Below are positions 1 through 64,000 of a stretch of 64,000 bases of DNA, piece after piece. Every line of letters starts with the position of its first letter. Within the stretch, counting starts at the first letter, position 1. Below the pieces are notes generated by a model. It was given only the letters and a program-made list of their open reading frames with translations, was not told the DNA's origin and did not search any database. The DNA comes from Podarcis liolepis (taxonomy: Eukaryota). The stretch lies in assembly GCA_965112155.1 (NCBI GenBank), contig OZ218098.1. One strand, written 5' to 3'. Both the position numbers and the translations under genes were made by a program.

Positions 1-910
1 GAGCAGGTGAAGATGGTTATCACTGGTGGAAATTACTGGGATTTCTCCTTCTACCTGCCAGGCCAAACCTATTCTGAACTTGTGGACTCAGCTCAGCTGG
101 AATATGTGCTTGCCTCACTCAGGCTAAACAGAGGGCAAGATAGCAGAGCCTTTTCTCCACAGACTCTATGCATCTGCCACCCCCTTCTGTTTACTGTTGA
201 GAAGTTGCTTGGCCAATGCCTCTTTATAGCATCAGGCCTCTACTAGTCCCTTTGCTTTTCCTGAGCTGCAGAAGCACTTGCACCAAAGGAATGCTAAGAA
301 AGAAGGGGGGAACTTTGGCTGCAGTAAAAGGGCGTCTCATGCTGAACTTTGGTGCTTGACAATGACTTTCCTATTTCAGCAGGCAGTTTTTCTATTTCCA
401 GGATCAGTTTTAATTCTTATTATTCTTGTATATGTGTTGTTGTTCTAAACCCACTTAGGAATTTTGAACATTAAGTAATTTATTAATACCTGAAATAAAC
501 AAGCACTTTTAATGTATTTAAAGCATGCCCTGCCTTTTCAATTCAAAGTTTTCCAGTATGGAATCACTTGCAAATAAAACCAGAGGTATTTTGGGGCAAC
601 AATGAAATTCTTCAGCAATAATGAACTGCCTAACTCCGGGTACAGGGCCAATGCTGGAAAGGCACAGAGTCTATAGGAAAATATTTCTCAGCTGATCCTT
701 TGCTGCTCCAGAGTACTTAAATGGAAAACATGCAGGGCTCCTGTACATTCTACACGCTTTGGACTTTTACAGATTAGTTTCCAACTGTGTTCTATAATAC
801 AGTGGGTGGTGAGAGGGCCTTTCCCACACTGGAAGAGGCTGCTGGGCTCTTCTGGCCAAACGGCATTCAGACAGACAGCCCACATCTCTTGGTTCTGTGT
901 TCCCTTCCAG

Positions 911-1043
911 AGCCTCCCCAAATCGCACGTGGAGACCCGTGAAAGGCAGACAATCATCCCACATGGAATCCCCTTTATGGTTGAATTGCTGTGCTACTCT
1001 GTAAGTGAAGACTCTGTCTTCCTCCACCTGGAGCACGTGAAAG
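911..1043 (+). CDS. RPS6KL1: RPS6KL1 internal exon (SLPKSH...LEHVKG)
   Basis: ttccag acceptor at 909-910; AAG|gtgagt donor. Confidence 0.9.
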
Positions 1044-4000
1044 GTGAGTGTTAAAGGATTTGCCATTTCCCCACTCCTATTTCCCAGCCTCACCTGGGGT
1101 AAATCTTTTGCGTGCTTGAGTTTTGCGTTTGTTGCTAAATTTACTTGGTCCTAATGAAAGTCTTGCCCAACTGTGAGTTTTGGGTTGTTTTTCTTATCAT
1201 GGGCTAACATGGCTTCATTTGCTTTTTAATACAAAATGAGACCTTCGGGCAAGCTGGAGATCATGCAAAGTACTAAGACTAAGTCAGACTAAGATTTATC
1301 AGTGTGCAGGCAAGGGGAAAGAGTGGAATTATTTCTGTCCATGAACCAAATAACCCTCTGAGATACCTTGAGTGTAGCATCCACTACAGGAAGATGAAAA
1401 ATTCATTGTAGAGGATAACTCAACTGTAAACTAATTTCTCCTTCAGGGAACTGGGAATTGTGTGCACTTGCACGTAGAGCAGATTGGTTTTATGATAGCA
1501 GGAAATTGGAGTACCAGCCATCCTGTACAAAATACTGTATTTTCTCATGTATAAGACGCCCTCTATTTTTTTATCCCAAAATTAAGAAAATGCACTGTGC
1601 ACTATCCGTGTATAAGAAAACCCCTTATTTTAAACTTCAAAAATTTAGGAAAAAATATAGTCTTATACATGGGAAAATACAGTATTTCACTTCCTGCAGA
1701 TCAGGTCAGATGTTACGTTGTTGTAGTCCAAACTTATTGTTGCTAGAAGAGATCTGGATGAAAAGTGACCCATTATGCAAGTCTTTTAACAGATCAATGC
1801 TAGATCAGGCACTAGTCTGAGGAACAGGATTTTTAGGTTTCCCCCGCAGCATTTCTGCAAGTTACAGAAATGTAACATTGGAACCATCCAGTTTGCGTTT
1901 TTTGTGTGATTTCTTTTCTGCCATTCTCCATTAAATCCCAGCTGGCTTTGTGGTTTGTAGTCACCCTATAGCAGCTTGTGACACATGTTTATGGTTGCAG
2001 GTCATCCACTCTATCCTTCTTAACCTGAGTGTGGGTGGGAAACTTTTGGGCATGTGGCGTCTGATAAATTATCTTGCCAGAAACTTTTGGTTGCTTCTTC
2101 CTCTGAGAGTTGTTTGAAGAATAGTTATCCTGTGCATTCCGAATTTAGCTAATACCTCTGCCGGCCTGACTGCAGAGATATAGTAGGTTAGCAGCCTATT
2201 GAATTCCACATAATTTTTCTTCAGGCAGGAATAAAATTGGGAACACTTAAGCTTTTGTTAATCCTGCCGGGTGGGGAGGGAAAGCTTCTCTGTGCAGTTT
2301 GAAAGCTTGCTGTCTGATCTTCCTAATAGAGCTGGTTCAGTAAGAGATCAACTGAACCATTTTGCCTTCTCTCTGTCCTCTCAACCCTCTTATTCTCTGC
2401 GGCCTGGTATCAGGCTAGCAGGCAACTGTAGAAGGGATAATGGAAGAGGAGGCACAGCTGTTGAGGAACTGGAGTTGGCATGTTTCTGAGAAGCCGTTCT
2501 TCCTTCTTCCTTTTTCCCACAGGGGGGACCCTCTGGTCCCATCTTCGCTCACAGAATTGTTTCCACCATAAATCTTCCAGCACCTCCAAGACAGTGAATG
2601 CAAAGCTCAGCTTGGTCTTGAATCACACCAGTGAAGAAGGGGTCACAGGAAACCCTCAAGAAGCCGATTCTGTGTCCCAGCAGAGCTGCAATTTCTACCC
2701 TGAAAACAGTGCTAGCCAGATCCCTGCTGCTGTAAATCTGTTCAGAAGTGGTGACCACTCGTTGCCTCGGAAGAAGTCCCTTGACCATATGCATGTGAGA
2801 ACATCAACTAATGAGAAGTGGCATGTTGGACCATGGGGCATTATTGGAGGGAAGCATTTAAGTGCAACACACACTTTGTCTACACAATCTAATTTGAAAC
2901 CAGCGCACTGGGGGCATCGCTGCTTGGTCAACCAGAGGACTTTCAGGTCGTGTGACTCACTTATCAGAACTGATAGCATCAGCAGCATATCTGAGAGAGC
3001 TACCACACAGCAGGAGCCAAAACCACATGCAGGCGAGAGATCTAGCCAACATGCCTCAGAGACAGGAAGAGGATGCGTGTCAAAAACAGAAGCTCCATGT
3101 CACCGAACAGCACAGCTTGTGCATTCTCCAGCTGGCCAAAGACAGGTGCATCCTGGCATTCTTCAGCAGAACTCGTGTGGTCAGGAGAACCAACGGAATG
3201 TGACACAAGTGAAAGAAGGGAGCCTTTTGCAGGAAGAGTTGACTACTGAGCATAAACAGCACAAAAGCCAGCTGGCACCAAGGCAATATGGGTCTGCAGC
3301 GAACCAGGCTGCGCACAGGGACAGCCTTGGGGCCTGGGATGTAAGTGAGGACCAGATCCAACTTTGGGCAGCTGAACTGGTTTTGGCTTTGGAGGGTCTC
3401 CACCAGCAGGGGATCCTATGCCAGGACCTCAACCCACGAAACCTACTGCTGGATGATACTGGTACGTTTTCTCCCAAGAAGGGGCTGAATGAAAACTCTA
3501 GTCTGTCGTATTTGGTAGCTGGAGCATTTGGTTTCATCGGGAAAACATTCCAGCTCCCTCTCCCTTATGTTTGTGAGATTACAGAAAAACAAACTATTGT
3601 GAGGGGCAGGGAGAGCACACTCCCAGGGCCAAATTCCCTCAGAGAAAAGTGGTTGAGACCAAAACACACTCTCACATACACCTGTGGGGGAAGAGATGAT
3701 GAACTTAGAATCCGAGTTAGAAGGAACCACAAGGATCATCTAGTCATCTAGTCTCCCTGCAATGCAGGAAACTTTGTCCAGTGGGCTCAGACCCATGACC
3801 TGAGATGAAGTCTTGTGCTTTACCAACTTAGCATGTCATTTTTCTGTACTGCAAGAAAAGCTTCCCTGTCCTCAGGTCTATATCTCAGTTCAGTCCCATC
3901 CCATAATCAGCATTTTGGTTCTGCTAAATAACATCACTTGAACTATGTTTGTTTAGATTTCCTGTTTATTTCCTTCGGCTTACAGGGGAGCTGTGAATAG

Positions 4001-5319
4001 ACAGCACATATTGTCATTTAATAAAACAGGTGCCCAAGACTTAAACCCGAGGGCAGTTTCTGAGATTCGCAACTCAAATGGGGATTTGACAGTGTTCAGA
4101 AAGGTGACCAGCAGCTTCTGATGCCTCCTGTTTTTCTTGGCTTTGCATAACTGCTCTTGCCATTTCTGTGGGTTCATAGGTCACATCCATCTCACATACT
4201 TTGGCCAGTGGACCGAGGTGGAACCACAGTGTTGCAGTGAGGCAATGGAAGACTTATACTGTGCTCCAGGTAATGAAGACATTTGCTCTTCCCTTGACAG
4301 ATGGGGGCAAGAGGAAAGAAATATCACCCCCCATTTATTTCTTTTATATGCTTTTAAGTCATTTTATGCTGTTTTATTGGTTTTGGTTTGTATTTTTGTT
4401 TTCATAATACTGCTTTTATATTATACCCCACTTGGAAATGTTTAGATATTAAGTGGTTTATAAATGCTCTTAAATGCAATAAAACAGGCAAGCTGGCCTG
4501 ACCCGAGACACCTCTCTTTGTGACTACAGTCCTTTTAGAGCCTCTTGCTCAGATGGTTGCAGGAGATAAGGGCTTCTGGCATGGTCTTTCTGTTGCTGTA
4601 ATTCACCCTTTTTTCTCTGCAGAGGTGGGTGGAATTTCTAAGCTGACCGAAGCTTGCGACTGGTGGAGCTTTGGGGCGCTGCTCTACGAGTTACTGAGTG
4701 GAACTGTGAGTAACTAAAACTGTCATATCTAGATTGGCAAGCCAGTATTAGGAAAACAGAAAGCGTTCTAATGGCGATAGTGGTGCTACACAAAGTGATG
4801 CTGACTAGGAGCATGACAAACTACATTTGAACCTCGTTCTCTCTCCCTTCTTTGCTGCAAAGTGTAAATTTTGTTGACGTGGATCGACTGCACCATGGAG
4901 CCTACTGCTTACTTAGTTGGCATGGGCAAACTGGGTTATTTTCAGAACAGTTATCCTTAGCATTAGCAGCCTTTGCTGCAGGGTAACCTGGTTTTAATAG
5001 CTCTGTTGATCTCTTACAGTCTTTAGCCCAGAATCACCCCTCAGGGATTCATCCTCACACCAAGGTTCATCTTCCAGAAAAGCTCAGCCAATCTGCTTCA
5101 TCCCTAGTCTCCGAGGTGAGAATGCTGGCCAGTTAGCATTAGAATTGGAGAATGGCTGTGATAATGTGCATTTGGAGTCTGAACTACCGTCTCTCATTCT
5201 CTTCCCAGCTTCTGCAATATGACCCCAAGCACCGTTTAGGCTCTGGCGAAGAGGGAGTGAACAGGATCAGGGCACACCCTTTCTTCAGCACCATCCAATG
5301 GAACAAGTTAGTTGCATAA
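911..5319 (+). CDS. RPS6KL1: Ribosomal protein S6 kinase-like 1 (pseudokinase), 3' part; upstream exons lie outside the window. Exons 911-1043, 2523-3461, 4180-4269, 4623-4705, 5020-5115, 5209-5319
   Basis: GT-AG exons join in frame: [129 protein letters not shown]. Synteny with DLST matches the known block. Confidence 0.93.
1535..1682. mobile_element. Tc1/mariner-type MITE
   Basis: TIRs ctgtattttctcatgtataagac / gtcttatacatgggaaaatacag flanked by TA. Confidence 0.8.
2523..3461 (+). CDS. RPS6KL1: RPS6KL1 large exon (GTLWSHL, long insert, [14 protein letters not shown])
   Basis: tttttcccacag acceptor; G|gtacgt donor; lies within ORF 2480..3751. Confidence 0.9.
3705..3832 (-). mobile_element. 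Degenerate tRNA-Lys/CR1-tail SINE
   Basis: Reverse-strand similarity to the copy at 47735. Confidence 0.55.
4180..4269 (+). CDS. RPS6KL1: RPS6KL1 exon ([10 protein letters not shown]...LYCAP)
   Basis: catag acceptor; CCAG|gtaatg donor; phase 1-1. Confidence 0.9.
4623..4705 (+). CDS. RPS6KL1: RPS6KL1 exon (EVGG...[16 protein letters not shown])
   Basis: ctctgcag acceptor; ACT|gtgagt donor; kinase subdomain IX. Confidence 0.9.
5020..5115 (+). CDS. RPS6KL1: RPS6KL1 exon ([14 protein letters not shown]...SLVSE)
   Basis: ctcttacag acceptor; GAG|gtgaga donor. Confidence 0.88.
5209..5319 (+). CDS. RPS6KL1: RPS6KL1 last coding exon ([11 protein letters not shown]...KLVA*)
   Basis: cttcccag acceptor; TAA at 5317-5319; AATAAA repeats at about 5452-5467. 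Confidence 0.9.
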   Translation, partial: LLQYDPKHRLGSGEEGVNRIRAHPFFSTIQWNKLVA

Positions 5320-5835
5320 TAAGAACCAGAGATTTTGGGGATGGTGTGGAGCTGTGCTTCCAGAGTGCAGCACCTGGCTGATTTAACTGCTGGATTGTGT
5401 CCTTGCCAGATGGAAAACCCAAATCCTTCTAGAAGCACTTGCCTCCTGAATGAATAAATAAATAAATACATAGCCCGGGTCTTGTGGACCTGGGTGGTGC
5501 CAATAGCGCTGTTGCTCAGGGGGAAATCCACAGAGCTTGGCTGTAGATTTTTCAGCTTTGAGTTGCTCCTGTTCTGCTTCCTAGCTATAAGCCAATAGCA
5601 GCTAAAGGGATCAAATTCAGCTTTGGAAGATTTAGCCTACTGGAGTTAACCTTCTGAGCATGAACAAAGATTATGAGCATCTTGTAAGGCTGACGTAGCC
5701 AACATCCTCCCTTCCACATGTTGCTGGACTCCAGCTCCCACCATCCTCAGTCAGCATGACCAGAAGTCAGGGATGATGCCAGATGGCAATTCTGAGCAGT
5801 TGGAAGGCATCATGTTGGCTACCCCTGCAATAGAT

Positions 5836-5965
5836 TCACAGAATTGCAGAGGTGGAAGGGACAAGGGTTCCAACCCCCTGCAAAGCAGGAAACTTTTGCC
5901 CAACATGGGGCTGGAACCCATAACCCTAAGATTAAGAGCCTCATGCTCTACCAACAGAACTGTCT
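5836..5965 (-). mobile_element. tRNA-Lys(CTT)-derived SINE with CR1-like tail
   Basis: Minus strand reads ggtagagcatgaggctcttaatcttagggttatgggttccagccccatgttgggcaaaag..ttccacctctgcaattctgtga. Confidence 0.8.
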
Positions 5966-6036
5966 AGGTATGGTTTGTTTGCAGAACCAAAACATCAAGC
6001 CCTTTATTGACGCTCTCAACATAGCTTACTCTACAT

Positions 6037-6210
6037 CAGGCACGTCCAACTGGTCAATCGTGATCTACTGGTCGATCTCTGGGCGTCCCTGGTCGATTGG
6101 TGAAGGCTCCCCCCGAAAAGCTCAACAACTTTGGTCAATCCAATGGGTAGATCACTGCAGTTTTTTATAGTGGGAGTAGATCACAGTCTCTCGGAAGCTG
6201 GACATGCCTG
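6037..6210. mobile_element. hAT-type MITE
   Basis: TIRs caggcacgtccaac / gctggacatgcctg; perfect 8-bp TSD ctctacat (6029-6036, 6211-6218). Confidence 0.85.
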
Positions 6211-7368
6211 CTCTACATGATCAGTTTCCCCAAATCAGACATGGCCAAAGGTAGCTTCTCCCCATACGTTCTACTTGCTTGTTCCCCAACCGTCAATTCA
6301 GTTGAGCTTTCCAGCGATGTTCCTCGTGCCACAGCAGTATCTACTCTATCACGTATCAGCTGTCTCTCCTCCCTAATTTAACCTCGAAGCATCTTCTTCC
6401 TATACCTGCTTGACCCCGTCCCCAGCTTACCAGTGCTTTTCTGCTTAAGTACCCCAGGCGGAAGTCTTGGATTACAATCTGTATAGTTCACAGCTTGCAT
6501 GTTGCACTTGGCTTCTTCTGCAGAATGGAGACGAGCTCTTATGCAGAGGGGAAGTGAGCAAAAGGCTATTCTTGTGATTGCTCTCTGTGGATCTTCCATG
6601 TTCTTGCCAATGAACGTTTTAAAATAAAAGACTCTCAGCACAACCAAGCACTTGCGTGCGATCTTTAGCAACGCTGCTAGCTGGTTCTATTGTAATGCCC
6701 ATGCAAAGGTGTAGCTTGGCTTCCACCAGCTGAGGCAGCTCACCACTACAGGTAGATGAGGTACCTTCCTATGCAAGGTATGCTGGAAAAACATGTAAGC
6801 CAAGGTGTGTAAAATATGACTGGTTTCTGGCACAAAATATGCACACAACACTGTCTTCAGTGTTCAAAGGTGATGGGTGCGCTGTGTGTGGTTGTAAGTG
6901 TAAGGATGGGAAATACTGTTGTTGTAGGCTGTGGATTTGTCTACCCTTTTTTAAGAGGTACCAGGAGTCTTTCACACATCATGAGAATTGCTTTGGAGCA
7001 GTGGAGGTAACACCCTTCAGCCTTATTCTAAAATACTTGATGGCAATAATATGTAGCCCATTTTTCTTTCAGGAACAGCTAAGCCTTCCTGGAAGCAGCC
7101 ACTGTACTTCCTATGTGAGTCATACACACTGAGCTGTTTAGGTCCTAGTCTACGTATTCTAGGTTCCAATGGCTAAACATTGCAACATACCGTAGTTCAA
7201 TACCATTTTTCTTTGTATGGTATGTATAAATAGATTTCTGGGCAGCTGCAGTAGCTGTTCTCAACAGTAGCCCAAGTCCTCCAACACACATTTCTAAACT
7301 TAAATTGAGAAACTCTTTGCATCTTTAGCCCAAGTAGATATTGCAAATTGATCCCCAATGAGCATATA

Positions 7369-7576
7369 CAGTAGTACCTCGGGTTAAGAACTTAATTCAT
7401 TCTGGAGGTCCGTTCTTAACCTGAAACTGTTCTTAACCTGAAGCACCACTTTAGCTAATGGGGTGTCCCACTGCCGTCACAATTTCTGTTCTCATCCTGA
7501 AGCAAAGTTCTTAACCCGAGGTACTATTTCTGGGTTAGCGGAGTCTGTAACCTGAAGCGTACCCGAGGTACCACTG
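7369..7576. mobile_element. Tc1/mariner (Tigger/pogo-like) MITE
   Basis: TIRs cagtagtacctcgggt / acccgaggtaccactg; TA TSD; same family as the copy at 16582. Confidence 0.88.
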
Positions 7577-8987
7577 TATAGGATGAACATCGGACAAATT
7601 CAGCAGCTGACTTTTCATCTGAAAACATTTCAGGCCTCTTACATCATAGCTGTACAGTGAGAAAGTGTATAGCTCACATAGAACAAACAGACCAGAACCA
7701 ATGATCTTAATAATAATAAATAGGTGTCTCAATCCTGATGCTTTATAGCAGCACTTGACATTGTATATGCTTCTTGCAAGACAACTGCTTGAGATTAGTA
7801 TGTCTGCTATGGATGGTGATTAGTTTTGGTAAAGAAAGTAGGCCTGATTCACAGTCCTTCGTACAGAGAAGCTGATTGTAAAACTACTTCCCCTGTTGCT
7901 ACCAGTGCTATTCACCTGTTGAAGGCTAGAAAGGGTACCCAAATTGATAGGAGGACATACATGAGAACCTAGATTATTTAATTTCCTTGGGATTCTCCCG
8001 ACCTCCAGGTAGCTCTACAAACTACAGAGTTTGCTCTCTTCCTCCTATGAGATGCTTTTGACTAATAAAGTCTTTTCTAGTTCTGTCCCATTAAAACTTG
8101 AGAGCAGGTGCAGAGGCACGGCAGAAAGTACACCAAACATCAGCCAACACAATACGAGTCACAGAGCTAACTATTGCTTTGGTTTAAATCAAGCTTTTTA
8201 GGTACCTATATACCACTGCAGCTGTGCTTCAATCCAATGTTTCAAGAGTAGAAAAATCTGCATTAGCAACCCGTGACCATATTGCCAACTGCAGCATCTC
8301 AAGCCAATCTGAAGAGCATTCAAATGGGGGGGGGGGAGGGGGGAGGAGCTGAGAAGGACGCACCTACACTGCTTTTGGTTTAGGAACATGACACTTGTGG
8401 GTACCATAGCACCCTCAGACATCTTCCTTTGTCTCTCCCATTAAAAAAAAAAAAAGAACTGTTTTTGGTTTGGGGGAATTGACTAAAAAATAATACTGTG
8501 TGTTTTGAGTTGTATGAAGCCATTTTGCCTTGAAGGGCTGGGGAACAAGTAGTCTCCCTGCTACATAAAATATAACTATGGCAGACTATTGTGACTGCTG
8601 CCTTCAAAGATCCCAATCTCTTTCCTGTTTTTGGCTACCAAAATCCTTTAAGGGGACAGCATAACATTTAAAACATCTAATGTAGGCACACTCCAAAATC
8701 TTCCCAACAGATGCAGAGCTTGAAGTCATAATTTACTGTCATGTCTAAACCAGGCAAACTATGGTTTGCTTGCAAACCAAGATGACAAATCAGTCTGAAC
8801 TAGGATTGTGGGCAAACTATAGTTTTCTTGCCTTGGCTATAACGCCAAGCTATGGCTTTTTATTTAACAGTGAATGGACTGGGGTGGGGGGGTCATGTAA
8901 GACAGAGTTTGTTCACATAGCCCCCGTGATTTGGCATTACATCTGAACTGATCTAGAATGAGGCAGATCACATACACTGACAGTTCT

Positions 8988-9153
8988 AATAAAAAAATTC
9001 CTTCCAGTAGCACCTTAAAGACCAACTAAGTTAGTTCTTGGTATGAGCTTTGGTATGAGCTTGGTATGAGCTTAGTTCTTGGTCTTTAAGGTGCTACTGG
9101 AAGGAAATTTTTTTATTTTGACTATGGCAGACCAACACGGCTACCTATCTGTA
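8988..9153. mobile_element. Truncated Penelope-like element terminus with inverted duplication
   Basis: About 40-bp inverted arms (ttccttccagtagcaccttaaagaccaa / ttggtctttaaggtgctactggaaggaa); 12-bp TSD actgacagttct; family assignment recalled from squamate PLE termini. Confidence 0.65.
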
Positions 9154-9353
9154 ACTGACAGTTCTGTTACCCAGAAGTGAGTTATCTAATTTATGCCATC
9201 TGTACTAAACTCAGAAAAACTTGGGCAAACTCAGCTCAGGTTCTGTTCCTTTGAAGGTGTTCCTCAATTGCTTATAAACATGTCTTACCCTAAGTATCAC
9301 CCCACTGTATTTCATTTCTCCCATTCATACATACACACACATAATTTCCTTGT

Positions 9354-9392
9354 TTTATTTTGTTTAAAATCTGTCATGTTAAATACTTTAAT
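9354..9392 (-). terminator. Candidate DLST polyadenylation signals (ATTAAA about 9387-9392, AATAAA 9354-9359)
   Basis: Hexamers about 1.1 kb after the DLST stop, followed by TG-rich sequence on the minus strand. Confidence 0.5.
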
Positions 9393-10489
9393 TACAAGTT
9401 CTGTGCGGCGAACAAGAGTAATAAACCCTGCAGGCACTAGCAACCCTCTCACTCAACAATATATGTGCACGCTATTGTACTAAGGATATGTCCCCATGAA
9501 CCAGCAAGCCTTAGGCTAGGATACATGCCACACAAGACAACCTAGTCCCAACCTACATTACCATACCATTGCAGTCACGAAGTTGATAAAACCATTCAAT
9601 GAGGATTAGATGGAACGTAGGACAGCCACCGAAGGTTGCCATCTCCCCCTAATCCCCAGCAGCCAGTCAACTTGAACTGGACCTGACAGCGAGATGGGAC
9701 ACCCATTCTGCCCTACCAGAGGCTTAGAACGAAAGAAACAACTTCCAAGTGGGAGAGGGAGAGAGCTGCTACTGCCACTTCCTTGCTTGGGAAGGGATGA
9801 GGCAGAGGAAGGTCCCTGAAAACAATCCTTAGAACTGCCCCTCACTACTAGGAGAGGATCTAGATAATGGCTGGGGAGGCAGTAACCCCTGCGAGTGCCT
9901 CATCCCGTTAAGGTCAAAAAACCCACAAGGTGGCTGGAGTGCAGATTTACTCTCTGTTACTGGAGGCATGTAAGATCAGGCACAGCAACTGAATCGCCCT
10001 AGAGGGCCTCAGGCTAGCTTCGCTGTTCCAAAGATCTAGAGCCTTCAAGTGGAGCAGAGACCAGCCTTTCCCCTCCAACAGCTGCCGCCATGATACTGAA
10101 TTAAAGCTGAGTTTCTGTGCAAGAGCTGCTCAGGAGGGAAGCTCTAGCTAAACAGCAGGCAGCTTCTGTTCCCATAAGATCGAGAGGGAGAGAGAGAGAT
10201 GAGGCTATGTCTGTTTGGAGCAAGAAGAGGGGAAATGGTAGGTTACATCTGAACAGGTAATGACACCTGCTTGTCTGCCCTGGGAAGAAAATGAACCATC
10301 TTTGGAAGAGGCAGGAAAGGTGGGTGGCACACTACCCTCGGGGGTTCCTTTCAAAGCACCTCCTGCCACTAGGGGAAGGAGATGACTGGAATGAAGCCCT
10401 GCTGATTCCTGAATGTCCTCTGTTCCATCTGCTGCTGCTGCTGCTGCGTCCTTGCTCTACTGGATGGGGCAGGTGGGGGCTGCTGTTCT

Positions 10490-10624
10490 TTACAGGTCAA
10501 GCAGCAGCACACGAGGATCTTCCACCACAGCCTTGATCTTGCGCAGGAAAGTCACCGCCTCTCTGCCATCAATCAACCGGTGGTCGTACGTCAGGGCCAC
10601 ATACATCATTGGGCGCACCTCAAC
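10490..10624 (-). CDS. DLST: DLST exon 15 coding part ([24 protein letters not shown]...LLLDL*)
   Basis: Catalytic His motif DHRLIDG; TAA at 10490-10492. Confidence 0.97.
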
Positions 10625-13600
10625 CTAAGGAAGAAAAAAGAGACTGTTAAGCTGAACATTTTCTTTTGTAATCAACTTGGCGCTGTACCGCAAAGCCTAA
10701 GCAAGTTACATTTCAAGTTACATGCGCCCTGCATAACTAAGAAAGTGAAACCTGTTTGGGATACCCCCAAGCTGGAGTTTTCTTATGTCTTAATAATTTG
10801 ACACAAACTCTTCAAACCTTTCCCCCACACATTCACCCTCTAATTCGAACCCAGAATACTCCCCTATCTTCTCAGAATAATTTTACAGCGGTCAAAACTT
10901 CCAGTTGGTCCTTTTCTGCTGCACTTGCCAGGGCTCCTAGTTCAGCCTGATCCACTTCCTTCTCCTCCATCATCAGACTGGACAGTTGATCAGAGTGTGG
11001 TGTTGATAATGCCAAGGCTGCAGGTTTAATCCCTGTATGGGGCAGCAGCATATTCCTGCAATGCAGGGAGGTGGACTAGATGACCCCCAGGGTCACTTCC
11101 AACTCCACAATTTTATGGTTCTATTTTACTAGACGGAAGGTCCCGTTTAAACATTACTCTAGCCATCTGGAAGATGCTGCCTGAAGCAGCATCTCCACCC
11201 CATCATTCAGCCTAGACAATGAGGTCCTGCTCCGAGGGTCTTCTGGCATTTCCCTCATTGTGTAACATTTAAGTTACACAGAAGCTAGCAGAGGGCCTTC
11301 TCGGTAGTGGCGCCCGCCCTGTGGAACACCCAGCCATCAATGTCAAGGGACAGAAGCAACTATATGACACTGAAGGCAGGCCTGTATAGGCAAGTTTTTA
11401 ATATCTGATGTTATATTGGGTTTTGATATTTTTCTGGAAGCCCCCAGAATGGCTGAGGCAACCCAGTCAGGTGGGCGGCATAATAAAATAACAATAAGAA
11501 TAACAATAACAATAACAATAACAATAATAATAATAATATTATATTGACTTATCTACCTAGCCTGGTCATTTACATGTCATCTCAACTGTGCAGGAGCCAG
11601 TTACAGAAAAGTGGCTTGCCAGCGGCTAAGGTAACGTTTAAAAGCCCCATTAAGCCCCTTAACCTTCCATACAGTACATACCTTGCCTCCAACAGCAACA
11701 GGCCTTTCAAAGATGCCATGCATGCCCAAGATAGCAGACTGAGGGGGGTTGATGATGGGCGTCCCAAACAGGGATCCAAATACACCGCCGTTACTGATGG
11801 TGAATGTACCGCCATCCATATCCTCAATGGCAAGCTCATTCTTGCGGGCCTGAAGGGGGGGGGGGAGAGAAATACTCAGTATCACTAGCATGTGAACACC
11901 TCAGAAAGCTCCCCACACTAAGCAAAGGCAAGACGTTATCTGAGAATCCCCAATGACTAGTGAAAATATTGAGGTTACAGGGGGAGTCCTTTGAAGTTCA
12001 TATAAATATCTTCAAGGTTGAGGGTGCTATCAAATTCAGATTGATCAAAGCACAAGACAGAGAGCAATAGCTAGATTTTTGCTGGGGTAGCTTAAGACTA
12101 ACAGAATGTACCTTTTTCGACACATGGCAATTCTAAGAAGGATAAGAATAAATTGAGTTGTTCCTATTTTGCCACAGCAATGTCCAACATATTATTTATG
12201 GGTGTAAAAAAAAAAAAGGAATACAGGTACACTTGGTTCCAATACAATGGAAGGGACTATCATCACTGTGCCACCATATAAAGTGCTATGTCTTTAAGGC
12301 ACAGCAGAATGAGTTTCGGTCTCCCCCCACAATATGCTTCCTTGAGAACACCCTCCCCATTACTGTTGACAAACTTGAATCCAGTCTGTTTCATGTTATT
12401 TGCAAATTTACCATAAACAATATGTTTTTTTCTTGAACTGCAACCAGATATGGAGATGGCTACTAGTTTAGATCACTTTTTTAAAAGTTAGATTTGTCTT
12501 CCAGAAAACTTGTCGATCAACATCTATTAGTCAGAACGGCCAAGTGTTTTCAGGTGATGTATCACAGAGCACTGAATGCTAGATATATATATGGACCTGG
12601 AATTTTAAGGCTTCTTGAAGTGGAGAGACTGCAGTTGGCTTTAGCTTTTTGTCAAATTACTGAACCAGAACCTTCATCCTGCCACTGTCTTAGTCACACT
12701 CCCCTTTCCCCCTTCTGATTCTCCTTAAGAAAGATGCGTGTCTGGTTTTCACCCTTGAGAACCCTTTACACTCGAAACATTACCTTTTCCCCCAGCTCAT
12801 TGATTGCTCGCTCAATGTCAGCAAAGTTCATTGTTTCTACGTTTCTGATTACAGGGACCACAAGACCCTGAAAGAAACAAAGATCTCTGAGTCAAACACA
12901 ACATACATAACATGACAACAAGAGCCAAATATAGAGCAAGCCATCACTGGACAGAGCTGTGTATCCAGAGGTACCATCTTCTCTAACTGATTGAGGCAGC
13001 CCAACATCTTGAGGAGCCAGGGGACGGAGCTGAACACCCTCTGAACATTGAGGGGGTGGAACTCCCTTGGCCCTTAGGAGCTGGCGCCAATGGGTGTATC
13101 TAAAACAGGATTGGGGGACTTACTTCCTCTACCCCCTCCCCAGTCAAATTTGATGACCTCTGTATCTCACTAGGCCTATGACTGATCCCCCATGCCACCC
13201 TGGAAGTTTGGACAAGAACAAGCACCCTCCCCTGCTGTAGGATTAGACAAAGCCAAGAAGCTTGCCTCTGAATTTTCATTTCTTACAGCTGAACACCAAA
13301 CCAAATGATGTCCCATGCATCAGCCAGATACATGTTCCCACAATACATACCCTAGGAGTCGCCACTGCAACACTGATATCCACATATTCCCTGTACACAA
13401 TCTCTTTGGTAGTATCGTCTATCACTAGATGGAGAAAGAAAAGTAGGCTATTACATACAGCAGCATCACGAGTCAAAGCTCTAATCAGGAGCAAAAATCA
13501 AGCTTTATTGATTTAGTCCATCGCTTCCTTCCATTCACTAAAAATTAGTAATGGAGGGAAGCTGATCTGCCAAGTGTAAAGGAAACACGAGGCTTCCGCC

Positions 13601-16600
13601 AGTCACCACCTTGCAAGGAGCAAGTGCCTTGACCTTTTCTCTTTCCTTCAAGTCCTGTGTGTTTGGAGGAATAGGCAGTCTTGTCTCATTTACACAGACG
13701 CACGGAAAAGGTAAGAAACAGCAGGAGTTGGGCATGCAATTTCTTTCCATAGACCAACTTCTGCCCAAGTGAATATCCTTTCACTATGAAAGGGTTTGTC
13801 ACAACACAGTTGCTTTTCTTTGCACAAGTGCAGAGACTTCATCATAAGGTCTGATAGTACTACCTTCCACAGAGGCTTGCTCATGACACTCAGGCATCTC
13901 AGAAACACTGCCCCATTGTTCTCACCTCCATTTACAACAGGCTGCTCTTGCAAGGCAAAGGCTGCAGCTTTCACGAAGGCAGACATAAAGCCAAGTTTCA
14001 TATTGTGCTTCTTCAGGAAGTTGTCCCTGTGCCGGGCTCTCATTTCCTGGATGTTACTGAAAAAGCCACCAGAAGAACATTTACTACTAGGAAAAGGAAA
14101 GTTCTTGCTTCCTGTATCTACTTAAGCACCAGATCTGCAGCACATTCCTGACTAGAGTTACTTTGTGGCTCAACCCTTATTTCAAAAGTGGCTTGCAATT
14201 TATTAATATTTTTTTAAAAAAGAAATGTTATCAGAGTTTCAACAAAGAGTTTCACTGCAGTATAGACTGGCTGATCTCTGAGAAGTATATCAGGAGTATT
14301 TTCTCTCCCTCCACAAAGTTTACAACAGCCATTACTTTACAACCATTACTAATGTTACCCTCAGGGTGTCACCAAAGCAAGCTACTGCATACTATGCTGA
14401 AATGCATATGGCTGTTCAAAGTATCCCCATGTGATGATGAGCTTTCAGGCACTTTAAAATTCCTATAGATATTTAAATTATGGGGACAACCACCACACAT
14501 CTGGTCAAAGGAGGAATAAAATATTAGATTTGCCTGCTGGTTATAGGTTCTTCACTGCTGCGCTAGAGCTACAGAGTCATACAATGAAACTAAAATGTTG
14601 GGAGATTTAGAAGAAGGAACTTCTTCACAGTGCACGTAGCAAAACTATGGACTTCACACTCACGAGATGTCAGTGAGGACCTGATGGCTTTAAAAGAGGA
14701 TGAGATAAAGCTAACTATGACAGCTATCTACTGCTTCCAGTAACAGAAAGCAGTATGCCTCTTAATACCAGTTCCTAGTGATCATAAAGGGGCAGAATGC
14801 TCATATCTTGTCTGAAGGCTTCCAATAGGCACATGTTTGGCCAATGAGAGTACAGAATACATCTTCCCAACACCTTGGAGAGCTCCACAAAGCCTGAGTA
14901 GACAGGTTAGTGGTCTCTTGGGTTCAGTATTGACACAGTGAAAGCAAACTTCAAAATAAGCATAATGGGAAATGAGTGGGGACCTTGTGCCTCCAGCAGG
15001 CTCCATCCATCCTGACAGAATTTGACCCTCGTTTTTGTTTATGACTATCTAAAAAGTAAACCATGTCTCCTGTTCGTTTGGCCACACTTAACAAGCACAT
15101 GATTTCGGGACTATGTACGTTGCAAGATGCAATGACTCTAAAATGCCCTCAATCAGAGTACAGAAAGTAGCAGTTACCATCATTCACTTACTGGAACAGA
15201 GGCCAGCTACCCAAATTGAACAGAACAGCTTTGTCTTGACAATTCTAGGCAGGCATTGAAGTAATAGCCTTCATCTTCCCCCTCCCAGACAATATGGCTT
15301 TAGAGAGGCAGTTTTTAGCAAGCACAAGTGCCCCTTTGGGTTTAGACTGTTTGTTTTCCTTTGCCTAATCTTGTTTAGAGCTAGGATTACCGTCCAAAGA
15401 CATTACCGCCTCCCAAGATACAAGGGTTTGAGGGGAGGAAGCCATCATGAGAAGCCTTTACAGCAGACACTGACACCCAGTGGGGAGGCATAAGGCCTTG
15501 GCCTAAGCCCTTGCAAGTCGGGGGACAATCAATCCAAAGCAGATTACTGACTGCAACAAGAGCCCAAGGCCAGAGTAAAGCGACACCTCCATTAGCCTCT
15601 AAAATGAGGTAAGTTGCAGCATTTCCTCTCCAATCACGATTATTTTGCCAACCTTATTATTCCAAGCACCAAATATTTACGTGTTTTGTCTTAAGAAGCA
15701 GGATAGGATTTCATAGAGCAATTTGATTTGGGCACCATTTTCCTTAATGTGCTGAAACATAAGCTTCCCCCTCCCCAAATCCATTAGTGCTCAGCCCACA
15801 AATGCACTTCATGGAACACAGTTGGTTCTCCAACTGCCAAGGAGAGATGCTAAGGCTGGGCGAGAGCTCCAGGACCTGCCTTTCGGCTGGTTGCACAGCT
15901 GAGTCCTTGCTTAGAAACAGCCTCAACTCTATACAACCAAGGAGCTGGCTAAATCCACTTCATCCCAGGACAAAACATACAAGATCAATGCACACCAATG
16001 AGCCAAAGTTCCTGTTCTTAGTGCAACACGGAAAGATCTTGGCTTACCTGCACATACTGAAGATATGGTCCTTACCTCATATCAATTTCATTGAAGGTAG
16101 TCAGCATGGCACATGTATTTTGAGCCTCTTTCAGGCGCTGAGCAATGCGTTGACGCATCCTGTTCATTTTCACCTGAAGTGGAACAAAAAGAGATATAAT
16201 CAAACCTCAGATCCCGAATGCCTCCGTTTTGGAACATTTCAGCTCCCAAACGCCAAAAACCCTGAAGTAAATGCTCCGATTTCCAAACATTTTTCGGAAC
16301 CCAAATGTCCGACACGGCTTCCGCTTCGGTGCAGGAAGCTCCTGCAACCAATCAGAAGCCACACCTCTGTTGTCAAACATTTCGGAAGCTGAACGGGTTT
16401 CTGGAACGGATTACGTTCAACAACCGAGGTTTGTCTGTAATGGGGGAAAGGTAGTTTTGCAAACTGACGTTGACAAGGATTCACATTGTTGACTATCACT
16501 ACCAGGAATAACACAAGTAGGAAAGGCAGTGCTCATGAGCTAAAAACTTTGCTGTATTCAGCCACTGCTCACAGAATAGTACAGTGGTACCTCGGGTTAA

Positions 16601-19600
16601 GAACTTAATTTGTTCTGGGGGTCTGTTTTTAACCTGAAACTGTTCTTAACCTGAAGCACCACTTTAGCTAATGGGGCCTCCCGCTGCCGCCGCGCCGCCA
16701 GAGCACAATTTCTCATCCTGAAGCAAAGTTCTTAACCCGAGGTAGTATTTATGGATTAGTGGAGATCAACTAAAGGCCAGCAAGAAGTAACCTGAAGCGT
16801 ATGTAACCTGAAGCGTATGTAACCCGAGGTACCACTGTACAACACAACTTGACTACTGCATCTCATGAGGCTTAGACTGGAGGTTTTTCAGGCAAAAGAA
16901 TGGTCCCCACTCGGCCTCAATCACCCTCATCCACTGCCCCATAGGCGCAAGAAGTTTCCAATTACCCTTTGCTCCACTCTGGCTCCTTTGCTGACCCCGG
17001 GTTCCGCCACAGGAGCAGCTGCAGCTGGCTTTACTGCAGAAACTGAAAGAAAATGGGGGGTGGGGAGAGAAATGTGTCAAGGGACTGAGAGAAGAAGGTT
17101 TATGTCCTGGCAAGCAATGGATGAACACGAAGGCTATCTGAAGTAGAGATGAAATACGCATTTGGGAGATGATACCTAATGCATGCTAGGTAGCAAGGCG
17201 GACGTTCTTTAACACTCTCCTGTGGGCAGTTCTGCAGTCTCCAGTTCGGAATAACTCCCTGCTTATGCAGGTGGAAGGAGGTTGGTTAAGGGGGATTAGA
17301 GATGGTCTTGGTCTCACCTGGTTTAGAATCCACAGGGAGTGATGACACAGGGGGCACTGGAGGCATCGTAGTGGGAATCTGTGCTGCAGGGGCAGGTGCT
17401 GCTGCAGGAGGAGGAGGAGGAGGCGCTGCCGGTTCTGGTGCAGGGGCTGCTGCTGGTTTGGCCTTGGCAGGTGCAGCTAAACAGAAGAATTGAGAAAAGC
17501 AGTTGCACAGGCAGACAGAATCCAAGAGGTGCATTTTTTCCACAGACCATCCAAGCAGGCTCTTTCAGTATCTTTGAGAAAAGTACCCTTTTGAGTCAGG
17601 AGCCCATATTAGTATAATAAGACGACGCTCACTTGTCTCATTGGCTGCTAGCACCCAGAAAATAAACTTGTGAAATGATATAGCTATGCACAGCGGGCTC
17701 AGGAGGCAGCAAGTTCCATAGATTAGGTTCTTTTAAAAGCTGAGTTTGGAAACTAACCGAAAGTGCTGGTGGCGACCTTTAAAGCCTTAAAATGGTTTGC
17801 TACCAGGTTGCATCTGGCATTGTGTATACCCACACTAATTTGCTCGAGGCTTTGAGATTAGCAACTGAGGCCCTGTTCCCAGGTCTAACATTTACTAAGG
17901 GCTGACTGACAAGAGTCTAGAGCAGGGTTCCTCAGTGTAGTGCTTCCATGGGAACAAATGTAGTAACTGCATGAGTCACCTGTTCCCACATTCCACCCCT
18001 CCTCAAAGAACCTGCCTCTTTCTATCTATCTATCTTTCAATAAATCACAAACCCTTATATTTTTACACATCGCCCATAAAATTTTGCAGGGAATTACTGT
18101 GATTTTTTCCCCTGCCAAATTACGCAAGTCAAGTTGAATTTGGACAATTCAGTCTAGTTACAGCATTCAGATACGGATTCTTTATTTTTGCAGCAAAGCC
18201 CATCATTGTCGCAGCTGTGGCAGTGTAAGAAACAGACATGGCTGGTCCCAACTTACCTCCGGTTTTCCTGAGTTTAAACAAAGGTGTACCTCCTTCCACT
18301 TTCCCCCCATCAGGAACTAGAAGTGCTTCAATTACGCCAGCTGCCGGAGCTGGAACCTGCACAGATGTCTGCAGATAAAACACAAATGAGCTCTCCTCTA
18401 ATCATCAAAAGAAAATATGTTAAGTAAATGGGACTATCCCTTGAAGAGGAATGAATGATACGTGAGTGGGATTGGCCTTTCTGCAGAAATCATGCAAAGA
18501 AACAGCATCATGGAGATATTACATCTTGGGGGTATACATATTTCACTGGAAATCAACTCTGCATTTCATCACAAGAAGGAACAGTACAGTTATTTATTTG
18601 TATCAACTGTACTGCTTGTTAAGTCCAGAGCCCCCAGAGGATGCCAGTGGTATGGCATTTACTAATAAGCCTCTCCCTCTCCAGTATAAAAACTGATTCA
18701 CTCTCAATCTGAGAATGGTGGAGGACATGCAAGCTCCCAGCAGGCATAGTTGAAAACAAGCAAGTTTTTCGAGTCAAAAGCTAGAAGAGTGCCCCTTGCC
18801 CAGGTTTTGTGATCTTCTGTTGTCTTTAGCTTACCCACCTCCACTCTGGAGAGCATCAAGAAACTACCCCATAAGAGCAACATTGCTGAATCAGGCCAAA
18901 AGGCCTATCTAGTCGGGCATCCTGATTCCTACAATTGGCATTTTCTCTATTTTCCACACACCACGCATAACTGAATACATCATCTGGCGTTTCTAATTAT
19001 ACAAGAAAAATAGGACGTTTACCTTGTCTGTTTCAATCTCACATACCACTTCATCTTCTCCTACTGTGTCACCCACAGCTAAAAATGAAAAGAACCACCC
19101 TAAGTAAGGGAACTCTTAAAGCTCATTTTCTTAAAGCTCACATCAATGCCTCGCAGAGAGTCTCAATTCTTACATATATGCCGGAGGACTTGCAAGATCA
19201 TAATAAGGGTCTGGACATTACATACCTCATAGAGGACTTACATTGACCTTTCAATCTTTAATTAGTTTGGTCAATTTTCACCTATCGAATAAGTGTGTCC
19301 AGAGCTCCTTTCACCAATGACGACTTTAGTGTATTCCCACAACAGACCAAGAAAACCATAGAAGACAAAAAAGCTGCCTCTTACCTTTCTCCCACCTGAC
19401 ATCTCCCTCTGTGACTGATTCTGCAAATGCTGGTGTGTTCACTGTAACAACTTCTTCCCCTGTAGAAGAAATGTATATCTGCATGTAGTAAAAGCCTTCA
19501 TATTCAGTCATTTTAGATTCTGGAATGTCTATGGACAAACACCATTCTTAGAAACCTCTTATATCTAGAAACACCTCCGAGAGCATCTACACTGACCTAT

Positions 19601-22600
19601 TCACACACAAGCCATGGTTTGTCGTCCCACAGATGATAAAACAAACCGTGGTTTTCTTCTCTGAAGTTTGATTTGTTTCCCAGCTGCTCTTGCCTTGTGT
19701 CTTTGATGAGCATTTGGGGTGAGGTGGTCAAGCAAACCATGGTTAAGGAAGGGAGCTGGGTTCACACAGCACACTAAACTTAACTGAAAGAAACCAAGGT
19801 CTGTAAGCCAATGGCTTTAGACTGTTGTTTGTTGGCAGTAAACCACAGAAGCTGCTGGGCTGGACTCACACCTAAGGCTAAGTTATAGTTTAACAAGTCG
19901 TGGTTTAGCATTACGTGGAAACCAGAACAGTGTCATCTCTCCTTTCCCCTTAAAATCTGCCTCCTCAGGTAGAATGTTCTCCCTCTTCCATAAAAGTAGA
20001 ACATTGGGGTCATTTTGCAGTAGATTCAGGACATATTTATATACTTACTCTTGCCTCTCTATTATTTCCCAAACTGTTGAAACAAATCATAAGCTTCTCA
20101 GGACAAGGAACAGGCTTTTTTTTAGTTTATATTATTTTGCAGAGCATCTTTTACACAGGTGACATGCTAATAACCATGCTTCAACTGAGACACTTGGGGG
20201 GGGGGGAGCGACCAGTAAGGGACATAATATACCAGAGTCCAACCTACACTACATCAAAACCACCTGTAGTATGACAAAGAAAAAACACAATTCCAGTCTA
20301 TTACTTTGTATTCCTGCATTTTGTACTCCTTAGTTTAGACTAAGAATCAGTTGAGGAACAAGGTTGGAAGGGAATGTGCAGGCAGAGAAGGCCTCCTCCC
20401 CCCAGTTGCAGTCATCTCAGGTACTTACTGCACACTGTGGTGGTTCTGAAATAACGGACAGTGAACACACGGGAGCCATTTACCCTGGAGAGCAAGAAAC
20501 AAGAGATCAACTAAAGGCCAGCAAGAAGCAGTACAGATTTTGCATCTGTTGGCCTGACTTGACTGGGTTGTCAGTCAGCAGCCCTGACAATTAACATGCT
20601 CATCGGGGCAGATGACATTCTGCACAGCACCTAAGGGAGTCTATTTCGAGGCATTCAACAATCAAGGAAGATCATATTTCTGGGATTCTACCTAGCTTGT
20701 TCCCCCCTCCAGAACAAATTATGCAAAATATGCAAATATATAAATTGATTCAAATCAGGTAATTTATACAGTTCAAGAATTCTTCTACTCTTGGTGCAGA
20801 ATGTGGATTACTCTGGTCTGGGATAATTTGGACACAGAGAATGCAGCTACCCCTCTCTGACAATACTGTAACTAGGAACTGGGGTTGTAGCAGCTACTCT
20901 CAATCCATGCAAATAGTCACAACATATTGACTATTTACATTTATATACAGTTGAATACTTACAAATGCTTCCTGCTATTGGCATAAGCTAACCCCTGGCA
21001 TCGAGAGACACCTGTAAAGCAGAAAGCACTTCAATCAGAAATCTGTTTACATTATATCACTTATTACAGTAACGTGTACTAAGACAAATTTGTTTAATAA
21101 ATGTTACAAAGGTAAAAATAGCAGCTGTCAATTATCATTGGCATGCAAAAGTCTCCACACCATTATCCTAGTCCTCAACAACTTAGTCCTTTATCTGTTT
21201 TTTTATAAAGGATTAATAGCAGCCCCAGTATCCGAAAGCTAAGTGTTGGCCAGTGAGGTGGGCAAAATTAATATCTATCAAGAAATGGAAAAGACACTAA
21301 CACAAGATCTCTGAATTCATTTAATTTATTTTGTAGCATTTCCTCTACCACCACAACATCCAGAATCATTCAATTCATCTGCATCTGGGGAGAAATGTTT
21401 AGAAAAATTTGCATACCCTGTGCTCCTTCCCTTTTTTTTGATAAAGAACAAATATGTTTACAACATATGATTTCTAAAAGGAGCCATTTTTTGGGAAGTG
21501 CTCAATAAATTCCAATTAATTGCACAGCGTTCCTAAAATAATTTATACAGTGTCAGATTATGCCAGAATGGGCGATCCCAAGAGTCTTTTTTCCAGAACA
21601 ATCATCATGAACAAGACTCCAAATACTTATTGGATCCATCTTAGAAATTCTCCCTGTAAAGTCATGTGGGCTAACTTATTCTGATGTGAGTTTCAATGTG
21701 TTTGGGCGCTTGGGATCATCTTATTATCTGAGCCAAAAAGTTACATCAAAATCACCTCTAAGATCTCTTGCAAGGCAACCTACAGTTCTCTAAATTATGT
21801 ATTTCGAACATAATTCATACAGAACTCCTTTTGCACAAACCCCCTTAAGTGAATGGGAAATGCATCAGAGCACCTCTACTTTTTCAAACTTATCAAATTG
21901 GTGTAGGTTAAAAATACTGTCCACCTACTCATCCACCTACATATCCTGAGTATCTGGGCAGGAAACAGGAATCATTTATCTATCCTTTAATGTGGGAGCT
22001 GCCAAGGAAGGTTAAAAATGGAGTTCATTGGTGGTTATGCTGACTCTGTATTATGGTCATTTTCAAATATTCTAATTTGTACACAAATCTGTTGGTTGAG
22101 CGAGCTGGTCATTTATGCTACATAGCTTGTTTTAACATATCATAGGTAAACATGGAATTCATCTCTCTGTTTCTTTAATCTTTAACTACTTTTAAAACCA
22201 CTTGTGGCTTTAAAGAAAAAAGTATGAATGTACTATAGTTTTTAACCAGGTTTTCATTAGATTTCCCTTGTCACGGTGATTATGAAACAGACAAGACACC
22301 TAATAATAATAAAAGACACCTAATAATCATCATCATCATCATCATCATCATCAACTCACCAGAGAGCGAATGTTTCCCCTGTGGACAGTTCCCCTGCTGA
22401 AGAGAAATATTATACAATCACCAATACAAAAAAATAAGTCATGAGTAACTCAAGGCAGAGTCACCTTTCCACACTATTCTACATTCCAAAGTAGAGAATA
22501 AATACACTGTTTTCAGATTCAGTAGGCTATAATGACACCTCTTCTCATCAGCAAGGTGTGACTACCATAGTTTGTCAGAGAAAGTAGCCCCAAGTTAATA

Positions 22601-25600
22601 TCAGAACTGTGGAGCCAAAAGTGACCATGGGGTTCATCTCATCCAACCCCCTGCAACGCAGGAATCTCAACGAATGCATTACGCTTTCAAGTATTTTTCA
22701 TCCACAGGAAAAAGGCATCCATAAAGTTTAATACAGGAGATCATTATTAATTTTTTGCTTGTTTGCAGTTCTCCTTTATGTTCACAAAATGCACAGCCTT
22801 CAATGCAATCCTACGCACCTACTTAGAATATGCCCCACCAACTTCAATGGGACTTATTCCCATGTAAATGTGTAGAGGGTTGCAACTTCAATGAGCAAGA
22901 GGGAAAGGTTCTCGAAACCTTGTATGTCTCTCTCTTATATAATATGATGGCTAAATATTGAGGTATGACAGCTACATATTGCAAAATGGGGTAACAGGAT
23001 CAAACTCGCGATTACAGGCAATTAATATGCATAGTCTTCCCATTTGAATTCCTATGAAGCCTAATGGTTTAATTAAGGTGAGCACTGCCTCTGGCTTTTG
23101 ATTTCATCTTTTGATTTCATCAGGTAAGCCTGTACAAACAATGGGATATAATGAAAAAAATGGATGATAGCCAATGCTAGTCATACAAGTAGATCCACTG
23201 AAATCTTGTCAATTGGTTTAAATGGGTCTACTCTGTGCATGACATCGCTGGATATCACCCAGTGAGTGTGATGAGGTGGAAAGCATGAGTTCAAATGCTT
23301 GTTTATCCACGAACAGCATCAATCCCATGTCAGTAAAATGGAAATCATCATAGCTTACTTCAAAAGATTGCTGAGAGGACATATACTGACTAGATAAAGC
23401 TCCCTGAGCACAGTAGCATGATTAACTGTAATGAGGCAGAAATTCCTATTCTGATGAGCTACATACCGTATTTTTCGTCCCATAGGGCGCTCCGTCCCAT
23501 AGGACGCACCTAGTTTTTTGGGGGGGAAATAAAGGGAAAAAAAATCCCTTTATTTCCCCCCCAAAAGCAGGTCGGGGAAACAGAACGAGGTCAAGGAACA
23601 GCGGGATGGCGGCGCTGCGCCTCCCTGCTGTCCCCCGAGCTTGTGGGGCTGGCCGATGTCTGCCCCGCGCGAGGGGTGCTCTGCATCAGGGCACCCCGCC
23701 CGCTGGGCGGCAGGCTGCTATCCGCAGCGTGGGGAGCCCTGCGGGGAACTCCTGCAAGGCTCCCCACGCTGCAGATGTCTACCTGGCGCGGGGGGCGCTC
23801 TGCTTCGGGGCGCCCCTCGCGCTGGGCAGCAGGCTGCTATCCGCAGCGTGGGGAGCCTTGCGGGGAACTCCTGCAAGGCTCCCCACGCTGCAGATGTCTG
23901 CCTGGCACGGGGGCGCTCTGCTTCAGGGCGCCCCTCATGCTGGGCGGCAGGCTGCTATCCGCAGCGTGGGGAGCCTTGCGGGGAACTCCTGCAAGGCTCC
24001 CCACGCTGCGGATGTCTGCCTGGCGCGGGGGGCGCTCTGCTTCAGGGCGCCCGACGCTCCGGGAAGCAGGCTGCTATCCACAGCCTAGACATCCCTGCGG
24101 GACCTCCCGCAGGGCTGCCTAGGCTGCGGATGTCTTCCTGAAGCCTGGAGAGCGAGAGGGGACGGTGCGCACCAACCCCTCTCGCTCTCCAAGCTTCAGC
24201 AAAAGCCTGCATTCGCCCCATAGGACGCACCCAGATTTCCCCTTCATTTTTGGAGGGGGAAAAGTGCGTCCTATAGGGTGAAAAATATGGTAATTTGTAA
24301 ACTCATTTTCAGCTAATGATTTTAGCTTCTGGCTATTACACTGAGTTCATTTTTTTCAGTATTATCCTGATTGCACAGCACAGATTCCTAGGTTCAGAAA
24401 AGTCACAACCCAGATATATTTTACAACATGAAATATGGAACAAGCAGTGCATAGCACAAGGAGACTGAATAGTAGTGGCTACTACTCTATCCTTCTCAGT
24501 ATACCCACCAGAACTCCTTGATGGGACTGGAGCTTCATATTATATGGCTTACCAGTCTCGATATAAATTTATAAAATGTAACAAAAATAAGATTGGAAGA
24601 AACCAGCCTTGCATTCATGTCACACTTGGCTGTGACAAAAACTTGTGATATATATTATATTCTACCAAATAACTTTACTCACACCAGGAGTAACAAACAG
24701 ATCATTTAATATCACATCATATCATCCCAACAAATCATAGAAGAAACAAAACGAACATGACTACATTGCTATTCACACATTAAAACACTTCTTAAATGTT
24801 TGTTTGAGGGGGCGGATATGGTGACGCAAATCTAAATGGCAAGGTTCTGATCAATCTTAGATCCTGTTGTTATCCATGTAATCTTTATGCCAAACACCAA
24901 ACTTCCAAGATTACATGGCATTCTGAATCAAAGGCTATGTTTACTCTATGCAACATGACAGACACATCCACCCACCCTTAGAATACACGAATTCCATACC
25001 AATGCTTGTGTGTACATATGTCAGTTCTTTTTATTTCTCACTTGAAATATCATCGTTTTAAGAGAAAAAAGTTTTCTGGCCCTAGATGAAGCAAAGTCTA
25101 GAAAGTAGTGGGTAAGATGCATACATGATTCCCAGGAACTAAACTAAATCTTTTGATGAACTCCTGGGTCTCAGGGAATATGTTTGTTCAAGGCCAAAGT
25201 AGCTAACGTAGGGAGGGAAGTGATGTTGGTGGGCAAGGCCTTCAAGGGCAGGGTAAGGGTGTTGTATACACAGCTATTCTGCTATCACAGAGTATAGTTC
25301 AGAGAATTACCGTATTTTTCGCTCTATAACACGCACCAGACCATAACACGCACGTAGTTTTTAGAGGAGGAAAACAAGAAAAAATATATTCTAAACGAAA
25401 TAGTGGATATATGATTTTTGTGGTTCATGCTGTGGCCACAGACATGTGATCTGACAATGAGTTTGGAGTAGCCGAATGCAAAAATCCTGAGGATCCATGC
25501 TTTGTAACCACGGAGGAAGGAAGGAAGGGGAACCATGGATCCTCTGCTCACGACTGCAGCAGATCCCCCCCGCCACCCGCAAGCATTCGCTCCATAACAC

Positions 25601-28099
25601 ACACAGACATTTCCCCTTACTTTCTAGGAGGAAAAAAGTGAGTGTTATGGTGCAAAAAATACGGTACTCTGGTAAAGAGAAACACTATTCCTTAAAAGGG
25701 ACCCGTTCCCAGGGAGGGAGAACATAGATATGGTGGGCACAATGGAAACGTGGTGGGATAGAGAGAACTAATGTGGGACACTTCTCTCTGGATAGTGACC
25801 GTGAAAGTGGAGATGCCCTAAAAACCTTAGTAGGAGAAAGCTGAACTCTGCTGAAATAGTTCAATGACTTTGGTTGTCAGCATATTTTACAATTCTTTGT
25901 GAGTACTGTTGCACTTGTGGCTGATTACAGACTTCCCATAGGAATCAGGATGACCAATGTGAAAACAGGATGATGGACTAGATGGGACTCTGTTTCGATC
26001 CAGAAGGCTGTTATGTTCTTATGCTATGATAACCTGATTATTGTGAACTAAGACCTTGTGTCTTTTCCTTCTCAGCTACCTCCTCCCCAATTTACTGCAC
26101 AGCAAGTTCCTCATTTATTCTGCTACCTTGAAAGCTTTATACACTCTCTCTTTCTGAGAATGTTTTGTCCACAATTTTTTAAGACCTTCCATGTTCAGCT
26201 ACTCCTTTCAGCTGTTCCTTCTAGGTGTAGGCAGCTCGCTGATACATTTTTGCTGCTCCTCTCGCCAAAAGATTCAATAGTGAGGTAGTCACTAATTCAG
26301 CACCTTCAGAGTTCTTCTCTGGAATGAAGTACTCATCTTGCAAATACGTTTCCCATACATTTCTTCTCAACTGGACATATACTGAATCCAAACTTCCCAT
26401 CATTCAAATCAATAACTTTGAATTCATCTTATATTCCTGCCTTTCATTTTTACAATGCTAAATTTGTCCATTGCTTCAGTTCTTCTTTCCTTTAACCCCA
26501 ACACTCAAATCTGACCTTTCAAGTTCCTTTGTTCTTCCTTATTTGACATACTGTAACTATAACAGCCTTTCTTGATCCATATCTCCATCTTTTACTCAAG
26601 TTCTCCCACTGGCCTTTTAGTTAACTGTGTTTCAAAGTCAAATGCTTTCAGTCAGACTGACTGTGCAATCCTAACTCACAGATATACTGGATAGAGGAGG
26701 TTACGATGTGGCATATTTCCCAACACTCCCTCCCTGCTGTCCAAATGAGCTGACATGAAGGACTTACTCTGGCATATCTACTTACATTAGCTGAAAGTGT
26801 TAGTTAAATTGGCAGAAGTTACACCACTGTTGAGGCCAAAAATGGGTATGTCAAGGTCAGGAAGAGGGGCAAACATTGCATCCTAATTCCCTTCAATCAC
26901 TGATCCTGTATAGGGTTCAGTGTACCTACACCACCAAAATTGCAGGTGTGATTAAAATCTGCCCCATACGAGTCAATGGAAGAGCAGAAAATGATCCAGC
27001 CAAGAGCAATTATGATGCAGCTTACCGTAATTTACACTGGAAATATGCCAGTGTGCCTGCCTGGTTAGAATTGCTCCTACTTACCATGCCCCAACAGGTA
27101 TTTTACTTTTTGTTATTCTTTCTCACAGAAAAAATCGCTCAGATCTATCCATCCCAAACAGAGTAATAAAGAAGAAAAGGGGAAACTGTGATGGCTGAAT
27201 GTTAATTACAGTTAATTAGGATGTAACCAGATAATTGCTGCAAAACAGAGATATTGTCCCATGCCAGCTGGTGATAAGACAGTGGCACTTTATCTTGGTG
27301 GCCCGTTACCACACAGGTTAAAACTGGGGGGGGGGGGGGGCAATTATTTGCAACACCCAAAGCCACGGACGATCATTAACGAGGATCCCGTCATGCATAA
27401 ACATTCCGACTAGACAAGACAAATGCGCTGTGCGGCACCGAAGCAGGTGACCCCTGGTTCCGGGCAGAGCGGAGAGGGGCATCGTTGCAGTCATCCGCGG
27501 TGCGAGGTCAACCGGGGTCACACCTGCTCAACAAACCTTCGCCGTTACCGCGTAGGCTGCTGTAGGGGGACGACACCCGCCGATACAGAGACACAAGAGA
27601 CCCGCGTTATATTAGGCGTCGCCAAGCTGTCGCGCTGCGCTTCAACCTTCAGAGCCACCTTCACGCCCGACAGGATCCCCTGCCGCCCTTGGGCTCCGAG
27701 GTGCCCGACGGCCGCCGTTCAGTTCCATGCCTGACCTCGCCTCGCCCTGAAAACGGGCAGGGCCCGGAGGCAACGGGAGGCGCCCCAAGATAAGAGCCGC
27801 TCCCCGCTCGCCTCCAGCAGCCCGTTCGGAGCCTTCCGTTAGCCACGGGCAAGAGGCAGCGGGGCGAGGCGAGGCAGGGCAAGGCAGCCTTCCCCCGGGC
27901 ACGACTGCGGCCTCCCCCGCCTCGCCGCCCCGCGTCCCCCCGTTGCCCTTGGTGCCCGTCAGCACCTTCGCGGCAGCCCCAGCCCACGACCTGCCGCTCC
28001 GTCTTCCCCTGCGGGAGGCGGTACCTGCCGAGCGGCGCAGAACGAGCGCCCGAGCGCCCGGTTGAGGCAGCGAGCCCGGGCCAGAGAAAGAAGCAGCAT
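10490..28099 (-). CDS. DLST: Dihydrolipoamide S-succinyltransferase (E2 of 2-oxoglutarate dehydrogenase), complete, 15 exons, 460 aa
   Basis: Exons (5'->3'): 28099-28025, 22393-22360, 21011-20963, 20484-20429, 19459-19385, 19078-19023, 18368-18257, 17476-17318, 17042-16966, 16173-16076, 14056-13926, 13424-13351, 12867-12784, 11849-11682, 10624-10490. Total 1383 nt, all GT-AG and in frame. Encodes a transit peptide, lipoyl domain (EIETDK), Ala/Pro linker and catalytic TYDHRLIDG. Confidence 0.97.
10983..11123 (+). mobile_element. SINE with tRNA-Ile-like head and CR1-like tail
   Basis: Head resembles tRNA-Ile(AAT); body and tail shared with the tRNA-Lys SINEs. Confidence 0.7.
11215..11540 (+). 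mobile_element. L2-type LINE 3' end with (AATAAC/AAT)n tail
   Basis: agggccttctcggtagtggcgcccgccctgtggaac ([12 protein letters not shown]) followed by a microsatellite tail. Confidence 0.6.
11682..11849 (-). CDS. DLST: DLST exon 14 ([22 protein letters not shown]...VAVGGK)
   Basis: Conserved sequence; canonical splice sites. Confidence 0.97.
12784..12867 (-). CDS. DLST: DLST exon 13 ([28 protein letters not shown])
   Basis: Conserved sequence; canonical splice sites. Confidence 0.96.
13351..13424 (-). CDS. DLST: DLST exon 12 ([25 protein letters not shown])
   Basis: Conserved sequence; canonical splice sites. Confidence 0.96.
13926..14056 (-). CDS. DLST: DLST exon 11 (NIQEMRARH...QEQPVVNG)
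   Basis: Conserved sequence; canonical splice sites. Confidence 0.96.
16076..16173 (-). CDS. DLST: DLST exon 10 ([32 protein letters not shown])
   Basis: Highly conserved start of catalytic domain. Confidence 0.96.
16197..16437. mobile_element. Tigger/pogo-like MITE next to the DLST exon 10 acceptor
   Basis: Degenerate TIRs taatcaaacctcag / ccgaggtttgtctg with TA ends; related degenerate copy at about 62208-62464. Confidence 0.65.
16582..16837. mobile_element. Tc1/mariner (Tigger/pogo-like) MITE with internal templated insertion
   Basis: TIRs cagtggtacctcgggtta / taacccgaggtaccactg; TA TSD. Confidence 0.88.
16966..17042 (-). CDS. DLST: DLST exon 9 ([26 protein letters not shown])
   Basis: Canonical splice sites; in frame. 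Confidence 0.92.
17318..17476 (-). CDS. DLST: DLST exon 8 (Ala/Pro-rich linker)
   Basis: [16 protein letters not shown]...DSKP; tttag acceptor, gtgag donor. Confidence 0.93.
18257..18368 (-). CDS. DLST: DLST exon 7 ([11 protein letters not shown]...LFKLRKTG)
   Basis: End of lipoyl domain; canonical splice sites. Confidence 0.95.
19023..19078 (-). CDS. DLST: DLST exon 6 ([19 protein letters not shown], lipoyl-Lys)
   Basis: ETDK lipoylation motif; canonical splice sites. Confidence 0.95.
19385..19459 (-). CDS. DLST: DLST exon 5 ([24 protein letters not shown])
   Basis: Start of lipoyl domain; canonical splice sites. Confidence 0.95.
20429..20484 (-). CDS. DLST: DLST exon 4 ([18 protein letters not shown])
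   Basis: ctccag acceptor; gtaagt donor. Confidence 0.9.
20963..21011 (-). CDS. DLST: DLST exon 3 ([15 protein letters not shown])
   Basis: tttacag acceptor; gtaagt donor; 49 nt. Confidence 0.88.
22328..22352. repeat. (CAT)n microsatellite beside the DLST exon 2 donor
   Basis: About 8 CAT units. Confidence 0.8.
22360..22393 (-). CDS. DLST: DLST exon 2 ([11 protein letters not shown])
   Basis: cagcag acceptor; G|gtgagt donor; 34 nt. Confidence 0.85.
23466..24290. mobile_element. Tc1/mariner-type non-autonomous element containing a GC-rich 118-119 bp tandem repeat
   Basis: TIRs ccgtatttttcgtcccatagggcgc / gcgtcctatagggtgaaaaatatgg; TA TSD; repeat units start at 23655, 23774, 23893 and 24011. 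Confidence 0.85.
25310..25664. mobile_element. Tc1/mariner-type MITE, a short derivative of the family at 62972-63983
   Basis: TIRs ccgtatttttcgctctataacac / gtgttatggtgcaaaaaatacgg; TA TSD. Confidence 0.87.
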
Positions 28100-28410
28100 C
28101 GCGGAGGCGGCGGCAGAGGCGGCAGGAAGAGCCCCAGGGCGCACACCGGAAGCAGGCCCGGCAGAGGCCGGATGCAGCCTGGGATCGACCAACCGCGGCT
28201 CGAGAAAGGGGCAGGGCGCGACGGGCTGTACCAATCGCGGCTCCCCGAAGCACAAAGGGAGGGCGGGGTGAGGAGAAGTCGGGGAGCAGAACGGCCCTGA
28301 GAGCGAGGAGAGCGGCAGCCGGCGTAGACCCTACAAGAGTGAAGAGGAGCACGCGGCGTCCAGCTTCCGAGTCGATTGTAAAGGCCGCTTTTAGCCTCTG
28401 CCGGAGCGCA
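27420..28410 (-). promoter_or_regulatory. CpG island / DLST promoter with GC boxes and duplicated CCAAY-CGCGGCTC motifs
   Basis: Very high GC and CpG density around DLST exon 1; GGGCGGGG at 28261; accaaccgcggctc (about 28188) and accaatcgcggctc (about 28230). Confidence 0.85.
28025..28099 (-). CDS. DLST: DLST exon 1 ([25 protein letters not shown])
   Basis: ATG in CpG island; Arg-rich mitochondrial presequence; CAG|gtacc donor. Confidence 0.88.
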
Positions 28411-31400
28411 AATGAAGCAAATGGGCAACAGTAGTGGCTGTGCTTGTGCCAGCGTGCTGTTCCTCCCTCAAGCAAAACACACACTCAAAAAAGATCTTTC
28501 TAACTGTAGAATATATGTATATATAGCTCCAGGAGAACCCCTCTCCATTAAACAAGTTGTCACTCTATTTTTTCTATCTCTGTGGGCTCCAGATCTTGCC
28601 CTGCATCTTCCATTCCTGCAGTCGTGTGCGTTTCCCTCAAAAGCATTTGCAGAGGCGAGCCCTCGAACAACGAGGGCTGTGCTCTGGGAAGTGGGGCTGC
28701 AGGGGCAGAACTGGACACGAAACTTTCCTTCTTAGTTAATCACACTGGGCCAAAGCTGTCAACGGTTTCCTTTTCTTAAGGGAAATTCCCGTATTCCGAA
28801 CAGGATTCCTCGCAAGAAAAGGGAAAAGTTGACAGCTATGCCCCGCACCCCCATCTGCTTCGCGGTTTGCGTGGGCGGCTGCAGAAAGGAAGGAAAGGGA
28901 GGCAAGTTTCCTGCCACGACCTTCCTTATTTTTGGATCTAAGTCACTGCTCTTTCTTTGCACACAAGCACACAAGCACACTGTAAACGCAACAGTTACTT
29001 TGCTGGATGTAAGATCCAGGATTCATCTAGTCCAGCCTCCTGTTTCCAACGGTGGGCAGCCCAATGCCTACGAGCTCATAAGCGAGACAGGATAGCACTG
29101 TCTTTCCGCCAAGGTTGGCTCAATACGTTTTGCAGCCTGATGTGAAGGACAAATCGATGCCTTGCTTCACACGCAAAGGCTTACTGGAATGGCACTGAGG
29201 ACAGGACAGAACCTTTCATTTCACCTGAGACAGGAGGCTTGTTCAGGGAGCTCAGGACAGGCTTGGTGGCATCCACATTTCTGGAAGCTCAGGCGGAATG
29301 GCCGGGTGCTGCCGCCCCACACTTGCCACCTGAAGAGATTGCCCCACCCCTGCCTAGTGGCAGGCCAGCAGTGCCACTCACCTAGCCAAAGTGGCAAAGT
29401 TTATGCCCCCCCCCCCTGCAAGGCAGAGCAATACAAACCCCTGTTGGGAAGTGGTGAGGTATGAAGAAGAGCAGTGCAGGTACCGCTGTATCCGCAGCTC
29501 ACCCATGCTACCTAGGGCAGAAAGTGGGGGGCAAACAAAAAGCTTTCGGGATTTTCCACACCCACCCACACATTTGGTGGGCAGAAAAGGGAACTCCATT
29601 GGTAGAGGGCAGCAGAGCTGTTTGAGACTCAGTGAAGTGAATCCTCTGCCTCATCTGCCACCTTACTGTGAATTAAGGATTTTTAAAAATCTTTTTATAT
29701 CTTTTTATTATATTTAAAGCTAAGAAGGTGGTTTCAGAAATTACTGAGACTCAGCACTGATCAATTGGTCAGTCAAGTCCTCATTTGGCTGACAATACTT
29801 GAGAGTAACTTCCATTTTTTGTTTGAAAGAGCAATTATTGTTCAAATGACTCTTTGAGGTGGGATTCATTCACATACCATCAAATGTAGGTTGTGCTATT
29901 GGAGCTCTTCCACAACAAACCCATGTCCCCTAAATTTGGCTTTTTGCAATAAAGTGTAGGATAATAACTCTTGCTTGAACTAACCTCTACACAAACAAAT
30001 AAGAAAGAATGCTCAATAAATAGCTGCCATCTAATCTCCCTGCAAACAAATCAAAATGAATACTGAAGAAACAGGTTGTCCGGGAGCAACCACAGTGTAA
30101 ATGTTAAATCCCACATGTGAACTGCACCTGATGGTTGCATTTCTGTTTTACATATTCATAGGCTTCCTCAAGCTGGTTGGCTGCTGTTGGCCTTCCTCAC
30201 AGCCCTGTGACTGGTGCTGCAGTTAGAGGGATCTTTAATGACAGCACCACTGATTCAGTGCCCTCTTTCTCAGTAAACGGGTCTGCAGATGCTGTAAAAG
30301 TACAGAGTAGCATTCCATATACCTTTGCCAGCCAAGGTAAGTGGTCAATGCTACACAATCTCCGTGTGGAGAGATGTTGTGGGGTCCCCCCCCCCAATAA
30401 GGTTTAACTTTGCAGATTTTAGATAGAAAGACTGTAGAAGCAAATTGTTTTTAAAATATCTCTGACAATACCTTTTAATCATGCTTTTTCTTTTAGAATC
30501 TCCTTTAAAAAGCTTTTCAATTGCAGTTTGAGGGTATGAAAAAGCAACTTTGATGATTTGGGTAGCGTTTGATTGCTGAGAAGGATTTAAGAAGTGTCAA
30601 TACTCTGACTATTTGCAGAGATCTTAAGAAAGTTTGATGAAGTACCCAGACATTTGGGTGCGTGTCTCAGAGAAATTTGGGTCTGAATTCAGGACTGAGT
30701 CATGATGAATTTGTCAGGATTCCTCTTGAGAAAACTTTTTGAGAAAGGTTGTTTTGGAAAGGGCATCAGATTATTTCAATATCTTGAGAGAATGTCTTAC
30801 TGTTCAATGTCTTCAGTGTGCAGTGAGAGGTTTGGCTGTTTGGTAAAGTACCTGTGGCAGCTGATGGAAATAGTTTCTCACAGTACAGTAGCTGTGTTTT
30901 TACATTCTTTAGAGATTTCTGGAGGAGACTATAAGGATGCAGATAGTAACTCTAGATATAACATGGTCACGACTGGTGAGCATGCTTGCATTGGCACAAA
31001 TGTGGGGGTTCATTCCATAAAGGACCTACCCTGATGAACATCTGACTCCTGTAATTCAGTCAACATTGGCATATTCACTGTAGCCAAAATCGGCGTAGAA
31101 GGTGCAAAAGAGTGCCAGAAATAATGCCGTGATTAGATAGGAGGGTAGATTTCAGTTAAATGTTCAGAAATTCTTACTCATTATAAGAACAGTTTAGCAG
31201 TGCCACAGGCTAATGGGAATGTTGTAGAATCTCTTGGGGGATGCTTCTTAGAATATATGATATACCACTTTGGGGCTGGGTGTAGAATTTTCCAACTCTT
31301 CCAGCTCTATTGTTTGTTTTCTCTAGACAGACTGTAGTATTTGAACAGAGATGCAAGATGAATAAAGGAAAGAATCATTTCCGTACATATGGAAGGCTTG

Positions 31401-31605
31401 TGATTTTTATAAAATACTAGATAGTATATATTCTCTTCCTTTCTTTTGCTGCTCCAGATTTCTGGCCTTCAAAAGTGATTTTTAAAAAAGAAAAGTCATC
31501 ACCTATTATGTTGCATTCATACGTTGTGCCTGTATTACAATCTCCTTACCTAATAATTCCTACTATTTTGTAGGATACTAACCCTGCATCTCAAAGGAGA
31601 AAGAT

Positions 31606-33039
31606 ATGAATGGGAATCCTATTGCTGATCATTATGATTACAGACCTACTTCTGGACATGCTGGTGGACAGAAAGGAGACACTTGTGTTGAAAGAGACGG
31701 TTTCTTTTCTCCTGCTTCTTACTATGCATCCATAATATCACATCTCCTCAGCCAGCCAGAACCTAACGGTGAGCTAGATCCTAGCTTTCTTCTCCCTTCC
31801 TCACAGAAAACTGAACTGCTGTTCCAAAGTGCTGGGAATGGCACATGTTCCAGGGAAGCCTCCTCCCCGAGTCCTGACTGTGGCTTGATTAACTCTAGTC
31901 AGTTCCATAATGAACACCTGCAAGCTAAGAGGGCCAGGGTGGAAAATATTATCCGGGGAATGAGCCTGACACCAAACCCTATAGTGCCTGGTATCCAAGT
32001 GGAAGGAGGTCAAAACCATTTAGAGAAAGTAAAGGGGAGCTATAGAGAGAACAAGAGAAAGCAGAGAGTTCCTCAGCAGCAAAGTCTACATGATATTTCT
32101 CTGGCAAGAGCTGGCCAAAATGGTATTCAAGTGGAAGAATGCCTCCAGCTGAAAAAACAGCTCCACATTTTGCAACAGCAGCTGAAGCAACTACAAGAGA
32201 GGTTTGTTCAGTCTCATGAGCTGAATGATTCCAGTCCAAGCCAAGGAAGCATGGAGAAGACTTTGGGTTTGCTGAAGGAGAAGTTTGGACAAAGCTTGGA
32301 TAGCGGTAGTCAAGGCGTTTCAAGTGGCCATCGCAGAGATCGTTTTTGTAGAAGCATCCCCAAGACGAGAGGATCTGAATGGTCAGAGAAAGGAACTAGA
32401 ACAGCAGATTCGCATAGTCTGACTTCAGAAGACAGAGCTCTTTCAGAGATATTGAAACGTGAGTTAATACAGGTGGTGACACAGGCTGTGGACTCTGTTT
32501 TGAAGCAAGTATTGCCTGAATCCCTAAACCCTCAGCCCCATCTGCCAAGTAGTCCCACAGTAACAGCCTCCTCTACTGGGAGAGAATTTACAGGTGCTGC
32601 AGGAAGTGCATCCAGCAAATGGCTTCCTAAGATTTCTTCCCATAAAAGCACCATGTCGGTAGCCACAGAAAAACCTCCAGCTTTTCCTTCTTATCCCATC
32701 CGCTCAAAAATGGAGAGAAAACCCTGCCAAGTACCACCCGTGAATTATCCCTTGGTCATGACCTCTGAAGTTCAAGGAAACAGTATTTTTGGCCAAATGC
32801 TGCTATGTGGTCAGAATAGCCCTTGGGGCAGCCCGTCTCCAAAAATGGTCCCTTCTCCAGAATGCTTAGATAGGCCATGGCGACCAATCAAACTGAAGTC
32901 ATCTGTCATGAGACACCAACGATGTCCAACACCCTACAAATCTGCTGAAATTGAAAGTTTGGCCTCTCTTCCAGCTTCAGATTCAGAGTGGGCCGAAATG
33001 CAGGCTTTGATGGATGGAATGTACTTCCCTTCAACACAT
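31606..33039 (+). CDS. PROX2: PROX2 first coding exon (478 codons)
   Basis: Within ORF 31606..33090; ends at the U12 donor ATATCCTT (33040); upstream acceptor tttgtag at 31573 implies a non-coding upstream exon. Confidence 0.92.
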
Positions 33040-36000
33040 ATATCCTTCCTATATCATCAGTATCTTGCTTCAGCTGTGAGTGGCTGTTAGTGGTAGGCAA
33101 ATCTGTTCATTGCAGCTTCTCCCAGTTTCTAACTATTTTTTTCAGTTTCCATTGGGTTGTTTTTTTTATCCTCAGGAAAATTCACCAGCCTTCCAATGCA
33201 TATTACTTCTAACTATAATGCACTTTTTTTGTTTCCCCCCACTAATACTGGCACCATCCTTACTGAGATTCAGACATCCAGTCAAAAGTATTTTATTTCA
33301 GGAGAGAAAGCAGCATCAGAGGCATTGCAGCAGGGGAAAACGGGTTATGCACTCATCACCCCACTCCAAAATACATCCTCCAAAAACAGTTTCTAACCAA
33401 ATGACCCCAATGAGATTTTTGTTTTTCATACACTTGACTGTAGCATTTCATATCACATTGAGCTAGCACATTTGAACAGCAAATAACGTATTTTGACATT
33501 CTGTAACCAGAATCTTACAGGTTTCCCTCATTACATGAAGAAGCAGGACAACTCTGCTACTTTATGTTCAGGATAAATTTATAGAACTTAATAAGAAGTA
33601 AGTAAAAGTTTATCTCATTCATCAAATGGCTCTGCCCTTGCAGGAATGGAGCAATAGAAACATTAACACATGAGGGTTTTTGTATGTAACTTTTATAGAG
33701 GTGACCAAAATAGATTATTTACTCCCACCCTGCTAAAATACCCAGGAAGGACCTAGTTATTGGCTGACGCGAGCAAAATAATAGCAGAAATACTTGTTAG
33801 ATTTCTCTTTTCTGCTGCAAAGGCCCATAAAGAGATTTTGTTAATTTAATTGTATCTTGGATTGTTTATGTCCTTAGTTTATATGTAAGTACCATATATT
33901 TCAACTTGGTACCATATATTAGCAACAGCAATGTAACAATAGGCTAGGCTAAAAAAACAGACTTTGCAGCTCATCTAGCTCTGCCTAGTCCTCCTTAGTA
34001 AAGGCACTGTCTCTCTTAAACATTCCCTGTCAAATTAGCCCATAAAAGCCTGACCTCACTATCTGAACTATTCAAGATTCAACATTATGTTAAGGGCTCT
34101 CATCATGCCCAAACATTTAGAGAGCTATCACACCTTTAAGAGCTGTGCAGAAGGAAAAATTATCTCAGGTGAAGCTTCCCTCACCTTGCAAGTAAAGACA
34201 CACCTAAACAAATTCTGCCTTCCTTTTAGGATTGGTTCTTTTAGAATCTGGATCTGGGAAGCTTAACTGCACTTCATGTGCCTATGGAACAAGAGAGATT
34301 TCCAGAAAAATAAATGCAAGTCAAACAAGTGACTGGTACAATGCAGGATCTCACCCTAGGTCAGATACTACTCCTGATGAATAACTCCTGACCTAGGGTG
34401 AGATCCTGCATTTTAATAGCTTTGATTGTTGAGAAAACTAACAGGGAGGATAGAACCTGCACTCAATAACTTGACTGCTCAGCTTCCTCCCCTTCCTCTT
34501 GCTGTGAAGTTGATTCCTGCACGCTACAATTAATAGACATGGAATCACTGCCATATACCGTAATGACAACAAGAAACAGCATTTGGCAGCAATAGCTCTG
34601 CATCAGGAGTTGGCAGCCCTTAAACATTGTTCAGCAATTGTTTAGCAAGGTAGAGTGTTACACAGCCCCAACTAATGTTAGCTAGGGGGACTGGGAACAG
34701 CAAGCAACTTTTTCCTTGACTCCGAATTACATCCAGGAAGCTTTAACCCCTGGCCATCTGAAAAAGGCTAAGCTGATGTTCTTCTTCTCTCGCTATCCCA
34801 CATCTTCTCTGCTGAAAACCTACTTCCTAGACGTCCAGGTAAAAGTATTCAGCTTTTTGTATGCCAAAGTTAATGTATAAATATGTGCAGATGTTAATTT
34901 ATTACAGACCAGGCTTTGTTCCAAGAAACTGAAAGAGGAAGAAAGGTATTGCAGGAAAGAAGTACTAGCTATCAAATGTGCATACCAGTGTGTACAAAAT
35001 AATTGTAACTGAGGGGTGGGTGAGGGGTTGTTTGTTTGTTGTTTTAGTATGTATTTGTGTTTTTATATTGTATTTTTATGTTGTGAAGCAGCCCGAGATC
35101 TACAAATGAAGGGCTGTATACAAATTTAATAATTACAAAATAAATAATAATTTTAGACTGTACCACTCCTGCCTGTCTGCCTAGTCTCCAGCCTCTCATT
35201 TGGATAAAATGTTTCATTCTGGAGTTTGCTTGTTTATTGGTGAGCTATATTAGGTTCAACTTTGATGGAGAAAGATGGAATGTAAATAATTAAAATAATA
35301 CATTGGATTGGATCAGTACATCCTCCGTAAGGTTGTGAGTGTCAGGTTGGAATCAGAGCATACCACAAGACAGTTCAGAATTTCCCTGACTTTTCTCATG
35401 AGTGAAGCGCAAGGCCTCTTTGGAGATCAGTGGTGGAGCGTTGGTGGTCCCTAGTGACAGTTTACAGAGCAGCAACATTATTATGCTTATTCACAATGGA
35501 TGGCGGGGGAGGGGAGGAATGGATGGCCCATTGGTGCTATAGACTGATAGAGGCATTGTTTTCCACAAGAAGTTGAAGGAGGAATTAAAACAGAGGTTTG
35601 ACCTGGTGTTTGATATAATGCATATATTCCTGGTAAAAAATCTGGCAGTGCTTATCTTTGTGGGCAAGACCTACTAATATGTTTGCTTGAAAGTATGTAT
35701 TGAAGGGACGCGGGTGGCGCTGCGGGTTAAACCACAGAGCCTAGGACTTGCTGATCAGAAGCTCGGCTGTTTGAATCCCCACGATGGGGTGAGCTCCTGT
35801 TGCTCGGTCCCTGCTCCTGCCAACCTAGCAGTTCGAAACCATATCAAAAGTGCAAGTAGATAAATAGGTACCACTCCCGTGGGAAGGTAAACAGCATTTC
35901 TGTGCACTGCTCTGATTTGCCAGAAGCGGCTTAGTCCTGCTGGCCAGATGACCCGGAAGCTGTACACCAGCTCCCTTGGCCAATAAGGTGAGATGAGCAC

Positions 36001-37386
36001 AGCAACCCCAGAGTCGGCCACGACTGGACCTAATGGTCAGGGGTCCGTTTACCTTTACCTATGTATTGATTAGCAAAGGACATGTTTTTCCCTGCAATTA
36101 TTCTTTTAGTTCCAGGGTGGTTAACATGGGCCTCTCCAGGTATTGTTGAACTCCAACCTCAGCCAGCATGTCAGGGATGGTGGGAGATGTAGCGTAGAAA
36201 AATCTAGAGGATCACATCAGCCACACAATCTGTCTGGGAGCTTCTTCCCATTGCCCCTTTCTTTGAAAGTGACTTCTGCTCCAAAATAAAGGGGCAAGGC
36301 GGAACCTGCTAATTAAGAAGACAAGCGTCTGCATTAGGAGAGTCATATGCCCATGACTCACTGTTTCTGCTCATGTGTTCATGCTCCTTCACCCATGGGT
36401 GTTTTCAATGTTATGCCTCCAAAATGTGTCTCAATATTTCCCATCCACACAGGTGGGAGGTGCTTGTTAGGATGTACATATCCAAGAATACCATGTTACA
36501 TGCTCTTTCCATAGTTCACCCGCTGCATCACCTCCCAGCTCATCAAGTGGTTTAGCAACTTCCGTGAATTTTATTACATCCAGATGGAAAAGTTTGCCAG
36601 GCAAGCCGTCTTGGAGGACGTCACAGATCCCAGTGACCTCACTGTTACCAGGGACTCTGAGCTCTTCCGGATCCTCAATGTGCACTACAACAAAGGGAAT
36701 GATTTTGAGGTGAGGTTACACTTGCTACATAGTTTTATTTTGCCTGTTGTGGCATTTTTCTGAGAAAATGCCCTTTTTACCAGAACTAAATAACTCCCTA
36801 AAACATAAGGACATAAACAGTGAAACAGAACACTTTAGGCTGTGCAGAAATGTAGTCTTTGAAGCACACTGGGGTTGTTGTTTTTCACAATATGCTTTTG
36901 TACATTGCAGGTGGCAATTGTACATGCCTTCGTACAATAATGTCATCTAAAGTGGCAGTGTGTACATCTGTCTGTACACACAGATCAACATGTTTTTTCC
37001 AAACTAGTGCACAACAATGTTATTTATTCCCCTCTCTTCAATTAGTGTTTTAATATAAGTAAGCAAGCAAGCAAACAAACAAACCTTTTTTGCAGGACAT
37101 TCAGGGCATTCACTTTGATGAAGATCAGTCCACCCTAAGCAGATGTCAAATTGACCAGTGGCTGCTTCATAGTCCTAACTTTCTTCTTCTCTGTCTGTAG
37201 GTTCCTGATGGTTTCCTGGGTGTTGCAAGTCTAACCCTTCAGGAGTTCTTTAGTGCTGTCCGGGCAGGGAAGGACTCGGACCCGTCCTGGAAAAAGCCGA
37301 TTTACAAAATAATTTCCAAACTAGATAGTGGAATACCAGATGCATTTAAATCCTCCACTTGCCCCAAAGAGCTGAACCAAGGTTAA
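31606..37386 (+). CDS. PROX2: Prospero homeobox protein 2, complete CDS, 640 aa. Exons 31606-33039, 34731-34838, 36515-36709, 37201-37386
   Basis: PROX motifs [17 protein letters not shown] and KRKQRVPQQ; homeo-prospero domain [70 protein letters not shown]. Position between DLST and YLPM1 indicates PROX2 rather than PROX1. Confidence 0.95.
33040..34730 (+). other. U12-type (minor spliceosome) AT-AC intron of PROX2
   Basis: 5' site ATATCCTT at 33040; branch site TTCCTTGAC at 34712-34720; terminal AC at 34729-34730; phase-0 join ..STH|IQEAL.. restores the homeodomain. Confidence 0.92.
34731..34838 (+). CDS. PROX2: PROX2 exon ([23 protein letters not shown]...FLDVQ)
   Basis: Homeodomain start; CAG|gtaaaa donor. 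Confidence 0.93.
35705..36060 (+). mobile_element. Sauria SINE, full length
   Basis: gggacgcgggtggcgctg head; acctttacct tail; TSD atgtattga (35695-35703, 36061-36069). Confidence 0.9.
36515..36709 (+). CDS. PROX2: PROX2 exon ([21 protein letters not shown]...NDFE)
   Basis: Recognition helix; canonical splice sites. Confidence 0.95.
37201..37386 (+). CDS. PROX2: PROX2 last coding exon (VPDGFL...ELNQG*)
   Basis: End of Prospero domain; TAA at 37384-37386. Confidence 0.95.
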   Translation, partial: VPDGFLGVASLTLQEFFSAVRAGKDSDPSWKKPIYKIISKLDSGIPDAFKSSTCPKELNQG

Positions 37387-39337
37387 TGCGCAGTTATTAT
37401 GGCAACTGATACATGTGACTATAAAACAAAGCTATCACTTGAGGAAGAGGCTGGCCAATGTCAACATCAAATCTCCACAACATACCAATGTAATGATTGA
37501 GACTGGACTTTGTAAAGAGCGCATAGTACCATCAATAGGCTGATTATTTTATGGAGTAAAGTATACGAAAGGCACTATTCTGGGGTGGGGAACCTCCCCC
37601 TTTCCATCTGCTGGTATTCCTAAATGGCCACTATGTCCATTGTCAGTTCTACATACTGTGTTACTCTCATTATGTCCGTGTTCGCTGGGGCTGATGGAAG
37701 CCGTAGTCCAAAACATCTGGACCATGCTAGGCTGATGAAGGGTGACCTACAATTTGATCCAGGGTTCACTAACCTGGAGCCCGCCAGGTTTTTATTTATC
37801 ATATTTATACACGACTGTTCTGCCAAGGGACCCAACTTCTGCTGGCTCCAGCCAGCATGGTCAGTAAGAAGGGATGCTGGAAGCTGTAGCCAAGCAATGT
37901 CTGGATGTCACAGGTTAGTTCACCTTGCCAACCCCCCTACACAAAAAGCTAAGCTTTCCACAAGCCCAACTGTATCCTCTTATGTTTGCTATTTGACTAA
38001 TCTCAATCCCCCATTTTGCAGAAGCTCCAAACCCAAAACTGTGTGCCTGTAAATAAACTTTCGTAAAAGCTTCTGTAAACCTTCACAAGAACTTCAGTTT
38101 TGCCTGTGAGCAGCCCACAGCCTTATGCGTGTTTACTCAGAGGTAAGTTCCATTGTATTCAATGGAGCTTTGCTCTTATTAAGTATCGATAGGACTGCAA
38201 CCCTTAAGTAACTTAGCACTGCTTTTCTTATATTCGAATGTAGCTTGTTATTAGTCCCGTCTGTGTATTTCTAATGTGCCCCTTGGTGTTGTCAGGCGGA
38301 ATAATTTTGAGCACTCTTCCTCAGATTCTCTGGAAGTTGCAGTAAACATACTTTAAGCCCATTAGAAGTATCCGGTTCGATCCCTTAGGTTTCGCTGACA
38401 TTATATACTGTAGTTTCAGTTTAGCATTCCTAAATTGTATGGATTTGGTGCCCAGTTTATCATAAAATAAACAGGATGAGCAGGATGTTATTATGAAGAA
38501 GCAAGAGGTTGTCTGAGATGTTGTGAAATTAGGGACAAATAAAAAGGAATAAAATGCACAAAATGCACTAACCTTGCACTCAGTTATTAAATCTGATGCT
38601 TAAGCATTCCACATTCCAGTGATAGGTCCTTCTATCATTAAAACAGTCGGCAAAGTTTAGCCAGTACGTTGTGGCCTGCCGGAGTTCTTCTTTCTCCCAT
38701 GTTCTAGCCAGACATGTGTTTATACATTCTTCTGGCTTCCGTCCAGAGAGGCTGAGGCAATCCAGTAAAATGGGTTGCATATAAATAATAAAATTATTAA
38801 TATAGACACTTTTAGCAATTTGTTTCCCTTAATCCCCAGTTATATGGATAACCTGGTCAAGTGGAAACAGACTGAGATGTGCTCAGTGAAGCTGTATTCA
38901 CTGTTTCCTTCAGTTGGTTAGCTATGTCTGAAAGAATTTACAAACATGTAAAGTAAAAAGGGTAGTTTTCTGCTACCTTTTGAGGGAAATATATACAGAA
39001 AGGCAAAAATGGCTACTCTCTTCCCTCTGCATAGACAACATATTGTTACTTCCTTCCCACTTCTCTGTGTAGAAGGCGATTGAGACATTAACCCAGGATT
39101 GGTTTCCTTTGGAAAAAGAGACCACTGGAGGCTTAGGGCATTTTGTTCATATTTGAGTTTATTTACAAATACACAAAGTAAGCACAGGTGGTCGTGGAGG
39201 GAAACAGCGCAACACCCGCCTTCCACTTTTAGCACAGCTTGTTTCCCTCGAACTTTCCTTCGGCTATGAGCGGCGAGCGCGGCGCTGCGGAGCCCACCGC
39301 GAACTCTGGGCAGGAGGCGGCGGGGAAGAGAGGCGGA

Positions 39338-39584
39338 GGGGCGGAGTTTGCTAGCTGCATGCAGATGAGGCACCGCCGCGGAGCATTGTGGGGGATCACG
39401 AACCGGGGGGCGAGGCGAGCACGGAGAGATCGGGGCTCCGTTAGACTGGGCCGGTAGATGATGCACGACTGCGGGCGAGCGTAGGGAAAACGAGGACAGA
39501 ACCCTGGTGCGGGGCTTGGTATGCTCGCTGTGCTTTAAAGAGGTGCGGGAGGAGGGCGGCCCGGGTCCTGTCGAAGCAGAAAGC
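39338..39584 (+). promoter_or_regulatory. U1 copy 1 promoter: GC box 39338-39346, octamer ATGCAGAT 39359-39366, SPH/ZNF143 motif about 39376-39393, PSE about 39525-39543
   Basis: Motif identity and spacing (DSE about -226, PSE -60 to -42) match vertebrate Pol II snRNA promoters. Confidence 0.85.
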
Positions 39585-39748
39585 ATACTTACCTGGCAGG
39601 GGAGACACCTTGATCNNNNNNNNNNNNNNNNNNNNNNNNNNNNNNNNNNNNNNNNNNNNNNNNNNNNNNNNNNNNNNNNNNNNNNNNNNNNNNNNNNNNN
39701 NNNNNNNNNNNNNNNNNNNNNNNNNNNNNNNNNNNNNNNNNNNNNNNN
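39585..39748 (+). ncRNA. RNU1: U1 snRNA gene copy 1 (nt 32 onward N-masked; end inferred from the canonical 164 nt)
   Basis: ATACTTACCTGGCAGGGGAGACACCTTGATC is the U1 5' end; intact PSE and DSE upstream; 3'-box-like AACAGA right after the Ns. Confidence 0.9.
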
Positions 39749-40110
39749 NNNNNNNNNNNNNNNNNAACAGAATTAATGCCATTACTAAGCTTCTGACTTC
39801 TGTTTTGCTCAACTTTTCGGTTGCTTGTTTGTGTGGAGAGCATTCAGAAAAACGGCGTTTAGTCAGCAGGAAAAACTTGTGTAATGAATGCGAGTTGCTA
39901 GGAATCACAAAAGGGAAAAGGGCTTCCCGCAAGAGAGACACCAGGTTGGCTGCTGTGAGAAGAACGTTGCCCCTAGTGGGTCTTGGGTCTCAACTGGAAG
40001 GGCTTTTTATCTTACATTGTAATAGTAACATGCCTGTTTTCCACAGGCCGCCATACGAAGTTGTCCGGCCTTCATATATATGAATGTATTTTATATATAT
40101 ATATATATAG

Positions 40111-40840
40111 TGCCTAGGGAACAACTTGCACCTTAATTATCAGCAAGGCAAAGGAGATGGTGGTGTACTTTCGGAGGAAGAGAGGAGAACTAGCCCCGCT
40201 GTACATGGGGAGGGCTGTGTGGAGAGAGTCTCTTCCTTTAAATTCCTAGGAGTTTATCTCAGTGAAGACCTTACTTGGAAAATAAATACACTCAGGTGGT
40301 TAAGAAAGCCCAACAGAGATTCCATCTCCTCAGAGTATTACAAAATAACGATGTCAATCAACATTTGATGATCATCTTCTACCGGTCAACAATAGAAAGT
40401 GTCCTTTCCTACTGCATCACAGTGTGGCACGCTGATTTGACACCAACTGATAGGAAGTGCCTACAGGGGGTGGTGAACACAGCACAAGATATTATGGGCT
40501 GTCCCGTGAATCCGCTGGATGAAATAGCGGAAGAACGTTGCCTCAGGAGAGTGAGGAAAATTCTCAGGGATGATTCACACCCTGGCCGGCACTTTCTTGA
40601 TCTCCTGGCCTCAGGCAGAAGATACAGAAGCATGATTAGTCGCACCAACAGGGTAAAGAACAGCTTCTATCCGTGGGCTGTTAGGCTGCTGAATGAAAAG
40701 ATAACAACAGGGCAACTGACTTTCGGGTTTGGTGAGTGTGCGTCAGTAAACGAGGGGAATTAAGGCTAAGAGAGCTGAGTGGGGGGTGCTCGTGTAATCT
40801 CACTGTATACAAGTTGTACAAGTGACAATAAAGTCTTTCA
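40111..40840 (+). mobile_element. 5'-truncated Rex1/Babar-clade LINE (RT C-terminal region, frameshifted) between U1 copies 1 and 2
   Basis: ERVSSFKFLGVYLSEDLTW / KKAQQRFHLLR..FYRSTIESVLSYCITVW..LASGRRYRS..RTNRVKNSFYPWAVRLLN; AATAAA near the 3' end. Confidence 0.85.
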
Positions 40841-41527
40841 AATATGTGCTTCTCCGGAGACAACGGCTTTCCAGCAGCGCTATCCTACGGCGTTCATGGA
40901 ACCAGCAAGAGTGCAGAGGAACTACTGTAGACGTTCAGTATTGTTCAGCTAAAAGAGGTTTATTTTCCATGTTGCTGTCACTTCCAGATTATTTATTCTT
41001 AGTGGGTTTTCACCGTTTCCCCACGACCCGGGGGTTTCTTTTTAATCCTGAGGCAACCGGTCATGTTCGTGTGGCTTGTCTTCTCTGCCACTCTTCTGCC
41101 TCTGTTTTGTCCAGTAGGTTCTCGTGAGAGTGGCTCTAATTGCTTTCTCTGTGATATTTTGTTAACTATAATAAGTTTTAGGTTTTTAAAATTTGTCCTG
41201 AGCAAACTCAGTAACTGAGGGGAGGGCATGGGAGGAGCAGAGAGGAAAAGAGGCCGGAAAAATGGGCTGGGAATGTGAGCAAATACTGAAATCTATTTCT
41301 CCCGCCCTGTCTCCCGGGCAGTGGAGCCAAAGCGTGCCTGGTCATCGCCCTTGCAAGCCGGGTGCTCGGCAGCGCGAGGACGACATGGCGAACTAATAAA
41401 CGCTGCCTTAATCGAACTTCTCTTCATCCTCCGCCGGCGCCCTAAAAACACAGTGGCGACCGCGGGGAGTCAGCAGCTCCACCCCCTCTTTGGCCGGAAC
41501 GCGGCTTGGCAGGGAAGAGCGCGAGGA

Positions 41528-41774
41528 GGGGCGGAGTTTGGGAGCTGCATGCAGATGAGGCACCGCCGCGGAGCATTGTGGGGGATCACAAACCGGGGCG
41601 CGAGGCGAGCACGGAGAGATCGGGGCTCCGTTAGACTGGTCCGGGAGATGATGCACGACTGCGGGCGAGCGTAGGGAAAGCGAGGACAGAACCCTCGTGC
41701 GGGGCTTGGTACGCTCGCTGTGCTTTAAAGAGGTGCGGGAGGAGGGCGGCCCGGGTCCTGTCGAAGCAGAAAGC
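41528..41774 (+). promoter_or_regulatory. U1 copy 2 promoter (GC box, octamer 41549-41556, SPH, PSE about 41715-41733)
   Basis: Near-identical to copy 1 promoter with the same spacing. Confidence 0.85.
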
Positions 41775-41938
41775 ATACTTACCTGGCAGGGGAGACACCT
41801 TGATCNNNNNNNNNNNNNNNNNNNNNNNNNNNNNNNNNNNNNNNNNNNNNNNNNNNNNNNNNNNNNNNNNNNNNNNNNNNNNNNNNNNNNNNNNNNNNNN
41901 NNNNNNNNNNNNNNNNNNNNNNNNNNNNNNNNNNNNNN
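41775..41938 (+). ncRNA. RNU1: U1 snRNA gene copy 2 (3' part N-masked; end inferred)
   Basis: Same 31-nt U1 5' end, then 149 Ns, then AAACAGG (3'-box-like). Confidence 0.9.
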
Positions 41939-42127
41939 NNNNNNNNNNNNNNNNAAACAGGAAAGGGAATGCTTACTGTTAGGTTAAAGCTGGGTTGTTT
42001 TCTGCTAGTTTTTATTTTAACGCAGGAAGTGTGTAAGTGGGAAAATATCACGACCGCAATGAACAAGATGCAAGAGCTGTCATGGGTTCTTCTCTGTAAA
42101 AAAATTTTTTTTAACATAATGTGAGTT

Positions 42128-42165
42128 AAAGGTAAAGGGACCCCTGACCATTAAGTCCAGTCGCA
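42128..42165 (-). mobile_element. Short Sauria SINE 3' fragment
   Basis: aaaggtaaagggacccctgaccattaagtccagtcg matches the SINE tail at 44210. Confidence 0.7.
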
Positions 42166-42524
42166 CCTAATAAAGGATTTTAGGTATACTAAAAAACAGA
42201 CTAGGGCTGAGCGATACCTGGTTTTCAGCGTCATAACATCAGTTAACATTCCGATATATCACAATGTCTGAAATTGGGGATCAGGCATGAGGATGTCTAT
42301 TGCAATTGGCTGCCTTGCTCTCTCCCATGAGGAGCGATAGAATGCTGTGTATTGCTAGGTTAGAATCGTCTTCCCGCAAAACCGATTTTGGCCAATATAT
42401 TAAGAAACAGCACAGCGCTAAAACAGATTTAAAAAAACTATTACCATGCTAGAGACAGTCCGCGGTTAAATAAAAGCACATGATAACCAGCATTTTCTTT
42501 TCTATTTTNNNNNNNNNNNNNNNN

Positions 42525-42688
42525 NNNNNNNNNNNNNNNNNNNNNNNNNNNNNNNNNNNNNNNNNNNNNNNNNNNNNNNNNNNNNNNNNNNNNNNNNNNN
42601 NNNNNNNNNNNNNNNNNNNNNNNNNNNNNNNNNNNNNNNNNNNNNNNNNNNNNNNNNGATCAAGGTGTCTCCCCTGCCAGGTAAGTAT
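42525..42688 (-). ncRNA. RNU1: U1 snRNA gene copy 3, inverted (3' part N-masked; end inferred)
   Basis: Reverse complement of the U1 5' end at 42658-42688; AAAATAGA after the Ns on the minus strand. Confidence 0.9.
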
Positions 42689-42935
42689 GCTTTCTGTTTC
42701 GACAGGACCCGGGCCGCCCTCCTCCCGCACCTCTTTAAAGCACAGCGAGCATACCAAGCCCCGCACGAGGGTTCTGTCCTCGCTTTCCCTACGCTCGCCC
42801 GCAGTCGTGCATCATCTCCCGGACCAGTCTAACGGAGTCCCGATCTCTCCGTGCTCGCCTCGCGCCCCGGTTCGTGATCCCCCACAATGCTCCGCGGCCG
42901 TGCCTCATCTGCATGCAGCTCCCAAACTCCGCCCC
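42689..42935 (-). promoter_or_regulatory. U1 copy 3 promoter (PSE about 42730-42748, SPH about 42880-42897, octamer 42907-42914, GC box 42927-42935)
   Basis: Reverse complement of the promoters of copies 1 and 2. Confidence 0.85.
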
Positions 42936-44209
42936 TCCTCGCCGCCGCCTGCTGCCCGGAGTTCGAGGTTCGGGAACGCAAGCGGCGGCGGGTGGCCCGG
43001 GTGTAGTAGGCGGTGCTAAAAGGAAAGAGCAGGATACGGGGGCGGGGGGGGGCATGAGTGTGTGAATCCTCGGTGGGAACAGTGCTGGCGTCAGGCTATT
43101 TTGCGCCCTTGACAAGTCTAATTACTTGCCCGCTGAAATAGAAATTGCTCACATCGGTTTTATAAAGCAGCCCTGTTTAGGGATTTTTAAAATGTTTTAT
43201 CTTTTATCGTGTTTTTAATATTCTGTTGTTGTTGTTGCTGCTGCTGTTGTTGTTAAAAAGCGATTGTCTTGCAAAAAAAATTAAAAACACAAAACTTGAA
43301 ACTGCTCATTTTATTTTAAATTGGAAGCGTAAGTGATACAACTACCTACTGTATTATTGTCTTTCTCAAATGCAAAAGAAAGTGTTTCAGTGCACAACTA
43401 ATTGTATAAAACTGCGCCCCTCAAAGGTCAGTCCTGAGTCCCTTTGAGGTCTGCACCCCCTAGGCAACTAACTGCCTGGTTGGCTTAATGATAGCAACAG
43501 CCCTGGGCAGAAAGCCTCTGAAACCTGCAATGGCACCAGGCTGTCTTATGTGTCTTCCTTTTCCCACTCTGAGCCCAGTGGATGGTGTCACGGAGAAGAG
43601 TCTGCTGCCAGACTAGTTGGCATTTCAAAATGACTTTTTCCTTCAAAGGGGGAAGACGGAGTCACAGGGGTTGAGTATTCGCCATACACATTTAAAGTGT
43701 GTTTCCCCCTCAAAGGATTCTGGGAACTCAGGTACCTATTGTCAAACTTAGAAAAAACACCAATACCCAGAATTCTCTGCAGGATAAAATGTGCTTTAAA
43801 AGTACCGGTATGTGTACACAGTTGGGTTCCTTGTGTAACCATTGTGTGCTAATCTTTACCCACAACCATCTGATTTGAATTCAGTATTGCTCAGGCCTCA
43901 CTTAAACTTTGTCTGGGTCTGTCCTAACCCTCTTTTTAAGATTCCCTTTATATTCCTTTGTATGCCAACAACAAAAGGAGGAAGTGTTGGAACAGAGAAA
44001 AGGTAGTTGGGGGGGGGGCAGGCGGCGGTTACCATACCTCCATTATCCTTTCTATGGGGATGGATAATTTGTCAGTGGTAGATGCTTTGCATGCAGAAAG
44101 TCCCAGGTTCACTCCATATGTGTTTTTTTAAAGGATCAGGTAGGTGTTGTGAAAACATTCTGCCACAGTACCTGCAAACCTACTGTTAGATCTGATATAA
44201 GACCAGTTT

Positions 44210-44557
44210 AAAGGTAAAGGGACCCCTGACCATTAGGTCCAGTCGTGACCGACTCTGAGGTTGCGGCACTCATCTTGCTTTATTGGCCGAGGGAGCCGGT
44301 GTACAGCTTCCGCGTCATGTGGCCAGCATGACTAAGCCACTTTTGGAGAACCAGAGCAGCGCATGGAAACGCCATTTATCTTCCCACTGGAGCGGTACCT
44401 ATTTATCCACTTGCACTTTGTGCTTTTGAACTGCTAGGTTGGCAGGAGCAGGGACTGAGCAACGGGAGCTCACTCCGTTGCAGGGATTCGAACTGCCAAC
44501 CTTCTGATTGGCAAGCCCTAGGCTCTGTGGTTTAACCCACAGCGCCACCCGCATCCC
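44210..44557 (-). mobile_element. Sauria SINE, full length
   Basis: Reverse-complement homologue of the copy at 35705. Confidence 0.9.
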
Positions 44558-47500
44558 AATATCACTGTGTACATGTAACTAGACGTTAAGGCTGGAACCA
44601 ATATTTATCTCTGTGGTGGAACAGAAGTAGTTTCCTTTTTAATAACAAATTGGTAGGGCAGTGAGTGGCGGTGGTGGCGAGGCAGTTAGCCTTGCTACTC
44701 CCTGCTTCCCCCCATTTAATCCAGCAAGTTTTGTGGCTCTAACTCCCTTTTTAATGTTTCTGTGTTATTTGTTTTGTGCTGTATTGTAAAAAACCCCTGA
44801 AATCTGATATGATGAAAGGTGTTGCAAAACATTTTAAATAAAGGGCTACATTAATGTGCACGTGTATTGCTGCTTCCATACTAAGTAAACTAACTATCGA
44901 ACACAGTTTGAGGAACATTTTTCATCCCGAGGGCCTCATTCCCTTTGGGGCAATCTTCCAGGGGCCACACGTCAGTGATGGGCAGGGCTAGAGGCGAAAC
45001 TGGGCAAAGCAACAGGTGTAAATTTTACCTTTGTATAGGAGGCTAGTTTCTGCACAGCCTCGCACTTCTCCATCCTGGCAAGCAAGTGGCAATATTAGAG
45101 TTACATTACACATACCAGCCAGGCATAAATACTCAAGGAGTGTGTGAAGCAGGGGTGGTGGCTGTGGAAAGTCTCAAAGTCTTGGAAGCCTTGCCACTGG
45201 CCATGCAGAAAGTTAAGCAGAGCTACCTAAGTGAGCACATCCTGGCAAGGCTGGCATGGGAAGAAATCACATGTTTCTTTTTACCCACATTAAGGCGTGA
45301 CATTATTACCATACTTCAATGGCTCATTTATGAATCAGATTTGAGTCCTACAAGTCATTTTCTGTCTCCCTGTGTTGGGCATTACAACTCATTCAAAAAA
45401 ACGGATCCGAAACACACACGCTGGAGTATACAGAACAAAACAAAAACTGCTTTAAAAATTCTTTATTTTCATAAAATGTACACATAATCAGCAAATGTTC
45501 CTATAAATTAAGCTTAGCAAGTACAGGGCAAGACTGTAGCAAACAATCCTGCTATAACAGGAATAAGAATTAATCTGCAATTTTAGTGAGTGGCTTTCAA
45601 GGAAACACACATTTTCACTTTATTGTATGAAACAAAACAAAGCAATGCAAAGTGCTGTTTTGGGCATGTGCAACAGTTACAAATGACTCAACAGTAGCTG
45701 TTCTTTAGTATTATCTTGCCAGCACCCTACATTTAGGTGGCACAAGAGCCCCTGCTTCACTTGATTTTTTCCAAGTTTTTTTGTTTCTCAAGTTTATTTA
45801 TTACTTACATTTATAAACTACTCACCATCCTGTAAGATGAACCAAGGGCAGATGATGCACAATAACACAATAAATTTAAATGTAATTAAACTGGCACTAA
45901 ACCCATAGAAACAGTCCAGTAGCACCATGAAAAAAAGCTGTACCCACTGAACGACTTCCTAATGCCTCTGTGAAGAGAAATGTTCTAAAATCTATCGTCT
46001 GCCTTCTCACCCGAGGGAGGGGGAGAGTTCCACACACAGCAGCCCCCAAAGGCGGCCTTATCTTGCATCACCACATAGCAAAGCCACACTATTTCCCCTT
46101 CTTTCCTTCCTTGATTTGTCAAGTTCCATAACAGTAGTGCAGAAACACTTTGGGAGTCACAGAAGTAAGAGACACCATTGTGGATAAAGCAACTGCTGCT
46201 TTGTCATGCTTTTTTTGCCAGGTAAGGGTAGCAGGACTAGTTACAAAGAGAATTTTACTGATACAAAAATGAACCAAGGGTCTAGAGTTATCAATGATGT
46301 GGGAGAGGAAAAGGCCTCTTACCTTTGGTGTGTCAGTTGACTTCTAAGTGGCTACAGCATGGTTCAATGTGGGTAAGTCACCTTCTGAACTTTCACTGAA
46401 ACCACTGTCTTCTATACAGTGTGAAGTAGAGTATTCTCTATTGGACTGAATCAGGGTTTCAACCCCTCTTCAGTTGCAAAGGTCATTGGAGGACCTCAGG
46501 CCAATCACACACAAAGTTTAATCTCTTGCACAGGGTGGTTCTGAAGATAAATGGAATAATCTCTGTACTCCTCAGAGGAACAGTGGGATACAAAGGTGAA
46601 GCACACATGCATATAGCGTCAAGGTAAAGGGTCCAGTTTAGTTCCTTAAGCATTTAATGAGCAAAACAATTCTTATTAGAATCCAGTTCCTATTAGAATA
46701 TATAGACTTTCCCCATGGCTTACATTTAAGATACTTTAGATATCTTAATTCTGCCACTGACTGGGAAGATCAGGAGAATGTGTGAATGCATGCACTGCAG
46801 AAAATATTCACATATGAATATTTTGCTAAGCATTTCCTGATTTTAAATTTTAGCCAGCATCTAGGAGCGGTATTTCTTCTTCTTCCTGGGACTAGAGAAG
46901 AATCGCACAACAAACAGTACTGGAAAATGTCGTATTAGTGAATTCACAGTATTTGACAGCCTCTCAGAGTATACCGAAGTATTAGAATAAAGGATAAATA
47001 ATTGAGTAAGAGGGAGAAAACTGCACCAATGAGCTGGAATATCCTTCTGGAGATAACATACAATTTCCTGAGATTACACTTTATTGTGTCCAATATAATG
47101 CAATAGAAGAAACATTACAATGGACATAGTAAGGAGTAAATTAATTGAGATTTCACTTTGCTGTTAGTTAAAAGTAGGCTAGCAAGTCATTCCCAGTTTA
47201 GTCCAGTGTATTCAATTCAGAGAGAAAATGTAAAGTGGATCAATAAAAACTGGGCAAAACAAGAAGTCAAGACTTGTGCAAAGAAGCATCACTGGGCTTT
47301 AGGGCAGATTTAGGTGCACAAATACAATGCAAATACTCAATTGAGTATGGGAACTGCCTATACTGAGGAACACCATGTGAACTGATGTAGTGATGTAAAT
47401 TTCTGCCTAGGACTTGCGCTGTCATGGCTCTTTCCCACATGCAAGCCATCACCTGATGCCGTGATCCTGGACAGACATATATGCATGTATATAAACTCTT

Positions 47501-47734
47501 TCAGCCAACTCCCCAGCCTCCAAAATTCAGCAATCTAGAAGCAATAGATTTCTGGAAAAAATGACGAGTTTAAGATTTCATTATGTTAAAATGACAAACT
47601 ACATTTTAATATTACATGCCCAAGACCCAGGCTCATATGGTTATGAGCAGCTTTTGCTGTTGTTTTCAATTAACGGCAATTTATTGTTCAGGAGTGCCTT
47701 ACCTTGTATACTCCTCCCTGGTCACTTCAATCCT

Positions 47735-47875
47735 GGGGATAGCTCAATCGGTAGAGCACGATACTCTTAATTTCAGGGTTGTGGGTTCGTGCCCCACGTT
47801 GGGCAAAAGATTCCTGCACTGCAGGGGTTGGACTTGATGCCCCTCGTGGTCTCTTCCAACTCTACAATTCTATGA
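47735..47875 (+). mobile_element. tRNA-Lys(CTT)-derived SINE with CR1-like tail
   Basis: Head close to tRNA-Lys-CTT with A and B boxes, fused to a tail ending attctatga; acceptor stem is disrupted, so not a tRNA gene. Confidence 0.85.
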
Positions 47876-50569
47876 GAGACACTCTTAGTACTGCCATGAT
47901 TCCAAGGTTCATCTTATGTTCATTTAAGTGTGGTAGCACATGGAATTAGAAATGTCCTTCCAATGAACATTTGGAAGGCCCCTAAAGTACTGACATTTAG
48001 GTGCCTGCTTAAAACTCACCAGTTCACCCGGTCTTTCTCTGAAATCTAGATATCTTGGTGTGTTCATTTGACCTACTGATTTGTGATGCATCTTTGTTTT
48101 ATGGATGTGATGTTATTGTTCGCCACCCATGTATTTTTCTTGGTGATACAGAAAATGCTAAACAAACAAACAAATGAATATTTCGTCCAAAACTGTGGTT
48201 AATTTTAAGTGTGGTTTACGGAAACAAGCCCAGTTCATGAGCCATGGCTTGAAGTTGGCTTGTTTCCTTAAACCATAACCACAGTTTATTTGGGTTCAGA
48301 CATAAAGCTAAACTGTAGTTTGTATGTTTTCAATTCTCTTTTTATCGATCACAACAGTGCTGAAGGACTATTTTGCGGATGAATCCAAAGTTTGTTCAAT
48401 TAACACTAAATTATGGTATCTGAATGAGGCCATTAGCTCTCACATTATGCTTCTTAAAGGAAGGAATTTAGAGGATAATTTCTGTTATCCTAAGCCATGT
48501 ATGTATGAGGTACATGGACTATGGCACATGTATAGGCTTTGTGTATGCCGTGATTTCACAGGAATGCACTTAGGAGCAGAATGTGGTGGTGGATACAGAA
48601 TCTGGTTGAGTGCCTTAGGTTATTTTTCAAAAAAGCAAATCTCTGGTTTTCGGGATGAAATCCCAAAAGCCAGAGACGAAGTAAGATTTTCAGAGGTTGT
48701 CGTTGGGCTCAAAACTCCTCATTCTCTTAATGGACTGGTAAAAAAAAGCAATATTATGCATAAGAAGCCATCATCATCATTATTTCTGTCTTTATTCATC
48801 AGCTTATCCCACAAAGGCTTTATGTACAATATAAAGAAGTAATTTTTTAAAAAATTACACACAATATTCTTTAGTACAGACTACACACAAACCCTGGGTA
48901 ACTGAGAGTACCTGCTACTTTGCTAGAACTGCTCTACTGTGTCTCCTGATCAACTTCTACTTCCTATGCTGCAGAAACCGATTTTAAGTTAATGTTAAAC
49001 TTCAACTCAGAAAAGGATGTTATGGAAAAATATGTTTACATCTCCATCATGTTCTGTACACCATGTTCTGTACATCCTTCTGCTTCATAACTACACCTAT
49101 GTACTTACCTTATTTGCATATGATCCCCACTGTCAGAACAGCACCCTGCCAGTCGTGATGCAGGTCAAAAAACAGACAAAATGGGTTTTTTCCATTAAAC
49201 AATATAAAGTATTTATTTTGTGGCTCCATTCAAAACACAGTAGTAGGATTTATCTGCACTATTAAATATTTTATTTTAATTGAAATTAATATATCTCCTA
49301 TGCTATATAACAGGTGTAACCTTCCTGCCCATTAGATTTAATGAAGAACCATTCTACTATAATGGAGCACTTGTTTACTGAAAGAATCAAAAGACAACTT
49401 GGGACGACATCGGCAGAGTTCACTACTGCAGCTATCAAATGTCACAATTCAGCCTAAAGCAATCCTAACGACCGCTCATTCCATTATATGTGATTTGTAA
49501 ACATAATACAGTAGTGTCTATTTTTGAAAAGAGCAGTTCCCAAAGAATGCAAGCTGCCATGGTTATTATCGATGCATTCGATCATGGACTCCCATGGTTA
49601 GTAGCAATATGCATCAAAGTATCATACACAGTGAAGTCAATGTATGGCAAAATCATCCTCATCCTCGGCATGAGGATCATCCTTGTCTTCTGCTTTCGGT
49701 CAGAGTTTTGTAATAAGGGATACAGGGTTGTATTCAAGAAAGAACTAAGGTGAACATCCCATCAGTTCAAGCATTCCTCCTTGCATAATGGGAGTTCCAC
49801 CTGTCCCTCTGTGCACCTCCTACATCTGTTCTGGAGGTTCCACAAACACTTTGGAGATTTGTGGACAGGGCAGGACAAGGCATGCACAGAGGGAGAGAGG
49901 GAGGGAAAGAATTCCTATTGTGCCAGCACAAGAATCTGAGTACTGGCCACAGTGTCCCTATGGAGGTACCATTTGTGTAGCTGGATGATGGTCACACCCA
50001 ATTTTGGAATAAGTCCCTATGCTGCAGGAGGCAGCACAATCAAGAGTGAAGCAAACTGTAACCGAATATAGAATATACACACTTAAAAGTAGTTGGGAAG
50101 AAGGTGAAGGGTGGAACCAGCATGACAAGTGAGAAAATGTAAGGGGAAGAAGTTGTAGTGTGCCTCCTCCAGCCCCAGGTAAGTAACTGTAAAATCTTTA
50201 GAAAGATTTGTAAATGTATACAGCAGTCAATGTATATTACCCTATCACATACACTCTGGCAGCTCACAACTCCCACCATTATAAAACTACAACCCCCAAA
50301 GTAATGAAAATATAGTAGAGAGAAAAAAGAAGAAACTAGAAAAAGAAACATGAGAGAGAAGGGTGTTGGGGTTGTGTTAGTGCAAATCAATAGGAGCGCT
50401 CATGCTTAAAAACTGAAATAAAACCAACTTTTCTGCCAGATTAAAACAAATTGAATGTGAAAGGCACTTTGGTCAAGTGATATGTGAGGAAAATGTTGGA
50501 TTTTTGTGTGCAAGGATACTGGTTTATCCATCTCTGTATTGCAAAAACCATTGGGAGAGGCTGTGAAAA

Positions 50570-50890
50570 CACTGGACAGGTGTCTGAAGCAGTGATGGAC
50601 TGGCTGCGAGCCAATAAACTGAGGCTGAATCCTGATAGGATGGAAACACTTGGGTGTTTTCCACGAATCAGAATTAGGTGTATACCCTTTTTCTGGGAGA
50701 CGCTGCACTCCCCCTGAAAGATCAGCCTGAGAGTGCTCCTAGCTCCCAACTTGTCTCTGAAGTCTCAACTGGCTTTTGTGGCTAGGAGTGCTGATGCCCA
50801 ACTTAGGCTGGTTTGCTGGCTTTAGCCGTTCCAGGGCTGGGATATCCTGCCCTTTGTTGTCCATGCTCCAGTGACCTCCTTGGAGTATAG
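50570..50890 (+). mobile_element. Degenerate L2-type LINE RT fragment
   Basis: EAVMDWLRANKLRLNPDRME motif followed by decayed RT sequence; similar decayed fragment at about 59690-60300. Confidence 0.6.
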
Positions 50891-53800
50891 GTGGCGGCCA
50901 TTTTAGGTGTGTTCAACTGACGCGCGATCGTTGACACGCAGGTTCTTTTGAACCCCAAAGAAGGCGGAATGAGGGAATGAGTGTTATAGACACTCTGCCA
51001 ACATGCACAAGGTTGGAATTCCCATGAGAAATGGTAGCCACTGGTACTTGACGGTCCGGGAGCTCCAGGTGGTGCAGAATGAAACTGCTACGTTAAGAAG
51101 CAGGGCAGCTGGATGGGACCGTAACAACAACAACAATAATGGTACTCAAGTGGTATGTACCAAGTCATTGATCAAAGCATTCCACCCTCATAAACACCTC
51201 ATTCCAAGCTCAAAGATCAAGGAGTCCACTAACTTTTAATACTAAGCTGATAGTAAAATGATGCAAATTGCTCTTAGTGAGGGCAACCGATGTGCCATTT
51301 ACACAAAGAATATTGCATACATTATTTAATACCTACCCTGTTTTTCAATTACAATTCTACAAAGCTGTGACAGATAATTATTCAGAAGCTGAATAATTAT
51401 CACTTTGAGGATGTCAAACATGTGGAATGAAAGCCTCCAGAAATTACTTTTGTAATTCATTAGTTTATTATTATTTTGCTACTATTCAAATAGTCATCAA
51501 TGACCCAAGTACATGGGTCCTATTGAAGTATTGGTCTAATGATGGGTGGGTATTCAAAGTGGTGCCGAAGATCTGAACAGCCTCCCAAGGGACAGCTGCC
51601 TCATCCCTCTTCTGCTTTTAGATAGACAGTGAAGATTGTTTTATTTCAACAAGCTTTTGTAGATTATTTCCCTCATTTTATTTCATCCTGTCAATGCCCT
51701 TTTAATCCATTTTCAGGACTGTTATGGTTTCATTTATTTCATCATTTTTTCTGACTATAAGTTGTCTTGAAAATCATTGTTAGAAAGGCAGGACATACAT
51801 GCTGAAAAATAAAGCCAAGGCAATGGGTCCCCCATGTGGTCTGTCCACAACTGTTCTTCAGAGGCATTCCATGGAGTCTCAAAGAAAGTAAAAGGAAAAA
51901 GAAAAGAAAACTATGAAAAAATAGGTGTCACCCTTGTTGGTCCATTGGAATATCCATTACATACTTCCAGTCATATTGGTTCAAGTAAATACTATTTCAA
52001 TTGTTCATCTCTTTCTTCCCCCTCTTGCCATCTCTCCCTTCTTGCAAAAGGGGGTGTATGGGGTGTTAGGGGAGGAGCAAGACCTGGGGGGGGGGGGAGA
52101 CATCATGCTCCATCTGGGGTAGTTTGTCCATCTTTGGTCCCCATCTTGCATTCAGCTCTCACCTGTGGCTCCTAGAAGCTGTCAGCACAAGACAGCGGCT
52201 GCACCTGGAAATGGCTTTGACTGGCCGGTTAAACCAAGTGAGGATAGCTGATGGGTCTCAAACCCTCGGTGAGTTAGGGACTTCTCCTGCATGCGAAGAC
52301 AGGTTCCAGTGGATTGGGTGGACGAGACCAACAGTGGGACCAATGGTCAAGAAGGTGGGTTCTGTATGTGATGTAGAGGGAAGTGAGGGGCAGATGGGGC
52401 TTGTCAATCTGAGAACGCAGCACATCTGGGAGAAGGAAAACACCTAAACATCAGCTGCCTTGTGGGATATCTTCAGGAGAAGAAAAGTCTAAGGAGGAAA
52501 CCCTAAACAAATCTGGAGTGGAGTCCCTAAGACAGCAGGATGGCATCTTGTATGTCTCTTTCCAGCAACTCCTGCAGCCAAGCTGGTGCCAAACATATTG
52601 CTCTGCTTTCCTTTGGACCACATAAATGAGGCCGAGAGGGGAGTCTTGTTGTCTTGGCAGCCCAGGACCTCCATACATGCAGCCCACGCTTGTGCCCTGG
52701 AGATGTCACTTTGGTGCTTTTGCAGCAGTTTGACTTCACCCTCAGGGGCGCACTCCACTATCTCGCTTGAGATACAGATGCAAACAATCACTACATATTG
52801 TATGTGTGGCAAGTTGTCCATAGGCGGTGCTATCAAACCATAGGAGTCAGGGAAAGGTGAATGAACACATAGAACAGGAATAGAAGAATTGCAACCACAA
52901 ATATATAAATGACTCCACATAATGTACCGAACTATAGTATGATGCTTGGTAGCATCAAAAGGCACCAAAGTTGTGACTGAAAATGATGGTAAACCAGCAA
53001 TTAAAGTACAGTACAATTACTTATATCCAGATATAGTATGACAGGAAGATTCAGACCTGAGTTAGACAAGATGCAGTGAGAATCCTAGGTCTTCCATTTC
53101 CCCTCCTTCGTTCTGCAAAGAGCAGTAAGCCACAACAGCCAGCTTAACTAAGTACCATGTGGAAGTAAGTTGGTTTATATATGAAAGGCATCACTACATA
53201 AAAACTCACAATTCAATCAGTCACCTCTGCAGAGTTCAAACATGAGATTCTCCTGAGCATCTTTATCTGAAAGATCCAGTTATTATTCCAGCAATGTAGG
53301 TTCCCTTTGTCTTCTCACAAAATTGTGAGTTTCATTTAGAAACAAAGAGTGCAACTCTTGAACTTCATAAGGTCACAAGAGCTTCTAATTTCCCATGTCT
53401 CCTTGTAATTACTGTGAAATGCAGGCCCACAAATAGCTTACCAAATAATAAAAAGTCACAGTGCGACAAAATAGGAAAGTATACATATGAATAAGCTTTT
53501 GTAGCCATTTAACATTCTGCACTGTATCCAAATATTCTATTGTTCATTCTGGGAACAGTTTCCAAATTATACATAATTAATCAGACTAGAAAATGTCAAG
53601 TAAACAAATATATTACAATGATAAACCATTCATTAAATACTAAACAGTGGCCCTCCTTCAATACAGCAAAAAATGCCCTCATCATTACTAATGTACCCAT
53701 GAATAAAAATAATTTGCTAGGCAATCACAAACTGATTGGCTAAGAAGAGTTAATGAAGCATCTTTCAAGACCACCACCACCCTTTTTCTAAAAGAAAACT

Positions 53801-54279
53801 AAGATAGCAATGGTCTCATTCAAACGATTTGGCACCTTCTCCATCCATATAATTCATAACACAAACCACTGAATTGGAACTCAAAAAGGACAAAAGCAGT
53901 TCATTGCATTTGTTCGTTAGCAAGCATGCAAAACGGAGCATGTAACAAGACAGAGAGAACATTGTATGTAAAGTTGCTTGACCATCCTCCTTGAGGCAAA
54001 TCATTTTCTCTCCAACATAAAATAAAGCCTTCTTCTTAGGATAGTTGAAATGGCTTTTAATCTCCATGCACACACTAATGCTTTCTGGCATTAGTGTGCA
54101 CATTTAATTTTGTGTGTGAAGAATAAAATTGTTTTGAACAGGAAGTTTATAAGGAAACACAACATGTTAATGACCAAGGGCTCCGACATTCCGCAAAGAG
54201 TTGAAGGGCTCATCTTTTTAAGCAAACCACACAAACACAAAATAGAGCAGCCTTTATAATATATGGTCGACTAAGTCAT

Positions 54280-54681
54280 TCACTAGGTTCGTAGTGAAAG
54301 TTTATTGTTCTGTTTTCTAGTACAATAAACTACAAAGTTTGTACAGTAAAAAATAATAACAGCCACAAAGCAACAATGCAATTGTAATGCTGACATTCTG
54401 CGACAGTACAGAAGAAGAAATGTCCATGGGCTCATCTTTCCACTCTACTGCACGCATAAAAGCTAGAACTACTAATTTTAACACAAAAACCTTTCACATT
54501 TAGATGCAAGCTCCATATAACTTGGGGGTGCTGGATATCACCAGGTAGAATTCCAAGGAATGCAATAGGGAAGAACACACAAAAAAATGAAGTTTCGAAA
54601 GGAAAGAACCGCACAACTCTCCAGAGGGCGAATGACAAGTTCCAGGTCACCCTGTGTTCAGTTCTCATCAAAGCAAACTGC
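54280..54681 (-). other. YLPM1: YLPM1 non-coding terminal exon (3'UTR) to the proximal AATAAA (54301-54306)
   Basis: ccttttccctgcag acceptor at 54682-54683; AU-rich UTR with TGTA motifs before AATAAA. Confidence 0.65.
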
Positions 54682-55006
54682 CTGCAGGGAAAAGGAAACT
54701 GTTACAGAAAAATAGTTAAGTTTTGGGGACTGTGAGAAAAAAGCAGACTGCTGTTCAGTAGTCAGGCTTTCCCTCAATTTTTTGAAGTGTGGCATTCCAA
54801 TTCCCTCCAGCCACCATGCACCATATAGAGGAGACTGGACATCAAATAGACATGCACAACTGACAAGTCTATCTATGCCTTCATGTCCAAATTATTAACG
54901 AGCGGAGAACGCTATCATTGTTTATTCTTTAGGTCATTCTCAAAAACTCACCAAGACACAGGAGCTCTTACCTCATAGGTAGAAAAATTCTACTTGACAA
55001 ACTGCG

Positions 55007-55153
55007 TCAGATGTACTTTGTGCGATTGAGGGCTCTCTCAGCAAAATGACCACTTTCATCGGTGATTTTCTCCCAATCAGTTTGTCCCACCACAAAACCA
55101 ATGGCCCTCTTTCTGTCTGCATCTTTTTTTTCTTCAAGGTCTGCCCACCTTAC
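55007..55153 (-). CDS. YLPM1: YLPM1 last coding exon (exon continues as UTR to 54972)
   Basis: ttcgtag acceptor; TGA at 55007-55009; GAG|gtaaga donor at 54971. Confidence 0.93.
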   Translation of the reverse strand, partial: VRWADLEEKKDADRKRAIGFVVGQTDWEKITDESGHFAERALNRTKYI

Positions 55154-56371
55154 CTACGAAGAACACAGCATTGGGATGATACTCAGTTCCAGAAAACGAA
55201 GCGAGACATTTTTGCCAATACTGCAGTTTTGCACTCAGCGAAGGTTTCAGACAACTTAGAAAAAGGGAAGGCAACTTTACTGGTTCAGCATTCTAGAATG
55301 CTCAAAGATTTGCGACCCTCACAAGTTTGCAAGTAGAATTTATTTAGTGTCATATTTATTTATTAAATTTAGATCCCACATCTTCTTCCGAAGAGCACAG
55401 GAACTAGTGCTCTGAATGTGCAAAGCAGGGAGCCTTTCACGAAGATTTTTGCCCCCTCTTCAGCAGATGTGAAACTGTTCACAAGGAATTCGCTGGGGGG
55501 AAAGAGTGAACCTGTCCCAGTTGCTGAGACGAGAGAGATGACATTCCTTGGCTCGGCTCCATTTGCGTTTAGTTTAGTAGTTCAGCAGGAAGGGGATATG
55601 TATAAAGATGCACAACCAAATGTGTGCCTTACTACTGTAAGGGAGTGCAGATGTGATTCTTCCATTTGCATGGCATTACTTTCAGTGGGATGCATGGGAC
55701 AAGGAAACTGCCAGCGCACTGTAGCAAGTTGTCCAGGCAATGAGGATGTGCTCCCTTCCCACCACAATGGATGCAGGTGCGAAAGTGAAAGCATATGTGG
55801 AAAGAAGTGCAGGGTTTTTCCCTGTGTCCTCTCCCAACACCCCCTTTCCAATGTTTGGTACAAAAAAATCAAACATCATTACAATTTGGCCTAGCACTAA
55901 GTGGAACCAATCATTCTTCAGGGAACCTCCATATTTTCCATTTCCCTAGTTATTTACTGTTTCCTCATCTTCTTACTAAGTAGCCTCTGCTTCCTTTAGC
56001 TATAAATGCGTACAACTAAGCTTTGCTATCTCCCCTGTTTTTACAGGAGCATGACGAGATACGGATTTTTAGAAGAAATTTTCAGAAAGAGAAATTGAAT
56101 CTAATGGACATTAAAATGAAAGCAATGGCCCCACAGTGCTTCCAAACATAGATTAGCTGAACCAAACATATAGTTCATGCTTTATGGAAAACCTTCTGGG
56201 TGAGACCCTCTGAGACATTAAACCAAAATTACTTTATTACCCTCTTCTTTCCAGGTTCAGAAGCACGGGTATCATAATCATCTGGAAGCTGAAGATAATC
56301 TTCCATTCTGCTGGCAATTGCTTCCCAATCACGCTTCCTCTTAGCACCAGTTCGCAAGCCATCCAATTTGT
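55007..56371 (-). CDS. YLPM1: YLP motif-containing protein 1 (ZAP3), last two coding exons 56371-56241 and 55153-55007; upstream exons not found in the window
   Basis: DKLDGLRTGAKRKRDWEAIASRMEDYLQLPDDYDTRASEPGKKR|VRWADLEEKKDADRKRAIGFVVGQTDWEKITDESGHFAERALNRTKYI*; the RVRW PP1-docking motif spans the junction. Confidence 0.95.
56241..56371 (-). CDS. YLPM1: YLPM1 penultimate coding exon
   Basis: ttctcag acceptor; AGG|gtaata donor. Confidence 0.93.
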
Positions 56372-59300
56372 CTGAGAACAAACATACAGCCTCAGGGTTA
56401 AAGGGGAAAAGCACACTTGTGTAATGCCCAATACAAACAAGATGCATGGGAATGCTTTCAGAAGGGCAAGCTGCTATCTTATAGCAGTGGTATATGCAAG
56501 TTCTTGGGTGTCTTCATGAGTAAAATGGCAAAACCCATTGTCACTTTTTTGAAGCATCAATCTGTGATGATCCGGGAGAAAAATTTGTGCTGGATAATCA
56601 TACAACAGGCCATATAATGTAGCGATACTTGAACATGTTTTTGAAAATGATACAAATTTAAATACTAAAGGAAGTTTTTAATACCTTGTGTTATACCAAC
56701 GCTGTGGCAAATGCGTACCAGTGCACCTGCCAGATATCTACATTTATTTTTGAAAGACGATAAGACGGCTTTTGAACTGCCTGTGTTGGAGTCAAGGACA
56801 TTTGACTTGTGGTGCAGAGCACCAGCCATAAAAGGAATAAACCCACAAGCAGTTTCTCACTTTCTTCTTTGCTTGAACAGATATGACTGTCCTCATGTGA
56901 AGTTCAGTATTACTGTTCTAATAAACTTTTGGTGTGGTCAAGTTTTTTCTGAACGTTAATCTTTAAAAATGTGTATTATTAGGAAGCAGTTGCTACTGCA
57001 GAGAAGCAAACTGGTATGAATAGGTGAAATTTGTGTCAGAGCTCACAAATATTTTCTATATGCATAATCCCCCCCCCCCCCGGTTCATAATGTACTACAC
57101 AATTCAAATAATGTACTACACAATTTAAAATTATTTATACCAATCTATTTTAAGTGTACAACTGTATGTTTAATGCTATAGGTTTTCTAAATGGTTCCCA
57201 GAGATTGCTATTAAAAATTAGCAAACCCCAAACTATCTGTTTGTAGACAGAGCCTTGCCTTGCCTATTTGCCAGAAAGCAGAAAATATCAATTTAAAGAA
57301 CTGCAAAAATTAGCTTATTTATTAATCCAGTGAACTAAAGAAGCAGCTATATCTAATTTAACATCAAATTACAAAATAATTTTCTGTAAATCAGAACAAA
57401 AATGTTAAGTGTTAAATAAATTCCATTCAAATAATCTAAACGCCATTTTTCTATTTTTCCTGGAACTACTTCAAGCCTGAATGATGATAAATGCTATAAA
57501 ATTTACTCAAAATTATATTATTTGGAAGAATAATATTTATCTACTATTTAGCTACACTTATTTTAACCTATTTTTAAAAGTTAAACATGCTAACTATATC
57601 CAATTAAAAATGGCAGTTACAGCTCCAAAGATACCATCTGCCAATAGTCAGATAAAAGTATTGTTAACATTCTGCAATAATAGAAGTGTTTTGAAATCTG
57701 AGTGTTATGCACAAAATTGCTCAGAAAAAAAAACATTTTCTATCAAAGAGTTTAGAATCATGAATAGCAACAATTAATGTATAAATGCCATGTTAGCAGA
57801 TATCTTTACATATTCATTTAAGATTATAAGATATGAAGTTGGAACTTGTACAAAAGAGGGCCAGGAGCCAAATGTGCTTGTGTATATGTTGCAGATTTTT
57901 CTTTCCATATATCATTCTTCAATGCTGCATAAAAATATGTTCCAGAAAATCACCCCATCTTCAAAGCAACATTGGGGGCTACAGGAGGGGAGAAAATCAC
58001 TGCTGCTCATGCAGCTCCTTGGACACTCATCCAGGAATCAAATTGTTCTGAATGAAAGCATAAACTGGCTTATCTGATCATCAACATAGAAAAGTTTATT
58101 CCCTCATTCAGATGGGATATGAATGGTGTATGCAATAGAAAAGTGAGAAAGAGGTACTGAACAAAAAGTCCTTGTTCATTCAGTGACCTGTTTCATAACA
58201 TTTCGTTCCTTTTCACGGTGTATTTTTAAAATGTGATGTAATTTTAAAAGGTATTATGGGACAATTTCTCCTGCTTATTTCCATTATGGAAGCCCTTCAA
58301 GCTTCTGATCAAATGCCATTCACATTGATATGGATGTATTTTTTTTCTGACCATGATGCGTATGCCTTATACAAATATGCTATAGTGAGTAAACGTCTGC
58401 TTAAGCTTTTTTCTGTAGTTATTCCACAAGCACATCCATGGTACACTGAGGATTCCAATCACTGAGGTTTTTTCACTGCTTTAGTGACCTCGTTGCATTG
58501 TTATATGTGTGGTGTTCTTTCTGTTGCCCGCATTTAGCTTCCTTGTAAAATAAATTTCCACGAGGAAAGAAAAAAGTGATGTGAACCTAAAACTCTGCAA
58601 AATTCAACAAATACTTACCTCAACAAACATAAAATAAACAAAGAACAGCTTAAGATATAAGGTGCCAATAGTGATAGCCATTTCACACATTGTTTTTATA
58701 AAACGAACATTAGATCTATGTTTTCCATGAAGTTTGATTTGGTACCAAAATCATGTGGAAAAAAATGAATGAAAAGTGTCACTGCAAATGTGAAGTTGTC
58801 AGATGGACTCGTGATCACTTAGCAGCAGTTACATTTTTAGCTGAGGTAATAATTCATTTGCAAGCAGGTATGCAAGGAAATTTCAGGTACATAGTATTCA
58901 GACGAATGCCAATGCAGCATTTTATGTTATAGGCAACATTTACTACAATAAAAGGTTTAGCGTTTTACATACACCTATGAATCAGGAATCTAACACAGTG
59001 GCATTTCATTGAGGTTTATGAGGGAGCACTCACAGGGGCAAACATTTGGATCAGATCGCAACATTCAACAGCATTTTGTTTCAGAGCAACTTGGGATGAT
59101 GAGCAGTATTCCTACACTACCTAAATGATTTTCTTTCTAAGTTGCCCTCGTAAAATAACTTTCACCAGGAGGGATGGGAGGTGGGTATGTCAACTATGAA
59201 TATCACTGGCCATGGTACTTCTGGTATGTTAAGTTGAGAATGGGAGGGACTGTGCTTCTGTTCCTATGTGACCAATCAGTTCTGAAAGGTACTCTGCTCC

Positions 59301-60624
59301 ATGGAATTTATGCTACAGGGTTCAAAAAATATCCATCTTGAGTTCCTTGCTGTGTAATGTGCGTCTGAAATGACAGAGAGGTCACCTGCAGACCTGTTCT
59401 GAATTGCCATCAGTATTAACATTTGACACACGGATTCTCTTTCCATCTACATCAAAATGGACTACAGAAGCTCTGAACATGTGTTTGAAATTGGGGAAGA
59501 GGTTGGAAAAATAAAGATAGACCTTCTGATTAGCTTTAATCAGGTGAAAGGTTAAACGTTCTTTTTGTCAGAGTGGTCAACCAGACACTTGAGAGAATCC
59601 CACCAGAATGGCATGAGGCCAACAGCCCACCACACCTCTTGCTGGTACCCAGGAACTGGTAGCGAGAAACACTGCAAAGTAAGACTGAAGTACTGCTGGC
59701 TGGTGATGTAGTTCAGCAAGAAAGGATTTGGACAGTTCTTGGTGGGCTTGCATTCACCCTAAAGGATTGGGTTTGCAGCCTGGTGTTCTTAGGTCTGGTT
59801 TTGCAGATAACTTGAGAACCCTTCATGGCTCATAGCACCATTTAAGCAACCTCACTTGGTACACAAGCCGTGGTCATTTCTTTAAAAAAAAACAAGCTCT
59901 GAGCAGAGTTATGTTATGCATGCCTCGATAACCTCCAGATTAGATCAGTGCTATTTGCTTTAAGTGAGATATCCTTTCAAGATCACCCAGAAACTTCAAA
60001 TAATTTAGAACAAAGTGGCAAGTCTTACCTAGAACTGATAAGACTGATAGAAGGAACATTCTCAACAGCACTTAAAGAGGTTTCCTGTCTTCCAATTTGT
60101 TTCTAGGCACAATTCATGATGCTGGCTCTGATTAAAGAGCTCTAAAGCATTGGCTTGGGCCAGGTTAGCTGAAAAACCGCCTATTCCCTAACAAACATGC
60201 CCAGTTATTGTCTTCACAGGTTCTACTAAGCATGGCCCTACCTTTGAGTAGGGTAACAAAGGCTGGTGCCTTCTGGCTCATTGCACCATCTGTAGAGCTC
60301 CCTCTAATGTCCATTTGCTTAGTACCCTCCTTTGACCACTTTCAAGATGTACACCCTTTATTACCTTTGTGTTCACGGCTGTCTTAAAACTGCTTTGAGA
60401 GATGGCTAAAATTGCTAACCCCCATCACCCCAATTGCCGACAGTTATGTTTTGACAATGGACTGAATTATTTATTTACGTGAATTTCAATTCCCTTGGAA
60501 GCTGCCTCAAATCAAAGCTGAGAGCTAAAGCACTAACATTTTTAAAGTAAATTAATGTAGGACTCTTCCTTATGTAAAAAATGTTACTGTTGGAAGTTTT
60601 ACATACAATGTTCTTATGAGACTA

Positions 60625-60878
60625 CAGTGGTACCTCGGGATGCGAACGGGATCCGTTCCGGAGCCCCGTTCGCATCCAGAAGGAAACGTAACTAGCAATG
60701 GCTCATCTGCACACGTGCATGTCGCTTTTTGCCGCTTCTGCGCATGACGTCATTTTGAGCGTCTGTGCATGCGCGAGCGGCAAAACCCGGAAGTAACGTG
60801 CTTCGTTACTTCCGGGTTGCCGTGGAGCGCAACTCAAACGTGTTCAACATGAAGCATATTCAACCCAAGGTATGACTG
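60625..60878. mobile_element. Tigger/pogo-like MITE with internal hairpin
   Basis: TIRs cagtggtacctcggg / cccaaggtatgactg; TA TSD; internal inverted repeat aacccggaagtaacg..cgttacttccgggtt. Confidence 0.8.
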
Positions 60879-62971
60879 TATTGGTTTGTTTTCAACAGTC
60901 ACATAAAGACAAATTGTGCCTATACAGTGAGTATGTGACCCCAACAATTATCAGTTCATGAACTTATCTACACACACCTCATTCAACGTCCACCCAACCA
61001 TAAGGGCAACACAGTAAGACAGATGTTTCCTACCATGTGTTACAGAGCAACAGTTAGAAATTACAGGAACCTCCAGGTACAGAGTAAGCAAGGGATGTTT
61101 CCTATATAATTCTGCCATTTCCTCCCCATTGAATGTAGTATGCACATCTGAATGTATTCTATGCAAATCATAATGTACTGCTATCTCCTGCTTCTGCACC
61201 TCCAGAATTACCAACAGAAACTTTGGCCACCGGTTCCAAGTCACGAAATATCTAATTTAAACTAATGGACTGAAAACTCATGAAACTACTATAATACTGA
61301 GACGATAGTAAGGAACACTCTCTGAACTTGAACAGGGACTGAGTATGTAAAAACTCTCAAATATGCATTTGTATATAAAATTAATTACTGAATGCAAAAG
61401 GAAAAACTTCCTATAGTTACTATAGTTAGTCAGATATACAAGAGTATATGAGGTCAAAATGCACACACTCCCATAAGAAAATCATGTACCGTAACTACTT
61501 ACGAACTATGTTAAATCCATCAAGATTTTACACTACGCAGGTATGACAAAATATGACACTGAATTAGAGACAGTAATATATACATTTCTTGCATGTGAAG
61601 ACTTTATTGGGGAGATTCTTTTCAACTACTTAGCTCTCCAGCATGAGATTTTGGCTGACATTAGGAATTTACGATGCTCTTTTGAGATTTCAATAGCACA
61701 TCCAACAGAACTTAGCAGCAGAAAAGGTGCCACAACTGAAAGGGCTATTTTATGCAAATAGTACAAGCAGTGAAATAGTCTCTTTATACTGCACCCTAAC
61801 ACTGCGTATGAGCGTATACACTGTGTGTGTATGTATTGTGAGCATGCACCAATATTCAAATTCAAACTCTCAAGGGTCACCATACACACTTTGTTTTCCA
61901 GCTTATGCTACATACTCTCAATGTAATCCAAAGCAGAGCCATAGCTTCTCAGATAGCATGTTCAATTAATCAATTCTAAACTGATTATGGAAAGCCCTTT
62001 CCTCTGTTGTATGATTGACACCAACCCAGACTGATATAGATCTCTGCTCTGCAGTTTAATATAGATAATTTTATTTACTGTTTCAGATGATTTTTTAACT
62101 TTAGTATTGCCATTGTGTATTACATTGACTTTTACAGGACTGAGACTGCTGTGATAAAGGGCAGGTTATCAGTGCTTTAAATACATAGGCAAATGCTGAA
62201 TACGCCTGCAGTACCTAAAATCCTGGAAGTTAAAGGGACAATGGAACCTCGGAAGCCAAACGTAATCTGCTCTGGAAGGACGTTTGACTTCCGAAACATT
62301 CAAATTCAGAGATGCGGCTTCCAGCTAGGCTTTTTGCAGATCAGAAGTTGAATGTTCAGATTCCGAGGAATGTTTGAAAACCAGAACATTTACTTCTGGG
62401 CTTTTGACGTTCGGGAGCCAAAATGTTCGGGAATGAAGTGGTTTACAATGAAGGGAATGGAGTACTTTATTAGTATTTTGTCCAGCAAAGCTTTCAAGAC
62501 TGATGCTGGAAAGCAGCACTAATGGTTTAATTCAATCTGTTTAACAGAGAAACTGAAAAGTAATGGGAGTTCCTTTATGCCAACATATATCGTATTGTTC
62601 GGCATTACGTATATATTATTTCTTTGATTATTTCTTTCACAAATGTGCTAATAAAATTGATTTCAATGGGCAAGCCAACTTCCTTTTGAATAAAGTTTAT
62701 TCCTATGAATCCTATGAAACAAAAGCTGCACTTCTACAAGGCTTTTCGATGCATTACTTAGGCTGGTCAATTAAATTACTGCATTATGGCAGTAGTATAA
62801 GAGGAAGCATGCTATTAAATAAGATGGTTGAAAACAAACGTAAGACAGAAACAAGATGAAGTATGGGCTTCATATCTTCACTCAGAAGTATTGAGGCTTA
62901 ATTACATGTAAAGAATGAACTGACACTTGATGTCATCACAAGTTGACCAAACTTTCTAGTAACAGTACTTA

Positions 62972-63983
62972 CCGTAAATTTCGCTCCAAAACACGCACTT
63001 TTTTGCTCCGAGAAAGTAAGGGAAAATGCCTGTGCGTGTTAAGGAGCGAATGCACGGATCAGAGCCATGGCTGCCGTCATTCAGGCAAAGCGGGAGCCAC
63101 TTACACGCTCTACGAGGCTCTCACTTTGCTTTCTTTAAAGCGACCTGGAGCCAGGAAGGAGGGAGGGAAGGAGAGCCATAGCAGCAAAGCCGGCTGCCGC
63201 TTACACGGGAGGAGGGACAGACGCTAGCAAAGGTCTGCGCGCTCTCTAAACAGAGCAATGAGGCTGCAGAGAGACGGCAGGAAAGATAAAATTTAAGCAA
63301 CCAGCAGCAAAATAAAACCAACCTCGAGCGCAGTGAAAACCAGGAAGTAAAAAAAAAGGCTGGGGAGGGCATGAGGGAGAGGGGAAAACTTCGCAAATCC
63401 CACGCGTCTCAGCTGATCTGGAGCAGCTTGTTTTCAGGCAGGATAGATTTGAGCATTGTCTGGGTCCTAGTGCCCCTACCTCTTTTTTGTGCTCCATTCT
63501 ATTGCTGCTGGTGGCTGCTTATCATTCAGGCTGCAAGGAGGAGCACTTTTACACAGCTGCAATCCAAGTCCTCCTCACTTGCTCAAATCTATTCCGCCTC
63601 AAAACAAGGAGCGGAAGGAAAAGGCTGCAAACTGTTAAATGGGAAAAAAAACCCAGGCACAGGGCAAATACCTTAAGTATACCTTTAAAGCAACAGTGCT
63701 CTTTCCCTCCCTCCTCCCCGCGGAAAAGCTCCTTGTCCCTTGAGTTCTTTTCCTTCCCTCCCCACTTAAAACGTGGTTACAAAGCACGGATCCACATGGA
63801 TCCTCAGGATTTTTGCATTGGGCTACCCCAAACTCACTGTCAGATCACATGTCTGTGGCCACAGCATGAACCATAAAAATCATACATCCACTGTTTCATT
63901 TAGAATATTTTTTCCTCATTTTCCTCCTCTAAAAACTACATGCGTGTTATGGTCAGATGCGTGTTATAGAGCGAAAAATACGG
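62972..63983. mobile_element. Tc1/mariner-type non-autonomous element, about 1 kb
   Basis: TIRs ccgtaaatttcgctc / gagcgaaaaatacgg; TA TSD; right about 200 bp is the reverse complement of 25310-25510. Confidence 0.85.
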
Positions 63984-64000
63984 TAGATATGCTTGTGGTC

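What the first reader, a model, noticed from the sequence alone, without database searches (positions are those of the whole stretch)
39338..42935. Compact three-gene U1 snRNA cluster with intact promoters between the convergent 3' ends of PROX2 and YLPM1
Seen: three U1 5' ends (39585 +, 41775 +, 42688 -). Each has a GC box, ATGCAGAT octamer and SPH motif near -226, a PSE at -60, and a 3'-box-like tail after the masked segment. Known: this is the architecture of active Pol II snRNA genes, and the main human U1 loci are on chromosome 1, not in the PROX2/YLPM1 block. Inference: this is a functional U1 locus that annotation could miss because the gene bodies are N-masked. I recall a tightly linked three-gene U1 cluster from chicken; whether it is orthologous is untested here.
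Basis: partly seen in the sequence, partly recalled or inferred. Interest (0 to 1): 0.75.

Follow-up and report, generated by a model that had tools for sequence, protein, structure and literature searches.

The report
Three-gene U1 snRNA cluster in lizard
A wall lizard carries three closely spaced copies of the gene for U1, a core splicing RNA, each with a complete-looking promoter; this is an ordinary kind of gene cluster, with the small twist that all three copies carry a base also seen in a minority form of anole U1.

Summary
A Podarcis-type lizard window has three identical U1 5' ends at 39585(+), 41775(+) and 42688(-) (Rfam U1 1-31/166), between the convergent last coding exons of PROX2 and YLPM1. 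Each has a GC box, octamer and Staf/SPH site at -247 to -190, a weak PSE match at -60, no TATA at -30, and a 3'-box tail ending at +187/+188. The 252-nt promoters are 96-98% identical, their flanks are unrelated and CpG-rich, and ancestry is mosaic. This fits active Pol II U1 genes homogenised by gene conversion. Bodies are masked and no expression data exist here, so function is inferred (0.85). The claim that annotation misses the locus is unsupported: the three N runs look like a screen applied to this copy of the sequence, not assembly gaps. Human and mouse tables list no U1 near PROX2. Chicken orthology stayed untested. Extra: all copies carry U26, which in Anolis reads goes with a compensatory A39 (6 of 37 entries). 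Verdict: new member of a known kind; interest 0.3.

The parts
39333..39584 (+). Promoter of U1 copy A (-252..-1): GC box 39338-39347, octamer 39359-39366, Staf/SPH 39377-39395, PSE-like 39525-39542, no TATA at -30
39585..39748 (+). U1 snRNA copy A; +1..+31 visible, the rest masked; 3' end assumed from a 164-nt U1
   Evidence: Rfam RF00003 truncated hit; N run; 164-nt Anolis and chicken U1
39766..39771 (+). Visible tail of the 3' box of copy A (ends at +187)
41523..41774 (+). Promoter of U1 copy B: GC box 41528-41537, octamer 41549-41556, Staf/SPH 41567-41585, PSE-like 41715-41732
41775..41938 (+). U1 snRNA copy B, 2190 nt after A, same strand; +1..+31 visible
41955..41961 (+). Visible tail of the 3' box of copy B (1 mismatch; ends at +187)
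42501..42508 (-). Visible tail of the 3' box of copy C (8 of 8 to AARRYAGA; ends at +188)
42525..42688 (-). U1 snRNA copy C, tail-to-tail with B; +1..+31 visible
42689..42940 (-). Promoter of U1 copy C: PSE-like 42748-42731, Staf/SPH 42896-42878, octamer 42914-42907, GC box 42935-42926
39296..39323 (+). 28-nt block upstream of A shared with C (42969-42942) but not B; sign of mosaic ancestry
   Evidence: 25 of 28 identical; 0 of 300 shuffles reach the score
31606..37386 (+). PROX2 coding exons (31606-33042, ~34728-34838, 36515-~36709, 37201-37386); left neighbour
55007..56402 (-). Last two coding exons of YLPM1; right neighbour, convergent with PROX2

Best explanation
These are three true, RNA polymerase II-transcribed U1 snRNA genes of a wall lizard. 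Sp1, Oct-1 and ZNF143/Staf bind the distal element at -247 to -190. SNAPc binds the element at -60 and places TBP on a TATA-less, GC-rich core, so Pol II starts at +1. Integrator reads the 3' box about 11-24 nt past the gene and cuts the pre-U1. The RNA becomes U1 snRNP and reads 5' splice sites with its intact first 11 nt. The cluster arose by old local duplication with one inversion, and the promoter-plus-gene unit is kept nearly identical by short-tract gene conversion plus selection, while the spacers have drifted apart. Shown: the motifs, spacing, identity pattern and CpG state. Inferred from known human and chicken snRNA genes: factor binding, transcription, processing, the integrity of the masked bodies, and gene conversion as the cause.
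For: U1 identity. Distal motifs at identical offsets in all three copies; the three-motif combination occurs nowhere else in 64 kb. The -35..-20 region is GC-rich with no TATA, as expected for Pol II snRNA genes (PMC5493778). 3'-box tails end at +187, +187 and +188; my hand count on human RNU1 flanks gives about +188. So the masked bodies are full length to within about 1 nt if the mask is base-for-base. Window frequencies of the three tail patterns are 54/127048, 357/127064 and 1555/127056, about 4e-7 jointly with three registers allowed each (optimistic, patterns chosen per copy). The tails survive while the rest of the 3' flanks is unrelated (best local scores reached by 87-217 of 300 shuffles). 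Promoter identity is 242, 241 and 247 of 252; the 47 nt just upstream match in only 11-16 positions ungapped. 0 of 13 variable sites fall in the four motifs (P 0.03-0.04). Three of the five CpG-island-like stretches in the window are these promoters; CpG o/e is 1.0-1.1 in the shared part and 0.87-0.96 in the copy-specific 250 nt upstream, against 0.35 for the window. B and C are closest in the core, but A and C share an extra upstream block. No A-rich retrocopy tail or shared distal flank is visible.
Against: 133 of about 164 nt of each gene cannot be seen, so SL2, the Sm site and SL4 are untested. No expression or chromatin data. The PSE match is weak (5 mismatches of 12; a C contacted by SNAP190 R445 in the human structure is T here). 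The octamer has 1 mismatch. The motif-avoidance test fades to P=0.28 if motif borders are widened by a few bases. With three sequences and no outgroup, gene conversion cannot be formally separated from recent unit-length duplication.
Confidence: 0.85

Rival explanations
1. The cluster encodes a separately regulated variant class of U1 (like mouse U1b or human vU1), not the main housekeeping U1; the main class lies elsewhere in the genome.
For: All three copies have U26, where chicken U1-52c, Xenopus, fugu and opossum entries have A26. Anolis has both forms: of 37 entries read (part 12 of 153 of the file), 22 have A26 with U39, 6 have U26 with A39, none has the mismatched pairing, and 9 were degraded, gapped or unclassifiable (hand count). 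The PSE and octamer depart from the human consensus, as variant U1 promoters do.
Against: The Anolis entries are trace reads, not loci. A pair flip in the SL1 stem is likely neutral. No second U1 class was seen in Podarcis. Consensus motifs are human, so departures may be lineage drift. This rival is compatible with the genes being active.
Confidence: 0.2
2. Only one or two copies work; the others are recent DNA-level duplicates decaying in the masked part.
For: The bodies cannot be seen. Copy A has 8 private promoter changes against 2 in B and 3 in C, and B has a mismatch in its 3'-box tail.
Against: No change hits a motif; each copy has its own CpG-rich upstream flank and its own retained 3'-box tail; spacers carry old repeat fragments.
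Confidence: 0.1
3. The copies are retroposed U1 pseudogenes or an assembly artefact.
For: Most vertebrate U1-like loci are pseudogenes (PMC5967550). Every copy contains an N run.
Against: Retrocopies do not carry 252 nt of promoter or a 3' box. The copies differ at 13 promoter sites and have unique flanks, so they are not one sequence assembled three times.
Confidence: 0.03

Closest known systems
Chicken three linked U1 genes (Earley, Roebuck, Stumph 1984, PMC320171; U1-52c = X01093)
   Same: Three linked U1 genes; an enhancer with octamer and SPH motifs (titles of Roebuck 1987 and 1990); 30 of 31 visible nt match U1-52c, including C22.
   Different: The 1984 title says the chicken copies have only limited flanking homology, whereas these promoters are 96-98% identical over 252 nt. 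Position 26 differs. The chicken map position is unknown to me, so orthology is open. Only the title was seen.
Mammalian U1 clusters: human RNU1 at 1p36 and 1q21, human chr14:34.55 Mb pair, mouse chr12:54.7 Mb seven-copy cluster
   Same: DSE-PSE-gene-3' box layout; small clusters in mixed orientation; the chr14/chr12 clusters include inverted copies and are Pol II-bound.
   Different: Different place: none of 3 human chr14 rows and none of 11 mouse chr12 rows lies near PROX2/YLPM1 (about 74.8 Mb and 85 Mb, positions recalled). Spacing here is tighter (0.9-2.2 kb start to start, against 4-14 kb).
Anolis carolinensis U1, U26-A39 form (Davila Lopez 2008 supplement, PMC2396436)
   Same: First 31 nt identical to the window copies (entry 00116, CM score 159.86).
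   Different: Known only as trace reads without map position; the paper's main text never names Anolis. The partner base in the lizard copies here is masked.
Variant U1 genes (human vU1, mouse U1b)
   Same: True genes with recognisable but divergent DSE, PSE and 3' box, and a few base changes (PMC5493778).
   Different: No evidence here for stage-specific expression; the 5' splice-site-reading end is canonical.

Membership tests
U1 snRNA (Rfam RF00003) | 5' single-stranded end that pairs with 5' splice sites | tested here: met
   Matches the Rfam consensus at model positions 1-13; identical in all three copies
U1 snRNA (Rfam RF00003) | Stem-loop 1 with U1-70K loop | tested here: inconclusive
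   5' arm and first 4 loop bases visible and aligned; 3' arm masked; U26 needs a partner change, which Anolis reads show
U1 snRNA (Rfam RF00003) | SL2, SL3, Sm site, SL4; full-length score above gathering (69.5 bits) | not testable with these tools
   Masked; the truncated hit scores 23.1 bits
U1 snRNA (Rfam RF00003) | Length about 164 nt | tested here: met
   Indirect: 3'-box tail ends at +187/+187/+188 against about +188 in human flanks; assumes a base-for-base mask
Active Pol II snRNA gene | DSE with octamer, Sp1 and Staf/SPH sites near -220 | tested here: met
   0, 1 and 2 mismatches for Sp1, octamer and Staf in all copies; combination unique in the window
Active Pol II snRNA gene | PSE at about -60 to -45 | tested here: inconclusive
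   Right place, invariant in three copies, best or tied-best match for four patterns, but 5 of 12 mismatches to the human consensus
Active Pol II snRNA gene | No TATA box at -25 to -30 | tested here: met
   -35..-20 is GC-rich; the only A/T run of 5 or more in copy A's 252 nt lies inside the PSE
Active Pol II snRNA gene | 3' box GTTYN0-3AARRYAGA just downstream | tested here: inconclusive
   3' half present at the expected distance in all three; GTTY half masked
Active Pol II snRNA gene | Transcription, SNAPc/Pol II occupancy, open chromatin | not testable with these tools
   Only indirect: CpG o/e about 1.0
Processed U1 pseudogene | No promoter, A-rich tail, target-site duplication | tested here: not met
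   252-nt promoter and 3'-box tail present
Orthologue of the chicken U1-52a/b/c cluster | Same flanking genes (PROX2, YLPM1) in chicken | not testable with these tools
   No vertebrate genome collection; paper not held; no chicken coordinates in the supplements tried
Variant U1 class (vU1/U1b-like) | Sequence class distinct from a main U1 in the same genome, with different expression | tested here: inconclusive
   Two classes in Anolis reads; not testable for Podarcis

The most novel reading that the evidence does not exclude
Squamates keep two U1 gene classes, A26-U39 and U26-A39. The PROX2-YLPM1 cluster is the long-standing home of the U26 class, held in place since at least the split of iguanians and lacertids (and perhaps shared with the chicken three-gene cluster), with conversion tracts confined to the promoter-gene unit. 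It would be a deeply position-stable U1 locus, where a 23-amniote alignment traced 0 human U1 loci to the mammal or vertebrate ancestor (Table S1 of PMC5967550), and a compact natural test of snRNA concerted evolution and of U1 isoform regulation in reptiles.
Probability: 0.25. Interest if true: 0.55.

Novelty: new member of a known kind. Interest (0 to 1): 0.3.

Why it matters
Every vertebrate needs active U1 genes, and small clusters are the rule, so a lizard cluster is expected. Its use is practical: it pins likely true U1 genes in a lacertid, gives a reptile Pol II snRNA promoter (a candidate for U1/U7-type expression cassettes in reptile cells), and offers three copies with unique 3' flanks that make copy-specific expression measurable. 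It would matter more if the locus proved to be conserved in place across squamates or sauropsids, because U1 loci are thought to turn over fast, or if the U26 form were a regulated isoform.

Tried and rejected
Rfam at gathering score on the whole window found only two weak tRNA-like hits; at E<=10 on 39000-43300 it gave four chance hits and no U1; U1 appeared only when the stretch ended at the mask edge. Folding the 31 visible nt is uninformative (z -0.85) and was not used. The protein atlas gave no usable hit for the last YLPM1 exon; Pfam had no family for two YLPM1 exons or PROX2 exon 1; homology searches settled both genes. No tandem repeats in 37000-46000. Chicken map position was sought and not found: Earley 1984 and Marz 2008 not held; the chicken oocyte supplement is too large to read; the avian ncRNA supplement had no hit for four terms; the spliceosomal RNA supplement has one chicken U1 entry, without a chromosome; the turkey gene list omits non-coding genes. 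Rejected: retrocopies and mis-assembly (promoter, unique flanks); a Pol III promoter (no TATA at -30); assembly gaps or repeat hard-masking as the origin of the Ns (same phase in all three copies, repeats unmasked). ORFs crossing the copies are frames running through Ns and were ignored. The bacterial, phage and plasmid collections were not searched, as they cannot bear on a vertebrate locus.
Full report
Setting. The window is from a lacertid lizard of Podarcis type. PROX2 exon 1 is 96% identical to the Podarcis raffonei cluster representative, 91% to Lacerta agilis and 89% to Zootoca. Three further exons carry the homeo-prospero domain, and the gene ends at TAA 37384-37386. The last two coding exons of YLPM1 lie on the minus strand and end at TGA 55009-55007. 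A donor and acceptor after that stop suggest a non-coding last exon near 54.7-54.3 kb (inference). The two genes are convergent, and the cluster lies 2.2 kb after the PROX2 stop and 12.3 kb from the YLPM1 stop.

The three copies. Identical 31-nt U1 5' ends start at 39585(+), 41775(+) and 42688(-); nothing else in the window comes closer than 11 mismatches. A and B are tandem, 2190 nt apart; B and C are tail to tail. Rfam finds no U1 at gathering score or at E<=10 over the cluster, but calls copy A a 3'-truncated U1 (model 1-31 of 166, E=1.1e-4) when the stretch ends at the mask.

The masks. The window has only three N runs, of 150, 149 and 149 nt. Each starts at U1 +32 and ends at +180 or +181, on either strand. 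LINE and SINE fragments nearby are not masked. Assembly gaps would not share this phase, and repeat hard-masking would have taken the first 31 nt and the repeats too. I infer a sequence screen applied to this copy of the data. Rfam/Infernal scans are routine for lacertid genomes (PMC6381762). The masked letters stay unknown.

Promoters. Using the consensus motifs printed in PMC5493778, each copy has an Sp1 box at -247..-238 (0 mismatches), an octamer at -226..-219 (1) and a Staf/SPH site at -208..-190 (2). Of 10 Staf matches of that quality in the window, only these 3 have both other motifs beside them. The element at -60 has 5 mismatches of 12 to the human PSE consensus and ties with others. 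Against a pattern built from the SNAPc contact positions in PMC9652321 (one position recalled), it has 3 mismatches of 9 and is the best match in B and C and tied in A; with a spacer one base shorter, chosen after the fact, it has 2 and is the sole best in all three. I rate the PSE as probable by position, not proven by sequence. There is no TATA at -30, which points to Pol II.

3' ends. The first bases after each mask fit the 3' half of the 3' box: 8 of 8 in C, 6 of 6 in A, 6 of 7 in B, ending at +188, +187 and +187. Human RNU1 flanks listed in the supplement of PMC5967550 put the same end at about +188 (hand count). Beyond the tails the flanks are unrelated. This argues for full-length bodies and for selection on each 3' box.

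Evolution of the cluster. Over -252..-1 the copies match at 242, 241 and 247 of 252 positions; the next 47 nt match at 11-16 ungapped. None of 13 variable sites falls in the four motifs (P 0.03-0.04; 0.28 with widened borders). B and C are closest in the core, yet A and C share a 28-nt upstream block that B lacks (25 of 28; 0 of 300 shuffles). CpG o/e is 1.0-1.1 in the promoters and 0.87-0.96 in the copy-specific 250 nt upstream, against 0.35 window-wide; three of five CpG-island-like stretches in the window are these promoters. Near-identity even in the spacer between DSE and PSE, with random flanks and mosaic ancestry, fits old duplication followed by short-tract gene conversion. This is inference; three sequences without an outgroup cannot prove it.

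A sequence twist. All copies have U26, a paired position of SL1 in the Rfam model. Chicken U1-52c, Xenopus, fugu and opossum entries have A26. Anolis entry 00116 is identical over all 31 nt and has A39, a compensatory change. In the 37 Anolis entries I read (00131-00167, one part of 153 of a file that is held cut; trace reads, not loci), 22 have A26 with U39 and 6 have U26 with A39. None has the mismatched pairing. Nine were set aside: 3 with A26 and a G or gap at 39, 1 degraded U26 copy, and 5 unclassifiable (hand count). So Anolis has two U1 classes, and this cluster belongs to the rarer one in that sample. Whether Podarcis has the other class is unknown.

Other genomes. No vertebrate genome collection was available. 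In the Ensembl 83 tables of PMC5967550 (I read parts 2, 4 and 5 of the human U1 sheet and parts 43 and 44 of the mouse sheet), human chr14 has 3 U1 rows (34.55, 34.56 and 99.9 Mb) and mouse chr12 has 11 (two at 54.24, seven Pol II-bound at 54.70-54.74, then 77.4 and 93.7 Mb). None is near PROX2/YLPM1 (about 74.8 and 85 Mb; recalled). That paper traced 0 human U1 loci to the mammal or vertebrate ancestor and calls its method conservative. The chicken three-gene cluster exists in print, but its position was not found.

Literature seen. Passages: PMC5493778, PMC2235858, PMC9758055, PMC8470100, PMC4378963, PMC6381762, PMC11602149, PMC2582628, PMC3282657, PMC2114412 (reference list), PMC2396436. 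Named sections: PMC9652321 section 9, PMC5967550 section 5. Supplements: PMC5967550 (6 parts of 400), PMC2396436 (3 searches and 1 part), PMC4378963 (1 search). Title only: Earley 1984, Roebuck 1987 and 1990. Not seen: Marz 2008, and the supplement of PMC11602149, which may hold chicken coordinates. Searches for a description of this locus found none: 'U1 snRNA/PROX2/YLPM1' (22 papers with two terms, 20 listed, none of those with U1), 'U1 spliceosomal RNA + PROX2' (0), 'U1 snRNA + squamate' (0). The library lacks most subscription journals and all genome annotations, so this is weak evidence of novelty.

Verdict. Real feature, correctly located. Most likely three active Pol II U1 genes under concerted evolution (0.85). 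It works like, and by every visible feature is, an ordinary vertebrate U1 gene cluster; full membership awaits the masked bodies. New member of a known kind; interest 0.3. The boldest open reading, a position-stable squamate locus for a distinct U26-A39 class, has probability about 0.25 and would deserve about 0.55.

Noticed in passing
window 40266-40763 (+): 165-aa open frame between copies A and B with a Pfam ALKBH8_N match (E=1.4e-12); reads as the 3' end of a LINE-type retroelement (family assignment recalled, not tested).
   Followed up: partly
window 35705-36057, 44208-44557, 42124-42163: Two inverted copies of a ~350-nt repeat (85% identical), one in a PROX2 intron and one beyond copy C, and a 40-nt piece of its end in the B-C spacer; resembles a squamate SINE (recalled).
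   Followed up: partly
window 5897-5969 (-) and 47740-47797 (+): Two weak tRNA-like Rfam hits (31 and 35 bits), 81% alike; probably tRNA-derived SINE heads.
   Followed up: no
window 23464-25666 and 62970-63985: A GC-rich 118-119-nt tandem repeat (23673-24153) lying among dispersed repeat pieces that recur, inverted, near the window end; looks like a non-autonomous DNA transposon family.
   Followed up: no
window 2465-3751 (+), 13690-14121 (-), 27251-28500: Kinase-like exon and 2-oxoacid acyltransferase exon (weak Pfam hits) and a CpG island; by gene order in turkey these are RPS6KL1, DLST and the DLST promoter.
   Followed up: partly
window 41521-42942: Copies B and C form an inverted repeat (visible arms of 285 nt, 98% identical) around a ~550-nt visible spacer; convergent transcription units under 600 nt apart may collide or favour conversion.
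   Followed up: no
literature: The Pol II-bound mammalian U1 clusters on human chr14 (34.55 Mb) and mouse chr12 (54.7 Mb) lie beside EAPP and SNX6 (recalled), genes that sit in one 2.7-Mb block with YLPM1 and PROX2 on turkey chr5; a local move of U1 genes along one ancestral chromosome is possible.
   Followed up: no
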